DNA of 64,000 nucleotides. It comes from an uncultured Bacteroidales bacterium (GTDB lineage Bacteria; Bacteroidota; Bacteroidia; Bacteroidales; WCHB1-69). Of the stretch, positions 1 through 64,000 are shown piece after piece. A model generated the notes under the pieces. It saw only the letters and a list, made by a program, of their open reading frames with translations. It did no database searches and was not told the origin of the DNA. How positions within the stretch are numbered: the stretch's first letter is position 1; the number at the start of each line of letters is the position of its first letter. The translations under genes were made by a program, and so were the position numbers. The DNA lies in assembly GCA_900317715.1 (NCBI GenBank), contig ONHS01000005.1, forward strand, positions 16,694 through 80,693, read 5' to 3'.

Positions 1-43
1 GCAAAAAAATTTCCTCAACCGAACAACGTAACATAATAATTTA

Positions 44-51
44 TACTTTTG
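44..51 (+). promoter_or_regulatory. Bacteroidota sigma-A -7 box (TACTTTTG)
   Basis: Matches TAnnTTTG about 30 nt upstream of the ATG at 80. Confidence 0.6.
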
Positions 52-79
52 CACCATAAAAATTCAAAAATCAAACATT

Positions 80-688
80 ATGAAAAAAAGCACTAAAATT
101 TGGTTAGTCATCACGGGCATCCTGCTTGTTGCCACCGGCGTGTTGTGTTTCGTGTATCCGCCTGAAACCCTCTTCACCATGGCGGTGCTCCTCGGATGTT
201 TCACCCTCGTCTCAGGTATTTCACGCTTCGTGTTTACCCTGCGCACACAAAAGTTCATGCCGAACAGCGGCACACGCATGCTCTCTTCCCTGCTGATGAT
301 CTTTATCGGTATCTTCTTCCTCTGCAACCCCATTACTCTGGCCTTGTCACTGCCGATCGTCTTCGCCATTTGGATTATGTTCGAAGGCATCATGCAGTTC
401 ATCCAAAGCTTTGACTACAAGAAATACGGCTTCCAATACTGGTGGGTTCTCATGCTCCTCGGTATCGCTGGCGCTGTGCTGGGCATCCTCGGTCTCTACC
501 ACCTCAACGCGTCCGGCATCACCCTCACCTGGCTGTTCGGTCTTGGCCTTATCCTCATCGGTCTCGGCTACATCTTCGCCGTCGTCGGTGTCAACAAGTT
601 TGAAAAGGCTGTGAAGGACAACATCAACGCTGTCAAGGACCAGTTCAACCAAGCAATGAACGCCAACAATCCTCAGGTCAACGAATAA
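80..688 (+). CDS. HdeD/DUF308 family membrane protein
   Basis: 202 aa with about 6 TM segments and repeated GILLxxxG...P motifs typical of HdeD/DUF308. Confidence 0.8.
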   Translation: MKKSTKIWLVITGILLVATGVLCFVYPPETLFTMAVLLGCFTLVSGISRFVFTLRTQKFMPNSGTRMLSSLLMIFIGIFFLCNPITLALSLPIVFAIWIMFEGIMQFIQSFDYKKYGFQYWWVLMLLGIAGAVLGILGLYHLNASGITLTWLFGLGLILIGLGYIFAVVGVNKFEKAVKDNINAVKDQFNQAMNANNPQVNE

Positions 689-716
689 GACCTGCCGGAT
701 TTGACAACAATCCCAT

Positions 717-750
717 GTAGGGCCGTCATATTTTGGCGGCCCTATTTTTT
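717..750 (+). terminator. Hairpin plus T-tract that starts with GTAG (REP-like)
   Basis: TAGGGCCGTCA-TATTT-TGGCGGCCCTA followed by TTTTTT, downstream of the HdeD-like gene. Confidence 0.65.
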
Positions 751-809
751 GCCCCTATTTATTCGCAACGTTTGGAGACGTCGATTCCTCCATTATTTTG
801 CCGTCTGCA

Positions 810-833
810 GGGCGAATGATTATTCGCCCCTAC
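810..833 (-). repeat. GTAG-type REP palindrome overlapping the DUF2851 stop codon
   Basis: Minus strand reads GTAG-GGGCGAAT-AATC-ATTCGCCC; the TAG is the stop at 830-832. Confidence 0.7.
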
Positions 834-2101
834 ATCCGCACAATTTTCTCCCCGATGCTGCATTCCAGACATCGTTTTCGCGCACAATACCGTTCCATCA
901 ATTCGAGTTGCGCCTGCGAATCATATGCACTCCTACACGGGAACGCACTGTCGGCAAAAACGCGAGTTTTCACATTATCCTCAAAACGCACCTCCTCCAA
1001 AAGCGACAAAGCGCCCTCCTGCATCGCATCATCCCCTGTAAATCGCGCATAACAAAACCTCAACGGAACCACCGTATTGATTATCAGCAAGTCAACGGTT
1101 GCGGTCCCTACCCCCGACGCATGCCCAACGGTCGCCTTCCCTAACTGATAATGGCATTCCCAATAGTCGTCCGGCACCACAGAAAGCCACTGCCGAATCT
1201 GTGGGTAAGGCGAGTACAACACCCTCTCCATTTGCGAATCCCCCGTCTCATACAACAGTTGCGCGAACTGCGCCAATCGCAACGACGGAAAATTCTGCGG
1301 GCGCAGTCGCAGCCAGTTCCATTGATGCGCCCCGATGGGTGTGAGCTGATACTTGTAGCGCAAATAGTCGTATTCGTAGCGCAACCGCTCTGCATACTCG
1401 TCGGATTCCTCCATATCCAACAACCCTGACTGCCCGAGAACAAGCGCATACACCTGTAACTGCGATGCCAGATGCGACCTCACAATCCGATACGGCAGAC
1501 TTCGCGCCAACAACTCAAACGCCGTGCCGTTCTTCTTGCACCCGAATCCAATCGCCATCACCCTGTATATCAGCTCATTCCAATCAGACTGGCAACTCAT
1601 CAGCGTATTTTGGAATCCGCTCTGACGACGCATCATCCTCTCTATCAGCACCTCCGACAGCTGATTTTGGATAATGATCGGATCCACATTTTGCGATTGA
1701 GACCGACAGAGCAACAAATCCGGCACTTTCATCAGCGACTCATAACGAACAAACAACTCCTTAGGAATACGTTCCTTGAGTTCCAACGTCGGAACCATTT
1801 CATTCTCATCCAGTTGGATTTCCATGTCGTGCTCATAGACCACATGCAAAATCACCGACTTGTATTTATCGTCCTCCTGATGTCTATGCCGCAACCAGTC
1901 GGAGCTACGGCAATGAATCTCGACGCTGCCGACCCAGCGCACGTCGTCTATCATCACTATCGCCTGCAGGAAATCAGGTCCCGCATCGTAGTTGTGATAC
2001 CCAGGGAACACCACATTCAATCGTTGTCCCCACGAGGTCTTCAAATCTCTAAAATCATAGTGGCGATGCTGCCACACATAGTGCAAGAATTCTTCTTTCA
2101 T
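830..2101 (-). CDS. DUF2851 family protein
   Basis: MKEEFLHYVWQ start; motifs GPDF, GSVEIH..SSDW..H.H, VILHVV and RLRPQNFP; start reassigned to the ATG at 2101. Confidence 0.9.
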   Translation of the reverse strand: MKEEFLHYVWQHRHYDFRDLKTSWGQRLNVVFPGYHNYDAGPDFLQAIVMIDDVRWVGSVEIHCRSSDWLRHRHQEDDKYKSVILHVVYEHDMEIQLDENEMVPTLELKERIPKELFVRYESLMKVPDLLLCRSQSQNVDPIIIQNQLSEVLIERMMRRQSGFQNTLMSCQSDWNELIYRVMAIGFGCKKNGTAFELLARSLPYRIVRSHLASQLQVYALVLGQSGLLDMEESDEYAERLRYEYDYLRYKYQLTPIGAHQWNWLRLRPQNFPSLRLAQFAQLLYETGDSQMERVLYSPYPQIRQWLSVVPDDYWECHYQLGKATVGHASGVGTATVDLLIINTVVPLRFCYARFTGDDAMQEGALSLLEEVRFEDNVKTRVFADSAFPCRSAYDSQAQLELMERYCARKRCLECSIGEKIVRM

Positions 2102-2354
2102 GGTCCACAAAAATTTTAATCGTTTCCATAAATCGTTTTTTCTTCTGCAAATATACAACACCAAAAGGCGTTTGTCAAGAGTTTTTCAAAAAAAAATTAT
2201 TTCTGAAAATCAACAAGATAGCTTCAAAATTTAACTATTCGAATTTGAATTGTAATTTTTTGGTGATGAATTTCGCAAAAAAGAAACCGTTCCTGACTTT
2301 TTGTGAAAGAAATTTGTGTATGTTTGCGACGTGAAAATTAAAAGACAAGGAACA

Positions 2355-2720
2355 ATGAAAACTGAAAAGCAACTACAAGGCACTTGCGGCGAGGAGCTTG
2401 CCGTAAAACTCTTACAACAAAAGGATTACAACATTTTAGAGCGCAACTGGCGTTGCGGCCACTTGGAGGTGGACATCATTGCGGAAAACGACGATTACCT
2501 GGTCATCGTGGAGGTGAAAACGCGCAAAACCGCAAGCTTGGGTGCTCCCGAAATGTTTGTGGACCTCAACAAACAAAAGCACCTCATCAGCGCAGCAAAA
2601 TACTACGCCAAATACAAGCATGTGACCAAGGAAATCCGTTTTGACATCATCTCAGTCATTAACAATCCACAAGGACAGGAGGTGCGGCACATCGAGGATG
2701 CCTTTAAACCCAGGTGGTAA
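2355..2720 (+). CDS. yraN: YraN family PD-(D/E)XK putative nuclease
   Basis: GEELA...Y.ILERNWR..HLEVDIIA...VEVKTR and RFDII motifs. Confidence 0.9.
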   Translation: MKTEKQLQGTCGEELAVKLLQQKDYNILERNWRCGHLEVDIIAENDDYLVIVEVKTRKTASLGAPEMFVDLNKQKHLISAAKYYAKYKHVTKEIRFDIISVINNPQGQEVRHIEDAFKPRW

Positions 2721-2722
2721 AA

Positions 2723-3057
2723 AAAGGAAAACCCGTAAGCCGGGTTCTGTTTTGTGTTGTCATTTATCTTGGACCTGCGTCGCCACAGGCCTCTATCAAC
2801 CTACCCTCCGGGTCGGACGAGCAGCCCTCAAGCCCCGGTTTATTTGGTCTTTCAACCCATAAGGTTTACCCCCGCCGGCATCACTGACGGCGGCGTGAGC
2901 TCTTACCTCACGTTTTCACCCTTACCCGCAAGCGGGCGGTATCCTTTCTGTGGCACTGTCTGTCACGCTCGCGCGCGCCTTCCCGTTAGGAAGTATGGTG
3001 CTCTGTGTTGCCCGGACTTTCCTCAGCCTCGCGGCCGCGACAACTCGGTTTTCCTTT
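2723..3057 (-). ncRNA. rnpB: RNase P RNA (bacterial class A)
   Basis: Minus strand has GAGGAAAGTCCGGGC near the 5' end and ACAGAACCCGGCTTAC near the 3' end; terminal P1 pairing AAAGGAAAACC/GGTTTTCCTTT. Confidence 0.95.
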
Positions 3058-3119
3058 AGCTGTTGGCTTTTGGCCATTAGCTGTTAGCTAAAAGCCAACA
3101 GCCAATAGCAAACGACCCA
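3056..3119. repeat. Palindromic heptamer array (TTAGCTG/TTGGCTT ... AAGCCAA/CAGCCAA)
   Basis: 7-bp periodic units followed by their reverse complements; fills the dnaN-rnpB spacer. Confidence 0.75.
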
Positions 3120-4247
3120 TTAGTAGTTCAGCATCACCGGCATGATCAACATCAGCACGTCCTCATTCACATCGTGTTGCACGGTGGGAGAGATGAGGGC
3201 GGCGCGTTGCGGTTTGGAGAAGGACATCTGGATGTTGTCGGCATCGATGTTCTCAATCATCTCACGCAAGAAACGAGAGTTGAAACCGATCTCCATCGGC
3301 TCGCCTTGATACTCACATTGGATGTTCTCAGCACCCTTGTAAGAGAAATCCATATCCTCAGCCGTCAAGTTCAAACCCGTCTCACCCAAAGAGAGACGCA
3401 CCTGGAAGGTGGATTGGCTGGAGTAGTTGCCCAAACGACGGATGGATTTCAAAAACTCGTCACGACCAATGGTCAAGATATTCGGATTCTCCTTCGGGAT
3501 AACAGCCTCATAGTTAGGATATTTACCTTCCTTCAAAGAGGAGTACAGCTCGAAAGTACCGAAAGCGAAACGGATATGGTGTGTATTTTCAGAATATTCA
3601 ACATGCACAGTATCAGCATTTCCCAAAATATTCTTGAGGTGGGCAATGGGCTTTTTGGGCAAGATGAAAGAGGAGAACTCCTCCGTCTTCACCTCCTCAT
3701 TGCGATAACGGACCAGTTTGTGCGCATCCGTAGCCACAAACGTGATGTTGTCAGCAGACAACTCGCAAAGCACGCCCATCATGTTGGGACGCAATTCGTC
3801 GTTACCCGTTGCGAAAATGGTCTTGCTGATGGCGCGTTGCAGCACAGAAGCGCGAATGTCGAAACTCTTGGGTTCCACGATCGGCTTCACCACCGGATAT
3901 TCATCGCTCGGGAAACAAGGTGCGCCATATTCACCGTTCGCCGAAGAGAACTTCAGGATGTTGTTCTCACTGTCGATGGCGAAAACCAACGGCATGTCCG
4001 GCATCAGTTTCAGCGTCTCAAGCAAAATTTTGGCAGGAACTGCCACCGAACCTTCACCCTCCACATTGTCCAATTCAATTACGGATGTCATCGTGGATTC
4101 GAGATCTGAAGCCGTGAGTTTCAACTGGTTACCTTCAATAGTCACTAAAAAATTGTCTAAGATGGGCATGGTGCTGTTCGTTCCCATCACGCCGCTGATG
4201 GCACTTAAATTGCGATACAAGAGGTCGCTTGATACGATGAATTTCAT
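3120..4247 (-). CDS. dnaN: DNA polymerase III subunit beta (sliding clamp)
   Basis: MKFIVSS start; motifs ATDAHKL, GKYPNY, IGFNSRFL and C-terminal LIMPV. Confidence 0.97.
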   Translation of the reverse strand: MKFIVSSDLLYRNLSAISGVMGTNSTMPILDNFLVTIEGNQLKLTASDLESTMTSVIELDNVEGEGSVAVPAKILLETLKLMPDMPLVFAIDSENNILKFSSANGEYGAPCFPSDEYPVVKPIVEPKSFDIRASVLQRAISKTIFATGNDELRPNMMGVLCELSADNITFVATDAHKLVRYRNEEVKTEEFSSFILPKKPIAHLKNILGNADTVHVEYSENTHHIRFAFGTFELYSSLKEGKYPNYEAVIPKENPNILTIGRDEFLKSIRRLGNYSSQSTFQVRLSLGETGLNLTAEDMDFSYKGAENIQCEYQGEPMEIGFNSRFLREMIENIDADNIQMSFSKPQRAALISPTVQHDVNEDVLMLIMPVMLNY

Positions 4248-4274
4248 ATTCTTTTTCTATTTTATTTCAAACGG

Positions 4275-4282
4275 CAAAGATA
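4275..4282 (-). promoter_or_regulatory. -7 box (TATCTTTG) for dnaN
   Basis: TAnnTTTG 28 nt upstream of the dnaN start. Confidence 0.65.
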
Positions 4283-4304
4283 CAAAAATATGGATATGAT
4301 ACGG

Positions 4305-4889
4305 TTAAGAATTTTCATTTCTCAACCGCACCATCTCCTCCAATTCCGCATACCACTCCTCACCATACTTGTCAATCAAGGGTTCTTTCAGGAACTGATA
4401 TACGGGCAGGTTCAGGCGGTTGCCGTTCTCCACGGCAGTTTTGCAGATGGACCAATGGTCGTAGTTCAAGGCTTCGTAATCCCCTACCATACTGACTCTT
4501 ATGGGATAAAGATAGCATGAGATAGGCTTGCGGAAGGGGATTTCGCCGTTGCGGAAGCACTTCTCAATGGCACACTTCGCCACGCCATCCTCGAAGAAAG
4601 CAAACGCACAAGCGTCATTGCTCTCCACCAAAGGCGTATCAAACGAGTCACCACCATTGAAAACGAAAGTGCCGCCGTTTTCTACCACGGCGACACCTTC
4701 TTCGGTCATATATTTTTGGTAATCAGGATAATATTCCTCTAATTCGGCTACTTCGTCGGGAGCCACGGGCGCACCGCTATCTCCCTCCACACAACAGATG
4801 CCCTTGCACTGTGCCAAATCACAGCAGAAGTTTTTGTCGATAAGCTCTTCCGAAACGAGGACATTCCCTACAATAAGCATCGTATCCAA
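4305..4889 (-). CDS. DUF3109 family Cys-rich protein
   Basis: FCCDL..CKGICCVEGD.GAP and KPISC.LYPIR motifs. Confidence 0.9.
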   Translation of the reverse strand: MDTMLIVGNVLVSEELIDKNFCCDLAQCKGICCVEGDSGAPVAPDEVAELEEYYPDYQKYMTEEGVAVVENGGTFVFNGGDSFDTPLVESNDACAFAFFEDGVAKCAIEKCFRNGEIPFRKPISCYLYPIRVSMVGDYEALNYDHWSICKTAVENGNRLNLPVYQFLKEPLIDKYGEEWYAELEEMVRLRNENS

Positions 4890-4892
4890 CTG

Positions 4893-6269
4893 TTAGCCAA
4901 GACGTTTGAACTGACAGGTGAAGTGGCGCATCAACTCAGCTTCCCAAGTAATTTCCAAACCGCGCTTGATTGTGTCACGACGGTCGTAAACGTTCTTCAG
5001 GGCAGCAGCAATCACGTCCATGTGGTTGTTCGTATAGACGCGGCGTGGGATGCACAGACGCACGAAGTCGTTGCCTCCGAAACGGTTCTCGCGGGTCACA
5101 GGGTCGCGGTCAGCCAACACGTAACCGATTTCGCAAGCACGAATACCGGCTTCGAGATAGAGCTCGCAGGTCAACGTCTGAGCTGGGAACTCTTCCTTCG
5201 GGATGTTGGTCAAAACCTTGTCGGCATCCACGAAAATAGCGTGACCGCCAGCAGGACGTTGGTAAGGAATACCATATTCGTCAAGTTTAGCAGCAAGGTA
5301 GTGAACTTGTTTGATACGGGTCTCCACCATATCGAACTCAATGTTCTCCTTCAAACCGACAGCCAAAGCGTCCATATCACGACCGTTCATACCACCGTAG
5401 GTCAAGAAACCTTCGAACGGGATGCAGAACAGTTTCGCACCTTCGTACCACTCTTTCTTGTTGGTAGCAATGAAACCGCCCATGTTGACGAGCGCGTCTT
5501 TCTTGGCACTCATCGTCATAGCGTCAGCGTAGGAATACATCTCGCGAGCGATTTCGCGGAGCGTCTTGTTCTCGTAACCTTTCTCACGGGTCTTGATAAA
5601 GTAGCAGTTCTCGATGAAACGAGCGCTGTCCACCACGACCGGCACGCCATATTTGTGACAGAGCTCGCAAGTCTCGCGGACATTCTGCATGCTGACCGGC
5701 TGACCACCGACGGTATTGTTGGTAACGGTAAGCACCATGAACGGCACATTGCCCTTATTCTCAACAAGCACCTTCTCTAATTTCTCCAAACTGACGTTAC
5801 CTTTGAAAGGCACTTCCAGCTGGGTATCGTAAGCTTCGGGAACCGTCACATCGATAGCGAAGGCCTTACGGCTTTCAATATGACCCTTAGTGGTGTCGAA
5901 ATGTGCGTTGCCAGGGATAACCATACCGGGTTTCACGAGATAGCTGAACAGCACGTTCTCAGCAGCACGACCTTGGTGAGTCGGGATCACAAACTCAAAA
6001 CCGGTCAACTCGGTAATGGTATCTTTCATGTGATAGAAAGAACGAGCACCGCCGTAGCTCTCATCGCCCATCATCATGGCACTCCACTGACGGTCGCTCA
6101 TGGCACCGGTGCCAGAGTCGGTCAGCAAGTCAATATAAACATAATCGCTCTTCAGCATGAAGATGTTCTGGTGGGCTTCTTCAAGCCATTTTTCTCTTTG
6201 TTCTCTTGTGGACTTCTTAATGGGCTCAACCATCTTGATTTTCCACGCTTCTGCAAATGGTAATTCCAT
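4893..6269 (-). CDS. tnaA: Tryptophanase (beta-eliminating lyase family; tyrosine phenol-lyase not excluded)
   Basis: IDLLTDSGT, HQGRAAE, MSAKKD (PLP lysine), TYGG and RLCIPRRVY motifs. Confidence 0.85.
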   Translation of the reverse strand: MELPFAEAWKIKMVEPIKKSTREQREKWLEEAHQNIFMLKSDYVYIDLLTDSGTGAMSDRQWSAMMMGDESYGGARSFYHMKDTITELTGFEFVIPTHQGRAAENVLFSYLVKPGMVIPGNAHFDTTKGHIESRKAFAIDVTVPEAYDTQLEVPFKGNVSLEKLEKVLVENKGNVPFMVLTVTNNTVGGQPVSMQNVRETCELCHKYGVPVVVDSARFIENCYFIKTREKGYENKTLREIAREMYSYADAMTMSAKKDALVNMGGFIATNKKEWYEGAKLFCIPFEGFLTYGGMNGRDMDALAVGLKENIEFDMVETRIKQVHYLAAKLDEYGIPYQRPAGGHAIFVDADKVLTNIPKEEFPAQTLTCELYLEAGIRACEIGYVLADRDPVTRENRFGGNDFVRLCIPRRVYTNNHMDVIAAALKNVYDRRDTIKRGLEITWEAELMRHFTCQFKRLG

Positions 6270-6330
6270 AGTATCTTTTATTTGATTAATATTATTAATT
6301 ATTTGTTATTATGTTGTTATTTTTTTCTTG

Positions 6331-6380
6331 TTGGTTGTTTGCCATTCTGCTGTTGGCATTGGCTAAAGGCCAACAGCTAA
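6331..6380. repeat. Heptamer array of the same family as 3056-3119
   Basis: TTGGTTG TTTGCCA..CTG TTGGCAT TGGCTAA AGGCCAA CAGCTAA; overlaps the stop codon at 6377. Confidence 0.6.
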
Positions 6381-6946
6381 AACGTTTCCGTCCTCTCCAG
6401 TTCGCCATCTTCGTTATAAAAACGCCATTCACCCACTTTCTCACCGTGATTATAAACGCCTGTGTATCTTACGTTTCCGTTAGAATAATAAACCGTATAG
6501 CGGCCATCTTCCTTGCCATCCACGTAGAAACCTTTGGTTTGCACAGTGCCGTCGGGATAATAGGCATACCATAATCCATCACGCTCATTGTCATGACGAT
6601 TCCCATCAATATATTTCTGATGGTTTTCATAAAAATGGGTCTCGTGCGCCACCTCGGAAGTGGGATTTCCCAGACTGTCAAGTGTGTAATAGACCATCAC
6701 TTTCGGATTCTCATCTTCATACTTGCTCATCACAGCGGGATAATAGAGAGAATCCACGAAATCAATGGGCGGGAAAATGTGCAGACTGTCCAAAAAGGCC
6801 TGCTCGTCTTCCACTAATTTAGTTTTCTTTGCGCTATTGGAACACGCCAGCCATGCCAACGCAGCGGCCAGGAGTCCAAACGACACGCACAAAAGCACGA
6901 TGTGAACCGTCCCGAAAGGTTTCGAAGAATTAACCTGCTCTGCCAT
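6377..6946 (-). CDS. MORN-variant repeat (YwqK-like) membrane-anchored protein
   Basis: N-terminal TM helix, then repeats such as G.W..YYPDG, G.Y..YYSNG and GEWRFYNEDG. Confidence 0.75.
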   Translation of the reverse strand: MAEQVNSSKPFGTVHIVLLCVSFGLLAAALAWLACSNSAKKTKLVEDEQAFLDSLHIFPPIDFVDSLYYPAVMSKYEDENPKVMVYYTLDSLGNPTSEVAHETHFYENHQKYIDGNRHDNERDGLWYAYYPDGTVQTKGFYVDGKEDGRYTVYYSNGNVRYTGVYNHGEKVGEWRFYNEDGELERTETF

Positions 6947-6954
6947 GACTCTTC

Positions 6955-7698
6955 TTATTTTTTCTTCTTGAAAGACTTGTTCAGTTCGTCCAACACTTCC
7001 ACAGTAATATCATGGGCAGGATCAGCATACAGCAATTGTCCGCCATTCTGATATGTGAAGATGTATGACGCGTTGTAGTTGGCATTCACACGTCTGGCAG
7101 CAGCATTCAATGAATCTGCCATCTGTTCCAAAGCAGCGGCATAGCGGGCTTGGAAATCTTCCAGAAAACTGCTGTAATCCTTCTGCAAGCGTGCACTTTC
7201 TTCTTGCAGGGACTGTTGCGCATATTGAGCCTGTTGAGGAGTCAAGGAGCCAGAACTGTAATTGCGCTCAAAGTTGGCCGCCTTGTTCTCCAACGCTTTC
7301 TGACGGTTTGCGAAAACCAATTCTTGCTTCTGCTGCTCAGCTTCCAACGTATCCTTCAAGATTTTAATCATCTCATAGTTTTCATTCACAGAGTCGATGT
7401 TGATGAAAACCACCTCGCCAGTGCCGACTTCCACAGGTTTTTGCACCACCGTGGCTTTTTTATTGCCACCTGCGAAATGAAGGATGAACAGCGCGATTAC
7501 CGCAGCTGCCAACACACCCTCGATAATCCAGTGCACCTTCGCGCAACCATTCTCACACGTAGGCTTAACTTCTTCTTTATTAGGGGTTTCTACCGGTTTA
7601 TTCTCTACAACAAACCCTTTTTCATCCACTACGGTTGTTTGATTCTCCACAACCTCTTCTTTGATTTCTTCGTTCTTCTCTTCGAAATTTTCTTCCAT
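6955..7698 (-). CDS. OmpH/Skp family periplasmic chaperone (membrane-anchored type)
   Basis: TM helix, VFINIDSV motif, coiled coil and C-terminal LYAD...DIT.EVL..LN. Confidence 0.85.
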   Translation of the reverse strand: MEENFEEKNEEIKEEVVENQTTVVDEKGFVVENKPVETPNKEEVKPTCENGCAKVHWIIEGVLAAAVIALFILHFAGGNKKATVVQKPVEVGTGEVVFINIDSVNENYEMIKILKDTLEAEQQKQELVFANRQKALENKAANFERNYSSGSLTPQQAQYAQQSLQEESARLQKDYSSFLEDFQARYAAALEQMADSLNAAARRVNANYNASYIFTYQNGGQLLYADPAHDITVEVLDELNKSFKKKK

Positions 7699-7735
7699 AT
7701 TTATTTTTATATTTCAATCAAATTTTTCCATTCTT

Positions 7736-7795
7736 CCTAGGGCTCGCTGCGTTCGCCCTAGGCTGATATAGGTCGGGCTTTCAGCCCTTTTTGGA
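7736..7795. repeat. 60-bp two-hairpin REP-like element, copy 1
   Basis: CCTAGGGC-loop-GCCCTAGG then GGGCTTTCAGCCC TTTTTGGA; near-identical copies at 37954 and 41144. Confidence 0.85.
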
Positions 7796-7796
7796 G

Positions 7797-7864
7797 TAAT
7801 TATGCATTATGCAACATAAATTATGCATTATGCATTATGAATTATGAATTATGAATTATGAATT
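7797..7864. repeat. Heptamer tandem array (ATTATGA/ATTATGC)n
   Basis: Abuts the recQ stop; reverse-complement arrays at 43627 and 59799. Confidence 0.9.
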
Positions 7865-10066
7865 CTAATTACCGACATCCGACAGATACTTGATACGCAT
7901 GATGCGGATTTCGTCCAACGTGTACTCATCCTCACCCAACACGCGCAGGGCTTCCTCGGCGGAATCGGTGTCTGCATTCGCGAAATAGTCGATGATGTCT
8001 TCTTGATGGTAAGGTTCGATCTCCTCGTCGATGTAGTAGGAGATGTCGATTTTCGCGCCGGATGCCACAATATGTTCGATTTCGGTGAGCAATTCGTCCA
8101 TGTCCAAACCCTTGGCAATGGCGATGTCCTCGAAACTGATCTTGTGGTCAATACCTTGAATGATAAAGAGTTTGTTGGCAGATTTTTTGGCCACCGTTTT
8201 CAGCACAAAGTCCTGCGGACGGTCAATCTCGTTCTCCTCGACGTACTGTTTGATAAGGTCAATGAAACGACGGCCGTACTTTTGTGCCTTGCCCGGTCCG
8301 ACACCCACCACGCGGGTCATCTCCTCCATCGTGATCGGGTATTGGATGCACATGTCCTCCAACGAGGGATCTTGGAAGATGATGAACGGCGGCAGGTTCT
8401 CCTCCTTGGAGATGGTCTTGCGAAGGTCTTTCAACAAGCTGAACAACACTGTGTCAAAAGCATCTTCCACATTGCCGGCCACTGCATCCACAGCATCATC
8501 GTCATCATCGTCCTCTTCGGTATGAGGTTTGATGGCCATAATCGGATAAGGGTTGGTCATGTATTTCTTACCTTTATCGGTAATTTTCAAAAGACCGTAA
8601 TTCTCTATGTCTTTGACTATTAGATTGTCGAAAATAGAGACGCGCACCACGTTGGACCAGAACTTCGCGTCATAATCCATACCCTCGCCGAACTGTTTCA
8701 GTTTTTCGTGGTGGAATTTCAAGATGGAGGTCGTCTTATTACCACAGATAATATCGACAATCTGATCCTCTTTGAACTGCTGTTTCACTGCCAATATCAC
8801 TTCCAAGAGCAGTTGGATTTGCTCAGAAGCATCCATTTTCGGTTTCGGATGGTTACAGTTGTCGCAATTATGGCAGTTTTCTTCCGTATAATTCTCGCCG
8901 AAGTAGTGCAGCAAATGCTTTCTGCGGCAGTTCGTGGATTCAGCGTATGAAGCCGTCTCCGCAAGCAGTTGTTTCACAATTTCCTGCTCAGAAACAGACT
9001 TTTTGGCTGAGAATTTCTCCAATTTATTAAGATCTTTCTGATCATAGAAAGCGATGCAGAGACCCTCACCGTCGTCACGACCGGCACGTCCCGTCTCCTG
9101 GTAGTAGCCCTCCAAACTCTTAGGCATGTCGTAGTGAATCACGAAACGAACATCGGGTTTGTCGATACCCATACCGAATGCGATGGTGGCCACGATAACA
9201 TCGGCTTTCTCCATCAGGAAATCGTCCTGGTTCTGCACGCGCGTCTTAGAGTCCAAACCGGCATGGTACGGCAACGCACGAATGCCATTTTCTTGCAACA
9301 GCACAGCCAACTCTTCCACTTTCTTACGGCTCAAACAATAGATGATACCTGACTTTCCAGGATGGTTTTTAATAAACTTAACCACCTCTTTGTCAACATC
9401 TTTCGTCTTCTCCCGAATTTCATAATAGAGGTTCGGACGGTTGAAGGAGGAGATGAAGACCTCGGCTTTGTCCATACCCAGGTTCTTCTGGATATCGCTC
9501 TGCACTTTCGGAGTTGCAGTAGCCGTAAGGGCGATCACCGGAACATCCTTGCCGATTTGTTGGATGATTTTGCGAATATTGCGGTACTCCGGACGGAAGT
9601 CGTGGCCCCATTCGGAAATACAGTGAGCCTCATCAATGGCATAAAACGAGATGTTGATATCTTGGAAGAAATTCACGTTTTCCTCCTTGGTGAGGGACTC
9701 CGGCGCCACATACAACAGCTTGGTCTTGCCGGAAATCAAATCCTTTTTGACCTCTCCAATCTCTGCCTTGTTGAGTGAAGAGTTGAGAAAATGGGCGATG
9801 CCGCGGTCGGTGCCAAAGGTGCGGATGGCATCCACTTGGTTCTTCATCAGCGCGATAAGCGGCGAAATCACGATGGCCGTGCCGTCGCTCATCAATGCCG
9901 GAAGTTGGTAACACATAGACTTACCGCCGCCGGTGGGCATGATCACAAAACAGTCCTTCCCCTTCAACAAGGTCTTGATAATCTTCAGTTGATCCCCTTT
10001 GAAAGTGTCGAATCCGAACACTGTTTTCAACGTCTGATAGATGGCTTTATCCGTAATTCTCTTCAT
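7865..10066 (-). CDS. recQ: ATP-dependent DNA helicase RecQ
   Basis: MPTGGGKS, DEAHCISEWGHDFRP, QETGRAGRD motifs; Zn/RQC and HRDC domains. Confidence 0.97.
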   Translation of the reverse strand: MKRITDKAIYQTLKTVFGFDTFKGDQLKIIKTLLKGKDCFVIMPTGGGKSMCYQLPALMSDGTAIVISPLIALMKNQVDAIRTFGTDRGIAHFLNSSLNKAEIGEVKKDLISGKTKLLYVAPESLTKEENVNFFQDINISFYAIDEAHCISEWGHDFRPEYRNIRKIIQQIGKDVPVIALTATATPKVQSDIQKNLGMDKAEVFISSFNRPNLYYEIREKTKDVDKEVVKFIKNHPGKSGIIYCLSRKKVEELAVLLQENGIRALPYHAGLDSKTRVQNQDDFLMEKADVIVATIAFGMGIDKPDVRFVIHYDMPKSLEGYYQETGRAGRDDGEGLCIAFYDQKDLNKLEKFSAKKSVSEQEIVKQLLAETASYAESTNCRRKHLLHYFGENYTEENCHNCDNCNHPKPKMDASEQIQLLLEVILAVKQQFKEDQIVDIICGNKTTSILKFHHEKLKQFGEGMDYDAKFWSNVVRVSIFDNLIVKDIENYGLLKITDKGKKYMTNPYPIMAIKPHTEEDDDDDDAVDAVAGNVEDAFDTVLFSLLKDLRKTISKEENLPPFIIFQDPSLEDMCIQYPITMEEMTRVVGVGPGKAQKYGRRFIDLIKQYVEENEIDRPQDFVLKTVAKKSANKLFIIQGIDHKISFEDIAIAKGLDMDELLTEIEHIVASGAKIDISYYIDEEIEPYHQEDIIDYFANADTDSAEEALRVLGEDEYTLDEIRIMRIKYLSDVGN

Positions 10067-10195
10067 GAATGAATAACTAAAAGTTCAATAAAAATGTATC
10101 TTTTGGTCTGATTAAAATTAAGTACAAAGATATAAAATATTTGATATAGTAGCGATGAAAAAAAACATCTTTCGAAAATTTTTATCAACAATCGT

Positions 10196-11035
10196 TCATA
10201 CGTAATGATTACCCGATTGTAGATACCTTTGCACGTAGGATTTCACCCCTTTTTCAACCGTCATAAAATCCTTCTTATAGCCTATGCGCCGCAATTTTGA
10301 GAGATTCGGCAAGAAAACGGAATCCGCAGAAGAGGTTGATTCATACTCATCTCCTCGAAACTCAATCCGTGATTCGCGCCTCAAAGCCTGGAAAATGGCA
10401 TGAACCACCGCCATGTCCGTCCGGGCGAAACCGCTGCCTATGTCATACACATCGCTTGCAGGTTGGTGTGTCATAAACCAATACAACACCCGCACCACAT
10501 CCTTCACATACACGTAATCCCGACAAACGCCGCTATCCTCGTATCCTCCTTGTTTGCCCTTCAACTCAACCCTACCCGTCTCCACAATGGTCCGATACCA
10601 TTGCAACACGTGCGACATCTCCTCCGAAGCCTCCCCGTCGTTAGGGCCATAAACCTCACCAAGGCGAAAAATGTACCAATAGGGCGGCTTGCGATACTGT
10701 TTCATCGTCCAGGTCGCAAAAATTTCAGGATGGAAATCGGTGTAAACATCCTTGTCCGGCTGAAAAAAAGCATATACCAACGGTACGGAATAGCTTGCCG
10801 CCACCGACCACAACTGTTGCACATACTCCATCCGGAAAGGGTTATGCTTCTCCACTTTTTCCCGCTTATCACAATAGATTATCCAGTCAACCTCTTGGTA
10901 ATGGGATGGAAGAAAGTCAAAAAAGGACTCCCTGTCGTGAAAAGGCATCACAAGTTTGCCCTCCCACGGCATCTCCCGCAGCTTCGCAGCCACGCATTTC
11001 CCAATAAAACCGTCAGCGCCGATAATGACAATCAT
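10196..11035 (-). CDS. Divergent RfaD/HldD-like NAD-dependent epimerase homolog, apparently lacking catalytic motifs
   Basis: GADGFIG, VYGP, RDYVYVKDV, YDIGSG.A and KLR.IGY retained; no SSAATYG or YxxxK seen at the expected positions. Confidence 0.7.
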   Translation of the reverse strand: MIVIIGADGFIGKCVAAKLREMPWEGKLVMPFHDRESFFDFLPSHYQEVDWIIYCDKREKVEKHNPFRMEYVQQLWSVAASYSVPLVYAFFQPDKDVYTDFHPEIFATWTMKQYRKPPYWYIFRLGEVYGPNDGEASEEMSHVLQWYRTIVETGRVELKGKQGGYEDSGVCRDYVYVKDVVRVLYWFMTHQPASDVYDIGSGFARTDMAVVHAIFQALRRESRIEFRGDEYESTSSADSVFLPNLSKLRRIGYKKDFMTVEKGVKSYVQRYLQSGNHYV

Positions 11036-11060
11036 AAAAAAAACGGATTTCGGCAAAAAT

Positions 11061-11091
11061 AAAAAAAACGGGCACTCGCGCGTCCGTTTTT
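11061..11091 (-). terminator. Rho-independent terminator after porN
   Basis: Minus strand AAAACGGACGC-GCGA-GTGCCCGTTTTTTTT. Confidence 0.75.
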
Positions 11092-11119
11092 CTGCAAATT
11101 ATGAAAAAGTTAATGTCAA

Positions 11120-12064
11120 TTAAAACTCCCAGAGGTCGTGCTCGAAAGTACGCAGTTTGTCAGTAATGCGTTCTGATTCGATACGCTGATCGCGAGAATT
11201 GGCGATGTAATCGGAAATATCACGATCATAGACATTGGATTCTTTGTAAATCAAGCTGGAGAAATCACGCTTCCAAGTGATCAGGTCGTCGAAGGAGAGA
11301 CGTGCAGCATTGTTCTTCACATTGAAGACCTCTTGCTTAGCCAAGAAAGGACGAAGTTCGTTGTAGTAAATGTAACCCACACGTTTCTTCATCATATTGG
11401 CCTTCACATCCTCTTCATCCTGCTCCTGATCGTCGTCAAAGATATTGGTATTGTTGTTCGGACGTTCGTATTCGATAATAGGTTCAATCTCGAGGATTTG
11501 AACTCTGAAGGTGGAATACTGTTTGTCGAAATACCAAACTTCTTTCACATTGTAGGAGATGATTTCCTTTGCCTCAAATTGTTGGACAATCTCTTTGGTA
11601 CCGATTTCCTCACCCGTCTCTATATCATAATCTGTAGTGGTGAAGGTTTGCGCCAATATCCCGGGAAGTTCAGCACGTGAATAGGGGAATGTGCACATTT
11701 CATCACTGTAGAGGGTAAGGACATCCTCGGTTTTTTCTGGATTGTTGAAGTCGATGGCGTCGAAAATCGTCTGACCAAGGCTACGCCAAGTACCGCGCAT
11801 TTCCGTGGGGAAGTAAAGCGGATGGTTGACTTTTTCGCGAAGGTCAATCGTGCGCCATATCGTCCAATAATACATCACGTCAGCCTGGCGTACCGGCGGG
11901 TAGGCGATTGGTTCTGCAAAATCACCGATATTCACCTGCTCCCACGGCATTTCCACAGGCTTGCGGACAGGTTGTTCCATCGTACTGCCGTCAAAATCAT
12001 CCTCTTGCGCACACGCGAAGGAGACGGCCAGTAACATCATTACGATTAATTGTAACTTTTTCAT
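11120..12064 (-). CDS. porN: T9SS protein PorN/GldN
   Basis: Motifs RQADVM...IWRTIDLREKVN.PLYFP, KEVWYFDK and FEHDLWEF. Confidence 0.93.
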   Translation of the reverse strand: MKKLQLIVMMLLAVSFACAQEDDFDGSTMEQPVRKPVEMPWEQVNIGDFAEPIAYPPVRQADVMYYWTIWRTIDLREKVNHPLYFPTEMRGTWRSLGQTIFDAIDFNNPEKTEDVLTLYSDEMCTFPYSRAELPGILAQTFTTTDYDIETGEEIGTKEIVQQFEAKEIISYNVKEVWYFDKQYSTFRVQILEIEPIIEYERPNNNTNIFDDDQEQDEEDVKANMMKKRVGYIYYNELRPFLAKQEVFNVKNNAARLSFDDLITWKRDFSSLIYKESNVYDRDISDYIANSRDQRIESERITDKLRTFEHDLWEF

Positions 12065-12085
12065 AATTGTATTTTTTGATTGTTA

Positions 12086-13702
12086 TTATCTGATACGAAC
12101 TGAGAATTCGTCCAAAGTACGAGATCCAGCCTCTGAAGAGACCTTGATGTCGCTGAAATAGATAACCGTGTTAGAGGAAGCCTTCTGAATAGCAGCCTTG
12201 GCTTTTTCGCTCAATGCACTACCCTGACAAACGATAGCAGGTTCCTCCATACCCTTGCTCACGATGATGACGCGGTAAGAGTTGACCGTCCATTTCAAGT
12301 CATAGACGAAATCATCACCCATAGCTGCACGGATCAACGGGTTAGCCAACAACTCGGCTTTCGCACGTTTACCACCACGGATATTAGCACCCAAGACGGC
12401 ACGAGGATCCGGAACTTTCTTCACACGGAAGGTAGTTTGACCCAAAGTCTTGCTGGTCTCACCCACCTTGGCGGATACGGTAGCTTGGACCGTCTTACCA
12501 ATCAAGCTGGTAGGAACGCTCACATTGAATTTACCGCCGCCTTGATTGGAAGCGTTACAACCCGGGAAGGAAACGCTCAATTTGTCAGGAGCGACAGGAC
12601 CGGACACAGACACAGGGTTCGAGATACCTGCATAGAGCACGTTCATCTTGTCGGCTGCGATGGTTGCAGAAGGTTGCAGTACCGTGTACTTATCCTTGAA
12701 GCCGTAGTATTTAGCCTCACCGCCAGGACCGACCACCTTGATCAAGCCAGCATATTTCTGTTCACCTGTACCACTGGTACCGATTTTCAGTTTCACAAGA
12801 CCGTTCTCGCCCTCCAACTTGGTAGCAGAGCCGATACCGTCAACTGTCAATGTATCTGCGCCCATCTTGTACCAAACTTCAGGGGTAGCTTTGCTATCGT
12901 AAGCAGCCACAATAATGTCGGCTTCGTAAGCGTCGCCTGCGAACACCATCTGGGATTTCGGGATAGAACGACCACTGACTTGGTCGAACTTGAAGTCGTC
13001 GGCGCTGATAGATGCCTTCAAGTAGTTCAGCATCATGGACTCAGCGTTTTTCACCTCGCCGACCATCTTGTTCAACAGGGTGGCGGAAGCGGCAGCGATA
13101 ATGTGATCGAAGTTATGCTCTTCCCAAGATACGGTATTCATATCTTTAGTATAAGTAGCATCCACATTCAGACCCATACCTTCTTCGAGGCGCTTTTGGT
13201 CTTCCTTCTTCGCCAGTTTCAAAATGTTAGCTTTGTACTTCTTGATTTCAGCCTTCAGTTTCGCCGCGTTACCTTGACGAATCATGAAGTCTGTCGGAAC
13301 GTCGAAGTTATCCTTTTTAACAATAGTGGCTACGGTTTTTAGTTCTTTCGGACCCTTTTTGCCGTCGGTAAGGGAGTCACCATCCACAGCAAAAATGAGG
13401 TCGTTGCGCATCTTCTCGATGAATTTCACCATAGCGTCAGACTCTTTCTTCAAAATCTGAGCCTTATTGTAAGCATCGTCAACTTTCGCACCCAAAATAG
13501 TCTTTTGAGCCAGGAACCACTGATAATCATTGGCATTCTGGTTGGCTGCGATGTTGGTGGAGGTCACCAAGGTGTCGTCCACGACCACGAAGGCGTTCAA
13601 AATCTCAGCAGAGACGTTCAAGGCCAACATGGCGGTGTACACCAGGTACATCATCTGAATCATTTTCTGTCTCGGGGTTTCCGGACAATTTGTTGCACCC
13701 AT
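12086..13702 (-). CDS. porM: T9SS motor protein PorM/GldM
   Basis: ETPRQKMIQMMYLVYTAMLALNVS, MNVLYAG..NP and FRVKKVPDP motifs. Confidence 0.95.
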   Translation of the reverse strand: MGATNCPETPRQKMIQMMYLVYTAMLALNVSAEILNAFVVVDDTLVTSTNIAANQNANDYQWFLAQKTILGAKVDDAYNKAQILKKESDAMVKFIEKMRNDLIFAVDGDSLTDGKKGPKELKTVATIVKKDNFDVPTDFMIRQGNAAKLKAEIKKYKANILKLAKKEDQKRLEEGMGLNVDATYTKDMNTVSWEEHNFDHIIAAASATLLNKMVGEVKNAESMMLNYLKASISADDFKFDQVSGRSIPKSQMVFAGDAYEADIIVAAYDSKATPEVWYKMGADTLTVDGIGSATKLEGENGLVKLKIGTSGTGEQKYAGLIKVVGPGGEAKYYGFKDKYTVLQPSATIAADKMNVLYAGISNPVSVSGPVAPDKLSVSFPGCNASNQGGGKFNVSVPTSLIGKTVQATVSAKVGETSKTLGQTTFRVKKVPDPRAVLGANIRGGKRAKAELLANPLIRAAMGDDFVYDLKWTVNSYRVIIVSKGMEEPAIVCQGSALSEKAKAAIQKASSNTVIYFSDIKVSSEAGSRTLDEFSVRIR

Positions 13703-13748
13703 ATCTCAAATAATTTTTAGTTAGTAATGGTTTTGAACTAAACGACAA

Positions 13749-14495
13749 TTATTTCATTGCAGCGAGCATGTTACCGTAAACACTGCTCAGCTTGGAGATA
13801 TTGGCGGTCAACTTATCCATCTCTTCCTTGAAGCTATTGGTTTGCGCCATGGACTTAGCGGTCTGATCGTAAGCGACAGCCAAGGCAGCGACAGCCGTGG
13901 TAGCTTTCTTCACGCTTTCGATATAAGCAGCGGTTGCGCCGCCATCGGTATCGAGATTAGCAGCAACCTTGTCATATTTCAGAGTCAAATTACGCACAGA
14001 TTCAGAAGCTTTCTGAAGGCTAGCGGTATAGTTGTCGGTAGAAACGACAGCATCGGAGACACCGGCCAGTTTCTGAGCGTTGTCGCTCAAGTTACGCATA
14101 CCAGTTGCAAGGCTTTCCATCAGTTCGGGACCGATCTTAGCCTCTTCGAGCATTTTGTCTAAAGCTTGGGTGGTGGACAATGCATCGTTCTTCACCATTT
14201 GCTTTTTCTCACGACGGGATTTCTTCTCGCTCTCTTCAAGTTCGATATCAGTACCTGTAGCCAGTTCGGGATAAACCAAAGCCCAGTTGTACTCCACATG
14301 CAAGGGTTCGAATGCAGAGAAGAAGAAGATGACGGCCTCAATACCCATACCTAAGATAAGCATGATGTTAGCACCGGGCAAGTGCAAAATTTTGAACAAT
14401 GCACCGATGATGACGACTGAAGCACCCCAGCCGTACAATTTAGCCATACCGTTTTTGTAAGCTTTCGATCTGACGATTTGATCAATTTTACTCAT
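13749..14495 (-). CDS. porL: T9SS motor protein PorL/GldL
   Basis: YGWGASVVIIGALFK, EAVIFFFSAFEP, WALVYPEL and YGNML motifs. Confidence 0.95.
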   Translation of the reverse strand: MSKIDQIVRSKAYKNGMAKLYGWGASVVIIGALFKILHLPGANIMLILGMGIEAVIFFFSAFEPLHVEYNWALVYPELATGTDIELEESEKKSRREKKQMVKNDALSTTQALDKMLEEAKIGPELMESLATGMRNLSDNAQKLAGVSDAVVSTDNYTASLQKASESVRNLTLKYDKVAANLDTDGGATAAYIESVKKATTAVAALAVAYDQTAKSMAQTNSFKEEMDKLTANISKLSSVYGNMLAAMK

Positions 14496-14554
14496 TTGTT
14501 TGATTTTTTTAAGTTAATGATTTATGTTTTTGATAAAAATTTCGATTGTTTGGT

Positions 14555-15985
14555 CTAGTAAACGTGAGATGCGCTTCTACTGTTGTTGTCGCCTCTCTGA
14601 CGGCCCATGTAGGACTGCACGTTACGGAAACCGACATAGGATTTACAAGTATCCTGATATTCGTAGGTTCTCGCATACACCGTCGTGTAGTAGCTGACAT
14701 CCTTCCAAGAACCACCGCGGATCACTTTTCTCTTCTTCACGGGAGAATCGTCCTTCGTAGCATAATAGACGTAAGACGGGTTCATGTCGTGGGTGAAGTT
14801 GGTGGCGGATTCGTCGAATGCGTCCTCACACCATTCTGCCACGTTGCCGCTCATGTCGAACAAACCCCAGTCGTTGGGATGATAGTGCGCCACGATGCCA
14901 GGATAGAAGTTATCATCAGCGATATAGTTACCGCGTTGCGGTTTGAAGTTGCTCAAGAAACAGCCGTTTTGGTTGACGGTGTAAGGACCGCCCCACGGGT
15001 AGGAGGCGAGAGAGTTACCACCGCGAGCTGCCCATTCCCATTCAGCCTCGGAAGGCAAACGGAACTCGTGCTCGAAAGCATATTCCTTACCGGAAAGCCA
15101 TGACATACGCAATTGGGTTCTCCAGCTGGAGAATGCCTTTGCCTGACGCCAGCTAACACCCACAACCGGGTAATTGTCATATTGCGGGTTGTTGAAATAG
15201 TTCAGGATCATCGGCTCGTTGTAAGAATAGACGAAGTCATGAGCCCAGCACAAAGTATCGGGATAGATGTTCACGACCTCGTGCTTGATGAAACGCTGGT
15301 AGCCGTTACCCATACTGCTGGGACGGTTGGCGTAGATACCACCGTAGTCATTGCCCTCTTTTTCGAACTCCTTATAGGAAGCACCGAAGTTATCGGGATC
15401 CTTAGGATCTCTATAGTTGCGATAATCGAACCACCAATATTCATAGTTGAACATGGAGACATTATATCTCTTCGCACTATAGTGATAAAAACGGGTGTTC
15501 AACTTGCTGAACAGGGGAGACAAAGCGGATTGCACCTCCTCATTGTCAGAATCCCAAGGAATCTTTTCCTTCCAGTTGATCAGCTTGGGTTCAATGATTT
15601 CACCCTCGTTCTCACCCTTATCATATTTCAGATAGTGGCCGTATTTCTCAGCCTCGGTGATTTCTGCATCGCCAAGGAGCACGTGTGCGAGAGAGTCGCG
15701 CACCCAATACACGAACTGACGATACTCGTTGTTGGTGATTTCCGTCTCGTCCATCCAGAAAGCGGCAACGGTCACGTTGCGGGACTGCTGGGTGAGAGCA
15801 AACGGAACATCTTGGTCACCACCACCCATCACATAATGGCCGGTAGGGACATACACCATGCCGAAAGGCTCCAGGTCGGAGAATTCCGGACGGTCTTTCA
15901 CGCCGACGAGCTGACCATCGCCGCCGTTCTGACACGACACCATGAAGATGAATGCCGTTGCGAAAAGAATGATTACCCGTTTCAT
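14555..15985 (-). CDS. porK: T9SS lipoprotein PorK/GldK (FGE-sulfatase fold)
   Basis: Lipobox MVSC; MDETEITN.EYRQFVYWVRDS, YPVVGV.W and RLPSEAEWEWAARGG motifs. Confidence 0.95.
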   Translation of the reverse strand: MKRVIILFATAFIFMVSCQNGGDGQLVGVKDRPEFSDLEPFGMVYVPTGHYVMGGGDQDVPFALTQQSRNVTVAAFWMDETEITNNEYRQFVYWVRDSLAHVLLGDAEITEAEKYGHYLKYDKGENEGEIIEPKLINWKEKIPWDSDNEEVQSALSPLFSKLNTRFYHYSAKRYNVSMFNYEYWWFDYRNYRDPKDPDNFGASYKEFEKEGNDYGGIYANRPSSMGNGYQRFIKHEVVNIYPDTLCWAHDFVYSYNEPMILNYFNNPQYDNYPVVGVSWRQAKAFSSWRTQLRMSWLSGKEYAFEHEFRLPSEAEWEWAARGGNSLASYPWGGPYTVNQNGCFLSNFKPQRGNYIADDNFYPGIVAHYHPNDWGLFDMSGNVAEWCEDAFDESATNFTHDMNPSYVYYATKDDSPVKKRKVIRGGSWKDVSYYTTVYARTYEYQDTCKSYVGFRNVQSYMGRQRGDNNSRSASHVY

Positions 15986-16040
15986 ATTTTTTCTGTTTTA
16001 ATTTATTTCAATATCGTTATTAACGTTACTATGTTGATTT

Positions 16041-17087
16041 TTAGTATCTGTTCTTATAAATATAACGTGAATTACCGTAACCAGAGAAGACCTCAGGCTT
16101 GTAAATATCAAAGCAATAGCGAACTACGACCTCGACATCACCGAAGCTTCTGTTCTTTTTATAAGCCAAGCTGTTGGCTGTGATGCCGTAAGAGACACCC
16201 ACATCCAAGCCTTTAAGATAAATGTTGGAAGAGTTGTAGAACGGACGTGCACCAAACGCCAGTGACACAGCATCTTGGAAGCGATAGCCGAGACCACCCC
16301 AATAAACGCCGTTGTAACGTGCCAACACCAAAACTTCCCATTGGAAAGTGCTGAAATCGGTCTTCACCAAAGCCTGAGGAAGCAATTCCCAGTTCGGATT
16401 GAACGGCATCACCCAAGTGTAACCGCCATGCAAATAGAGCTGTGAGGAACGTTGTGAACCATGTTCGCCCGACAAACGAAGCGCCTGTTTCTTATCGAAC
16501 AACGCTGTAATCTGCGTCCAACCCAAACCAAGATACCATTGATCCGTTTTGTACAAAACGCCAAAGTTGAAATCCAAATCCAAAGTAGATTCGTTAAGCT
16601 GTTGAAGCGTCGGGTCACCTTCCTGAGTCGGACGGAGGCCGCTCGCATCCAACTTCTGATTATATAATGAAGCTTGCACGCCGATGCCGAGATTACCGCC
16701 ACCGACCCTTAATTTATAAGCATATCCCAACTTAATACCTGTGTTGCTGTAGAAACCCAATCTGTCATGTACAAGCACGAGACCCAAAGAACCATGCAGT
16801 TTCTTCAAATAAGATTCCACACTGAAGAGGAAATCTTGGGGGGCCGTGTGCTTCGCCGAATCATTGGTGATGGCTGTTGTGGAGAGGTCTCCCCACCCCA
16901 GATATTTGTTGTTATAGTCTGCCGTAAAGCACAAAGTATTGTGCTGTTCCCCTATTCCGCCGGCGTTATAATAGGAGGTCACCCACGGGAAAAAGGTAAA
17001 TTGCGCATCATCTTGAGCAAAACCTGACATCATCGCAGACATTGCCAAGAGCACCAACAGACCAACTTTTTGTATATACTTTCTCAT
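16041..17087 (-). CDS. porP: T9SS membrane protein PorP/SprF family
   Basis: Signal peptide with AQD.AQFT, beta-barrel pattern, W.GLGYR..DA motif; first gene of porPKLMN. Confidence 0.88.
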   Translation of the reverse strand: MRKYIQKVGLLVLLAMSAMMSGFAQDDAQFTFFPWVTSYYNAGGIGEQHNTLCFTADYNNKYLGWGDLSTTAITNDSAKHTAPQDFLFSVESYLKKLHGSLGLVLVHDRLGFYSNTGIKLGYAYKLRVGGGNLGIGVQASLYNQKLDASGLRPTQEGDPTLQQLNESTLDLDFNFGVLYKTDQWYLGLGWTQITALFDKKQALRLSGEHGSQRSSQLYLHGGYTWVMPFNPNWELLPQALVKTDFSTFQWEVLVLARYNGVYWGGLGYRFQDAVSLAFGARPFYNSSNIYLKGLDVGVSYGITANSLAYKKNRSFGDVEVVVRYCFDIYKPEVFSGYGNSRYIYKNRY

Positions 17088-17180
17088 ACTTTATATGACT
17101 TGGGTTCTACATTAATTCTTTAACAATCAATGTATTACGCAACTTTTTTCAACATTGAAAAAATGTCATTTCTTATCCTA

Positions 17181-17208
17181 TACGACTACTCTTCTCAAAA
17201 AGTTACAC
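17181..17208 (-). promoter_or_regulatory. Candidate ECF-sigma promoter of the por operon
   Basis: Minus strand GTAAC-N17-CGT (GTGTAACTTTTTGAGAAGAGTAGTCGTA) about 95 nt upstream of porP. Confidence 0.45.
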
Positions 17209-17415
17209 AATACATTATTACAAATTTTTTGAAGTGCCAAAAATAGCATATTTTTCGGTATGAAATCTCTTAATCGAACAATTTTCTCAAAATATTACTC
17301 ACCGTATCAACAAACATCTGAATTTCAGTAAATTACAATAATAATTCAACGTAATATATTGAATATTAAATATTTAATGTAAAAATGAAAGGTTTTTGCA
17401 AGATTCCGGAGAGGG

Positions 17416-20400
17416 CTAGAACAAGGCACTCACCGTGACATTTCCGGTATGGATTACCGCATGACCCTGCTTCGCGCGACCCTGATATTGCACGGACAAT
17501 TGCAGGAACTGCGTGACGGAGAACTGACACGCAGCGGTCCAAAGCAGATTCTGCCCCATCGACAAGCCCTCCGTTAAGAAATAGGAGACGGAAGAATTTT
17601 GACCCACATCCCCGTTCAAATAGACATATTCCGCTGATAATGAAAAGGTTCCCTTCTCTAATATGCGATATTCAGCCAAGAAGTCGGCTCTGTACCGATC
17701 CACATGCTCTACTCCCTGCCGGTTGACTCTGTGCGCATATTGCCCAGTAAGAGAAGCCGTCAATCGGTTCCAGAGTTGTAATCGGATCAACAAATCCGTC
17801 GAATAAGACTCCACTTGATAGCATCTTGAAGAGAAATAAGTAGAGTGATTCAACGTATTATTATGTAAGAAAGAGGTTTGCAAATACAGAGGGGGTATTG
17901 GCGTGCTCTTCAGTATAACTTCCTGATATTTAACCTTATTGGTCTCTAATCCATAATAGAGGAACTGCGTGTTGGAGGCATCCTGTACGATAAAGTCGAA
18001 CGCGAATTTGGAACTGCTGTTGTTGAAAGAGAATGTATTGGTGATGTTGGTACGATTCGCCACCAGATTCGAATCCGTCTCGGAGAAGGAGAACGGGATA
18101 AACATCCGTGTCTTATGTTTTAGAAAAGTATTGATGGACAGTACGTTGGAGAATCGGGAGAGGAACTTGCGGAAGCCTTTCTTATTGGCCCATACGGCCG
18201 CCGGGCGCAACTGGACACTCTGCGTCCACTGGTTCTGATAGACGTTGACATAGTCCGTTCCCGCAATCCAAACTTTCACGTACTCAGCCTGATCCACGAA
18301 CTGCGCCACCTCAAATTCATCCAGTTCCTGGATGCCGTTACCGTTGTAATCGTTCCAGACGTGCGTACCCTGACCCTTCGCCACTTTGATATAGGTATAG
18401 GTCTTTTTCAGTTCCATGCCGCTCCCTACATCATAGTAAGTATTGATAATCAAAGCATTGCGCAAAAATCTTCCTGTATATTGCAGATTGCCAACAAAAT
18501 AGTTCTCCGCATGGCCTTTCTGTAAAGAATCGAAAAACGACTGGCGGCGATAGGTGGCATTCAACAGGAAACTCTGATTCTTGATTTGCGCGAATTGGTA
18601 CTGCGTTTTAAACTCATGCACCAGCAAATGGGGACGCATCTGCAGACTGTCAGGAGTCCATTCCACACGATTCTTATATCCCAACAACCACTGGTGCTTG
18701 GCTTTCTCTTGGCTTTTCAATGCTGCGTTAAGTTCGTTGAATGCATAGCTGTTCAGTCTCAACATTCCACTCTCTGAGTCATTGAACACATTGTATTCCA
18801 ACAGGTTATCTATATCAGCCGTTAACCATTTCCACTGCTTGGCGAGTTGGGTTCGGGACACCCAATAGCGACTCTTCTGTATGGAATCGCGAGTCAGAAG
18901 GAAACTATTGCGGGTTTTCAAATGCCACGTTTGCCAATAATCGTCGGTTTGCAGTTCATTGCGCAACGCATTGACCTCGCCCACACGGTTAAGCCAGTTG
19001 AAGTCGTAGAGATACTGGTGGTATTTCAGCTTTGATAATGCCAGACCTGCCTGTAACCACCATTCGGCGCGGTTTTGTGCGTAATCAGAGGCCAAATTGT
19101 AGTCACGCGCAAACTCCACCTCACGAAACGATTCAAAAGGGGTGAAGTTTTGATGTACGTATTGCAATTGCGCGTGACTGGTGAGCAACCATGGTAATGT
19201 ATCCTTCTTGGAAGCGAACTTTTCCACATCATTTACCTTCAACAAATAGGCAAGCCCCACATCATTCTGACGGTCTTGTTTCGAAAAAGTGTTAATGTCA
19301 TAGTGAGAAACCGCTAATTCACTGGTTATCATCGTATTTTCATGACAAGCAAGGTCAATTCCCAAGGTAGCCATCTGCTGGGAAGTCGGGGCAGTGAGCA
19401 ACAACACCGGCTCATAATCGCCTTGAGGAATTTCGCCGTCGGGGGCAACCCACGCAAAGACCCTTCCATTCGCAGTGCTGCTAACCAACTGATAATTACC
19501 CTTTTTCGTGCCCATGTAGGTAAAAGAAGGGCTATATAGCTGCGCAGTATTATTAGTGGAATATTTATATATGGTATATATATTATTTTTGTAGATAGTA
19601 TCTACTTTTTCATACAAGATCCGGTCGGGAGTATAGGCCATGGAATCCGCCACGGGGTAATAGGCAACAGCACCCGCATCACCCAACTCTGCCAAAAACC
19701 GCTTATGATCCACTGTAAGCTCCGGCTGAATGGAGTGATTCTTCAAATCTTGCTCGTGAAAAAGATTGAGACGCAGTTTAAAAGGAATCTTGCCATCCAC
19801 TTCTATCTCGTTTTGCGTAAAGAGATTATATCGAGAATAATGTCGGTTGGAATACTCAAACTCCACGATAACGCGCTTTTCAGCAGTCATCAGCATCTTG
19901 GGGGTAAAGGTGATTTCCGCCGTATTGTAATCCACCACGTAGTCTTTCTCCGCGCCACGGGTCAGCAGCTGACCATCCACATAGACCCGCTCCGAACCAG
20001 CCACCATCAGGATGGAGACCTCGCCGTCGGCACCGTAGAGTTTGTAAGGCCCCTGCACACCGTTTTGTATCGTCACTGTCTGTCGGGTGAACTTGCCCTT
20101 GGCCATGCCGCCGCCCGCCTGGTTGAACATTTTCACATTTTCCTTGGGTTTCGAACGCACCATCGCATTCAATCCCAGCATGTTACGGGAAACTTTCAAG
20201 AAATTATCACTGTCGCAGCGCCACACCACATCACCGGCGTTAAACAGTGCCATCTCCTTGATTTTCACTGTGATAAAGATACTGCTTATATCTTGAAGCG
20301 TCTGGGTGTTCCCTTCTGGTTGTATGGGAATGTTCTTATCTGTTACAGAGGCCATTATCTCAACATCCTCAGATAACTTTCCAGAAATCTGCAAGTTAAG

Positions 20401-20865
20401 GGAGGAATTGAGCACCAAATCTTGGTTGTTGCCCACCGAAACACCGCGCGAAATCGAACCGTTGGTGTATAACGACTGATCATTCAGCAAATCTGTGAAC
20501 GGTGTAGAAGGGATTTCCACGATCTCGTGCCCTCTCCTACCCGGTTCCACGTCGTGCAAGGAACGGTGCGCGACAGGTTTCGACAAGTCGAAAGAGTAGG
20601 TTTTGTATTGCATGAAAAGGCGCGTGCCCAACAGTGCAGAATCGCGCAAATAGAGGGTGGAAGTTAACGGATCGAGACGATATTGAGTAGGGTTAACATT
20701 CTGTATATAAAAGGTTTGCGGATCAATTGAGTAGGAATCCAGATGTATCACCATCGTGTCAGCATCGATATGACGGAAGCGCAAATCACCCGCTTCCTGT
20801 GCCGACATTTTGGCGACACAGCTGAGGCAAAGCAAACAGAGTAATAAGCGCAAAAAATCCTTCAT
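17416..20865 (-). CDS. Large outer-membrane protein of unknown function (about 1150 aa)
   Basis: Signal peptide, [14 protein letters not shown] motif, [10 protein letters not shown].RG...DY.VDY motif, amphipathic strands and C-terminal Phe. Confidence 0.75.
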   Translation of the reverse strand: [1149 protein letters not shown]

Positions 20866-20890
20866 CAAAAATACCGACAAATAATTGCCG

Positions 20891-20927
20891 CAAAGATAAC
20901 TCTCTTTTCTCAAATTTCGTATCTTTG
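20891..20927. promoter_or_regulatory. Back-to-back divergent -7 boxes
   Basis: CAAAGATA (minus-strand TATCTTTG) at 20891-20898 and TATCTTTG at 20920-20927. Confidence 0.65.
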
Positions 20928-20942
20928 CCGAAAATTTTTGGC

Positions 20943-21893
20943 ATGGTTAACATTGAGAATTTCACGATGAAAGATACCCGTTCAGGGTTTGGCGCAGGCT
21001 TGATGGAAGCAGCGCAAAAGAATGATAATATCTTTGCTTTGACGGCAGATGTCACAGGAAGTGTGAAGATGGGCGACTTCAAAGCAGCTTATCCAGAGCG
21101 TTTTATCCAATGCGGCATCGCCGAAGCGAACATGATCGGTATCTCCGCCGGATTGGCATTGAGCGGCAAAATCCCGTTTGCCAGCGCTTTCGCTGGCTTC
21201 ATTTCAGGTCGTGTCTATGACCAAATCCGCATGACGGTGGCGTATTCGAACCTCAACGTCAAAATCGGCGCATCGCACTCCGGCATCACCGTCGGTGAAG
21301 ATGGCGCCACCCACCAAATGATGGAAGATCTCGGACTGATGAAGATGCTGCCCAACATGGTGGTCATCAATCCTTGCGACTACAACCAGACAAAAATGGC
21401 GACCATCGCGGCTGCCGAATACAACGGCCCTGTCTATATTCGCTTCGGTCGCCCGTCCGTACCCAACTTCACGGAAGAGAAGCCCTTCATCATCGGAAAA
21501 GCGGACGTCATGCAGGAAGGCAACGACGTGACCATCTTCGCAACGGGTCATTTGGTGTTCCCCGCACTGCAAGCCGCCAACGCGCTCAAGGAGCAAGGCA
21601 TCTCTGTCGAAGTCGTCAACATCGCGACTATCAAGCCGTTAGATACGGAAGCCGTGGTTGCCAGCGTCAAGAAAACCGGTTGCGCCGTCACAGCGGAAGA
21701 GCACTTCCTCAACGGCGGTCTGGGCGACTCCATCTGCCAGTGCCTGAGCCGTAATCTGCCCGCACCCGTGGAAATGATCGGTGTGGACGACCATTTTGGC
21801 GAAAGCGGCACTCCCGATGAACTGATGGCTCATTTCGGTTTGGACAAAGAGCACATCATGGAGGCTTGCCAGAAAGCCATTAGTCGCAAATAA
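20943..21893 (+). CDS. Transketolase C-terminal (pyrimidine-binding) subunit
   Basis: GIAEANM, HSGITVGEDGATHQ, GPVYIRFGR and TIKPLD motifs. Confidence 0.92.
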   Translation: MVNIENFTMKDTRSGFGAGLMEAAQKNDNIFALTADVTGSVKMGDFKAAYPERFIQCGIAEANMIGISAGLALSGKIPFASAFAGFISGRVYDQIRMTVAYSNLNVKIGASHSGITVGEDGATHQMMEDLGLMKMLPNMVVINPCDYNQTKMATIAAAEYNGPVYIRFGRPSVPNFTEEKPFIIGKADVMQEGNDVTIFATGHLVFPALQAANALKEQGISVEVVNIATIKPLDTEAVVASVKKTGCAVTAEEHFLNGGLGDSICQCLSRNLPAPVEMIGVDDHFGESGTPDELMAHFGLDKEHIMEACQKAISRK

Positions 21894-21907
21894 CTGATTA
21901 TCAGAAT

Positions 21908-22465
21908 ATGCCCGAAATCACCGACGAATTTATACTGTCGCTTTTCAGTAACGAGAAGACCAAAGAAAAGGCCTTCGAAATGTTGCTGAAAAAGTACCAG
22001 AAGCACATCTATTACAGTGCGCGGCGCATCGTCACCATCCACGAAGATGCCGACGATGTCACGCAAAACGTGTGCATCAAAATTTGGCGCAATCTCGACA
22101 AGTTCAGAAGCGAATCCAGTCTAAAAACTTGGATATCAAGAATCTGCATAAACGAAGCGTTGACATACATTGAGAAGAAAAAGAAACTGCTGAATCTGGA
22201 TGACGACAACTACACGAACTTTCTGCTGATCAGTCAAGCGGACACCAGCACATTGTCCCCCGGGCAGATAGAACAAATCCTGCAAGAAGAGATTGTCAAG
22301 TTGCCGCCGAAACAACGTGCGGTCTTCACAATGCGTTACTACGACGAAACGCCCTACGCCGAGATGTCCAAGATTTTCGACACCTCCGAAAGTGCGCTGA
22401 AGGCTTCCTATCATTTCGCCGCAGAAAAAATCAAAAAAAATATTTCAGAGCGTTTAACTTTTTAA
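21908..22465 (+). CDS. ECF RNA polymerase sigma factor
   Basis: Region 2 DADDVTQN..IKIW...F...S..KTWI.RI; region 4 LPPKQRAVF.MRYY....Y.E. Confidence 0.92.
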   Translation: MPEITDEFILSLFSNEKTKEKAFEMLLKKYQKHIYYSARRIVTIHEDADDVTQNVCIKIWRNLDKFRSESSLKTWISRICINEALTYIEKKKKLLNLDDDNYTNFLLISQADTSTLSPGQIEQILQEEIVKLPPKQRAVFTMRYYDETPYAEMSKIFDTSESALKASYHFAAEKIKKNISERLTF

Positions 22466-22503
22466 AAGTTCTGGAGTCATTGGTTTTGTAATTCACATTT
22501 GTT

Positions 22504-22836
22504 ATGATTGATTTAGAAAACATAGAGAAAAAGGAACACTTCCAAGTTCCTGATAATTATTTTGATGAGCTGCCGGGTAGGGTCATGCAACATATCCATC
22601 AAGAGCAGCGCAAGAAGAGAACACTCATCTCATCAGCTGTGGCCGCAGTGGCTGTCATTGCCGTGGCCGTCGGGGTCTTCTTCACCTATAATACGCCAAA
22701 ACAATCTGCAGAAATCACCCAAAACCAACAAATTGCTGCAAACATCGAAGAAGAAGAGGCATTAGAAATGGTAGCAGAAGATTACTACAGTGAGGAATTG
22801 GCCATGTTGGATTATTATCAATATTTCGAATACTAA
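22504..22836 (+). CDS. Putative anti-sigma factor (single TM)
   Basis: F.VP.NYFDEL..R motif plus TM helix, directly downstream of the ECF sigma. Confidence 0.7.
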   Translation: MIDLENIEKKEHFQVPDNYFDELPGRVMQHIHQEQRKKRTLISSAVAAVAVIAVAVGVFFTYNTPKQSAEITQNQQIAANIEEEEALEMVAEDYYSEELAMLDYYQYFEY

Positions 22837-22852
22837 TTAAAAATCTAATATC

Positions 22853-23356
22853 ATGAAAAAAGTTTGGATCACGCTGATTATCATAGCTGTAGCTACCTCC
22901 ACACTCTTCGCGCAGGACAAGAGTCCCAAAACGATAGTTCAAGAGCGTTTGTCTTACATGAAAGTAAACCTGTCGCTGTCCGGTAAAGAGAATCAGAATT
23001 TCTGGAGTGTGTATGAGCAGTACCTCAAAGACGAGATGAAAGCCATGAATGATTACCGTAAGAACCTGGAAAAACAGGGCATCAAACTAGGTGCGCCAGG
23101 GACAAACAAAGAGATCATAGAGAACCTGACTGACAAACAGCTCACCTACCTCCAGGATCAGAAATTCGAATTGCGCAAGACGCTCCTGAACTTGGAGACC
23201 ACTTACTACAAAAAATACAAATCCATCCTGACTCCCAAACACATACACGATCTTTACAATTTGGAATACAAATACAAACGGGGACTGACTCAAAAAAAGA
23301 AAGAGGCTAAGAAAGATACAACAGGGCCCGTGAATACCGGTAAGAAAAAACGTTAA
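22853..23356 (+). CDS. Periplasmic helical protein (Spy/CpxP-like ECF-associated sensor)
   Basis: Signal peptide; L.LS..E...FW.VY..Y and ILTPK motifs. Confidence 0.65.
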   Translation: MKKVWITLIIIAVATSTLFAQDKSPKTIVQERLSYMKVNLSLSGKENQNFWSVYEQYLKDEMKAMNDYRKNLEKQGIKLGAPGTNKEIIENLTDKQLTYLQDQKFELRKTLLNLETTYYKKYKSILTPKHIHDLYNLEYKYKRGLTQKKKEAKKDTTGPVNTGKKKR

Positions 23357-23360
23357 AAAG

Positions 23361-23385
23361 AAAGTGCCAAACGGCACTTTTTTTT
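23361..23385 (+). terminator. Rho-independent terminator
   Basis: AAAGTGCC-AAAC-GGCACTTT followed by a T-run. Confidence 0.75.
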
Positions 23386-23416
23386 GTATCTTTGCCCCAC
23401 TTTTAAATTCTTAGAT

Positions 23417-24196
23417 ATGCAGAATTATCAATTCCTGAAAATAGACACCCTGGATGCGGTCTGTACGTTAACCATCTCCGCACCAAAATCCCTCAACGCT
23501 TTAAATTCCAGCATCTTAAAAGAGATGGACGACTTCCTTTCCAATTTGGACAAGGACATTCGTGTTTTGATCATCACCGGTGACGGTGAGAAATCCTTCG
23601 TTGCAGGTGCGGACATTTCGGAAATGCAACCGCTGAATGCGGAAGAAGGCGAACGTTTCGGCGCTTTCGGCGCGAAGGTGTTCCGCAAAATCGAGACACT
23701 GCCCATTCCCGTCATCGCGGCGGTGAACGGTTTCGCGCTTGGCGGAGGCTGCGAGTTAGCCTTGTCGTGCGATATCCGCTTGGCTTCCAGCAATGCCAAA
23801 TTCGGGCAACCGGAAGTCGGTCTGGGCATCATTCCCGGTTTCTCCGGCACCTACCGCTTAGCTAAAATCGCGGGCATGGGCATTGCCAAAGAGCTGATTT
23901 TCAGCGGCAGAGCCATCAAAGCGGACGAAGCTTTGCGCATTGGATTAGTAAACGCTGTTTATGAACCCGAAAAATTGATGGATGCGGCCATCGCTATGGC
24001 AAAACGCATCACCAGGAATGCGCCCATCGCCGTAAGTTACGCTAAAATCTGCATCAACGAGGAGTACGACCTGCCCGCTGACGAGGCCATCGCTTTCGAA
24101 AGCCGCATGTTCGGCAAGTGCTTCGCCACCAAAGACCAAAAGGCCGGCATGACCGCCTTCCTCACCAAAACCGAGGCAAAATTCACCAAAGAATAA
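23417..24196 (+). CDS. crt: Enoyl-CoA hydratase (crotonase)
   Basis: FVAGADI, NGFALGGGCEL and GQPEVGLGIIPG motifs; TATCTTTG -7 box at 23387. Confidence 0.88.
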   Translation: MQNYQFLKIDTLDAVCTLTISAPKSLNALNSSILKEMDDFLSNLDKDIRVLIITGDGEKSFVAGADISEMQPLNAEEGERFGAFGAKVFRKIETLPIPVIAAVNGFALGGGCELALSCDIRLASSNAKFGQPEVGLGIIPGFSGTYRLAKIAGMGIAKELIFSGRAIKADEALRIGLVNAVYEPEKLMDAAIAMAKRITRNAPIAVSYAKICINEEYDLPADEAIAFESRMFGKCFATKDQKAGMTAFLTKTEAKFTKE

Positions 24197-24226
24197 TCAT
24201 TTTTCACCAAATTAAATACATCTATT

Positions 24227-25063
24227 ATGAAAATTTGTGTTATAGGTACAGGTACCATGGCCAAAGGTATCGTCAAGGCTTTCGCCGCCAAGATGCCCGT
24301 GGTCATGAAGAGCAGAACCCAAGCCAGCCTCGACAAGGCCATGGGTTCCATTTCCAAATCATACGCCAAACTCGTGGAGAAAGGCAAAATCACGGAAGAC
24401 GCGATGAACGCCATTCTCGGCAATATCACCACCACCACCGACTACGCCACTTTCGCAGATGCGGATTTGGTGATTGAAGCTGCTGTGGAAGATATGCAAC
24501 TCAAGAAGGATGTCTTCATGGAACTCGACAAAATCTGCAAGCCGGAGACGATTTTCGCCACCAACTCCTCTTCTTTGTCCATCACGGAGATTGCAGCTTG
24601 TACGAGCCGTCCGAGCCAATTCATCGGCTGCCACTTCTTCAACCCTGCCGACAGAATGGCATTGGTGGAAGTCATCAAGGGTCAGCTCACTTCTGAGGAA
24701 GTGGCCAAGACCATCGTCGATTTGACCACCGAGATTGGCAAAACGCCCGTTCCCGTGAACGAAGCTCCCGGTTTCGTAGTGAACCGCATCCTCATCCCGA
24801 TGATCAACGAAGCTGTGGGCATCCTCGCCGACGGCATCGCTTCTGCTGAAGACATCGACAAATGCATGATGTTGGGTGCCAACCACCCCATGGGTCCGCT
24901 CGCCTTGGCCGACCTCATCGGCAACGACGTGAATCTCGCTATCATGGAAGTCCTCTACAAGGAATTCGGCGATCCGAAATATCGTCCTCACCCGCTGTTG
25001 CGCAAGATGGTCCGCGCCGGACTGCTTGGCCGCAAAACCGGTGAAGGTTTCTACAAATACTAA
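24227..25063 (+). CDS. hbd: 3-hydroxybutyryl-CoA dehydrogenase
   Basis: GTGTM, VIEA..E, HFFNP, PGFVVNR and [14 protein letters not shown] motifs. Confidence 0.92.
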
Positions 25064-25066
25064 TCG

Positions 25067-25099
25067 AAAAGGTGCGTCGGAAACGGCGCACTTTTTTTT
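25067..25099. terminator. Terminator between convergent genes
   Basis: AAAAGGTGCGTCG-GAAA-CGGCGCACTTTTTTTT. Confidence 0.75.
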
Positions 25100-25104
25100 A
25101 GGTT

Positions 25105-26052
25105 CTAATCCCCATAAAGCTCCCAATAGTCCTCGCACTCCCACACGAGCGTGTCGAATCTGGAGGCATAGCCGCTCCAATGACCAATGACATTCTCACT
25201 GTTGAAGTTGCTCTCTGACGGGAGAGGGTTCGTGAACGGGCTGGAGCCGAAAGCGGCCTCTGAACCCGCCGAAATCAAATATTCGTATGTGTGGTGGTCC
25301 ACCTGCGAGTGTTTGACCACTACTGTATCCCCAGGTCGGAAAGTCATACGCGCAAACGCTTGCTGTTCTTCCTCGCTCATCAGGCCTAACATCAGTGAGG
25401 AATAGCCGTAACGGGCAACCTCATAATTGACTGTCTGTCCGTTGAGAGCGCGGTCATCAAAAGCGACCGGCATATTGCATACCCAAAAACGATCTTGCAT
25501 TTTCGGACATTTCACCTTGCAGAAAAAAGCGTAATAGTTGACCTCATCGGCGGGATCGGTAAACAAAACGCGAATGGAGGCCATCGTATCGGCGAACATT
25601 TCCATGTCATGGTTGAAACCGATGGAATCCAACTCGAAAGTTTTGGGGATATAGGTTTCCGCCGTATAGGTTTGTCCTTCATACTCCACCGTCAACGTAT
25701 AGTGCGTTTCTTCTTTCCCAATCACATTTTTACCCACAAACGCCACGTAAAAAGGAGCTTCCGGTGACAAAGTCCACGTCAACTCTTCAGATTCGCCTGT
25801 TTCTGAAGTAATGAACACTCTGGCTTGGGTGCCATTCACGAGGACCTCGTTCATCAAGGTATTCAGATTCACCTCCGAGAAATAAGGAATACTGCGGGTA
25901 AGCATGACCATGGCAGGAAAACCGTTCTCAATCGTACCTTCCACCACCAATTTTGACTGGTATTCGGGAAGATTCAATTCGATTTCTTTCTGGCATCCAT
26001 ATTGTAACACACAGATAATCAACGACAACAATATCCAAATCTTCTTTCTCAT
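25105..26052 (-). CDS. DUF4249 family lipoprotein
   Basis: Lipobox YGC; KLVVEG.I, F.DP....NYY and SN......G.W.G motifs. Confidence 0.8.
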   Translation of the reverse strand: MRKKIWILLSLIICVLQYGCQKEIELNLPEYQSKLVVEGTIENGFPAMVMLTRSIPYFSEVNLNTLMNEVLVNGTQARVFITSETGESEELTWTLSPEAPFYVAFVGKNVIGKEETHYTLTVEYEGQTYTAETYIPKTFELDSIGFNHDMEMFADTMASIRVLFTDPADEVNYYAFFCKVKCPKMQDRFWVCNMPVAFDDRALNGQTVNYEVARYGYSSLMLGLMSEEEQQAFARMTFRPGDTVVVKHSQVDHHTYEYLISAGSEAAFGSSPFTNPLPSESNFNSENVIGHWSGYASRFDTLVWECEDYWELYGD

Positions 26053-26120
26053 CAATATTGTTTCTTCTATTCTATCAAGCCGCAAATGTACAAAAAAATA
26101 GTATTTTTGCGCTAAATTTC

Positions 26121-26160
26121 TAACCGTTTAACCTCTAAACCATAAACCCTAAACTACAAG
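26121..26160. repeat. Degenerate (TAAACCC)-type heptamer array
   Basis: taacctc taaacca taaaccc taaacta; same family at 50238-50283. Confidence 0.6.
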
Positions 26161-26163
26161 CGA

Positions 26164-26718
26164 ATGTTCTACCAAAACATCATAGAGCCCTACATTCGGC
26201 AAACCGAGCAACATTCGGACACCACCGTGGCACGTATCGGTAGACAGGTCTATTCCTACGCACAGCTTGCGCAACGTATCGCACCGATAATGAACGAGTT
26301 GGACGCTTTGTCCATTTCACGTGTCGGCATTGTGATCAAGGAGGATTTGACCGCATACGCGGCATTGATGGCCTGCCTGTTCAACAGCGTGGTGGTGGTG
26401 CCTCTGCCCGAAAACCTCTCCGAAACGCAAATGGAGATGATTTCAAAAAGACTCGAACTGCCTCAAATCCTGACCGTAGAGCGGATGCACTATTATTTCA
26501 GGATGACATTCGAGGATGCGCTCTGCCGCATTGACAATGGGCTTTATCATATTGAGGACGAACAACTTATCAGCATTATTCCTTCCTTGAAAGAAGAGGG
26601 CGATATCACGTTTCGAAATCTTTACGCCAAAGATTTCAAAGCCAAGAAGCCATTTACCTTATCCACTGTTTTTCAGTCTTTTACTCCAGAATTTCCTGAT
26701 ATATGCTCCATCTTTTAA
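26164..26718 (+). CDS. Short protein resembling only the N-terminal part of an AMP-binding (ANL) enzyme
   Basis: YSYAQL..R, RVGI.......AALMACL....VVPL pattern; no P-loop TSG(S/T)TG and only 184 aa. Confidence 0.5.
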   Translation: MFYQNIIEPYIRQTEQHSDTTVARIGRQVYSYAQLAQRIAPIMNELDALSISRVGIVIKEDLTAYAALMACLFNSVVVVPLPENLSETQMEMISKRLELPQILTVERMHYYFRMTFEDALCRIDNGLYHIEDEQLISIIPSLKEEGDITFRNLYAKDFKAKKPFTLSTVFQSFTPEFPDICSIF

Positions 26719-27665
26719 ACAAGAATCTCAACCTGCAACTCGTCATTTTGATCCTGCTGATCGGATGGTCTGCATGGAACATCTTCGCGCACATGACGCT
26801 GATGCCCGCCGAAGGTTCCATGTTCCTCTACCATCCTATTGCCAAACTTTGGACATGGAGCCCTGTGTTGGTTCGTATCTTGGCTTTTCTCATCGTGTTG
26901 ACCATGACCTACGGGGTGATGCAGCTGTTTCAACAAAAACATTTCTACGATAACCGCACTTACATGCCCGGTATTTTCCTACTTCTCACACTCAACTCCG
27001 GCAAATTCCTCAACACCTTCAGTCCTGCGCTCCTGACCACCTTTTTTATTGCGTTGATTATGCTTCTGTATTTGCCTAGCGAGTCCGCTTCGAAGGCCAA
27101 AGACCGCATTTTCACTTTCGGTTTGGCCATTGCCATCGCTACCATGTTGGACATCAGCGCTTTTGGCATTTTCTTGTTTCTACTCTTAACGCTGGCTATC
27201 AACAATATCACCCCCTTTAAAGACATTGTCATCCTCGTCCTCGGATTGCTGTTTCCCTACTTGTACGCCTTTTCATTTGCCTTTCTTTTCGATTCGATGC
27301 CCGCATTTCTGCAGTCTTGGCGCGACATCACTTTCTTCGTTCCTGCAAAAGAAATCCCCCACCTTCGCCCTATGGATTACATCACACTCATTTACTTCTG
27401 CCTTATGGTCGTATATCTCATTGTTCGAGATAAAAAACTATTAGACAACAAGTTGATTGTGATTCGACAAGCTTTCACGAACATTCATTTGTTGTTTGTC
27501 AGCCTGTTGGTATTCATGTGGTTAGGCAACATGTCGATGCACGGAGCCTTGCTTTACCTTATGATGCCCGTTTCGATTTACCTCTCTGTGGCGGTGGTTC
27601 CGAAACGCCGGCGGTTTATTTTCGATATTTTGTTGGTGGCTTTTTGTGTGCTGTTATGGCTTTGA
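26703..27665 (+). CDS. Multi-pass membrane protein (DUF6427-like)
   Basis: About 10 hydrophobic segments; overlaps both neighbouring genes. Confidence 0.65.
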   Translation: MLHLLNKNLNLQLVILILLIGWSAWNIFAHMTLMPAEGSMFLYHPIAKLWTWSPVLVRILAFLIVLTMTYGVMQLFQQKHFYDNRTYMPGIFLLLTLNSGKFLNTFSPALLTTFFIALIMLLYLPSESASKAKDRIFTFGLAIAIATMLDISAFGIFLFLLLTLAINNITPFKDIVILVLGLLFPYLYAFSFAFLFDSMPAFLQSWRDITFFVPAKEIPHLRPMDYITLIYFCLMVVYLIVRDKKLLDNKLIVIRQAFTNIHLLFVSLLVFMWLGNMSMHGALLYLMMPVSIYLSVAVVPKRRRFIFDILLVAFCVLLWL

Positions 27666-28258
27666 AATCCAATTTCTCCCCTACTCCCCTTTTGGAATGC
27701 GGTTGCGACGAGGTCGGGCGCGGCTGTTTAGCCGGACCGGTATGCGCTGCCGCCGTCATCTTCCCTTACGGATACACTAACAAGGAAATCAATGATTCAA
27801 AGCAACTTACGGAGAAGAAACGGGATGCTTTGCGAGAAATCATCGAACGGGATGCGCTCGCTTTTGCCGTCGCTGAAGTGTCGGAAACGGAGATTGACAA
27901 AATGAACATCTTGCGGGCTTCCATCCATTGTATGAACCTCGCTATCGGGGAATTAAACCCCAAACCTGAACTTATTTTAGTCGATGGCAACCGTTTCACC
28001 GACCATTGGGGGATTCCCTATCGGTGTGTGGTGAAAGGCGACGCCACCTACCTCTCCATCGCGGCGGCCTCCATCCTGGCCAAAACCTACCGCGATGCAC
28101 TGATGAGCCGTCTGAGCGAGGAATTTCCCGCTTACGATTGGGCGCATAACAAAGGCTACCCTACTCCGAAGCATATCGCCGCAGTGGATCAATACGGTCT
28201 AACTCCTTATCACAGAAGAAGTTTTCATCTCAAAAGACAACTTTCATTAGACCTTTAA
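27656..28258 (+). CDS. rnhB: Ribonuclease HII
   Basis: GCDEVGRGCLAGPV, DSKQL, DGN, KGD and SIAAASILAK motifs. Confidence 0.95.
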   Translation: MALKSNFSPTPLLECGCDEVGRGCLAGPVCAAAVIFPYGYTNKEINDSKQLTEKKRDALREIIERDALAFAVAEVSETEIDKMNILRASIHCMNLAIGELNPKPELILVDGNRFTDHWGIPYRCVVKGDATYLSIAAASILAKTYRDALMSRLSEEFPAYDWAHNKGYPTPKHIAAVDQYGLTPYHRRSFHLKRQLSLDL

Positions 28259-28287
28259 CCAAAACGATATTTTTTTTCATTTTTTTT

Positions 28288-28312
28288 GCAACAAAAGCAC
28301 GCCTTTTTCGTC
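28288..28312 (+). promoter_or_regulatory. Candidate autoregulatory ECF promoter
   Basis: GCAAC-N16-CGTC, ending 17 nt before the sigma ATG. Confidence 0.55.
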
Positions 28313-28329
28313 CTAGTCTTTAAGAAGAA

Positions 28330-28893
28330 ATGCTGACAAAAGAAGAGATAGAAATCATTAATGGCTGTCGGAAGGGCGATGTGACCTACCAGAAGATGCT
28401 GTACGACAAATATGGCCCTATGATCAAGGGCGTATGTTTGCGTTACACGTCTGATATGCAGGAAGCCGAAGACCTTTTTCACGACGTGATTGTGCATATT
28501 CTGACCCATTTTGATGAATATGACCACATCACGACGCTCGGAGGTTGGCTGAAGACCATCACTTCCAACAAGGCCATCGATTTGTGGCGCTACAAGAAAA
28601 GCCATGACACCGTGCCTTCCAGCCATTTACCGATAGAAGAGCCAGTAGATGACAAGGACCATCCTTACGATGGGATTCCGATGAACGTGCTGCTGGAGCA
28701 TATTCAGAAACTGCCCCCGAAGTATCGAACCGCCTTCAACCTCTTCGTCATTGAGGAGAAGGATCAAGCTGAAATCGGTAAGATCATGGACGAGGGGCCT
28801 GCTAATGTTCGCAGTCTGATTTTTCGCGCTAAACAAATGTTGCGCAAAAGCATAAAAAAATATCTGAAAAACGAAGAGTTCAACTATGAGTAA
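28330..28893 (+). CDS. ECF RNA polymerase sigma factor
   Basis: GCRKGD...Q..LY......GVCLRY....EAEDL; LPPKYRTAFNLF; S..FRAK motifs. Confidence 0.92.
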   Translation: MLTKEEIEIINGCRKGDVTYQKMLYDKYGPMIKGVCLRYTSDMQEAEDLFHDVIVHILTHFDEYDHITTLGGWLKTITSNKAIDLWRYKKSHDTVPSSHLPIEEPVDDKDHPYDGIPMNVLLEHIQKLPPKYRTAFNLFVIEEKDQAEIGKIMDEGPANVRSLIFRAKQMLRKSIKKYLKNEEFNYE

Positions 28894-29812
28894 AGATATG
28901 AGTACCAACCCGATAGAAGAATTACGTCACTTGGAGGCACCGGTCACCGAGAAGGAGTGGTCGGCGATTCTCCAGGACAAGCGTTATGTCCAGAAGTTTG
29001 GGCGGAAGCCCGGGTTCTCGCCGAAAGGCCGTGCCGGCATCATTGCGGGAGTCGTCGTCGCGCTCATTACCATCCCGATTTTGGTCAAAACACTTTCCCA
29101 CGAGTCTAAAGCCCCTGTTCAGGAAGCCACAACCACGACAGAAACGGTTGTAAACAAAGACATAGCATCTCAAAGCGCACCTAGTGAGCCTTCCTCTGTA
29201 GCAACGGTTTCGGAAAGTACGTCAACCGCTGCCACCCCTGCCAAAGTGAAGAACACCGCAGCGGCGGCTACGGCGGAACGCAGCACCGTGAATTCCGTCG
29301 TCACAGCCAGAACGCAACCCCTTGTGGCTGAAAGAACGAACGAGCCCTCTGCAGTTTCTGCATCGACCGTAACACCTTCGTCAGCGGTCGCCCCCACCAC
29401 TACTGAAGCCAAGATAGCCACGACCAAAGCCCAGCAAACATCCCAAACCATTTCTAAAAAGACTGAAAAAGAAGAAGTTGCCGAAGTCGTCACTCCGAAA
29501 TCCGAGCCCGAAGCCGAGCCCGAGGAGACCGAAGCCGATCAATTCTTCATTCCTTCGGCTTTCACCCCCAACGGTGACGGTTTGAACGATCTGTTTTACG
29601 TGAAAGCGAATTTTGAGCCGCGTAATTTTGAGATGACCATCATGAGCCGCAACGGCGACCTGTTGTTCCATTCCCGCGACATCAACATCGGTTGGGACGG
29701 ACAACTGCACGGCAGCACCCTGCCACATGGCATGTATGTCTATATCATCAAATACAAAGACAGCGAAGGGAAAGACCAAAAACAACAAGGACAAATACTT
29801 TTAATACCGTAA
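28886..29812 (+). CDS. Putative anti-sigma factor with TM helix, S/T/A-rich linker and T9SS type-B C-terminal domain
   Basis: N-terminal L..LEAPV.E.EW.AI; TM at about aa 50-67; low-complexity linker; FIPSAFTPNGDGLNDLF...WDG....GMYVY. Confidence 0.8.
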   Translation: MSKDMSTNPIEELRHLEAPVTEKEWSAILQDKRYVQKFGRKPGFSPKGRAGIIAGVVVALITIPILVKTLSHESKAPVQEATTTTETVVNKDIASQSAPSEPSSVATVSESTSTAATPAKVKNTAAAATAERSTVNSVVTARTQPLVAERTNEPSAVSASTVTPSSAVAPTTTEAKIATTKAQQTSQTISKKTEKEEVAEVVTPKSEPEAEPEETEADQFFIPSAFTPNGDGLNDLFYVKANFEPRNFEMTIMSRNGDLLFHSRDINIGWDGQLHGSTLPHGMYVYIIKYKDSEGKDQKQQGQILLIP

Positions 29813-31110
29813 TGACCCCCATAGACAGATCCATTCCCCCGAAAATCCAGCCGATAGAGGCTTTCTCCATGATGAAGCCTCGGCAAAATGCATTATCGAA
29901 CGGCATCCCCGTATTCTATTTTGACAATCCCAATTTGGACCTGATACACATTCTGTTACAGGTGAAAACAGGTTCTCTTTATCAGCCGACGAAGAACCTC
30001 TGCAACTTCGCCTATTCGCTGCTTCGGGAAAGTGCGCCCGACCTGCAGGCCGAGGAGGTGTCCGAAAAATTGGACTATTACGGCACCAACTTTACCGTGA
30101 ATGTAGGATTGGAAAACGTTCAGCTGACGATGTCGATGCCGAAAAACAACATCCCCGACATTCTTCCAATCATCGCATCTTTCTGTATATCACCGCTTTA
30201 TCACGAATCAAATCTACAAATCATGAAGGACAAGGAGGTGACGAATCTGGCCTACAACGAGCAGAAAACCGACTATTGCGCATGGCGGCTGATGTGGCGG
30301 GAGATGCTGGGCGACACCTACCCTGCCGTCTCCTGCTTTTCGACTCGCGAGACAATCAACAGCATCAGTACCCATCAATTACAGGCATTCCATAAAGAAA
30401 CTTTTTGTGCGGAAAGAGTCTCCCTTTTCGTTACCGGAAACCTGGATGCCGATACGGAAGCGATGATTGAACGCGTTTGGTCAGCGGTTCCCCACGGCAC
30501 GCCAGCACCTCTGTTGCCCGACATTCCCGTTACTCTACCGAGCAACCAACCCGTCTTCCAATCCATGCCAAACTGCATGCAATCCTCTCTGGTGCTGTGT
30601 TTTCCGTCCATGGGATTCAACGATCCTGAGCGTAGTGCCTTCTCGGTGCTGAGCACGCTCACCGGCGGCTACTTCAGCTCGCGATTGATGCAGAATTTGC
30701 GTGAACGACAAGGACTTACGTATGGCGTTTCCGCTTCCAGCACCTTCTTTGGACGTCAATCCATCTTTGCCATCAGCAGTGATGTAAACGCCGAGCAGAC
30801 CCAACGGGCCATTGACGCTTGCTTCGAAGAGTTGCAACGTCTTCAGCTCGAACCTGTTAGCGATGACGAGCTCACGATGGTGAAGAACTATATGGCGGGT
30901 ATTCAACTACGCGCCACCGACACTTCCGTGAACACCATGCTCAAATATGCCTACTGGTATCGATTCGGGTTGGACGAGAACGAAATGCATCGATATCTCA
31001 CTGAGATAAAAGATGTTACTGCCGAACAAATCATTTTTTTGGCAAAAGAGCATTTTTCTTACAATAAATTCACCCAAATCATCGTTGGTAAATATTTGGC
31101 TAACGAATGA
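29812..31110 (+). CDS. M16B peptidase family, non-catalytic subunit
   Basis: LSNG.PV and GGYFSSRLMQNLRE.QGLTYG motifs; no HXXEH; TAATG overlap with the upstream gene. Confidence 0.85.
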   Translation: MTPIDRSIPPKIQPIEAFSMMKPRQNALSNGIPVFYFDNPNLDLIHILLQVKTGSLYQPTKNLCNFAYSLLRESAPDLQAEEVSEKLDYYGTNFTVNVGLENVQLTMSMPKNNIPDILPIIASFCISPLYHESNLQIMKDKEVTNLAYNEQKTDYCAWRLMWREMLGDTYPAVSCFSTRETINSISTHQLQAFHKETFCAERVSLFVTGNLDADTEAMIERVWSAVPHGTPAPLLPDIPVTLPSNQPVFQSMPNCMQSSLVLCFPSMGFNDPERSAFSVLSTLTGGYFSSRLMQNLRERQGLTYGVSASSTFFGRQSIFAISSDVNAEQTQRAIDACFEELQRLQLEPVSDDELTMVKNYMAGIQLRATDTSVNTMLKYAYWYRFGLDENEMHRYLTEIKDVTAEQIIFLAKEHFSYNKFTQIIVGKYLANE

Positions 31111-33173
31111 AACGGATGAAAAAAAATATATTGTTTGTTTTGCTGATGGTCATGACTGTCAGTTGTTGGGCATGGCAACCGCCTAAGATGCAGTGCCTCA
31201 AGCTGATGAACAACAATCAGCGAATGAAAATGGCATGGAGCAGCAACGGGGATTGCATCCACTTCAAGGCCTACTATTTCTACATCAACAACGTTCTTTG
31301 CGACAGTCTTTTTGGCCATGTGGGTCAGACCCAGACATTTACATTGTGTGATTACGGTTCCAAAGACATCAACAACATCCCTCAAGCTGAAGAATATTTC
31401 TGTTACATCAAGGCGGTGGACTCCACAGGAGCTGCCTTTTATTCCGACACCATCCACTCTATCAGCATCACAGTGACCCCGATTGCCAACAACACGATGG
31501 CACGACTTGAGTGGGAGTCGCCCACCACCGTGCTGGACAATACTTGGGGCAATACCTTTGACATCTTCAAGAAACGTGAATTTGAGCCCGACTTCCCCCC
31601 TACCCCTTGTGCATCGGTGCCCAACACCCAATTCACTTACATCGACACCTCTGATGTTTGCGATGCCCTCATCTCTTATCAGGTGAGTATCACGAATTTC
31701 TACGGCGTAAACGAGCGTTGTCCCTTTATGACCACCATCGCTTCTGCGCATCTGATGGATAGTATCAGCCCGTCCGTCCCCATTTTGGACAGTGTCACGG
31801 TCACCCCCGACAATGAGGTCATGTTGGGTTTCCACGGCACGGAGCCTTACATGATGGCATACATCATCTATTACATCAACCCGAACGGCACCATCCCCTT
31901 CGATACGGTTTATGGCCAAACGTTTTGGATTGATCCCATCATGGACCCGAGTCTGGATTCTCGTTTCTATCGAATTGCTGCGATGGACTCTTGCGGGAAC
32001 GTCTCCGCACTGACGGATAACCAACAGGGTAACATGCGGTTAATGATGAATTCCACCGACGCATGCCGGAAATCCGCCTCCATCCATTGGAGTACCTACA
32101 CGAACCTCTTCAACGACATTTTGCGCTACGACGTTTTCCTCAGCGCTGACATGGGACAGAGTTGGAACCGCATCGGGAGCACCACGGAAACCCATTTCCA
32201 GATTGAGAATCTGCAGTTCAACCACGATTACCTTGCGTATGTCCGCGTGGTCAACAACGGTGAAACCATCACAGCCAGTTCCAACCGCATCAGATTCCAG
32301 ATTTCAGCGGAAGAAGCGCAGGATTTTTCCTACATTCGCTCCGTTTCGGTCATCGACAACCACCACATCCAAATCAAAGTGCTGACCAGCGGTGACACGC
32401 TTCCGTTTAAGACGATCACGCTCTTGCGCAGTGAAAATGGCACCGATTTTGAGCCTTTCAAGACTGTAAACCATATTTCAGGCAACAAAGAATACACCTT
32501 TTACGATAGTTTAGCGGATTTCAGCCGTCATTTGTACTACTATCGCACCTATTTGGTTAACGACTGCGGTGCTGACGTCGCCTACTCCAACATATCCCAC
32601 AACATTTTGCTTACCGGTGAGAACAACGCCCAAACCAACCTGCTCTCGTGGCACGCATACGAGAACTGGGACGGTGGCGTTTCCAACTATTATGTGATGC
32701 GGAAAGTGGAAAGTGAAGAGCTGTTCAACACCGTCGGAAACGTTCCTCCCGGCCTCCAGAACAATTATCCCGACGACATTTCATCCTTATACGAATCGGG
32801 ATCGAAATTTGTATATTACATTGAAGCCCAAGAAAATCCGAACAGCTATGGTCTTGAAGAGACCAGCTACTCAAACTATATCACGCTAATACAGCCCCCA
32901 TCATTGTATTTTCCTAACGCCTTTCGGCCTTTGGGAGCAAGCAACAACGTTTTCAAGCCGATCAACTCTTTTGTGTCTCTTGATGGGTACCGTTTCTCCA
33001 TTTTCACACGCACGGGAGAATGCATTTTTATCACCACCAATCCTCAGGAAGGTTGGGATGGCCGCATCAACGGCGTGGTCGCCCCAATGAGCGTCTATGT
33101 CTATTACGTTGAGTATAAGATACCTGACGGTACCATTTTAGAACAAACGGGCACGGTAACGCTGGTTAAATAA
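31107..33173 (+). CDS. Secreted beta-sandwich (Fn3/Ig-like) repeat protein with T9SS type-B CTD
   Basis: Signal peptide; repeated W...Y...R.....Y.D....Y.V modules; YFPNAFRP....N.VFKP...WDG....VYVY. Confidence 0.85.
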   Translation: MKRMKKNILFVLLMVMTVSCWAWQPPKMQCLKLMNNNQRMKMAWSSNGDCIHFKAYYFYINNVLCDSLFGHVGQTQTFTLCDYGSKDINNIPQAEEYFCYIKAVDSTGAAFYSDTIHSISITVTPIANNTMARLEWESPTTVLDNTWGNTFDIFKKREFEPDFPPTPCASVPNTQFTYIDTSDVCDALISYQVSITNFYGVNERCPFMTTIASAHLMDSISPSVPILDSVTVTPDNEVMLGFHGTEPYMMAYIIYYINPNGTIPFDTVYGQTFWIDPIMDPSLDSRFYRIAAMDSCGNVSALTDNQQGNMRLMMNSTDACRKSASIHWSTYTNLFNDILRYDVFLSADMGQSWNRIGSTTETHFQIENLQFNHDYLAYVRVVNNGETITASSNRIRFQISAEEAQDFSYIRSVSVIDNHHIQIKVLTSGDTLPFKTITLLRSENGTDFEPFKTVNHISGNKEYTFYDSLADFSRHLYYYRTYLVNDCGADVAYSNISHNILLTGENNAQTNLLSWHAYENWDGGVSNYYVMRKVESEELFNTVGNVPPGLQNNYPDDISSLYESGSKFVYYIEAQENPNSYGLEETSYSNYITLIQPPSLYFPNAFRPLGASNNVFKPINSFVSLDGYRFSIFTRTGECIFITTNPQEGWDGRINGVVAPMSVYVYYVEYKIPDGTILEQTGTVTLVK

Positions 33174-35319
33174 GCACCCTTTCGAAATCCATACGCCGTT
33201 TGATGATATCGACGGCCACGACGCGCACGCGGATAGGATCGCCAAAACGGAGGTTCTTGCCGTGGTGCAATCCTACAAGCGTATAGTTCTCTTCGTCAAT
33301 GTAATAGAAGTCGTCGTCGAAGCTGCGCATCGGGATCATACCCTCGCAGTGCGAATCCTTCAGTTCGGCATAGACACCCCATTTCGAGATGCCAGAAACC
33401 ACCGCATCGAATTCCTGTCCGATCTTGTCGGCGAGGTATTCAGCTTGTTTGTACTTGATGGAGTTGCGCTCGGCCTCCATTGCCTGCCGCTCCATATCGG
33501 AACAGTGCTTGCAATAATCCTCGTATTGATCTTTGTTGACCGATGGCTGATGGTCCAAGTATTTGTCTAGCAGACGATGCACCATCAAGTCCGGGTAACG
33601 GCGGATGGGCGAGGTGAAGTGGGTGTAATACGGGAACGCCAATCCGTAGTGACCGATGTTGTCGGTGGTATAGACGGCGCGCGCCATAATGCGGATGGAG
33701 AGTTTGCTCAGCATGTCGTAGTCGGGTTTGCCCTTTTCTCCTTCCAGCATCTTGTTCAGCGAACTACTGAAGGACTTCGTGGATGTGGTCTTGAGGTCGA
33801 AGCCCAATTTCTTGACGAAATTCTTGAAGGTGCCGAGCTTCTCTTCCAGCGGTTTGTCGTGCACACGATAGACGAAGACGAACTCGGGTTGTCCCACCGT
33901 GTGTTTCTTTCCGACCTTCTCGGCCACACGCTTGTTGGCTAACAGCATGAACTCCTCGATGAGCCAGTTGGCCTCTTTCTGTTCTTTGAGATAGACCCCG
34001 ATGGGTTTGCCGTTCTCGTCTAACTGGAACTTCACTTCCTCTGTTTCAAAACTGATGGCGTTATTGTCGAAGCGTTGTTTGCGCATCACCTGCGCCAGTT
34101 TGTGCAGTTGCAGAATCTCGTTGGAGAGATCGCCCTCGCCCGTTTCGATGATCTGCTGCGCCTCCTCGTAATTGAAGCGACGGTTGGAGCGGATGACGGT
34201 ATGACCGAACCACTCCTTGTGGACCTTGCACTTGTCGTCCAAATCGAAAACTGCACTATAACAGAGCTTGTCTTCGTCGGGACGCAAAGAACAGAGATTA
34301 TTGGAGAGTGCTTCGGGCAGCATCGGGATAGTGCGGTCCACCAAATATACGGAAGTGCCTCTGTTGTAGGCTTCTTGGTCGATGAGCGTGCCGGGCTTCA
34401 CGTAGTAGGAGACATCGGCGATGTGGATACCCACGCGATAGAGTCCGCTCTCCAGCAGTTCGAAGGAGAGGGCATCGTCGAAGTCCTTGGCATCGGCAGG
34501 GTCGATGGTGAAGGTGGTGACATCGCGGAAGTCGCGACGACGCAGGATCTCCTTTTCGGAGATTTCCGTCGGAATTTGCTCTGCCTCCTGTTCCACGTTC
34601 TTGGGGAAAGAAACAGGGAAGTCGCTCTCTGCGAGAATAGAGAGCATCTCCACATCATTACTGCCGGGCTTGCCGAGCACATTGACGACTTCGCCGATGG
34701 GGTTGCGGTGTTTTCCCGACCAATCGATGATGCGCACCACTACTTTATCGCCGGTTTTGGCTTTGCGTAGGTTCTTGCCGGGGATGATGACATCGCGACG
34801 CAGAATGGTATTGTCGGGCACGAAGAAGGCGATTCCTTGTTTGATGTGGATGGTGCCGACGAGTTGTCGTTTGCTACGCTCCACGACTTCAACCACCTGA
34901 CCTTCAATGCGTTTTCCTTTACGTGCGGGGAAGAGCACCACCTTCACGAGATCGCCGTTGAGGGCGTTGCCAAGGTTGCCGTCCGCCACAAAGATGTCGT
35001 CGATGGTAGATTCGTCAGGCGTGTCATTCTGTTTGCCCTGCGGGATGACGAAGGCCATGCCGCTGCGTTTCTGCTCCACACGCCCAATGATGTAATGTTT
35101 GCCCGTGGTCTTGGTATCCTGGAACTTGCTGTTCAGCTTGTACTTACCGCGACCCGCCTTCAGCACCACCTTGGCGTTGATGAGCTTTTCGAGGGCTTGT
35201 TTCACCTCTTCGCGACCCTTTTTGTCGAAAATCTTGATCTTGGCCGCAATCTGTTTGTAGTTCAGTTTCTCTGTGCTGTTCGCCAGCACGTCTATGATTT
35301 GTTTGTTTAGTTCTTGCAT
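33166..35319 (-). CDS. rnr: Ribonuclease R
   Basis: TIDPADAKDFDDALS, IEEFMLLAN and YTHFTSPIRRYPDL motifs; C-terminal S1 domain. Confidence 0.96.
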   Translation of the reverse strand: MQELNKQIIDVLANSTEKLNYKQIAAKIKIFDKKGREEVKQALEKLINAKVVLKAGRGKYKLNSKFQDTKTTGKHYIIGRVEQKRSGMAFVIPQGKQNDTPDESTIDDIFVADGNLGNALNGDLVKVVLFPARKGKRIEGQVVEVVERSKRQLVGTIHIKQGIAFFVPDNTILRRDVIIPGKNLRKAKTGDKVVVRIIDWSGKHRNPIGEVVNVLGKPGSNDVEMLSILAESDFPVSFPKNVEQEAEQIPTEISEKEILRRRDFRDVTTFTIDPADAKDFDDALSFELLESGLYRVGIHIADVSYYVKPGTLIDQEAYNRGTSVYLVDRTIPMLPEALSNNLCSLRPDEDKLCYSAVFDLDDKCKVHKEWFGHTVIRSNRRFNYEEAQQIIETGEGDLSNEILQLHKLAQVMRKQRFDNNAISFETEEVKFQLDENGKPIGVYLKEQKEANWLIEEFMLLANKRVAEKVGKKHTVGQPEFVFVYRVHDKPLEEKLGTFKNFVKKLGFDLKTTSTKSFSSSLNKMLEGEKGKPDYDMLSKLSIRIMARAVYTTDNIGHYGLAFPYYTHFTSPIRRYPDLMVHRLLDKYLDHQPSVNKDQYEDYCKHCSDMERQAMEAERNSIKYKQAEYLADKIGQEFDAVVSGISKWGVYAELKDSHCEGMIPMRSFDDDFYYIDEENYTLVGLHHGKNLRFGDPIRVRVVAVDIIKRRMDFERVLI

Positions 35320-35326
35320 TTTTGTA

Positions 35327-35370
35327 ATGGTTATTGGTTATTGGTTATGGGTTATGAGTTATGGGTTATC
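35327..35370. repeat. Heptamer array (GGTTATT/GGTTATG)n
   Basis: About 6 units filling the apbE-rnr spacer. Confidence 0.85.
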
Positions 35371-35374
35371 GCCT

Positions 35375-36385
35375 TCATCGCTTCATCACGAACTTCCCGT
35401 CGTCCCCCGCAATAATGAACCACGCTTCCAGCTCGGGGCGCTGCTTCACGATTTCGGCGGACTTTTCGTAGCCGAGCACCATAAAGGCGGTAGCGTAGGC
35501 GTCGGCGCTGGCACAATCGGGGGCGATGACCGTGACGCTCAGCAGGTTGGTGCGTTCAGGCTTGCCAGTGCGCGGGTCGAGGATGTGAGTATAGCGCACG
35601 CCGTCCTCCTCGAAATAGTTGCGGTAGTTGCCGCTCGTGGCCACGGCGCGATGGTCTTGCAGCTCCATTGATTCGAGACTCTCCTTATTGCCATCCGCTG
35701 TCTCTGTAGGTCTTTGGATGCCAACCTTCCAGGCCTCGCCGCCGTTTTCGGAATCGGTACCGTTCTTGCCGTTTCGGTCTCCGCGGGCCGCCACCTCCCC
35801 GCCAATCTCAACGAGACAGTTCGTATAGCCCCGATTCACTAACCAGTCGGCCACCTTGTCCACGGCGTAGCCTTTCGCCACGGCGTTGAAGTTCAGCTGC
35901 ACGCGAGGGTCTTTGCGAATAACTTTCTTCCCTTGAATATCAATAAGTTGAAAACCTACATACTCACGCACCGCCGCAAGGGTATCCTCGCCTACCGTAT
36001 GGCGCACGCCATCTTTGCCGAAACCCCATAGCTGCACCAACGGCTGTACGGTGCAATCGAAAGCACCTTCCGTAATAAGACTTACCCCTTTGGAAAGCTC
36101 CAGAACCTCTATAAAGTCGTCGTTCAGCTCGACATCTTCTCCTGCATTCCATCGGTAGATGATGGAGTTGGTATCGAAAATGGAGAACGTGTGCGACAGA
36201 TCCGCCAACAACGAGTCAATCTGCGCGTGCGGCAGCGGACGCTTGTCGTCGGGCTTTGTGACGCAAGTAATGGAATAGGTTGTCCCAAACACCTGACCCT
36301 CAATATGTTTTCGGACCGGTGTTTTGTAATGACAGGAGCTCAGCAGGATGAGCAGGGCGGAAAATATGCAGAGTGTCCTTTTCAT
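35375..36385 (-). CDS. apbE: FAD:protein FMN transferase (lipoprotein)
   Basis: Lipobox LSSC; FGTTY, AKGYAVD, EIGGE, ATSGNYR, HILDPRTG and ADAYATA motifs. Confidence 0.93.
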   Translation of the reverse strand: MKRTLCIFSALLILLSSCHYKTPVRKHIEGQVFGTTYSITCVTKPDDKRPLPHAQIDSLLADLSHTFSIFDTNSIIYRWNAGEDVELNDDFIEVLELSKGVSLITEGAFDCTVQPLVQLWGFGKDGVRHTVGEDTLAAVREYVGFQLIDIQGKKVIRKDPRVQLNFNAVAKGYAVDKVADWLVNRGYTNCLVEIGGEVAARGDRNGKNGTDSENGGEAWKVGIQRPTETADGNKESLESMELQDHRAVATSGNYRNYFEEDGVRYTHILDPRTGKPERTNLLSVTVIAPDCASADAYATAFMVLGYEKSAEIVKQRPELEAWFIIAGDDGKFVMKR

Positions 36386-36410
36386 AACGGACGTATGGGT
36401 GACAATGGAT

Positions 36411-36477
36411 GCGATACGTGGTCGTATGCGATACGCGGACGTATGCGATACGCCAGACGTATGCGATACGTCCCTAC
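36411..36477 (-). repeat. GTAG-type REP with tandemly reiterated CGTATCGCATACG palindrome, overlapping the rnfC stop
   Basis: Minus strand GTAG-GGACGTATCGCATACGTC followed by 2-3 further copies; the TAG is the stop at 36474-36476. Confidence 0.8.
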
Positions 36478-37892
36478 TTGGCATTGCGGGCGCGGATGAT
36501 GCCGCCGGTTTTGGCCTTACCGACGCGAATCATGTCGAGAATCGGACGGTTGGAGGGGCAGATGAAGGCGCAGGAACCGCATTCGATGCAGTTCATGATG
36601 CCGTACTTCTCGGTGTCGTCCCAACGTTTCAGATCCGTGAAGGTGTGCAGCATATAGGGTTCCAGTCCCATCGGGCAGACGCTCACGCACTTGCCGCAAC
36701 GCAGACACGGATGCACTTCGCCGCGCACACTCTCCTCCTCGTTCATGAACAAGAGGCTCGACATGCCCTTGGCGGTATAGGCGTTAAGGTTGGCGATGGC
36801 CTTGCCCATCATCGGACCGCCGGAGATGATCTTGCCGGTGTCCTCGGGGATGCCCACCGACTGCAGCACGCTCAGGATCGGGGTACCGATGCGCAGGCGG
36901 TAATTTTTGCACTGGTCGGGGCGCAGCGAACGGCCGGAGACCGTGGTGTAGGTTTGCACGATCGGTTTGTTCTTCTGCACTGCCAAATAGATGGTGTACA
37001 TCGTGGTGATGTTATTGACGATGCAGCCCACTGAAATCGGCAGCGCACCATTCGGGACGCTTCTGCCGGTGATAGCCTTGATGAGCTGTTTTTCAGCGCC
37101 TTGCGGGTATTTGATGCGCAACGGTTGCACTTCGATATTCGGATAGCGTTTTGCCGTCTCCATCAGCAACTTGATAGCGCGGGGCTTGTTGTCCTCAATG
37201 CCGATGATGGCCTTCGGGGCACCCGATGCGATGAGCGCGATCTCGATGCCGATCATGCATTGCTCACAACGCTCCAAAATCACGCGGTTGTCGGTGGAGA
37301 TATAAGGCTCACACTCTGCGGCGTTGATGATCAGGTATTCGCACTTCTGATCGGGTTTCAACATATATTTAATATGTGTCGGGAAGCAGGCGCCGCCTAA
37401 ACCCACGATACCGCGGTCTTTCATGCGCTCGATGATCTCTTCCTTGGTTTTCAGCTTGATGTCGTGGATGATGTCCAACGAAGTGTCAATGCTCTCGTCC
37501 CATTCGTCACCCTCGCGTTTGATTACCACGGCGGGTTTCTTATAGCCAGTGATGTCGGCCACCTGATCAACCTTGACGACGGTGCCGGAAATCGGGGCGT
37601 GGATATTGGCGCAGACGAAGGATTCAGCCTTGCCGATGAGCTGTCCCACCTTCACCTTGTCGCCTTTTTGCACGATGGGGGTGGCGGGGGCACCGAGGTG
37701 TTGGGTCATATAGACGACCGCTTCATCGGGCAGCGGGAAGGTCTCCACGGGTGCGGAGTGCGCGAATTTGTTGGCTTCGGGGTGCACACCGCCCATGCGG
37801 AAGGTCTTGTGGCTCATTTTTTTGACGTATTGAGCACTCTCTTTGATGTTGTCTTCAATTCTCTGTTCGAGGGTTGCGACTGTATTTTCCAT
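36474..37892 (-). CDS. rnfC: Rnf electron transport complex subunit C
   Basis: GGVHP, G.VGLGGA.FPT, NAAECEP and YPQGAEK motifs; two 4Fe-4S CxxCxxCxxxCP clusters. Confidence 0.95.
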   Translation of the reverse strand: MENTVATLEQRIEDNIKESAQYVKKMSHKTFRMGGVHPEANKFAHSAPVETFPLPDEAVVYMTQHLGAPATPIVQKGDKVKVGQLIGKAESFVCANIHAPISGTVVKVDQVADITGYKKPAVVIKREGDEWDESIDTSLDIIHDIKLKTKEEIIERMKDRGIVGLGGACFPTHIKYMLKPDQKCEYLIINAAECEPYISTDNRVILERCEQCMIGIEIALIASGAPKAIIGIEDNKPRAIKLLMETAKRYPNIEVQPLRIKYPQGAEKQLIKAITGRSVPNGALPISVGCIVNNITTMYTIYLAVQKNKPIVQTYTTVSGRSLRPDQCKNYRLRIGTPILSVLQSVGIPEDTGKIISGGPMMGKAIANLNAYTAKGMSSLLFMNEEESVRGEVHPCLRCGKCVSVCPMGLEPYMLHTFTDLKRWDDTEKYGIMNCIECGSCAFICPSNRPILDMIRVGKAKTGGIIRARNAK

Positions 37893-37917
37893 TTTGATTG
37901 ATTTTCGTTTGATGATT

Positions 37918-38013
37918 CCAGGGCTCACTGCGTTCGTCCTGGCTTTGTGGTTCCCTAGGGCTCGCTGCGCTCACCCTAGGTTGACATAGGTCGAGCTTTC
38001 AGCCCTTTTTGGA
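37918..38013. repeat. 60-bp two-hairpin REP-like element, copy 2, plus a partial extra hairpin
   Basis: Full copy at 37954-38013; partial copy CCAGGGCTCACTGCGTTCGTCCTGG at 37918-37942. Confidence 0.85.
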
Positions 38014-38031
38014 ATTAACCGTGTAACCGTT

Positions 38032-38910
38032 TTATGCTTGGGCGGGTTCAGCGGCGACGGGTTCGGGTTGCGGTTCGGCTTTCGGTGCCTCTTTCTTGGG
38101 CGGGAAGCCTACCGTGAGGATGGCGCCGGATGGGCATTCGTCCACGCACTTGCGGCATGCCTTGCACTTGTGGTAGTCGATGTAGGCGAGGTTGTTCTCC
38201 ACGGTGATGGCCTCGAACGGGCACACCTTGGCGCACTTGCCGCAGCCGATACAGGCGGAAGAGCAGTTCTTCTTGGCCACAGCGCCCTTCTCCTTGTTGT
38301 TGCAGGCCACATAGACGCGGCGGTGGTTCTTGCCCTTGTCGCGGATTTCAAGCACGCCGCGCGGACAAGCGTTGGCGCAAGCTTTACAACCCACGCAGAG
38401 TTCCTCTTTCACCTCCGGAAGATGCGTCTCCGGGTTGAGGTGGATGGCGTCGAACTGACAAGCCGCTACACAGTCGCCGCAACCGAGGCATCCGAACGGA
38501 CAAGCCTTCTCGCCAGCGAACAGGGTGTTGGCGAAGGCGCAGGTGAGTGCGGAGTCGTAGAACGACTTCATGGGCGCGTGCTCGCAGGTGCCGTTGCAGC
38601 GCACCACAGAGACCTGAGGTTCGTGCTCAACAGCACTCAAGTGCATGATTTCGGCAATCTTGCCGGTATCGCTACCGGGACAATAAGCCACATTGAGGTC
38701 ATTGTTCTTGACAATAGCCTCAGCCATAGCGCGACAGCCGGCAAATCCGCAGCCGCCGCAGTTGGCGTTGGGCAGACAAGCCTGCACCAAATCGATGCGA
38801 GGATCCTCCTCCACATGGAAGAACTTCGACACAAAGTATAAAATCACCGCGGCGATAAGACCCGTAAGTCCCACTGTGATAGCCGCATACAGAATGGTTG
38901 TTGTTGGCAT
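38032..38910 (-). CDS. rnfB: Rnf electron transport complex subunit B
   Basis: N-terminal TM helix, LP.ANCGGCGF.GC motif and multiple ferredoxin Cys clusters. Confidence 0.95.
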   Translation of the reverse strand: MPTTTILYAAITVGLTGLIAAVILYFVSKFFHVEEDPRIDLVQACLPNANCGGCGFAGCRAMAEAIVKNNDLNVAYCPGSDTGKIAEIMHLSAVEHEPQVSVVRCNGTCEHAPMKSFYDSALTCAFANTLFAGEKACPFGCLGCGDCVAACQFDAIHLNPETHLPEVKEELCVGCKACANACPRGVLEIRDKGKNHRRVYVACNNKEKGAVAKKNCSSACIGCGKCAKVCPFEAITVENNLAYIDYHKCKACRKCVDECPSGAILTVGFPPKKEAPKAEPQPEPVAAEPAQA

Positions 38911-38933
38911 AGGTTCGTTATTTTTTCAAACTG

Positions 38934-39028
38934 CAAAGATACGAAATTTTTTTTACGTTGCGAATACTTTTTTTGTCACCCGAATGTGCAGTTGACAAGT
39001 GTTGCAGGAAAGAAAAAATGTATCTTTG
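38934..39028. promoter_or_regulatory. Divergent -7 boxes
   Basis: Minus-strand TATCTTTG at 38934-38941 (rnfB) and plus-strand TATCTTTG at 39021-39028. Confidence 0.6.
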
Positions 39029-39051
39029 TCGCCTGGTTGTTTAACTATGAT

Positions 39052-39100
39052 GTTCCAGGTTCCAGGTTCCAAGATCCAAGTTCAAAGTTCAAAGTTCAAA
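39052..39100. repeat. Heptamer array (GTTCCAG/GTTCAAA)n
   Basis: About 7 units in the 5' UTR; reverse-complement family at 50173-50223. Confidence 0.85.
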
Positions 39101-39115
39101 TTAAAATAAACGCTT

Positions 39116-39937
39116 ATGAAATTTAACTACCCAATTTGGCGGCCATTGCTGATACTGGCCTTGGTCGCGATGTGTGGGGGCGCGTTCGCCCAAAGCACGT
39201 ATGATTACAATGCCGAGCCCAACAGGTTCTGGATCAACCTCAATGCCGGCGTCGGCGGCACCAACAGCTTCGACGAGAGCACCGTTCCTTTCGCCTACGG
39301 CGGTATCCACGACATGGAGCAGATCGGTGTCACCGACGAGTGGAAGCGTTGCCACCTGCAGTTCCTCGGAACGCGCAACAAGACCAAATACTTTGATGTA
39401 GATGGTTCCAACAGCGCCTATTCCGCGAAATTGGAATTCCTCTACAGCTGTCTGAATCCTTCCATCAAGCGTTGGCATTTCTGGTCCGGTGTCTCCACCA
39501 ACAACATCTTCGAGCTGAAACAGCTGGAGGACCTCCAGAACGCAGCCGTCACCATCTCCCTTTTCCACGAACTTAGTGCGGAGGAAAGAGTGGAGTGCGA
39601 CTTCGCCTACGACAAGGCCGATGCCACACACCCTTGGCTGACCGCCTTCTTCAACCTCTCCTTGCCGCTCTATACCGTTGGCGTCCGTCCTGGATACGCC
39701 TACGTGGTGGATCCCTTGAACAATATTTTCGATATGTTGCTCGGCGCTAACGTTCCGATGTTCAAATTCTTCCCCGGTTGCACCACCGACATCGGGTTCA
39801 ACCTGAACCTCCGTAACGGCAACCGTATCGGTCTCTCCTACACCTGGGACTACCTTACCACCGGCAAGAAAGGGGCTTATCGCTACGACAACGCCTTCCA
39901 TACCGTCAAATTATCCTTTATGTTCAAAATTCAATAA
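39116..39937 (+). CDS. Putative outer-membrane beta-barrel protein (DUF3316-like)
   Basis: Signal peptide and aromatic-rich beta strands; upstream partner of an S41 peptidase. Confidence 0.55.
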   Translation: MKFNYPIWRPLLILALVAMCGGAFAQSTYDYNAEPNRFWINLNAGVGGTNSFDESTVPFAYGGIHDMEQIGVTDEWKRCHLQFLGTRNKTKYFDVDGSNSAYSAKLEFLYSCLNPSIKRWHFWSGVSTNNIFELKQLEDLQNAAVTISLFHELSAEERVECDFAYDKADATHPWLTAFFNLSLPLYTVGVRPGYAYVVDPLNNIFDMLLGANVPMFKFFPGCTTDIGFNLNLRNGNRIGLSYTWDYLTTGKKGAYRYDNAFHTVKLSFMFKIQ

Positions 39938-39945
39938 AGAAGACT

Positions 39946-41007
39946 ATGAAAAAGAGCTATATTTTTATTCTGTCATGCCTGTTGGCAGTTGCTTTCACCT
40001 CCTGTGAAAAGGCTATCATGAAACCGGACGAAAGCGACGATCCGGTCAACGTGTTCGAGTATCTCTGGAACCGGGTTGACCAGCTGTACACCTATTTTGA
40101 CATCAAAGGAGTGGATTGGGATTCCGTCCACGCGGTCTATCGCCCGATGGTCTATGATGAGATGTCCGATGACAGTCTCTTCACGGTCTGCGCCGCCATG
40201 CTCAACACGCTGCGCGACGGCCATACCAATCTCATCAGTGATTTCGACATCATGCGCAGCGACACCATTTCGTATTGGATGAGCGAGTATAACTGCTTTG
40301 ATGACAATGTGGTCCTACAGCACTATCTGACCTTGATCTATCACCAAACGGGTTCCATCAAGCACAATGCCATCCGCAACGGCAAGGTGGCCTATCTCCG
40401 CTATTCTTCCTTCTCGTCAGAAATCTCGGATGATGACTTGAAGTATATTGTGAATCGTTATAAAGACTGCGACGGTATCATCCTTGACCTCCGGCAGAAT
40501 GGTGGCGGCAGTGTTATGAATATGTACACTTTGATCAGCATGTTCGACTGCCACAAACAGCCGCTCTTCTCGTCACAGCACAAGGCAGGCACCGCCCACA
40601 ACGACTTCACGGCGCCGGAAATCTGTTACGCCGCTTCATCCAGCTGTCTGGATGAGCCTTACACCAAGCCGGTGGCGGTGCTCATCGACCGTGGTTCCTA
40701 CAGTGCCACCTCCCACTTCGCCATCTGCACGCAGGCTTTCGACAACGTGAAGACCTTCGGGGACTTCACCGGTGGCGGTCTGGGTCTGCCCAACGGCGGC
40801 ATGCTCCCCAACGGTTGGGTCTACCGTTTCAGCTGCACCCGCTCCATCGCCTTGGATGGCGGCAACTACGAGAACGGCGTTCCGCCAGATGTGCGCGTCC
40901 TCCTCGATCCCGCGGCCGTGTCCCAGGGCAAAGACAACATCATCGAAACGGCCGCCGACTGGATCCAATCCGGCGGCGGCATCACACCCCCAATTGCAAA
41001 ACGGTAA
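39946..41007 (+). CDS. S41 family peptidase lipoprotein
   Basis: Lipobox TSC; L.DGH, LDLRQNGGG, SYSA, G..TGG and E.GV.PD motifs. Confidence 0.9.
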   Translation: MKKSYIFILSCLLAVAFTSCEKAIMKPDESDDPVNVFEYLWNRVDQLYTYFDIKGVDWDSVHAVYRPMVYDEMSDDSLFTVCAAMLNTLRDGHTNLISDFDIMRSDTISYWMSEYNCFDDNVVLQHYLTLIYHQTGSIKHNAIRNGKVAYLRYSSFSSEISDDDLKYIVNRYKDCDGIILDLRQNGGGSVMNMYTLISMFDCHKQPLFSSQHKAGTAHNDFTAPEICYAASSSCLDEPYTKPVAVLIDRGSYSATSHFAICTQAFDNVKTFGDFTGGGLGLPNGGMLPNGWVYRFSCTRSIALDGGNYENGVPPDVRVLLDPAAVSQGKDNIIETAADWIQSGGGITPPIAKR

Positions 41008-41014
41008 TCACGAC

Positions 41015-41051
41015 AAAAAAACGGAATTTCTCACGAAATTCCGTTTTTTTT
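41015..41051. terminator. Bidirectional terminator
   Basis: AAAAAAACGGAATTTC-TCAC-GAAATTCCGTTTTTTT. Confidence 0.8.
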
Positions 41052-41143
41052 CATCGCCATTCATCGCATCATTCATCGTTTTTCATCGTATCATTCATCG
41101 CATCATCGCATCATCGTTCCGTCATCCGTCATCCATCATCCGT
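41051..41143. repeat. Degenerate (TCATCG/CATCATT) low-complexity array
   Basis: Many TCATCG-containing units; related array at 43672-43738. Confidence 0.7.
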
Positions 41144-41204
41144 CCCAGGGCTCGCTATCGCTCACCCTAGGCTGACATAGGTCGGGCTTTCAGCCCTTTT
41201 TGGA
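41144..41204. repeat. 60-bp two-hairpin REP-like element, copy 3
   Basis: CCCAGGGCTCGCTATCGCTCACCCTAGGCTGACATAGGTCGGGCTTTCAGCCCTTTTTGGA. Confidence 0.85.
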
Positions 41205-41210
41205 AGGTCC

Positions 41211-41244
41211 CAACTGCTAACTGCTAACTACTAACTGCTAACTA
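41211..41244. repeat. Heptamer array (TTAGCAG)n on the minus strand, starting at the TonB receptor stop
   Basis: Same units as the array at 51626-51659. Confidence 0.85.
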
Positions 41245-43641
41245 GAACTTTACCGTCCACATCACCGACGGGATAATCGGGAACAGGCTCATTTGGTAGG
41301 CGTGGTTTTGCATGGAGAAGTCCGTGATCTCGCCATCGCCGGTTTCGATGCTGGTCTCGAAGAAGACGAGGAACGGGTTTTGACGGTTATAGACGTTGTA
41401 AATGGAGAAGTTCAAGCCTGTTTCGAATTTGGAGGTCTTCTTGATGGTCCAATCCACGGAAATGTCGAGGCGGTGGTAGGGGTTCACGCGATACTCGTTG
41501 CGACCGCTGTACTCGGTGACCACGGAGCCCATGTAGATATAGTAACCCAGCGGGACGGTCATGGTGTTACCCGACTGGAAGACCCACAATGCGGAGGCTT
41601 TCAGCTTGTTAGGGATAATCTCGTAGCAGAGGCTGATGGAGACATCGTGGCGGCGGTCGTATTTCGCCCAGTAAGGTTTTCCGCCATTCAGGTCGTCAAA
41701 CTGCCGCCGCGTGAAGCCAAGCGTATAGCCGATAAAACCGGTGAACCGCCCGCGCGACTTCTTGATGTAGAACTCCGCACCCGCCGACCATCCTTTCCCA
41801 AACACGTACAATTGGTCAGGATTGATGGTTAAGATACTGAAATCCAGGCCATCTTTGTACTCAGCCAGGTTATACATCTGTTTATAATAAAGATCGACGT
41901 ATGTCTCGAACATGTTTTGGTGGAAATTCTTGAACACACCTAACGTGTATTGAAACACAGTCTGCGGTTTCAACAAATCGGTGGAAGGCATCCACACATC
42001 CGTGGGAAGCGACACGCTCGCGACAGAAATCCGGTGCATATATTGGTAATTCAATGTCGCAGAGGCTTTGATGGAGGTCGTGGAGTCAATCATCCAACGC
42101 AATGAGAAGCGCGGTTCCACACGGTTGTATTGCACCACCGATTCGCCCGGCTTGTACATGATGGAATCCACCACATGCCCTAATTCATCGAGCACATAAC
42201 GCGTGAACGGGCCTAACTGATGGTAATTGCTGTAGCGAAGTCCCATATTCAGCTTCCACCTCGGGTTGATATCATATTCATCATGCACGTAAATGCTCAA
42301 TTCATTACCATACAGATGCTGTACTTCAGGGATTCCCAGAGGCGAATCCGCACCTGTTTCCACCTTGTATTGCCCCGGATTGCAATCGTGGAACACATCA
42401 TGCACCCCGAATCGAAGGTTGTGCTTCGGGGTCGGGATCCACGTCAGTTCACTCTTCAGACTGTAGTCACGCACGCCCGACGAGAGCTTGAAGGAATAGG
42501 GATCCATCAACATTTCAGTACTGAAATCATAGTCGCTGAAAGTAGCGGAAGTATTGAGGAACAGACGGTTACCGATGATAAAGTTCCATCGGGCTGAAGC
42601 CGCCGCATTCCCCCACTTGAACGCCATCTTGGTCTGCTGGGTCAGCGATTTGAAACCATAGACATCGTGTCCGTAATAGGCGCCAAAATAGAGTCGGTGT
42701 CGTGAGTTGATGATGATATTGAACTTGGCATTGAAGTCGTAGAAGTAGAAATCCGTGCCTTTCATCGGGTTGTCCTTCTTGAGAAACGGCTGGATGATCC
42801 AATCGGCGTAGGTGCGTCGGGCAGAAATCAGAAACGACGCGCGTTCTTTCTTGATGGGGCCCTGCACGGTGAGATGTGAGAAAATCAACCCTAAGCCGCC
42901 ATCCACCTCAAATTTCTTCAGATTACCATCTTTTTGATAGACGTTCAGGATGGAAGCCGCACGACCACCGTAGTAAGCCGGCATTCCCGCCTTGATGAGT
43001 TCAATGCTCTTGACTGCGTCAGGATTGAAGATGGAGAAGAATCCGAAAAGGTGATCTGCATTGTAGATGGTGGCTTCGTCGAGAAGGACAAGATTCTGGT
43101 CGGTACCGCTACCGCGCACATAGAAGCCCGAATTTCCTTCGCCGCCCGACTGTACGCCCGGGAGCAGCTGTATGGATTTGATGACATCGGCCTCCCCCAT
43201 CAGCGCAGGCAACGACTTGATGGTCTGGATGCTCAGTTCCATACGTCCCACATCGCCGCTCGTGACATTCACATTGCCACGCTCGCCCTGAATCACCACC
43301 TCCTCCCCGGCAATCGCCGCCGGTTCCAGCTCAAAATGCCGCGACTGGCTCTTCGTCAAGGTGATGGTATCCTGTAACGTTTTGTATCCCATAAAGTTAA
43401 TGGCGACTTTATACGTTCCAGGCATCACCGAGACCGAATAATATCCTGCCTGGTTGGTGACGCACCCCTGCACATTCGACGGGGTCTTGAGGTCCGTCAG
43501 GATGACGTAAACGCCCATCATGGTCTCGCCGTTGCTGGCATCGTGCACGACACCCGAGAGCGCCACACGCGAATGCTGCGCGTGCGCTACACCGGCGAAC
43601 AACATCACCATGCATAATATTATTTTCAATTCATAATTCAT
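41242..43641 (-). CDS. TonB-dependent receptor
   Basis: CarboxypepD-like N-domain, plug LPGV...YVRG...DQN, YHRLD and NVYNR.N motifs, C-terminal Phe; start uncertain because it overlaps a heptamer array. Confidence 0.9.
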   Translation of the reverse strand: MNYELKIILCMVMLFAGVAHAQHSRVALSGVVHDASNGETMMGVYVILTDLKTPSNVQGCVTNQAGYYSVSVMPGTYKVAINFMGYKTLQDTITLTKSQSRHFELEPAAIAGEEVVIQGERGNVNVTSGDVGRMELSIQTIKSLPALMGEADVIKSIQLLPGVQSGGEGNSGFYVRGSGTDQNLVLLDEATIYNADHLFGFFSIFNPDAVKSIELIKAGMPAYYGGRAASILNVYQKDGNLKKFEVDGGLGLIFSHLTVQGPIKKERASFLISARRTYADWIIQPFLKKDNPMKGTDFYFYDFNAKFNIIINSRHRLYFGAYYGHDVYGFKSLTQQTKMAFKWGNAAASARWNFIIGNRLFLNTSATFSDYDFSTEMLMDPYSFKLSSGVRDYSLKSELTWIPTPKHNLRFGVHDVFHDCNPGQYKVETGADSPLGIPEVQHLYGNELSIYVHDEYDINPRWKLNMGLRYSNYHQLGPFTRYVLDELGHVVDSIMYKPGESVVQYNRVEPRFSLRWMIDSTTSIKASATLNYQYMHRISVASVSLPTDVWMPSTDLLKPQTVFQYTLGVFKNFHQNMFETYVDLYYKQMYNLAEYKDGLDFSILTINPDQLYVFGKGWSAGAEFYIKKSRGRFTGFIGYTLGFTRRQFDDLNGGKPYWAKYDRRHDVSISLCYEIIPNKLKASALWVFQSGNTMTVPLGYYIYMGSVVTEYSGRNEYRVNPYHRLDISVDWTIKKTSKFETGLNFSIYNVYNRQNPFLVFFETSIETGDGEITDFSMQNHAYQMSLFPIIPSVMWTVKF

Positions 43642-43738
43642 AATGCATAATTCACAATCGTATCCAACGTGCATCATTAATCATACGTCACACATCATTC
43701 ATCGTCATTCATCGCCCTTTCATCGCATCATCACATCC
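43627..43738. repeat. (AATTCAT)n heptamer array followed by a TCATCG-type array
   Basis: aattcat aattcat aatgcat aattcac, then catcattcatcgtcattcatcg. Confidence 0.75.
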
Positions 43739-43740
43739 TC

Positions 43741-44652
43741 TTATTCTCTCATCCTCCCCCTCTTCATCGTCATCTGGCTGAACGTCACGCCCACCACGAT
43801 CACCAAAATCCCCCAAAACTTGATGGAGGTGAAGGCTTCTTGGCCGATGGCGGCGGCGGCGAGGAGGGTAACGATTGGGATCAGGTTCGTAAAAACGCAG
43901 GTCTTGCTGACGGTCAGTTGTTTAACGGAGTAGGAATAGAGCATATACGCGCCGGCAGAGCAAAGCAGTGCCAGGCATATCAGGCTGGAAATCGATGAGA
44001 AATTCCAGTTTAGCGAGGGCCACTGGTGGATATCAAATATCAGAATGAAAGGCAGATAGAACGGAATGGCGATAAAGTTCTGCATGGTAGTGACCGTTGC
44101 GGGGGTATATTTCTTCAGCAAGCGGGTGAGCTGCACGCTGTATCCGCTGGCCGCCAGCACCGCCAAACTGAGCAGCAGGGTTCCCTTGAGGTTAAACGTC
44201 ATCTGTCCGTTCGGACTCACCGTCAGCATCAACACGCCGCCCGTGGAGACGAGCGCACCCACCACAAACTCCCATCTAATCGGCTCTTTATCAGTAAAAT
44301 ACATCGTAATGGAGATGACGATGGGGATGAGCGCGATGATGACCGCCGCAAAACTGGCATCCACATACTTCAGTCCGAAATCCTCTCCGATAAAGTAGAG
44401 AAACGGCTCATAGAAGGCCAAAAGCAGAAAATCTTTGTAATCGGAACGCTCAATGTGCTGCAGTTTCTTCTGTAATTTGAGCAAAGTCACGAAGACAGCA
44501 GAGGCCAACACCAAACGGATAAAAACGATGGTGAATACTGGGAAATTGTTGATTAACAGTTGCTTGATCCACACAAAGCTAAAGCCCCAAAAGAGCATCG
44601 CAAACAAGATGGCCACATAACCTAGTAGCTGATTTGATTGATTGTTTTTCAT
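43741..44652 (-). CDS. DMT/EamA family transporter
   Basis: Two EamA repeats (FWG.SF...K, R..LA, P...L......E); about 10 TM segments. Confidence 0.9.
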   Translation of the reverse strand: MKNNQSNQLLGYVAILFAMLFWGFSFVWIKQLLINNFPVFTIVFIRLVLASAVFVTLLKLQKKLQHIERSDYKDFLLLAFYEPFLYFIGEDFGLKYVDASFAAVIIALIPIVISITMYFTDKEPIRWEFVVGALVSTGGVLMLTVSPNGQMTFNLKGTLLLSLAVLAASGYSVQLTRLLKKYTPATVTTMQNFIAIPFYLPFILIFDIHQWPSLNWNFSSISSLICLALLCSAGAYMLYSYSVKQLTVSKTCVFTNLIPIVTLLAAAAIGQEAFTSIKFWGILVIVVGVTFSQMTMKRGRMRE

Positions 44653-44731
44653 GGCCGCAAAAAAACGAAAAATTTTTCAATCATGCAATATAAATCAGAA
44701 AATATCGTTAGAGAAACTCAAATAGAAATAT

Positions 44732-45676
44732 ATGAAGAATTACATCTACTTAATAATTAGTATATTAGCAATTATCTTCGGGATTAATTCCTGCAAACCC
44801 ACGGATTTAACCCCTGCTTACATTCATGTCACCCTGGAGGATTTCGAGAATTGCATCGATGTTAGCAAATTTAACGAGATGCACGATGCCAACTATGATC
44901 AGGAGCATTTGGATGCACTCACCCACCACAAATTCACGCACGCCAACATTTATGTGAACAACAAGAACCTTGGCTGCTGGGAGTTACCCTGCAAAGTGCC
45001 CGTGTTGGATGTCGATGGCGAAGACTCTTGCACGTTGATCATGCTCCCCGCCTTCCCGATGACGGGTATGACCAACACCATTCAAGGCTACCCCTTCCTC
45101 AACATCACGCGCCAACGGGTTCTTCTCAAGAAGGACAAGGTCTATGAAGTGTCGCAAAACCGTCCTAAGTATATTTATAGCGAATACGCCCACGTGGCCT
45201 ATTTTGAGACGTTTTCCAACAGCTCGTCATTTTCGCCGACTTCCACCTCCCCCGGCCAGACAGGATTGACCTTTGTGCCTACCACCTACGAAGGCAAAAA
45301 TGTAGGTGAAATCGTCCTCAATGATTCTAACGGTCTCTATTTCGACGTCAAGACCACGCTTACCGAACCTGTTCCTGTGGGCAGTTACAGAGTCATGCTC
45401 GAGGTGCGTTACAAAACGGAAGGCGACATCGATGTGAACATGCGCATGTCCACCGCCTATAACCCGTACAATGACTATGCCATCGGCGGTTTCTACGCCT
45501 CCCCTGACGAATGGAAAACCATCCACTTCGACCTGACGAACACCATCAATGCCTACCATAGCGCATCGGGTAATAGCACGTACATCACGTTACTGTTCTC
45601 CGGAGGCGGCGAAAAGGGCAAAGAGACCCGGTTTGAAATTGATGACGTGAAAGTTTTATGGATTCGCACCAACTAA
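44732..45676 (+). CDS. Hypothetical lipoprotein
   Basis: Lipobox INSC; beta-rich, possible carbohydrate-binding-like C-terminal domain (WKTIHFDL...IDDVK). Confidence 0.65.
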   Translation: MKNYIYLIISILAIIFGINSCKPTDLTPAYIHVTLEDFENCIDVSKFNEMHDANYDQEHLDALTHHKFTHANIYVNNKNLGCWELPCKVPVLDVDGEDSCTLIMLPAFPMTGMTNTIQGYPFLNITRQRVLLKKDKVYEVSQNRPKYIYSEYAHVAYFETFSNSSSFSPTSTSPGQTGLTFVPTTYEGKNVGEIVLNDSNGLYFDVKTTLTEPVPVGSYRVMLEVRYKTEGDIDVNMRMSTAYNPYNDYAIGGFYASPDEWKTIHFDLTNTINAYHSASGNSTYITLLFSGGGEKGKETRFEIDDVKVLWIRTN

Positions 45677-45678
45677 TC

Positions 45679-47100
45679 ATGAATAAAACCAAATTAACCT
45701 GTGTATATCTGATTTTCGACATTTTAGCCGCACTCATCACTTGGGTGGGGCTCTATATTTACCGTAAGCATGTGGGCGAATCAGCTGACATGCAGACCAT
45801 CTTCGCTTCCATGCGGGTGGACACCACCTTCTTGCTCGGACTTGCGCTGTACCCTGTTTATTGGTTGTTTTTCCATGCTTTTTTCGGTTATTACAACAAA
45901 ATTTACCGCAAATCGAGATTGGACGAGTTGGTGACCACCATCGGGGTGACGCTCTTCGGCTGTCTCATCTTCTTCTTCGCATTCATTCTCGACGACATCG
46001 TCACCTCCCCGCACGACTATGTCAAATATCTGCTTTTCCTCTTCTTCTCGCAATTTCTGCTGACCTACATCCCTCGTCTGTGCATCACATCGCATATCAA
46101 CAACCGCATTCACAGCGGTGCCATCGGCTTCAACACCATCATCGTAGGTCACGATGAAATGGCGTTGAAAGCCTACGAAACGGTACTCAAGCAAAGTCCC
46201 CGGTCCGGACACTTTTTCGTCGGGTATATCCGCGTGGATGAGCAGCATCCCGATTGTATGGAAGGGAAGCTTCCGTGCGTGGGAAACATCGCAGACCTCA
46301 ACCAAGTCATTGACGATCTGCACGTTGAAGAAGTTGTGGTGGCTTTGCATAACGGTCAGCGGAAATACATCCAGCAGGTGCTGGCATTGGCGCGCCGCAA
46401 CCACAACCTGACCGTCAGCATGGTTCCGCAGGAGCATGACGTGCTGATGGGCAGCGTGAAGACCTCTTCGGTACTGGACGAACCGCTGATTTCCGTCACA
46501 CCCGAGTATCTGCCCACGTGGCAACGCTACGTGAAACGCGTGTGCGACATCGTGTTTTCGCTGCTGGCCATCATCCTTTTGACGCCATTGTACATTTGTC
46601 TCGCCATCGGGGTGAAGCGCTCGTCGCCCGGCCCGATTTTCTACAAGCAAGAACGAATCGGTTATTTAGGGAAACCTTTCAATATCATCAAATTCCGTTC
46701 CATGTGTGAGAACGCGGAAACCGACCGTCCCATGCTTTCCTCCGACGACGACCCGCGCATCACACCATTCGGGAAATTCATGCGCCAATATCGTTTGGAC
46801 GAGACTCCTCAGTTTTTCAATGTACTCAAAGGCGAGATGTCGCTGGTGGGGCCACGTCCCGAAAGGCAATATTATATTGACCAGATCGTGGAACGCGCCC
46901 CCTACTATCAGCTGCTGCTCGGCATCAAACCCGGTATCACCTCCTGGGGACAAGTGCGATTCGGATATGCAGAAAACGTGGACGAGATGGTGGAACGCCT
47001 TCGCTGGGACATCCTCTACATCGAAAACATGTCTATCCAAATGGACATCAAGATATTGATTTACACGGTGTTGATAATTCTGAAACGCGAAGGAAAGTAG
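45679..47100 (+). CDS. Polyprenyl-phosphate glycosylphosphotransferase (WcaJ-like sugar transferase)
   Basis: KR..D, KFRSM, D.RIT..G...R..RLDE.PQ, G.MSLVGPRPE and KPGIT.W.Q motifs. Confidence 0.93.
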   Translation: MNKTKLTCVYLIFDILAALITWVGLYIYRKHVGESADMQTIFASMRVDTTFLLGLALYPVYWLFFHAFFGYYNKIYRKSRLDELVTTIGVTLFGCLIFFFAFILDDIVTSPHDYVKYLLFLFFSQFLLTYIPRLCITSHINNRIHSGAIGFNTIIVGHDEMALKAYETVLKQSPRSGHFFVGYIRVDEQHPDCMEGKLPCVGNIADLNQVIDDLHVEEVVVALHNGQRKYIQQVLALARRNHNLTVSMVPQEHDVLMGSVKTSSVLDEPLISVTPEYLPTWQRYVKRVCDIVFSLLAIILLTPLYICLAIGVKRSSPGPIFYKQERIGYLGKPFNIIKFRSMCENAETDRPMLSSDDDPRITPFGKFMRQYRLDETPQFFNVLKGEMSLVGPRPERQYYIDQIVERAPYYQLLLGIKPGITSWGQVRFGYAENVDEMVERLRWDILYIENMSIQMDIKILIYTVLIILKREGK

Positions 47101-47156
47101 CGAAAACAAAAAAAGTATATTTTTGCGCACCAAAACGGAAAACTTTATAACTACCT

Positions 47157-47831
47157 ATGATGGAATATAATACTAAACGTAACAAGTTAATTATCAGAGA
47201 GTACGGAAGAAATATCCAGAAATTGGTGGAGGATTGTGTGAAGATTGAAGACAGAGATGAACGCACCCGTACCGCCTACGCTATCGTACGCATCATGAGC
47301 GATGTGGTCAATTCGAAGGAGAACAGCCATGAAGTCAACCGCAATAACGATGATTTTTGGAACAAGTTGTGGGACCATCTTTACATCATGTCTGATTATC
47401 AACTAGATGTGGATTCCCCGTATCCGAAACCACAACCTGATACCCGTGAGAAAGTGTTTGTGAAACCCGCATACAACAACAAGGTTCGCGTCAAATTCCG
47501 CACCTACGGCACCAACATGCAGAATCTGATCCGAAAGGTGTCCGAATATCCTGAAGAAGTCCGGAAATCTTTTGCTCCTTCATTAGCTAACCATCTGAAA
47601 ATGATGTATTTGACATACAACCGTAACTCGGTCAACGATATGCTCATCAGCCATCAGTTGGAAGAATTGTCGGATGGGAAAATCACGCTTCCTGAGGACT
47701 TCAACTACATCAATACCAAAGAGTTGCTGAATATCGCCAATGCCAATCAAGCGTTCTATGTAGCTCCACAAGCAGGCGGCAAGAAGAAGAAAAAGAAGAA
47801 AAAAAAGAAAAACAGTAATCCTACAGTATGA
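47157..47831 (+). CDS. DUF4290 family protein
   Basis: MEYNT.R..LII.EYGRNIQ and KLWDHL.IMSD..LD.DSPY motifs; Lys-rich tail. Confidence 0.9.
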   Translation: MMEYNTKRNKLIIREYGRNIQKLVEDCVKIEDRDERTRTAYAIVRIMSDVVNSKENSHEVNRNNDDFWNKLWDHLYIMSDYQLDVDSPYPKPQPDTREKVFVKPAYNNKVRVKFRTYGTNMQNLIRKVSEYPEEVRKSFAPSLANHLKMMYLTYNRNSVNDMLISHQLEELSDGKITLPEDFNYINTKELLNIANANQAFYVAPQAGGKKKKKKKKKKNSNPTV

Positions 47832-48769
47832 ATATAATTGATGTGCAACATGTTACGAAACGATTTTCGAATCATGTTGCCTTGAATGACGTTTCATTAT
47901 CCGTACCGCAAGGATGCGTTTTCGGGTTGCTGGGACCCAACGGTGCCGGTAAGACGACCCTGATACGCATCCTGATGCGTATTTCATTCCCTGATGAAGG
48001 AGAGATTTTCTTCAAGGGTCACCCTCTGCAATCATCCGACACCTACGACATGGGCTACCTGCCCGAAGAACGGGGGCTTTACAAAAAGATGAAAACGGGC
48101 GAGCAGGCCATCTATCTCGCTCAGCTAAAGGGACTTGAGAAAAATGTTGCCTACAAACGGCTGCGCGCGAAATTCGAGCAGTTCGGCATTATGGACTGGT
48201 GGAATCGTCCTGTGGAGGAGCTTTCCAAAGGTATGCAACAGAAGGTGCAATTCATCACCACCATCCTGCATAAACCCTCGTTTCTGATTCTGGACGAGCC
48301 GTTTAGCGGTTTCGACCCCATCAACACCAACTTATTGAAGGACGAGATTGCGCAACTCAAGAAAGAGGGGACCACGATTGTGCTTTCCACGCACAACATG
48401 GCTTCTGTGGAAGAAATTTGCGACCACATCGCCCTAATCAACCGCTCCCGCAAAATTTTGGAAGGTGATATTTTCGAGATCAAGAACCGTTTCAAGAAGA
48501 ATTTGTTCTCTGTAGAGGTTTCCAATTACTCAGACGAGTTGGTTCAAAATCTTGCGAGCCAGCCCTACGAAATCTGTTCACAAGAACAAAACAGGTATTA
48601 CACCCGTTTTGAAATCAAGATTCCTGAGGTCTCCACTCCCAACGCATTGTTGCAATTTTTCTCTCAATACGCTGATATCCATTCATTTAACGAAATCATG
48701 CCCACTATGAACGAGATTTTCATCGAGCAAGTGGAGCAAGCCAACCAGCAGCAATCCCATGAAGAATAA
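47828..48769 (+). CDS. ABC transporter ATP-binding protein (NatA/YhaQ-like)
   Basis: GPNGAGKT, LSKGMQQK and LDEPFSG motifs. Confidence 0.93.
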   Translation: MNIIDVQHVTKRFSNHVALNDVSLSVPQGCVFGLLGPNGAGKTTLIRILMRISFPDEGEIFFKGHPLQSSDTYDMGYLPEERGLYKKMKTGEQAIYLAQLKGLEKNVAYKRLRAKFEQFGIMDWWNRPVEELSKGMQQKVQFITTILHKPSFLILDEPFSGFDPINTNLLKDEIAQLKKEGTTIVLSTHNMASVEEICDHIALINRSRKILEGDIFEIKNRFKKNLFSVEVSNYSDELVQNLASQPYEICSQEQNRYYTRFEIKIPEVSTPNALLQFFSQYADIHSFNEIMPTMNEIFIEQVEQANQQQSHEE

Positions 48770-50087
48770 GACCTTATTAATCATATCTCGCGAGTATCTC
48801 ACTCGCATACAGAAGAAATCGTTCATCATCATCACCATTTTGATGCCGGTTCTGCTGGTGGCCATGATTGTGTTGCCCGCGCTGCTCATGGTGATGAGCG
48901 AAAAGAAGCAGTTCTCCAATGTGCTGGTCGTTGACGAAAGCGAGATTTTCATCAACAACTTTGTCGATAACGACCATTATGCCTTCACCTACCAGTCAGG
49001 TGACATTGAACAGATCAAAAAAGAGGCTTTTGAACAAGATTACGATGTCGTGTTGCAGATTTTACCTAACACGCAGTCGCTGAAAGCCAACATTTTCTAC
49101 AAGAAAAACCTGCCTTCTGGATTGCAATCGACAGTGGAGAACCAGATGGACGACATCTTCTTCAACCAACTGTTGCGCGACTCACTGCACGTGGAGCCTG
49201 CGAAATTCGATCAACTGAAGCAGTTGACCAAAGCGGAGGCTGTCACCATCCAAATCGACGACAAGGGCAGTGAAAAAGAGCACGATGCATCCGTGAACCA
49301 ACTCTTCGGCATGGGTTGCGGTTTAGTTATCTACTTCATTATCATCATGTTTGCCAGTCAGGTGCTACGCGGCGTGTTGGAAGAGAAAACCAACCGTATT
49401 GTGGAAGTGCTCATCTCCTCGGTGAAGCCCATGCAGTTGCTCATCGGCAAGATTGTGGGTATCGCCTTGGTAGGACTCACGCAACTGGTGATTTGGATTG
49501 TGCTTTCCACGGCGATTCTTGGCGGCATCCAGCTGCTCGCCCCGACCCTTTTCAGTACGGAATCCGTGGAGACGTTGGCAGAGACCCCCGGCGTGAACGT
49601 ACCCGACACCTCATCGCTGACCACTGCCCCGAGCAACATCTTCGAAATGATTCAGAACTACTTCTCCGTCTCTTTCGTCACGATTATCCTTTGCTTCTTC
49701 TTCTACTTCATCGTCGGCTACCTCATCTACTCGACCTTGTATGCAGCTACGGGATCTGTGGTTGATAACGAATCAGACTCTCAGCAATATACGATGCCCA
49801 TCACCCTGCCTTTGTTGTTGGCCATCATCTTCTTGCCGAGCATCTCCACGAACCCCGACGGAACTTTGGCCTTCTGGCTCTCCCTGATTCCACTCACCTC
49901 CCCCATCGCGATGATGATCCGACTGCCCTCGGGCGTGCCCGCATGGGAACTGGCGCTCTCCATGGGACTTGCCCTCGGATTCCTGGTCTTCAGCATCTGG
50001 TTCTCCGCCAAAGTCTATCGCATCGGAATCCTGAACTACGGAAATAAACCGTCGTGGAAGACGATATTCCGGTGGCTGCGGGAGTGA
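48759..50087 (+). CDS. ABC-2 transporter permease (NatB/YhaP-like)
   Basis: REY..R....SF, EEKT.R..E.L.SSV.P..L..GK and P.TSP motifs. Confidence 0.92.
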   Translation: MKNKTLLIISREYLTRIQKKSFIIITILMPVLLVAMIVLPALLMVMSEKKQFSNVLVVDESEIFINNFVDNDHYAFTYQSGDIEQIKKEAFEQDYDVVLQILPNTQSLKANIFYKKNLPSGLQSTVENQMDDIFFNQLLRDSLHVEPAKFDQLKQLTKAEAVTIQIDDKGSEKEHDASVNQLFGMGCGLVIYFIIIMFASQVLRGVLEEKTNRIVEVLISSVKPMQLLIGKIVGIALVGLTQLVIWIVLSTAILGGIQLLAPTLFSTESVETLAETPGVNVPDTSSLTTAPSNIFEMIQNYFSVSFVTIILCFFFYFIVGYLIYSTLYAATGSVVDNESDSQQYTMPITLPLLLAIIFLPSISTNPDGTLAFWLSLIPLTSPIAMMIRLPSGVPAWELALSMGLALGFLVFSIWFSAKVYRIGILNYGNKPSWKTIFRWLRE

Positions 50088-50283
50088 GGACGTGGGAGGT
50101 ATGACGTATGACGTATGACGCGGGACGTGTGACGTGGGACGTGGGATGAGGATGAGATGAGAAGATGAAGACCCTTGAACCTTGAACCTTGAACTTTGAA
50201 CTTGAAACTTGAAACCTGAAACTTCGCCCCTCGACCCTTAAACCCTAAACTCTAAACCCTAAACTCTAAACCCTAAACCCAAA
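50088..50283. repeat. Mosaic spacer of four short-repeat families
   Basis: (GACGTAT/GACGTGG)n, (GATGAG)n, (CTTGAAC/CTTGAAA)n and (CTAAACC/CTAAACT)n in succession. Confidence 0.9.
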
Positions 50284-50284
50284 A

Positions 50285-51628
50285 ATGAACAACGAACACA
50301 GAGGTTTCACCTCGAACATAGGCGCGATATTGGCGGCGGCAGGCGGTGCCGTCGGACTGGGCAACATCTGGCGCTACCCCTATATGTTAGGTCAGAACGG
50401 CGGCGGGGCGTTCCTGCTCGTCAACATGTTTTTCGTGTTAGCAATCGGCATCCCGTTGATGATGACCGAGTTTGTGATTGGTCGCCGGACGCAGAGCAAT
50501 GTGGTAGGCGCGTACAAGAAATTGGAACGGAAGAAGGGGTGGGCCACCATCGGCTATTTCAGCATACTGGCGGCCGTCCTCATATATGCCTTCTACAGCG
50601 TGGTGGCCGGCTGGACACTCAACTACATCGTCTTGTCGTGTACCAACCGTCTGTCCGGGCTGACACCCAACGAGGTCGCCGATGCCTTCTCCTCTTTCAC
50701 CGCGGGCTCGTTTTGGCCGTTGCTGTATCAATTCTGTTTCCTGATGCTTACGGCGTTAGTGATTTCCTTTGGAGTGCAGAAAGGTATCGAAAAGATTTCC
50801 AAGATTCTGATGCCAGTGCTCTTTGTTCTGTTGTTGCTGATGGTTGTCCGTTCATTGACGTTGCCCGGCGCGAAAGAGGGATTGCAATTCCTCTTCGAGC
50901 CCGATTTCAGCAAGCTGACCGGCACGGGCGTGTTAGGCGCGTTAGGACAGTCGTTTTTCTCTCTCAGTCTTGGCATGGGCGCGATGGTGACCTACGGTTC
51001 CTACATCCGCAAGGAGGATTCGCTGTTCAAGACGAGCCTGTGGATTTCCGTTTGTGATCTCATGGTGGCCGTGTTGGCAGGTGTGGTGATCTTCCCCGCA
51101 GTCTTCTCCTTCGGCATGGATCCCGCCGGTGGCCCGCAACTCGTCTATGTGGTGCTGCCAAATGTCTTCAACAGCATGCCGATGGGCGGATTGTTCGCCG
51201 CGGTCTTTTTCATCTTGTTAGGCATTGCCGCCCTGACCTCCACCATCTCCTTGCAGGAAATCGTCGTGGCCTTCACGGTGGAGGAGTTCCACTGGACTCG
51301 CCGCAAAAGTTCGATTGTCAGCATGGTCAGCATTTTTGTCATCGGCATTTTCTGCACCCTGTCGTTCGGGCCGATCAAACACTGGACGCTTTTCGACCGC
51401 ACCATTTTCGACTTCTTCGACCTCGTTACCGCCTCCTACCTGATGCCCATCGGCGCACTGGCGATGACCATCTTCCTCGGCTGGTTCTTCCCGAAAGTCG
51501 AAGTCAAGGACGAGATCACCAACGGCGGCGCACTGAAAGGCAGATTCTTCGAACTTTACTACTTCATCCTGCGTTTTGTTGCCCCGATTGCACTGGTGAT
51601 CATCATCATTTCAGGCATTGTGGGGTAG
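50285..51628 (+). CDS. Sodium-dependent transporter (neurotransmitter:sodium symporter family)
   Basis: AVGLGNIWR.PY...NGGGAF, GQ.FFSLSLG.G...YGSY and ALTS.IS motifs. Confidence 0.95.
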   Translation: MNNEHRGFTSNIGAILAAAGGAVGLGNIWRYPYMLGQNGGGAFLLVNMFFVLAIGIPLMMTEFVIGRRTQSNVVGAYKKLERKKGWATIGYFSILAAVLIYAFYSVVAGWTLNYIVLSCTNRLSGLTPNEVADAFSSFTAGSFWPLLYQFCFLMLTALVISFGVQKGIEKISKILMPVLFVLLLLMVVRSLTLPGAKEGLQFLFEPDFSKLTGTGVLGALGQSFFSLSLGMGAMVTYGSYIRKEDSLFKTSLWISVCDLMVAVLAGVVIFPAVFSFGMDPAGGPQLVYVVLPNVFNSMPMGGLFAAVFFILLGIAALTSTISLQEIVVAFTVEEFHWTRRKSSIVSMVSIFVIGIFCTLSFGPIKHWTLFDRTIFDFFDLVTASYLMPIGALAMTIFLGWFFPKVEVKDEITNGGALKGRFFELYYFILRFVAPIALVIIIISGIVG

Positions 51629-51659
51629 TTAGCAGTTAGCAGTTAGTAGTTAGCAGTTA
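51626..51659. repeat. Heptamer array (TTAGCAG)n starting at the stop codon
   Basis: TAG TTAGCAG TTAGCAG TTAGTAG TTAGCAG. Confidence 0.9.
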
Positions 51660-51675
51660 AACGAGTCTTTGGGGA

Positions 51676-52515
51676 ATGAAGAATTTGTTGAGATTTACCG
51701 TACTTGTTTTTTTGTTGGTGGGTGGCTCGTTGTGGGCGCAGCCAACCGAGAGGGAAAGCCCGGCCGGGGTGTCTGAACGGGCTACTGGACCGTTTGATGA
51801 TTTCTTGAAGTATCCTGTGAAATCGCTTTTGATTAAGGCATCCACGTCAGGTTGTGGGGGCGGTGCAACTCAGGAGATCGAATATTGTCGATTGGGTCGC
51901 AACTTTGTTCTGAAGGATTCCTATGAACGAATTTATGGTATAACGGTTTATGATGGAGGCGATTCGGTGGTAAAAAATTGGCCGACGCGTCACCCGACTT
52001 TTTCAGCGGATGAGCTGGAGACGCTTCTCCGCGACTTTAACGAGCATTATGACCAGGCGGTTTCTTGGAGTCAGTTTGTCATTACCGATGTGGATTTAGA
52101 CAAAATGCGGGATGCCCTCGGTGATTGGGATTTCGCTTTCGATTGCTCTCGGCGTGATCCTGCTTCCCGTCAATGGGCCTGCGACACGATTCTCCAAATC
52201 AGCGACAGTTTGCTTACCAGCATTCTGATGGTTCCGTCCAGTCCTGCATGTACATCTACTAGCGAATTGACCATCCAGCTTACCAACAGTCATGGCGAAA
52301 AACTGGTCTTTGAATGTTATGACGGGGATTGTCGTACAGGGACAGCTCCCTATATGATGCCTATTAAAATTAAGCAGAAAACACAAGATATATATTCCAG
52401 TTACGTGCCGTTCATGCAGTTCGTCGCCACCTTGATGCCGAAGGACATGATCACTCGCGAGAAATTCACCACCCACGAACTCCTCTGCAAAGTCGCCCGC
52501 CAACTTCTGAAATGA
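51676..52515 (+). CDS. Hypothetical secreted protein, paralogous to the C-terminal domain of 52878-54986
   Basis: Signal peptide; shared blocks FLK.P, EL...LRD.N..Y, F.I, I..NS and P...F. Confidence 0.7.
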   Translation: MKNLLRFTVLVFLLVGGSLWAQPTERESPAGVSERATGPFDDFLKYPVKSLLIKASTSGCGGGATQEIEYCRLGRNFVLKDSYERIYGITVYDGGDSVVKNWPTRHPTFSADELETLLRDFNEHYDQAVSWSQFVITDVDLDKMRDALGDWDFAFDCSRRDPASRQWACDTILQISDSLLTSILMVPSSPACTSTSELTIQLTNSHGEKLVFECYDGDCRTGTAPYMMPIKIKQKTQDIYSSYVPFMQFVATLMPKDMITREKFTTHELLCKVARQLLK

Positions 52516-52522
52516 CGGTTCG

Positions 52523-52765
52523 TTGATAAAGTATTCTTCGACAAAAAAAAGCAAACACGAACTTGATTTTGTTTTGCCCGCTGAGGAGGGCATTCAGATC
52601 GTGGAGATGAAATCCGGGAGCAATTTCCGTCGTCACGCATCCTTGGATTACGCTTTGGCGCATTCACATTCTATAATATCCGAGGCCATAGTGCTTTGTA
52701 ACTCCAATGTGATGCTGGCTAATGGTATTCGCTACCTGCCGCTATATATGGCTATGTTTTTATGA
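52523..52765 (+). pseudogene. 3' remnant of an AAA+ ATPase/DUF4143 protein
   Basis: ELDFV....I..VE.KSG...RH.SL and I.YLPLYM..FL match the C-terminus of that family; the ATPase part is absent. Confidence 0.7.
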
Positions 52766-52806
52766 ATATTACTTCTATTTGAAATTATAAGATACGTTAG
52801 TCTGCG

Positions 52807-52970
52807 AAATCTTCGGGAAAACCAATAAAAGTGTATTTTCGCAGCCTCTTATCAAACAAATTTCTAAACGTTAAAAAATGAAAGAAAAGACTGCATTCAT
52901 CACTGGGGCCAACAAAGGAATCGGATTCGGCATTGCAAAACATCTCGGCATGAGCGGCTGGAGAATCATC
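52807..52970 (+). repeat. 164-bp direct repeat, copy 1 (upstream region plus first 31 codons of an SDR gene)
   Basis: Matches 54993-55156 with 6 mismatches by manual comparison. Confidence 0.95.
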
Positions 52971-54986
52971 CCCCTTGTGCTGGTCATTCTTTCATTGCTG
53001 TTCTCGGGTATAGCGCAGGAGCGCGAAAACCGTGACTATCGTGCTGAACTTGATTTGCTGGGCGGCTTTCCCCTCTTCGCGCTCGCACCTGACGGAACAT
53101 GTTGGCTGACATCGGGGCGGGGCAAAGTCTATTACACCGATGACATCCACTCCGACTGGCATTGCGCCTCACCGCTCTTTCTCGTTAACGATAACACTTG
53201 GATAACCGTACATCAGTTCTCTTTTATAGACACAAACACCGCCATGGCCGTCACATACGACGAATGGGGGAAAAGGAGTCATTGCTATCGCACTGAAGAC
53301 CGTGGCAAAAGTTGGTTACAGCAAACCGTAAGCGGGGATGTTGTTCTTCAACAAGTTTGCACAGATGACCAAGATCATATTTGGTTGACTGGATCCGGCA
53401 AAGAAGCTGTTCTCTATTATTCCGAAGACCATGGCGTAACCTTCACGCCACTGGAACGGCCGGTTATTTCAACAGATTGGGTAAATGTCACGGCATTTGA
53501 CATGCGCGACGGGCTGTACGGCTTAGCTGGAGTCAACATCAAGCACGACACCTTTCCGCTCATGCTGACGGAAGACAATTGGCGCACTTCAAAGCGGATT
53601 CCCACACCGTTAGGAGAAGGTAAAGAAATCAACAAGGTGTTGATATGGAATGATTTATGGGTGATTCGGCAGGGAAGAGAGGTCTATTACTCCTCTTCTC
53701 AAGATCTTCAGTGGCAGCGTTTTCCAGTCAAAGTCACGGATTTTTATCCTGACAGGGAACGCGGACATCTGATTGCCATCACCGACAATCTTGACTTGCT
53801 TGATTTCAGCTCCCCCACGGATTACCGGCCGTTCACCCGCGAACCACTGCCCGCAAAGCCTACAGAGGCCGCTGTCTATCACGGAACGCTGTATGTGTGG
53901 GCGGGTTTCCTCTGCAAGGCGAACGAGGATGGGGTGGTTGTTGCTTTCCGTGGCTATACTACGGAGGAAGACATCGAAAAGCCCTATATGGTGAGAGACG
54001 GCGGCCAGCAGCTTTGGGGCGTTGACTTCCGCAACACACTCTGCTTCGCCGACAAATCGGATGGCAGATGGTATCGCAAGCGGTATCTTCCAATGGATGT
54101 CGAAACATTCAAACTATTAAGTGACAGTGTGGCGCTGTTTTGGGACGGGCAGCGGCATTACACATACTCCCTTGCCGACGATCAGCTGCGTCCTTACACC
54201 CTTTCCGCGCCTTTGGAGGGTTTTCTGAAAGCACCGATAATCGAGGTCGTTCTCTGCGGCGGGCTTACCAAATATCGTAGAGACACGGTCCGTTATCTTG
54301 TCACATCTGACGGCGATCTGCAGGCGAGCCATGCCACGTTGGTCTTGGACCAGTATGATCCGTGCTTTCCGAAAGCCAACGCCAAATACAAACGGAAAAG
54401 CATAAAGTTCCCGCATACCGCCAGTCGTCACGAATTGGACAGCATCCTTCGCGACATCAACCGCGACTACGCCCGCATTCCCAACATCGCCGAATTTCAA
54501 ATCGCTGAAAAAGACCGCCGGAAATACTACAAACTATTGGACGAATTGGACAAAAAGGACATGATGTATGTGTACCCCAGAAGAAGAACTAATGCTTTTG
54601 ATTATGATTATGCGGAGAATTTCTACCAATCAGTGCCAGATCGAATCGACACGCTGAGTGCCAACACAGTACGGAAAATCCTGTACAAAGATGAAAATTG
54701 GCGGACGACTGGCGGAGTCTATTGGTTCGAGGTTCAGGTCATCAACAGCCGTCATGACACGCTCAGTTTCATCCATTTCAATTTGCGTAACGAATATGCC
54801 TGGTTCATCCCGTGGTTGACGGAATACAACGGCATACCGTTCCGGTGTTACAGCATGGCACTTTCACGCTGGGTCTCGGCCTGCCTTCCAGAGAAGTTTC
54901 ACGTCAAGGGGAGTTTCGACAACGCCCGTTTCCTGCTGCAGATAGCGGACTATCTCTGGAAACGGGAGGGTTTGGGTTTACGGTAG
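52878..54986 (+). CDS. Chimeric secreted protein: SDR-derived N-terminus, signal peptide, BNR/Asp-box propeller and unknown C-terminal domain
   Basis: TGANKGIG fused to PLVLVILSLLFSGIAQ; Asp-boxes TEDRGKSW and SEDHGVTF. Confidence 0.75.
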   Translation: MKEKTAFITGANKGIGFGIAKHLGMSGWRIIPLVLVILSLLFSGIAQERENRDYRAELDLLGGFPLFALAPDGTCWLTSGRGKVYYTDDIHSDWHCASPLFLVNDNTWITVHQFSFIDTNTAMAVTYDEWGKRSHCYRTEDRGKSWLQQTVSGDVVLQQVCTDDQDHIWLTGSGKEAVLYYSEDHGVTFTPLERPVISTDWVNVTAFDMRDGLYGLAGVNIKHDTFPLMLTEDNWRTSKRIPTPLGEGKEINKVLIWNDLWVIRQGREVYYSSSQDLQWQRFPVKVTDFYPDRERGHLIAITDNLDLLDFSSPTDYRPFTREPLPAKPTEAAVYHGTLYVWAGFLCKANEDGVVVAFRGYTTEEDIEKPYMVRDGGQQLWGVDFRNTLCFADKSDGRWYRKRYLPMDVETFKLLSDSVALFWDGQRHYTYSLADDQLRPYTLSAPLEGFLKAPIIEVVLCGGLTKYRRDTVRYLVTSDGDLQASHATLVLDQYDPCFPKANAKYKRKSIKFPHTASRHELDSILRDINRDYARIPNIAEFQIAEKDRRKYYKLLDELDKKDMMYVYPRRRTNAFDYDYAENFYQSVPDRIDTLSANTVRKILYKDENWRTTGGVYWFEVQVINSRHDTLSFIHFNLRNEYAWFIPWLTEYNGIPFRCYSMALSRWVSACLPEKFHVKGSFDNARFLLQIADYLWKREGLGLR

Positions 54987-54992
54987 TTTCCA

Positions 54993-55156
54993 AAATCTTC
55001 GGGAAAACCAATAAAAGTGTATTTTCGCGGCCTCTTATCAAACAAATTCCTAAACGTTAAAAAATGAAGGAAAAGACTGCATTCATCACTGGAGCCAACA
55101 AAGGAATCGGATTCGGCATTGCGAAACATCTCGGCCTGAGCGGCTGGAGAATCATC
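54993..55156 (+). repeat. 164-bp direct repeat, copy 2
   Basis: Matches 52807-52970. Confidence 0.95.
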
Positions 55157-55318
55157 ATCGGGGCGCGAAATTAGGAGCGTGCGGAGAAGGCCATACGCGA
55201 GCTCACCGCCTTGGGCATCGACGTGCCCGGATGGGTATGCATGGAGCTGGCCGACCTTGCGAGCGTGGAAAACGCCCTGCTATGTTCTATTCAGCGGGAA
55301 AAATATCAGGAAAAATAG
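55064..55318 (+). pseudogene. Truncated short-chain dehydrogenase (SDR) gene
   Basis: MKEKTAFITGANKGIGFGIA...IIGARN, in-frame TAG at 55172, then ERAEKAI..L...ELADLASV; SDR similarity ends near 55280. Confidence 0.85.
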
Positions 55319-55345
55319 TACTTTTGCAGCCGAAAAACAGCTGTG

Positions 55346-56371
55346 ATGGTCACGAAACAGGAACAACAATTGCTTGACGCACTCAATGAGTATCAATCGT
55401 TGGGAATTTCGGAACAGATAGACTACAAAAAATTCTATCTGTATTCCATTATTACCCATTCCACGGCTATTGAGGGGAGTACCGTCACGGAAATTGAGAA
55501 CCAGCTGCTGTTTGATGAGGGTATTGCCGCGAAGGGACGAAGTATGCAGGAACAGCTGATGAACCTTGACCTGAAAGCGGCTTACGAACATTCAATGCAG
55601 CTTGCCGAGCAGCATAAGGATTTTTCCGTGGAAATGCTGAAAACATTGTCCGCACTGGTTATGAAAAACACGGGAAGTGCGTACAATACAGTGCAAGGTT
55701 CATTTGATGCGTCCAAAGGGGACTTGCGTTTAGTCAGCGTCACCGCCGGAATCGGTGGACGCTCCTATATGGATTATCGGAAAGTTCCGGAAAAATTGCA
55801 GGAGTTCTGTCTGCAGTTGAACGAAATGAGACGGCAGCTTGTCAATTCTAACGATTTGATCGCTAAATATCTGTTGACGTTCGATGCCCATTATCAATTG
55901 GTGACCATTCATCCCTGGGTAGATGGCAACGGACGCATGTCCAGATTGGTGATGAATCATCTGCAATATGAATTCGGACTGGTGCCCGTGAAAATCAACA
56001 AAGCAGACAAAGCAGAGTACATCCAGTCGTTGGTTGATTCAAGGGAACAGGAAAGTACAGAACTATTCCGTCGGTTTATGCTGGAACAGCACACCCGCAA
56101 CATCCGCAAAGAGATTGAGGAGTTCAAGGAATCCCAGTCCGCTGACCCGATAAAACCGCTTTCTGACCCGATAAAACGTTTCGCTGACCCGATAACGGAA
56201 CGGCTCTATCAAGCTCTATTGAAAGACAACGATCTCAATTATGCGACGTACGGTGCTCTGTTGGGCGTGTCTGAGGCGACTGTCAAGCGCCGACTCGGCG
56301 AGTTGAAGACAGCGGGCTATATCACTCGCGTCGGCAGCAACAAGAGCGGACATTGGGAGGTGTTGAAATAA
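55346..56371 (+). CDS. Fic family protein with C-terminal HTH
   Basis: STAIEG inhibitory-helix motif, HPWVDGNGRMSR Fic motif, DPIK linker repeats, HTH ending G.I.RVGS.K.G.W; -7 box at 55319. Confidence 0.92.
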   Translation: MVTKQEQQLLDALNEYQSLGISEQIDYKKFYLYSIITHSTAIEGSTVTEIENQLLFDEGIAAKGRSMQEQLMNLDLKAAYEHSMQLAEQHKDFSVEMLKTLSALVMKNTGSAYNTVQGSFDASKGDLRLVSVTAGIGGRSYMDYRKVPEKLQEFCLQLNEMRRQLVNSNDLIAKYLLTFDAHYQLVTIHPWVDGNGRMSRLVMNHLQYEFGLVPVKINKADKAEYIQSLVDSREQESTELFRRFMLEQHTRNIRKEIEEFKESQSADPIKPLSDPIKRFADPITERLYQALLKDNDLNYATYGALLGVSEATVKRRLGELKTAGYITRVGSNKSGHWEVLK

Positions 56372-56451
56372 ACGGAAAGTTCGGTACAAGGTGATTCCGT
56401 TTGTGTGGTAGTGGGATGCCCGTAGAATCTGCTGATTTGCGCAGAAAACAT

Positions 56452-56477
56452 GGAGACGTTACGCATTGCGTCCCTAC
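56452..56477 (-). repeat. GTAG-type REP overlapping the stop codon of 56474-57661
   Basis: Minus strand GTAG-GGACGCAATGCGTAACGTCTCC; the TAG is the stop at 56474-56476. Confidence 0.65.
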
Positions 56478-57661
56478 TCCCCGTACATCTCTTTCTTCCA
56501 GCCATCAAATGCTTGGTTCCATTTTTCGGACAACTGTTTGCGGTATTGGTCGAAAAGGGCAGGATGCTCCTTTTGCAACACGATGTAATCATCAAAAAAA
56601 GCTTCCCACATCGCATCGGAATCCCCGTCTGGGAATCTCAATTGCCCCATACGCATATAGGCAAACATAATGCCTACACTGTCGGCGTGCGCGTATTGGC
56701 TTGTGGTAGTCCATAATTTGCCACCTTGCAACAACACCCAAATCTCAAATTCGTCATAGGTCACCGGGATAGTCCCCAAAACCACTTTTGCCGAGGGCTG
56801 ACTCTTTCCGTAGCCGTACTCTTTCAGATACCGCTGCAGCCGTCCGGAATAGGGAATGACATAGTCTTCCTCGTGGGTAAACCATTGCATATCCGCCTGA
56901 TATATAGCTTGTAAAGAATCATTCTCGGCCCAACCGCAAGTATAAACTTGCCAACCTTGACCCGAATGCTCATCTACGGGACTGAACTCGCCAGCGCCAA
57001 TGTCCAATCCTTGTGAATCGGGTATCCGGAAATCGCCCCAATTGCACTTCTCCATACGGGTGAGGTCTTTCGAAGTCCACACGCCCTCGTACTGGCGGTT
57101 GTCGTAGCCGTCGGCCAGACCTAACATAAAAGCATCGTAGTAGAACCGTCCGTTAACTTTCACGAAGTCGATCGTCATTTTGCCCGTCAGAATCCCGCCA
57201 CCGGAAAATTCGTCTTCGTCAAATTGGTAATGCCCGCACAGCTTCCCGAATTTACCCGTTGACGGTAGGTGCTTCCCTTTGTTCAGGCGCATAGAGTCCA
57301 GCGTGATGGTCCCGGAGAAAAGCCGGATAGTGTCGCGGTAGCGGGTGCGTCCCTCCACCTTATAGACTCCGTTGCCCATAAAACGGACGCTGTCGTAATG
57401 GATGTAGAACCGTTGGAAGTCACGGCCTCGATACCCGATGGGCTCGGACTCGGAAGTTTTTTCGATGAACATAAACTCATCCTTTTGGGAACAGTAGTCG
57501 GGATTTGTCAGGATGGAGTCTGGAATAATCACCCGCGAGAGGTCGGTATCCCGGAGCTCCTCCATCGTGACTGCTGTCGTCTTCCCGCCGATCTTGCAGG
57601 CAGTCAAGAAGAGCGTTGCCGACAGTGCTACAAACAGAATGCTTAAGATTCTCTTTGACAT
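56474..57661 (-). CDS. Hypothetical lipoprotein
   Basis: Lipobox LTAC; globular domain containing KCNWGDFRIP...LDIGAGEF.P. Confidence 0.75.
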   Translation of the reverse strand: MSKRILSILFVALSATLFLTACKIGGKTTAVTMEELRDTDLSRVIIPDSILTNPDYCSQKDEFMFIEKTSESEPIGYRGRDFQRFYIHYDSVRFMGNGVYKVEGRTRYRDTIRLFSGTITLDSMRLNKGKHLPSTGKFGKLCGHYQFDEDEFSGGGILTGKMTIDFVKVNGRFYYDAFMLGLADGYDNRQYEGVWTSKDLTRMEKCNWGDFRIPDSQGLDIGAGEFSPVDEHSGQGWQVYTCGWAENDSLQAIYQADMQWFTHEEDYVIPYSGRLQRYLKEYGYGKSQPSAKVVLGTIPVTYDEFEIWVLLQGGKLWTTTSQYAHADSVGIMFAYMRMGQLRFPDGDSDAMWEAFFDDYIVLQKEHPALFDQYRKQLSEKWNQAFDGWKKEMYGE

Positions 57662-57694
57662 AGTGGTTCGTTATTATCGAGGGCAAAAATACAA

Positions 57695-57809
57695 TTTTCC
57701 CGCAGAACCCACTGATTTACGCAGAAAAAAAGTCTGCATTAATCTAGGAAGTCTGCGGGAGAATTGTTCTTTCCCTGATGCTTTCGATTTTCAAAAAGTT
57801 GTATCTTTG
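57695..57809. repeat. 9-bp-period palindromic element plus promoter segment, copy 1
   Basis: TTTTCCCGCAGA...TCTGCGGGAGAA, then GCTTTCGATTTTCA and GTATCTTTG. Confidence 0.75.
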
Positions 57810-57836
57810 CCCCGAATTTTATGAGAAATAAACGGA

Positions 57837-58289
57837 ATGCATACGTTTCCTATGTGTAAACTATCATACTTCCCTAATTCCAACTATGTCGAGATTACTC
57901 TTGACCGTAAAGGGCTTCTTCAATTCATGGAGTTGTTGCGGAGCAAAAAGGGTAAATTGAATTTTCCGCTGTCAAATACCACATCGGATATGATAAGTGT
58001 CCGTTGTTTGGAGGTGATACCTGTCACAGCTGAGACGTTTTCTGGTACCGATTATCATATAATGTGCTTGTATGACTTGAAATCATCCACTGTTCAATTC
58101 CTGTTTGATGTGGATGGCTTCTCGGAGATGCAGTATATATTAAACTTCATTAATGAAACTGGTGACCACTTCCACATGTTTGCCGACTTTGACTTGTTTG
58201 TTGGCAAAGAGGAATCGGAGGCGATTTCGGTCATTAAGGCAGTGACAATCTATTTGCAAGAAGAACCGGTTTGTCAGTTATTTCAATAG
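57837..58289 (+). CDS. Hypothetical protein, possibly Imm32-like immunity protein
   Basis: Two I/F..D..G(L/F)..(M/L)..L units and a GDHFH motif; AT-richer than neighbours. Confidence 0.45.
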   Translation: MHTFPMCKLSYFPNSNYVEITLDRKGLLQFMELLRSKKGKLNFPLSNTTSDMISVRCLEVIPVTAETFSGTDYHIMCLYDLKSSTVQFLFDVDGFSEMQYILNFINETGDHFHMFADFDLFVGKEESEAISVIKAVTIYLQEEPVCQLFQ

Positions 58290-58393
58290 GTGATGCAATT
58301 TTCAGGGTGAAGCATCATATCCCACATTGTCCAAGATTTACTTTGAGGCTCACGCTTTTCAGCACCAATCTATGGGTTATACAGGATATTTTA

Positions 58394-58492
58394 TTTCCCC
58401 AGAACTCGCAGATTTGCTCAGAAAAAAGTCTGCGTTAGCCTGCGGGAAAACCATTCTGTCTTTCACGCTTTCGATTTTCATAGTGGTATCTT
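58394..58492. repeat. 9-bp-period palindromic element plus promoter segment, degenerate copy 2
   Basis: TTTCCCCAGAACTCGCAGATTTGCTCAGAAAAAAGTCTGCG...CTGCGGGAAAA, then GCTTTCGATTTTCA and GTATCTT. Confidence 0.7.
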
Positions 58493-58582
58493 CACAAATC
58501 CCGATTTTTTGTATTTTTGCGGCCTTTTTGAGACTCGAGACGCTCAGGAGTCGAAGAGTACTTGATAATTGCTTCCTTGAAC

Positions 58583-58684
58583 AGCCTCGAAGAGGCAAGA
58601 CGCACGAGGTGCTAATAACCCCACACAAGCGAAGCGCAGTGTGGGGTAAACAGGGACGAAAAGGGAAGAAGCGCAGTGTGGGGG
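58583..58684. repeat. REP-like two-hairpin element in the prfB leader
   Basis: GCCTCGAAGAGGC and CCCCACAC-AAGCGAAGCGCA-GTGTGGGG, with GAAGCGCAGTGTGGGG repeated. Confidence 0.6.
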
Positions 58685-58714
58685 CGACAACAACGATAAC
58701 AAATAAAGTAAGAT

Positions 58715-59798
58715 ATGACAACATCCGACCAAATCAAAGCGGTTCAAACGAGGCTCAGTGAGCTAAGGAGGTATCTTTGACGTAGATGCCAAAGAACAGG
58801 AAATTAAAGACAAAGAGCAAATAACCCAACAAGACGGCTTTTGGGACGACCCCAAGGCCGCCGAGAAGTTGCTGAAGGAGATCAGCAGCATCAAGGCGTG
58901 GGTGGCCGACTACTACAAGGCCGCCGAGCTGAATGATGAGCTGCAGGTGGTCAACGAGTTCCTGCAGTCGGGCGACGCCACGGAAGCGGAGCTCGACGAG
59001 GCCTACAACAAGACCATGGAGGCCGTGGAGAAGCTGGAGTTCAAGAACATGATGCGCGACGAGGAGGACTCCTTCGACGCGATTCTGAACATCAACTCCG
59101 GCGCGGGCGGCACCGAAAGCTGCGACTGGGCCGAGATGCTCCTCCGCATGTACATCCGTTGGGCCGAACGCCACAACTTTAGCGTGAAACTCCTTGACCG
59201 TCAGGAAGGTGATGTGGCCGGCATCAAGTCCGCCTCCATCGAGATCGGCGGCTCCTATGCCTACGGCTACCTCAAGAGCGAGAACGGCGTGCACCGCTTG
59301 GTGCGCATCTCCCCGTTCGACTCGGCGGCGCGGCGACACACTTCTTTCGCCTCTGTCTTCGCCTATCCCATTATCAACGACGACATCGAGATCGAGGTCA
59401 GTCCGGCGGACATCTCGTGGGACACCTACCGCAGCAGCGGTCCGGGCGGACAGAACGTCAACAAGGTGGAAACGGCTGTGCGCCTGCACCACCACCCCAC
59501 CGGCATCATCATCGAGTGCCAGGTAACCCGCTCGCAGTCGCAGAACCGCGAGAAGGCCATGCAGATGCTGAAGTCGCAACTCTACCAAATCGAGCTGGAG
59601 AAGAAACGCGAGAAGCTCAACGAGATCGAGAGTTCCAAGAAGCGCATCGAATGGGGCAGCCAGATCCGCAGCTACGTGATGCAGCCCTACAAGCTCGTGA
59701 AGGACTTGCGCACGCAATACGAGACCGGCAACGTCAACGCGGTGATGGACGGAGATCTTGACGGGTTTATCAAGGCGTATTTGATGCAATTCCATTGA
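58715..59798 (+). CDS. prfB: Peptide chain release factor 2 with programmed +1 frameshift
   Basis: ATG at 58715; AGGAGG-TAT-CTT-TGA-C at 58766-58781; the +1 frame contains SPF and GGQ motifs. Confidence 0.97.
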
Positions 59799-59831
59799 CA
59801 ATTCATAATTCATAATGCATAATTCATAATT
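59799..59831. repeat. (AATTCAT)n heptamer array after the prfB stop
   Basis: aattcat aattcat aatgcat aattcat aatt. Confidence 0.85.
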
Positions 59832-59844
59832 GGAGATGTATAAC

Positions 59845-61068
59845 ATGAGATTGTATTCCATCTTTTGGACGGTGTTGTGCCTGCTTTTTCCCGGCATATT
59901 ACTTGCACAATGGGGTAACCGTTATGCCGACCCTGTATTTGAGAGCATTTTGACAACCTCCGGAATCCCTTTCAGCAGCGCCGTGAAGGAGGGTCAAACA
60001 TCGCCCACCACCCTGTATCTCGATTTCTACGAGCCTTCCGAAGACACGCTTTCGGCCCGTCCGTTAGTGATTACGGTTTTCGGAGGCGCCTACGTGACCG
60101 GCAGTCGAGATTGGAGTGACATGGTGGAGTACTGCACCCGTTTTGCCGAACACGGTTACGTGGCAGCCTCTATCGATTACCGTCTGCTTCCGATAACGTC
60201 CCTCAACTCAAGTACTATTATCCGAAGTGCCTACATGGCCGCGCAGGATGTGAATTCCGCAATTCGTTTTCTGAAAGCACACTGTAACGAATATCGTATT
60301 GACACAAGCAACATCTTTCTTCTAGGCAACTCCGCTGGTTCCATTGCCATCCTGAACGAAATCTTCATGTCAAATGAGGAAAGGCCCTCGCAGACATTCG
60401 TTTCACCTGACCTGGGACCGATGAACAGCTGCGGGTATGACGAATACGCCGGCTTTTCATCCAAAGTGGCGGGAGCGGTGTCACAATGGGGAGGGGTGCT
60501 CGATGTTGAGGTCATCGACCTTGATGAATATGTCCCTCTTTGTCTGATTCATGGTACTGAGGACAATGCGGTACCCTACGATTCTGGTTTTTGTTACTCC
60601 AATTTGTCGTTATCTATCTTCCCGTATATGTACGGGTCACACGCTATCGCGAACCATCTTTCCGACCTCGGCATTGAAGACTACGAATTTCACCCATTCG
60701 AAGGAGAGGAGCACTGTTTCTATATCACGGCGTTCACCAATCTTATAGAGGATAAATTTGACGCATGTTTCCATATCGCCCGTGATTTTTTGTACAACCA
60801 TTTGGACACACATTTAACAACTGGGGTGTCCCATTATGAAACCGATAATGTCAAGATATACCCTAACCCTGCCTCTGACGTTTTGTTTGTTGAAGTGAAA
60901 GGAGGTGAAAGGGTAGCGAATATTACGTTGTGCGACATGCAAGGGCGAATTGTGAAGGAATGTGATGCTTCCCCCGTTTTCCTCGATCGTTTACCGTCGG
61001 GTGTATATGCTGTGCATGTGAAGACTTCTGACGGCAGAAAATTCATCCAAAAAGTGGTCGTCAAATAG
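59845..61068 (+). CDS. Secreted alpha/beta-hydrolase (carboxylesterase-like) with T9SS type-A CTD
   Basis: FGGAY, DYRL, GNSAG nucleophile elbow and HGTED motifs; IYPNPA...L.SGVY...KVVVK tail. Confidence 0.9.
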   Translation: MRLYSIFWTVLCLLFPGILLAQWGNRYADPVFESILTTSGIPFSSAVKEGQTSPTTLYLDFYEPSEDTLSARPLVITVFGGAYVTGSRDWSDMVEYCTRFAEHGYVAASIDYRLLPITSLNSSTIIRSAYMAAQDVNSAIRFLKAHCNEYRIDTSNIFLLGNSAGSIAILNEIFMSNEERPSQTFVSPDLGPMNSCGYDEYAGFSSKVAGAVSQWGGVLDVEVIDLDEYVPLCLIHGTEDNAVPYDSGFCYSNLSLSIFPYMYGSHAIANHLSDLGIEDYEFHPFEGEEHCFYITAFTNLIEDKFDACFHIARDFLYNHLDTHLTTGVSHYETDNVKIYPNPASDVLFVEVKGGERVANITLCDMQGRIVKECDASPVFLDRLPSGVYAVHVKTSDGRKFIQKVVVK

Positions 61069-61070
61069 CC

Positions 61071-61435
61071 ATGAAACGCCCTATAACCCAAACAATTCTC
61101 CTGATTGCGATGACGTTAGCGGCGATCGGCACCTCGCTGGCACAGCCCTGTGACCGCCGCGCTGATCTGAACGTGCTCCCCGGCGACCTGCTCTTCTTCC
61201 GCGACACGGAAGGGATGGGGGCTGCCGTGAAGGAGAGTACGGGGCAATACACGCATGTGGCGATGGGGACCGCCATCTCTTCGAAGCCAAACCCATGAAC
61301 TGGCGCAACGCCGACGGCAAGTTGCCGAAATATTGGAAAAATCATTTCAAGAAGTTGAAAATGCCCGTGCCGGAAGGCGTCATGGGCACGAACCCCACCG
61401 AGCTGTCGCGCTCGCCCCTGCTACGGAAATTGTAA
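61071..61435 (+). pseudogene. YiiX/YebB-like permuted NlpC/P60 hydrolase with internal deletion and frameshift
   Basis: N-part GDLLFF....Y.HVA; after about 61266 another frame gives LFEAKPMNWR...YW..HF....VPEG..GTNP..LS; the catalytic-Cys region is missing. Confidence 0.75.
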
Positions 61436-61462
61436 TGAATAATGCAGAATGTATAATTCATA

Positions 61463-62356
61463 ATGAAGAATGATATGAACCCAATGCGCATTTTCCTCGT
61501 TTTCAGCCTTGTTTTCTGTGGCGTTTTCTCATATTTTGCCACAGGACAGGTGGTGTATGGCGAGAATTTTGGGGTGAACCAGGACTCCACTCAACTTTAT
61601 GGAATACCGAAATGGGCTATTCATGGCGACAATGACCTCTCGTGGATAAAGGCGGAAATGACAAGCAACACGGAGCTCAAACGTCATGCTATCAGCATCT
61701 TGAAGCGGACAGATCCATATATTTCCGCTCTTGACACTGTTTTTGAGATGTCTTCGGATGAAATCGGTCAAATCTCTTTCATGCGCGATATCAACCACGA
61801 CGGAAAGCCCGATTTCACCTTGTACGGTATGTTGCCGTTCTGTAACGACAGGCCTTTTATTCTGATTGCACTCAATCGGGACAGTCTGTTTCAGGAAATA
61901 TTCCACCACGAAGGCGATTTTGTGAGTTGGCAAGAATCTGAAGACGCCACCCGCTTTCAGATTCTGGTCAGTGGTTGTTGTGAAGACCGGCACGGATACC
62001 TTTACGACTACACGAGTGCACAAGAAGACTCGTTGGCTTTCAGTGTTTTCTGGCAAAGCAATTCCCATCACCCTAATCACATTTATCCTTATAAAGCTGG
62101 GATTTTCCAACGCGATTCCGTCATTTTGCTGCCGGCTCCCGAACCTGCCGACAGCCGCAAAAACCACATTTCCTACCAATTCAATTGGGCTTTTCATGCT
62201 GGTGACGAAGTCCAGATTTTGTTTTCTCAAACTGAAAAGCACACCACCTGGTATTACGTGAGAACACCCGTTTCTCACCGCAACAACCCTGAGCGTTTTC
62301 CGCAAGCTGCTTTCGTTTACGGATGGGTGCTGAAATCAGATGTCCTTGAATTGTGA
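61463..62356 (+). CDS. Hypothetical secreted protein with DxNxDGxxD motif and SH3-like C-terminus
   Basis: Signal peptide; DINHDGKPD; G.EV.IL....WYYV....GWV. Confidence 0.6.
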   Translation: MKNDMNPMRIFLVFSLVFCGVFSYFATGQVVYGENFGVNQDSTQLYGIPKWAIHGDNDLSWIKAEMTSNTELKRHAISILKRTDPYISALDTVFEMSSDEIGQISFMRDINHDGKPDFTLYGMLPFCNDRPFILIALNRDSLFQEIFHHEGDFVSWQESEDATRFQILVSGCCEDRHGYLYDYTSAQEDSLAFSVFWQSNSHHPNHIYPYKAGIFQRDSVILLPAPEPADSRKNHISYQFNWAFHAGDEVQILFSQTEKHTTWYYVRTPVSHRNNPERFPQAAFVYGWVLKSDVLEL

Positions 62357-62497
62357 CGCTGATTTAGGTTGTCGCTTGTTTTTTGTTCAGATAGCGTGTG
62401 AATAGCGTATCTAACGAAGAAGAGTGTAAGAAGAAAGAGTTCTAGAATGAACCAAGAAGGGAGATAGCCGAATTACAGAAATCAGGAAGCCCGTTCT

Positions 62498-63484
62498 TCA
62501 ATTATTCTTATTAATCAGATTCACCACCACCTTGACCATCACATCCTTTTCCTCAGGATTGCTTTCCGCAATCATCAGGGTGAGAGCCACCAAAGTGTTG
62601 TCGGCGATGCGCTTGGTGCCGTCTTCGTGATAAAGGATGCCGTTGTTGTTGAGAAACCAAAGGAACAGTGTAGCGGCAATGCGTTTGTTGCCATCGCTGA
62701 ACGAGTGGTTCTTGGTGACCAAATAGAGTAACATAGCCGCCTTTTCCTCCACGCTGGGATAGAGATCATTACCGTCGAACGTCTGGTATATTTGGCCGAT
62801 GGAACTCTTGAACGAGCCGTCCTTCTCGTTGCCGAAAAGGGTACTTTCGCCGAAGCGCTCCTTGAGAGCCGCGATGGCTTGCTTTGCATTGTCGTACGTG
62901 GCCTGAAACTTCTCCTCTTGTGTGGTGTCAGCCACCGCCAACCGCTGATAGTCGTAATTGTCGAGCGTGTCGAGCGCGTAGGTGTAGTCAACCACAATAT
63001 CGAACAGTGCCTGGTTCTCATCGTTTTTCAGCAACGGCTGGTTTTGGATAGTCCTTCCCAGCATTTGGACAAGCTGCCGGAGTTCACCGATCTGTTTTTT
63101 CCGGATCTTTTCATTCACCACATAGCCGTTGATCAGATAGGCCTTCAGCACCGTGTTCGCCCACTTGCGGAAATCGACACCCCGCTGGCTCTTCACGCGG
63201 TAACCGACGGAAATAATGACATCAAGATTGTAAAGTGTCGTAAAATAGGTCTGGTCGCCGTCAACACCCATGTGTGCAAATTTTGCACATGTGGTCTCGA
63301 CATCCAGTTCGCCCTCTTTATACACGTTTGCAATATGTCGTGCTATAACAGAACGGTCTTTCTGGAACAAGTTTGCCATTTGGGCTTGCGAAAGCCAAAC
63401 TGTTTCGTTCTCTAAGCGCACATCAATAGCTGTTTTGCCGTCTTCGGTCTGATAGATAACAATTTGTTCTTCAATGTTTTTCAT
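62498..63484 (-). CDS. RhuM/Fic-Doc fusion protein
   Basis: ETVWL.Q.QMA.LF and YNLDVIISVGYRVKS..G..FR.WA (RhuM); HSFSDGNKR (Doc-type); start at 63484. Confidence 0.9.
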   Translation of the reverse strand: MKNIEEQIVIYQTEDGKTAIDVRLENETVWLSQAQMANLFQKDRSVIARHIANVYKEGELDVETTCAKFAHMGVDGDQTYFTTLYNLDVIISVGYRVKSQRGVDFRKWANTVLKAYLINGYVVNEKIRKKQIGELRQLVQMLGRTIQNQPLLKNDENQALFDIVVDYTYALDTLDNYDYQRLAVADTTQEEKFQATYDNAKQAIAALKERFGESTLFGNEKDGSFKSSIGQIYQTFDGNDLYPSVEEKAAMLLYLVTKNHSFSDGNKRIAATLFLWFLNNNGILYHEDGTKRIADNTLVALTLMIAESNPEEKDVMVKVVVNLINKNN

Positions 63485-63593
63485 ATTCTTTTTGTTTTTA
63501 ATGGGTGATGCGGCAAATATAATATTTTTTTGTTTTCTTTTGTAAGAATTTTTTATTTTAAATTTCTTACCGATACGGATACGACGGAATATG

Positions 63594-64000
63594 TCACGCA
63601 ATCGGATCCGCACAGAACTCCCGCCGTTTGCAAGCCTTGCAGTGTTTGCCAATCCACACGTCGTCGAACTGGTTCATCGCCTGTTCCACGATTTCGGGGT
63701 CGTCGGTGAGGATGCCCGCCTCGAAGTTTCGCTTGCCATCGGATTTCATGCCGATGCCCGCGCCCGTGAGATTCGCGCTGCCGATATAGACCTTCTGGCA
63801 GTCGAAAACCAGCATCTTGAAGTGTACTCGCGGACAGAGCACCCGCTCTAATCGGTCGAACAGGACGGGGTACTTGTCGAAGTCTTCACGGAAATTTGAG
63901 CCTGGTTCTTTCGCATGAATAAGGCGAACCTCAACACCACACTTGATAAGTTGGGCAATGAGCGCGAGAAACGGTTTCTTTTCTTTTCCCACTTCCACAT
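63594..64000 (-). CDS. Phospholipase D-like (HKD) protein, 5' end outside the window
   Basis: HFKMLVFD....IGSANLT and NFEAG motifs; C-terminal CxxC-x4-C. Confidence 0.85.
   Translation of the reverse strand, partial: VEVGKEKKPFLALIAQLIKCGVEVRLIHAKEPGSNFREDFDKYPVLFDRLERVLCPRVHFKMLVFDCQKVYIGSANLTGAGIGMKSDGKRNFEAGILTDDPEIVEQAMNQFDDVWIGKHCKACKRREFCADPIA

Follow-up and report, generated by a model that had tools for sequence, protein, structure and literature searches.

[quoted passage not shown]

The closest described relatives of the locus reported here are the Dma proteins, represented by Dma1 with its sigma factor Das1 (BT_4720 operon) and by Dma2/Das2 in Bacteroides thetaiotaomicron, and by Reo/EcfO in B. 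fragilis (PMC10927553, PMC13088901). Dma1 is reported to place a C-terminal barrel in the outer membrane and to bind its sigma factor through the N-terminus, of which the first 40 residues pull down Das1 (PMC10927553). Sigma factors encoded next to Dma proteins are assigned to group ECF21 (PMC10927553, PMC13088901), and any placement of the present sigma factor in that group follows the statements of these papers and not a group HMM. The three Dma texts mention neither T9SS nor type IX secretion, and the term CTD was looked for in the 2026 text only.

[quoted passage not shown] PorA of Porphyromonas gingivalis resembles the protein described below in that it is small, bears a C-terminal sorting domain (CTD), has almost no functional passenger, if any, and acts in its pathway ahead of an ECF sigma factor; its authors proposed that it reports T9SS function (PMC7712824). 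Unlike in the present protein, the signal peptide of PorA is cleaved, its CTD is of type A, and it contains a FimH-like domain. Its signal passes by way of a two-component system to SigP, a regulator of T9SS component genes; PorA is neither an anti-sigma factor nor tethered to a membrane, and its reported distribution is confined to Porphyromonas (PMC7712824). Type-B CTDs, such as those of SprB and PG1035, bind the PorP/SprF-like shuttles SprF and PorP, respectively (PMC9143113, PMC12618676), and all T9SS effectors are stated to have a Sec signal peptide (PMC12618676). The present protein shares with type-B cargo a CTD of the same family, above cut-offs, in a genome with T9SS and PorP-like genes; it differs in having neither a recognizable cleavable signal peptide nor a passenger, and in an N-terminus that is predicted to be a cytoplasmic sigma-binding domain. 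FecR/FecA-type cell-surface signalling likewise has an inner-membrane anti-sigma factor whose periplasmic end contacts an outer-membrane machine (PMC9249621, PMC11637429, PMC10927553); the present protein differs in matching neither FecR nor any other Pfam anti-sigma family, and its proposed partner is the T9SS, not a TonB-dependent transducer.

The locus lies in a 64-kb window, the whole stretch of DNA analysed here, from the genome of an uncultured Bacteroidales bacterium (Table 1). Its four genes overlap their neighbours by 1–8 nt, and a scan for terminator-like sites found none between them, its two matches both falling within the sigma gene. RNA contigs of at least 99% identity cover parts of all four genes, a coverage that does not show start, strand or a single transcript and is uninformative where stretches are uncovered. 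The first gene product has the form of an ECF (group 4) sigma-70 factor, which comprises regions 2 and 4 only in ~180–200 aa, and it matches Sigma70_r2 (PF04542, 3.4e-14), r4_2 (PF08281, 6.2e-12) and TIGR02937 (3.4e-22; 78.8 bits against a cut-off of 42.9). The sigma gene is directly upstream of the anti-sigma gene in 30/30 family loci. Downstream, the M16-like gene follows in 29/30 family loci and also in families f53, f50 and f95; its product matches Peptidase_M16_C (9.5e-34) and has neither the HxxEH zinc motif nor a signal peptide. Homologues of the 688-aa cargo protein, for which a protein atlas search returned no function, occupy the matching position in families f1, f53, f50 and f95, with a type-B CTD in the first three and a contig that stops before the gene's C-terminus in f95. 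In other orders, a type-B CTD cargo gene follows the anti-sigma gene in 4 of 10 loci, with two more cut by a contig or locus end. The position of such cargo, one or two genes after the anti-sigma gene, is conserved across orders.

Table 1. Features of the locus, with positions counted from the first letter of the 64-kb window (res, residues of the 308-aa protein).
Feature	Position	Strand	Details
porP-porK-porL-porM-porN, T9SS core (context, outside the operon)	11120..17087	-	NCBIfam
ECF-type promoter, TGCAAC-N16-CGTC	28287..28312	+	T-tract ahead; 17 nt before sigma ATG; presumed autoregulatory
ECF sigma factor gene	28330..28893	+	187 aa, regions 2 and 4 only
Predicted anti-sigma factor gene	28886..29812	+	308 aa; overlaps sigma stop by 8 nt
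Predicted cytoplasmic sigma-binding N-domain, res 5-45, invariant W25	28898..29020	+	hhalign and complex model
Single TM helix, res 46-70, N-in	29021..29095	+	AF2 helix, then conserved juxtamembrane motif PILVKTLSH
Disordered tether, ~150 aa, res 71-219	29096..29542	+	Thr/Ala/Ser/Glu-rich; low pLDDT
T9SS type-B sorting domain (CTD), res 220-308	29543..29809	+	PF13585, TIGR04131; pLDDT 93-98
M16-like gene	29812..31110	+	432 aa; start overlaps anti-sigma stop by 1 nt
Type-B CTD cargo gene	31107..33173	+	688 aa; CHU_C 2.8e-6, 27.8 bits

The 308-aa protein is very likely the cognate, single-pass anti-sigma factor. Most of its homologues begin at the alternative start M5 (28898), so the true start may fall just past the sigma stop. 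Its N-domain, modelled by AF2 as three short helices at residues 9–38, aligns with the N-terminus of barrel-type anti-sigma factors (hhalign probability 95.3%, E 2.1e-8). The predicted complex of the sigma factor with this domain gave an ipSAE of 0.81 in 3/3 runs, compared with 0.00 for the best control; the partner pLDDT was 74, at least 90% of contacts were common to the runs, and the contacts on the sigma factor fall at residues 16–59 and 111–142. Of 80 solved complexes, 58 attained this ipSAE mark, as did 2 of 110 mismatched pairs; both counts are only rough because our own alignments were used. Homology and modelling thus point to a short N-terminal sigma-binding region of the Dma kind. 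At E≤0.01 CHU_C is the only Pfam family matched by the protein, with zf-HC2, RskA and FecR-type domains unmatched.

About 45 conserved residues precede a hydrophobic helix of ~19–25 aa, which has a mean hydropathy of 2.47 over 19 residues and five Lys and Arg residues before it against one after it. Across 39 homologues these residues average 5.2 before the helix and 1.3 after it, with more before in 38/39, and as judged by heuristics the protein probably has no classical cleavable Sec signal peptide. The tether that follows contains 27 Thr, 25 Ala, 20 Ser and 19 Glu among 149 residues, and its AF2 pLDDT, as 10-residue means, is 46–68 overall and about 46–57 up to residue 200; it includes a small conserved helix motif at residues ~123–142. 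Tether length within the family is 137–177 aa, with a median of 156 across the full set of 39 CTD-type rows, and 138–183 aa (median ~160 aa) in barrel-type proteins. The model and these lengths agree with the Dma arrangement of a single TM helix and then a long disordered periplasmic region.

The C-terminal domain matches CHU_C (PF13585) at 6.3e-17 over residues 222–305 (61.9 bits; cut-off 27) and TIGR04131 at 2.7e-15 (56.3 bits; cut-off 35). It is the best TIGR04131 match among the 25 type-B CTD matches of the 3.14-Mb genome, retains the conserved columns of the family, and is modelled by AF2 as a beta-sandwich. Pfam and AF2 place no passenger domain between the TM helix and the CTD in the family, only the disordered linker, and relatives in other families and orders have one Ig-like or PKD module in the protein. 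The anti-sigma factor matches no barrel family, the outer-membrane OMP_b-brl_2 included. A PDB sequence search returned the GhpA C-terminus as its sole match, and Foldseek against the PDB gave only weak, generic Ig-like matches. The protein has the CTD of a type-B substrate without a recognizable Sec signal peptide or a passenger domain, and a type-B CTD can sit on a protein other than a classical secreted substrate; genome annotation masks this architecture behind labels like 'gliding motility-associated C-terminal domain protein'. The original prediction, which read a sigma-binding N-domain, one TM helix with no classical signal peptide, a Ser/Thr/Ala/Glu-rich linker of about 150 residues and a type-B CTD without a cargo domain, agrees with the HMM scores, residue counts and complex model given here.

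The locus resembles the Dma operons in its ECF sigma gene just upstream, the ~40-aa sigma-binding N-region, the single TM helix and the disordered tether of similar length, and also in an N-domain that is homologous by profile to barrel-ended relatives. It differs in that the defining C-terminal eight-strand barrel is absent, with a type-B CTD instead, and in a predicted regulon of T9SS cargo versus vesiculation genes. Since the barrel-ended relatives are the published Dma family (PMC10927553), the locus is a variant of a known trans-envelope kind of anti-sigma factor. Barrel-ended anti-sigma factors with a like N-terminus had been mentioned in the original prediction, and these are the Dma proteins; its proposal of a new system holds for the CTD-ended variant and not for the system as a whole. 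No published description of a CTD-ended anti-sigma factor was found, with the proviso that the supplements of PMC7826278 and PMC10927553 may list such partners.

The anti-sigma factor has 321 homologues at E≤0.001; each of the best 120 is full-length (91–100% coverage, 291–334 aa), so the architecture is more than chance. A survey of ECF neighbours, suggested in the original prediction, was run with the sigma factor as query and the downstream gene then read. In a 401-genome sample of the order, the 30 best sigma matches were followed by a gene that ended in CHU_C at 12 loci and in an OMP barrel at 13; at 25 further sigma loci, from other orders in a 401-genome sample of the class, CHU_C scored above cut-off in 11 and a PorP/SprF barrel was found in one. 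The cassette is thus not confined to one rumen genome, and from these counts cultivable, genetically tractable relatives may carry it. Two other routes were less informative: the 72-aa N-terminus as a single query was insensitive, finding only its own genus (2/401 genomes), and among the 80 matches listed in a genome-contig scan one was a full-length locus and the rest were almost all CTD-only. The CTD-paired sigma factors form one 30-row clade (95/87) nested among barrel-paired sigma factors, and the nearest sigma factors in other families (32–37% identity) precede OMP_b-brl_2 anti-sigma factors. The same clade includes one anti-sigma factor in which the tether is joined directly to a PorP/SprF barrel. 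N-domain, TM helix and tether follow this clade in unrelated families and orders with differing flanking genes.

The candidate promoter that had been proposed before the sigma gene is the sole exact match to its sequence within the window, and in most orthologous family loci the same -35/-10 pair lies 17–50 nt ahead of the sigma start, in the conserved form TTGCAAC-N16-TTCGTY. Genome-wide, the pattern TTG[CT]AA[CT]-N14-16-TTCGT[CT] has nine matches. One is the sigma operon, six precede signal-peptide proteins with CTDs (three type B and three type A), and the other two have no cargo gene (one is at an Mpl-like gene, one at a site without an ORF), in a genome with about 107 CTD matches. Orthologues of three of the cargo genes retain the motif upstream in 2–3 of the 5 relatives searched. 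Scans of the window itself showed no enrichment (5 matches vs 2.56 expected; 74 vs 65), and the motif is informative only genome-wide and with T-rich flanks. These sites suggest that the sigma factor also drives several further T9SS cargo genes bearing its motif. The cargo promoters mostly end in CGTT and the sigma factor's own ends in CGTC, so another sigma factor could read the cargo promoters. With CTD cargo as its predicted regulon, the sigma factor is paired with an anti-sigma factor that carries the same export tag as the regulon products, and the locus is a concrete link through which cargo synthesis may be matched to secretion capacity.

These features are best explained, with a probability of roughly 0.6, by a Dma-like tether that docks to the T9SS and couples cargo transcription to secretion. 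The N-domain (~40 aa) would hold the sigma factor at the inner membrane, the one N-in TM helix would serve as anchor, the disordered tether of ~150 aa would span the periplasm, and the CTD would engage the outer-membrane T9SS, at either the translocon or a shuttle of the PorP/SprF type. The sigma factor would drive its own four-gene operon, which includes the presumably catalytically dead M16 subunit and the 688-aa cargo. Capture of the tethered CTD by the T9SS, in competition with cargo CTDs, would decide whether the anti-sigma factor is cleaved, and cargo transcription would be matched to secretion capacity. Sequence or modelling supports the architecture, the homology of the N-domain to the Dma type, the predicted clamp on the sigma factor, the structure of the operon, the conservation of the promoter and the enrichment of its motif ahead of cargo genes; we infer the docking to the T9SS, the proteolytic release and the direction of feedback. 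The tethered decoy substrate put forward in the original prediction gains indirect support from the recurrence of the promoter motif before T9SS cargo genes and from the type-B CTD cargo gene that comes after the anti-sigma gene, both here and in other orders.

Secretion-coupled control is the most likely logic of the locus. In the flagellar FlgM–sigma-28 system, and with other secreted anti-sigma factors, the inhibitor bears the export signal recognized by a machine, and the sigma factor transcribes the substrates of that machine. The likeness is one of logic and not of homology. FlgM, a soluble protein, leaves the cytoplasm entirely; unlike it, the present protein is predicted to be membrane-anchored, with only its periplasmic end open to handling by the T9SS. 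The Dma principle, in which one polypeptide joins both membranes, would here be extended to a version that may join them through a secretion machine.

An alternative accepts the sigma/anti-sigma pair and holds that the CTD-like sandwich was recruited to serve in the periplasm as a sensor of, or a binding module for, a ligand, peptidoglycan or an envelope protein. It would never meet the T9SS, and the link to cargo would exist only since the sigma factor regulates surface proteins. The generic Ig-like fold fits such a role, as does the absence of a PorP-like gene adjoining the anti-sigma gene, in a genome with 3 PorP-like genes against 25 type-B CTD matches. Efficient type-B secretion in F. johnsoniae may need 150–235 aa (PMC12618676), compared with only ~88 aa in the folded part of the anti-sigma CTD. 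The scarcity of PorP-like genes and the short folded part also weigh against the docked tether preferred above. The rank of this CTD as the genome's best TIGR04131 match, with its conserved columns, nevertheless argues against a co-opted sensor, as do the PorP/SprF barrel on an anti-sigma factor of the same sigma clade and the type-B cargo conserved nearby across orders. The tether also equals in length those of barrel types, which must reach the outer membrane. PorK scores above cut-off in the window and in 11/11 other CTD-type genomes, a co-occurrence that discriminates weakly because 11/14 barrel-type genomes also have it. On balance, a sensor that bypasses the T9SS is unlikely.

The CTD could also leave the cell completely and be retained at the surface by a barrel of the PorP/SprF kind, with the tether threaded through the outer membrane, which would make the locus a two-piece Dma that senses external signals and not a monitor of secretion. 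The analogy is with the outer-membrane barrel and sigma-binding N-terminus of Dma1 (PMC10927553), and type-B CTDs are reported to remain bound to PorP-like proteins at the surface (PMC9143113). The relative whose PorP/SprF barrel is fused to the tether points the same way. To our knowledge, there is no route that leaves a polypeptide threaded in the translocon or in a 14-strand barrel. The family has no extracellular sensing domain beyond the CTD itself, and its regulon resembles cargo and not a stress response; we regard this arrangement as quite improbable. Least credible, at a level where we would give it little weight, is that the 308-aa protein is a small T9SS substrate of the ordinary kind, whose cleaved N-terminal signal is unusually long and whose gene adjoins the sigma gene by conserved synteny only. 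Local gene order is conserved generally, in that rnhB upstream is also syntenic in 21/30 family loci, a T-L-S triplet after the TM helix could serve signal peptidase, and JGI names the homologues only 'gliding motility-associated-like protein'. No small-x-small site after the TM helix is conserved in distant homologues, however, and the protein's start overlaps the sigma stop. The homology of its N-domain to barrel-type anti-sigma factors, a predicted sigma clamp that passes its controls, and the constancy of N-domain, TM helix and tether with this sigma clade where flanking genes differ are likewise hard to reconcile with synteny alone.

A broader and more tentative possibility is a T9SS checkpoint widespread in Bacteroidia. 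The translocon or a PorP-type shuttle would capture the CTD, and the proton-driven T9SS motor would pull on it, with free cargo CTDs as competitors; this would expose the anti-sigma factor to cleavage and free the sigma factor. Adhesin-like cargo would in this way be transcribed in step with the secretion capacity still free. Intramembrane cleavage would leave a sigma-bound stub of ~6 kDa, which the cytoplasmic M16 pair encoded at the locus may degrade.

Two narrower proposals found no support. The porPKLMN genes, all above cut-off (TIGR03519, TIGR03525, TIGR03513, TIGR03517 and TIGR03523, respectively), had been thought to carry a motif similar to that of the sigma gene. The element upstream of porP, TGTAAC-N17-CGTA, is only loosely similar: its -35 hexamer, spacing and -10 element all differ, and besides the window its CGT is kept in only one of four relatives checked; with a differing and poorly conserved motif, porPKLMN is not supported as a target of the sigma factor. 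Mimicry of the 688-aa cargo CTD by the anti-sigma CTD was rejected, as the two share 28% identity and the cargo CTD ranks twelfth in the BLAST list with the self-match included. The two CTDs nearest to the anti-sigma CTD both belong to motif-bearing cargo.

The gene overlapping the end of the ECF sigma gene codes for a 308-residue protein whose only family matches are two type-B families of T9SS C-terminal sorting domains (CTDs), CHU_C (PF13585, 6.3e-17, 61.9 bits, residues 222–305) and TIGR04131 (2.7e-15, 56.3 bits). Together with an AlphaFold2 model built on an alignment of 39 homologues, these matches bear out the architecture of the original prediction, that is, an N-terminal domain, one transmembrane (TM) helix, a linker (rich in Thr, Ala, Ser and Glu) and a type-B CTD with no cargo domain. 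The CTD is the top scorer among 25 type-B CTD matches across the 3.14 Mb genome. Translation may truly start at the alternative position 28898, and the equivalent of this residue, M5, is the first residue in most homologues. The 15 residues ahead of the TM helix contain on average 5.2 Lys and Arg, against 1.3 following it, and 38 of 39 homologues have the excess on the N-terminal side, in agreement with an N-in anchor. This bias, the function-like conservation of the N-terminal domain and the absence of a conserved cleavage motif after the helix among distant homologues argue, on heuristic grounds, that the N-terminus is not a cleaved signal peptide.

Coordinates of the features discussed, in the window unless a residue range or locus is given
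Feature	Position	Strand	Details
Putative sigma promoter	28287–28312	+	TGCAAC-N16-CGTC, T-tract ahead; 17 nt 5' of sigma ATG
ECF sigma gene	28330–28893	+	187 aa; Sigma70_r2 3.4e-14, Sigma70_r4_2 6.2e-12, TIGR02937 3.4e-22
Anti-sigma gene	28886–29812	+	308 aa; ATG overlaps sigma stop by 8 nt
M16-like gene	29812–31110		Product without HxxEH or signal peptide
Three short helices	Anti-sigma residues 9–14, 22–29, 32–38		AlphaFold2 model
TM helix	Anti-sigma residues 46–70		AlphaFold2 model
Low-confidence linker	Anti-sigma residues 71–219		AlphaFold2 model; weak helix at 123–142
Beta-sandwich	Anti-sigma residues 220–308		AlphaFold2 model; pLDDT 93–98
porPKLMN	11120–17087	-	11 kb from sigma operon
porP upstream element	17175–17210	-	TGTAAC-N17-CGTA; ~90–120 nt before porP, just 3' of a TAtTTTTGg box
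ORF immediately upstream of porP	17416–20913	-	1165 aa
Separate ECF sigma system	21908–23356	+	Anti-sigma-like gene at 22504–22836
RNA contigs, sigma	28407–28716
RNA contigs, sigma/anti-sigma junction and anti-sigma	28884–29318
RNA contigs, M16-like gene	29822–30527
RNA contigs, 688-aa gene	31132–33034
Paralogous pair, own genome	G000:C85:99706–101080 (L189)
Split cargo, own genome	G000:C72, L187:864–2906	-	292-aa ORF, then 357-aa ORF with Por_Secre_tail (type-A CTD)
PorP/SprF-ended protein, another order	L211:27–1481	-
Its sigma gene	L211:1489–2076	-

A sigma query against an even sample of 401 genomes places this protein beside a known family. In all 30 best loci of the order, the window's own included, the gene 3' of the sigma encodes an N-terminal region of ~45 residues bearing a motif of the P-x(4-5)-W-x(2)-I/L type; a TM helix close to residue 50 and a long linker follow. 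The C-terminus matches CHU_C in Pfam in 12 loci and OMP_b-brl or OMP_b-brl_2 in 13 (11 above cut-off), while five have no family match, three of them truncated where the locus stops. The barrel-ended proteins belong to the published dual-membrane anti-sigma (Dma) family. As described in PMC10927553, the first 40 residues of the Dma1 N-terminal region pull down the ECF21 sigma Das1, a single TM helix leads through a long disordered region to an 8-strand outer-membrane barrel, and Reo/EcfO of B. fragilis are orthologues. Profile–profile comparison of the CTD-type (39 rows) and barrel-type (14 rows) alignments aligns the first 37 columns (probability 95.3%, E 2.1e-8), in keeping with the established point that some Bacteroidota anti-sigmas with a similar N-terminus and linker end in an outer-membrane barrel.

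The proposed modelling of the N-terminal domain with the sigma factor also gives a positive outcome. The predicted complex of sigma with anti-sigma residues 1–50 has an ipSAE of 0.81 in three of three runs versus 0.00 for the best of three controls, with a partner pLDDT of 74 and at least 90% of contacts common to the runs; of the solved complexes, 58 of 80 pass the calibration mark, as do 2 of 110 mismatched pairs, and both counts are rough since custom alignments were used. Sigma residues 16–59 (region 2) and 111–142 (region 4) face partner residues 8–38, including the invariant W25. The model supports sigma binding by the N-terminal domain, and part of the score may reflect resemblance to solved sigma/anti-sigma complexes.

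Between the TM helix and the C-terminal domain lie 137–177 residues in the window genome's own family (median 152; 156 across all 39 CTD-type rows) and 138–183 in the barrel types (median ~160, assuming a 190-residue barrel), as expected if CTD and barrel alike have to reach the outer membrane. In the sigma tree, 25 CTD-paired sigmas fall in one 30-row clade (support 95/87), with four rows of unknown type and one barrel row, and this clade is nested among barrel-paired sigmas, which points to replacement of the barrel by a CTD that was then kept for long. The 308-residue protein is not a strict Dma member, as a barrel was looked for and not found; nor is it a classical T9SS substrate, since it has no passenger domain and, on the heuristic grounds above, no signal peptide. 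Elsewhere in the genome, at G000:C31:19922 and C47:8595, ECF sigma domains lie within proteins of 346 and 373 residues, each followed by a gene whose product ends like an outer-membrane barrel; they recall Dma3, the sigma-fused type described in PMC10927553.

The CTD-tipped variant is widespread. The survey of ECF neighbours was extended across the class to 25 further loci, mostly of other orders, from an even 401-genome sample; the gene 3' of the sigma carries CHU_C above cut-off in 11 (mostly preceded by one or two PKD domains), a weak CHU_C in one, a generic barrel in three (one above and two below cut-off), a PorP/SprF-family barrel in one and neither CTD nor barrel in nine. The PorP/SprF case, L211, comes from a genome of another order and has a sigma of the same clade, which matches the window's sigma at E 2.9e-28. 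Its anti-sigma-like protein combines the usual N-terminal motif, a TM helix and a Lys/Glu-rich tether with a terminal PF11751 barrel (51 bits versus a cut-off of 22.3) and, judged by sequence, is a Dma-type protein whose barrel belongs to the T9SS type-B shuttle family. The window's genome holds a second, paralogous pair (L189), in which an ECF sigma is followed by a 268-residue protein with the N-terminal motif, a TM helix and CHU_C (2.8e-16); its upstream element differs (TGTAAC-N17-CGAC).

Searched against 5.8 billion proteins, the 308-residue query gives 321 matches at E<=0.001. The best 120 of these are all 291–334 residues long with 91–100% query coverage, 42–99% identity and PF13585 in every one. 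Conservation is strong in the N-terminal domain, the CTD and the TM helix with its juxtamembrane PILVKTLSH motif, and the linker is variable except for one small motif. The window's family is a minimal form without Ig or PKD module, whereas other families of the order have one Ig-like module ahead of the CTD. Within its own family, 139 of 152 genomes (21 of 22 genera) have a match at E<=1e-20, mostly open frames of ~290–400 residues, with CTD-only matches in larger proteins also counted. The sigma gene lies immediately 5' in 30 of 30 fetched loci and an M16-like gene immediately 3' in 29, the exception ending 98 nt past the gene; a homologue of the 688-residue protein comes next in every locus long enough to reach it. 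As rnhB is also found 5' in 21 of the 30, within-family synteny alone is weak evidence.

The four window genes overlap, sigma and anti-sigma by 8 nt, anti-sigma and M16-like by 1 nt (TAATG), and M16-like and 688-residue cargo by 4 nt (ATGA); a terminator-like scan finds no site between them, its two matches lying inside the sigma gene. Three other families (f53, f50 and f95) share the order of sigma, CTD-tipped anti-sigma, HxxEH-less M16 and ~700-residue homologue, with an HLFEH-bearing M16 gene immediately 5' of the sigma. In f53 and f50 the homologue shows a type-B CTD; the f95 contig stops inside that gene. In a fourth family, f120, no M16 or cargo gene follows the pair, and the HLFEH M16 gene lies immediately 5' of it in one of three loci (L147). 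Among ten extended loci from other orders, a large PKD-rich signal-peptide protein is encoded immediately 3' of the anti-sigma in seven; CHU_C is confirmed in four (1134–1555 residues), two are cut by the contig or locus end, and one is complete without CHU_C. Retention in f53, f50 and other orders thus marks sigma, CTD-tipped anti-sigma and type-B cargo, as gene content goes, as a recurring module. The HLFEH and HxxEH-less M16 proteins that flank the pair in f53, f50 and f95 both lack a signal peptide and so look like a cytoplasmic heterodimer (relevant loci L143, L146, L149 and, from f120, L147). The window's genome encodes its HLFEH partner elsewhere (contig C33, 45% identity).

A putative promoter motif of the kind usual for autoregulated ECF sigmas precedes the sigma gene, and a matching -35/-10 pair is found in most orthologous loci. 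This part of the original prediction stands; the supposedly similar motif before porP is a different element and is not assigned to this sigma. Its TGTAAC is kept in four relatives (L190–L193) and its CGT(A) in only one besides the window, and it may be a promoter for another ECF sigma. The ORF upstream of porP has no Pfam (E<=0.001) or NCBIfam (E<=1e-5) match.

The pattern TTG[CT]AA[CT]-N14-16-TTCGT[CT] occurs nine times in the genome: before the sigma operon, 19–162 nt 5' of six genes for signal-peptide proteins that are T9SS cargo by Pfam, and at two non-cargo sites (an Mpl-like gene and a site without ORF). Three cargo proteins carry CHU_C (764, 958 and 733 residues) and two Por_Secre_tail (2043 and 532 residues); the sixth is split (L187), by frameshift, assembly error or in reality, and the relatives' frame is open over at least 439–488 residues, to the locus end. 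With only 25 type-B and 82 type-A CTD matches genome-wide, six of eight non-self motifs preceding cargo is far above chance. Five relatives together have 44 copies of the pattern versus 16 for a reversed-pattern control, and it is kept 5' of orthologues of three cargo genes in 2–3 of the five. The anti-sigma's CTD has its two nearest counterparts, at 40% and 37% identity, in cargo preceded by the motif, versus only 28% for the 688-residue operon partner. Another sigma could read the cargo promoters, which mostly end in CGTT where the sigma's own ends in CGTC; upstream of the paralogous second sigma and of the six further ECF sigma genes retrieved by the sigma query, TGCAAC is absent at -35, these regions having different elements or none recognisable. 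The TTGYAAY-N-TTCGTY pattern also lies 5' of a uridine-kinase-like (udk-like) gene in two relatives (L157, L181) and of an Mpl/MurC-like gene in the window's genome (C65) and one relative (L162); these copies may have arisen by chance or may mark a wider regulon.

Sequence analysis and prediction support a Dma-like anti-sigma in which a type-B CTD stands where Dma proteins have a barrel and whose N-terminal domain is predicted to clamp the sigma; it is encoded in a compact operon together with type-B cargo, and the operon's conserved putative ECF promoter recurs before T9SS cargo genes. According to PMC9143113 and PMC12618676, PorP/SprF-like shuttles of the outer membrane bind type-B CTDs in a pair-specific way, and a single shuttle can serve more than one orphan CTD. 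The genome has three PorP-like genes. PorK scores above cut-off in all 11 other genomes that have a CTD-type partner versus 11 of 14 that have a barrel type, which is consistent and barely discriminating. We infer that the CTD docks to the T9SS, at the translocon or a PorP/SprF-type shuttle, and thereby connects the anti-sigma in the inner membrane with the outer membrane; the fused barrel of L211 suggests that the CTD form is the same bridge made in two pieces. More speculatively, cargo CTDs would compete with the tethered CTD for capture, and its capture would govern regulated proteolysis of the anti-sigma and tune cargo transcription to secretion capacity. FlgM provides a flagellar parallel for such tuning. 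Growth phase-dependent C-terminal fragments of Dma1 are described in PMC10927553. The reverse polarity, in which docking shields the anti-sigma, is equally possible, and such protection is described for TonB-dependent transducers in the abstract of PMC11637429. The cytoplasmic M16 pair might, going purely by gene linkage, remove the sigma-bound stub.

No link between an anti-sigma and a type-B CTD was found in full-text searches of a library that has few subscription journals; the sole paper with both terms is a PorA study about a different protein. In the three Dma texts, "T9SS" and "type IX" are absent ("CTD" was looked for in the 2026 text only), and the matching passages of the ECF reclassification paper describe no CTD-tipped anti-sigma, although its supplementary tables may list such partners. 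The exchange of barrel for CTD thus appears new; the underlying Dma-type architecture is already published.

Contigs from RNA libraries of one bovine metatranscriptome study match parts of all four genes at >=99% identity, a weak sign of expression, as carried-over DNA may contribute and the contigs reveal no starts, strand or single transcript. Elsewhere in the window, another ECF sigma (185 residues), a 110-residue single-pass anti-sigma-like protein and a 167-residue signal-peptide protein without family match form a separate, small system.
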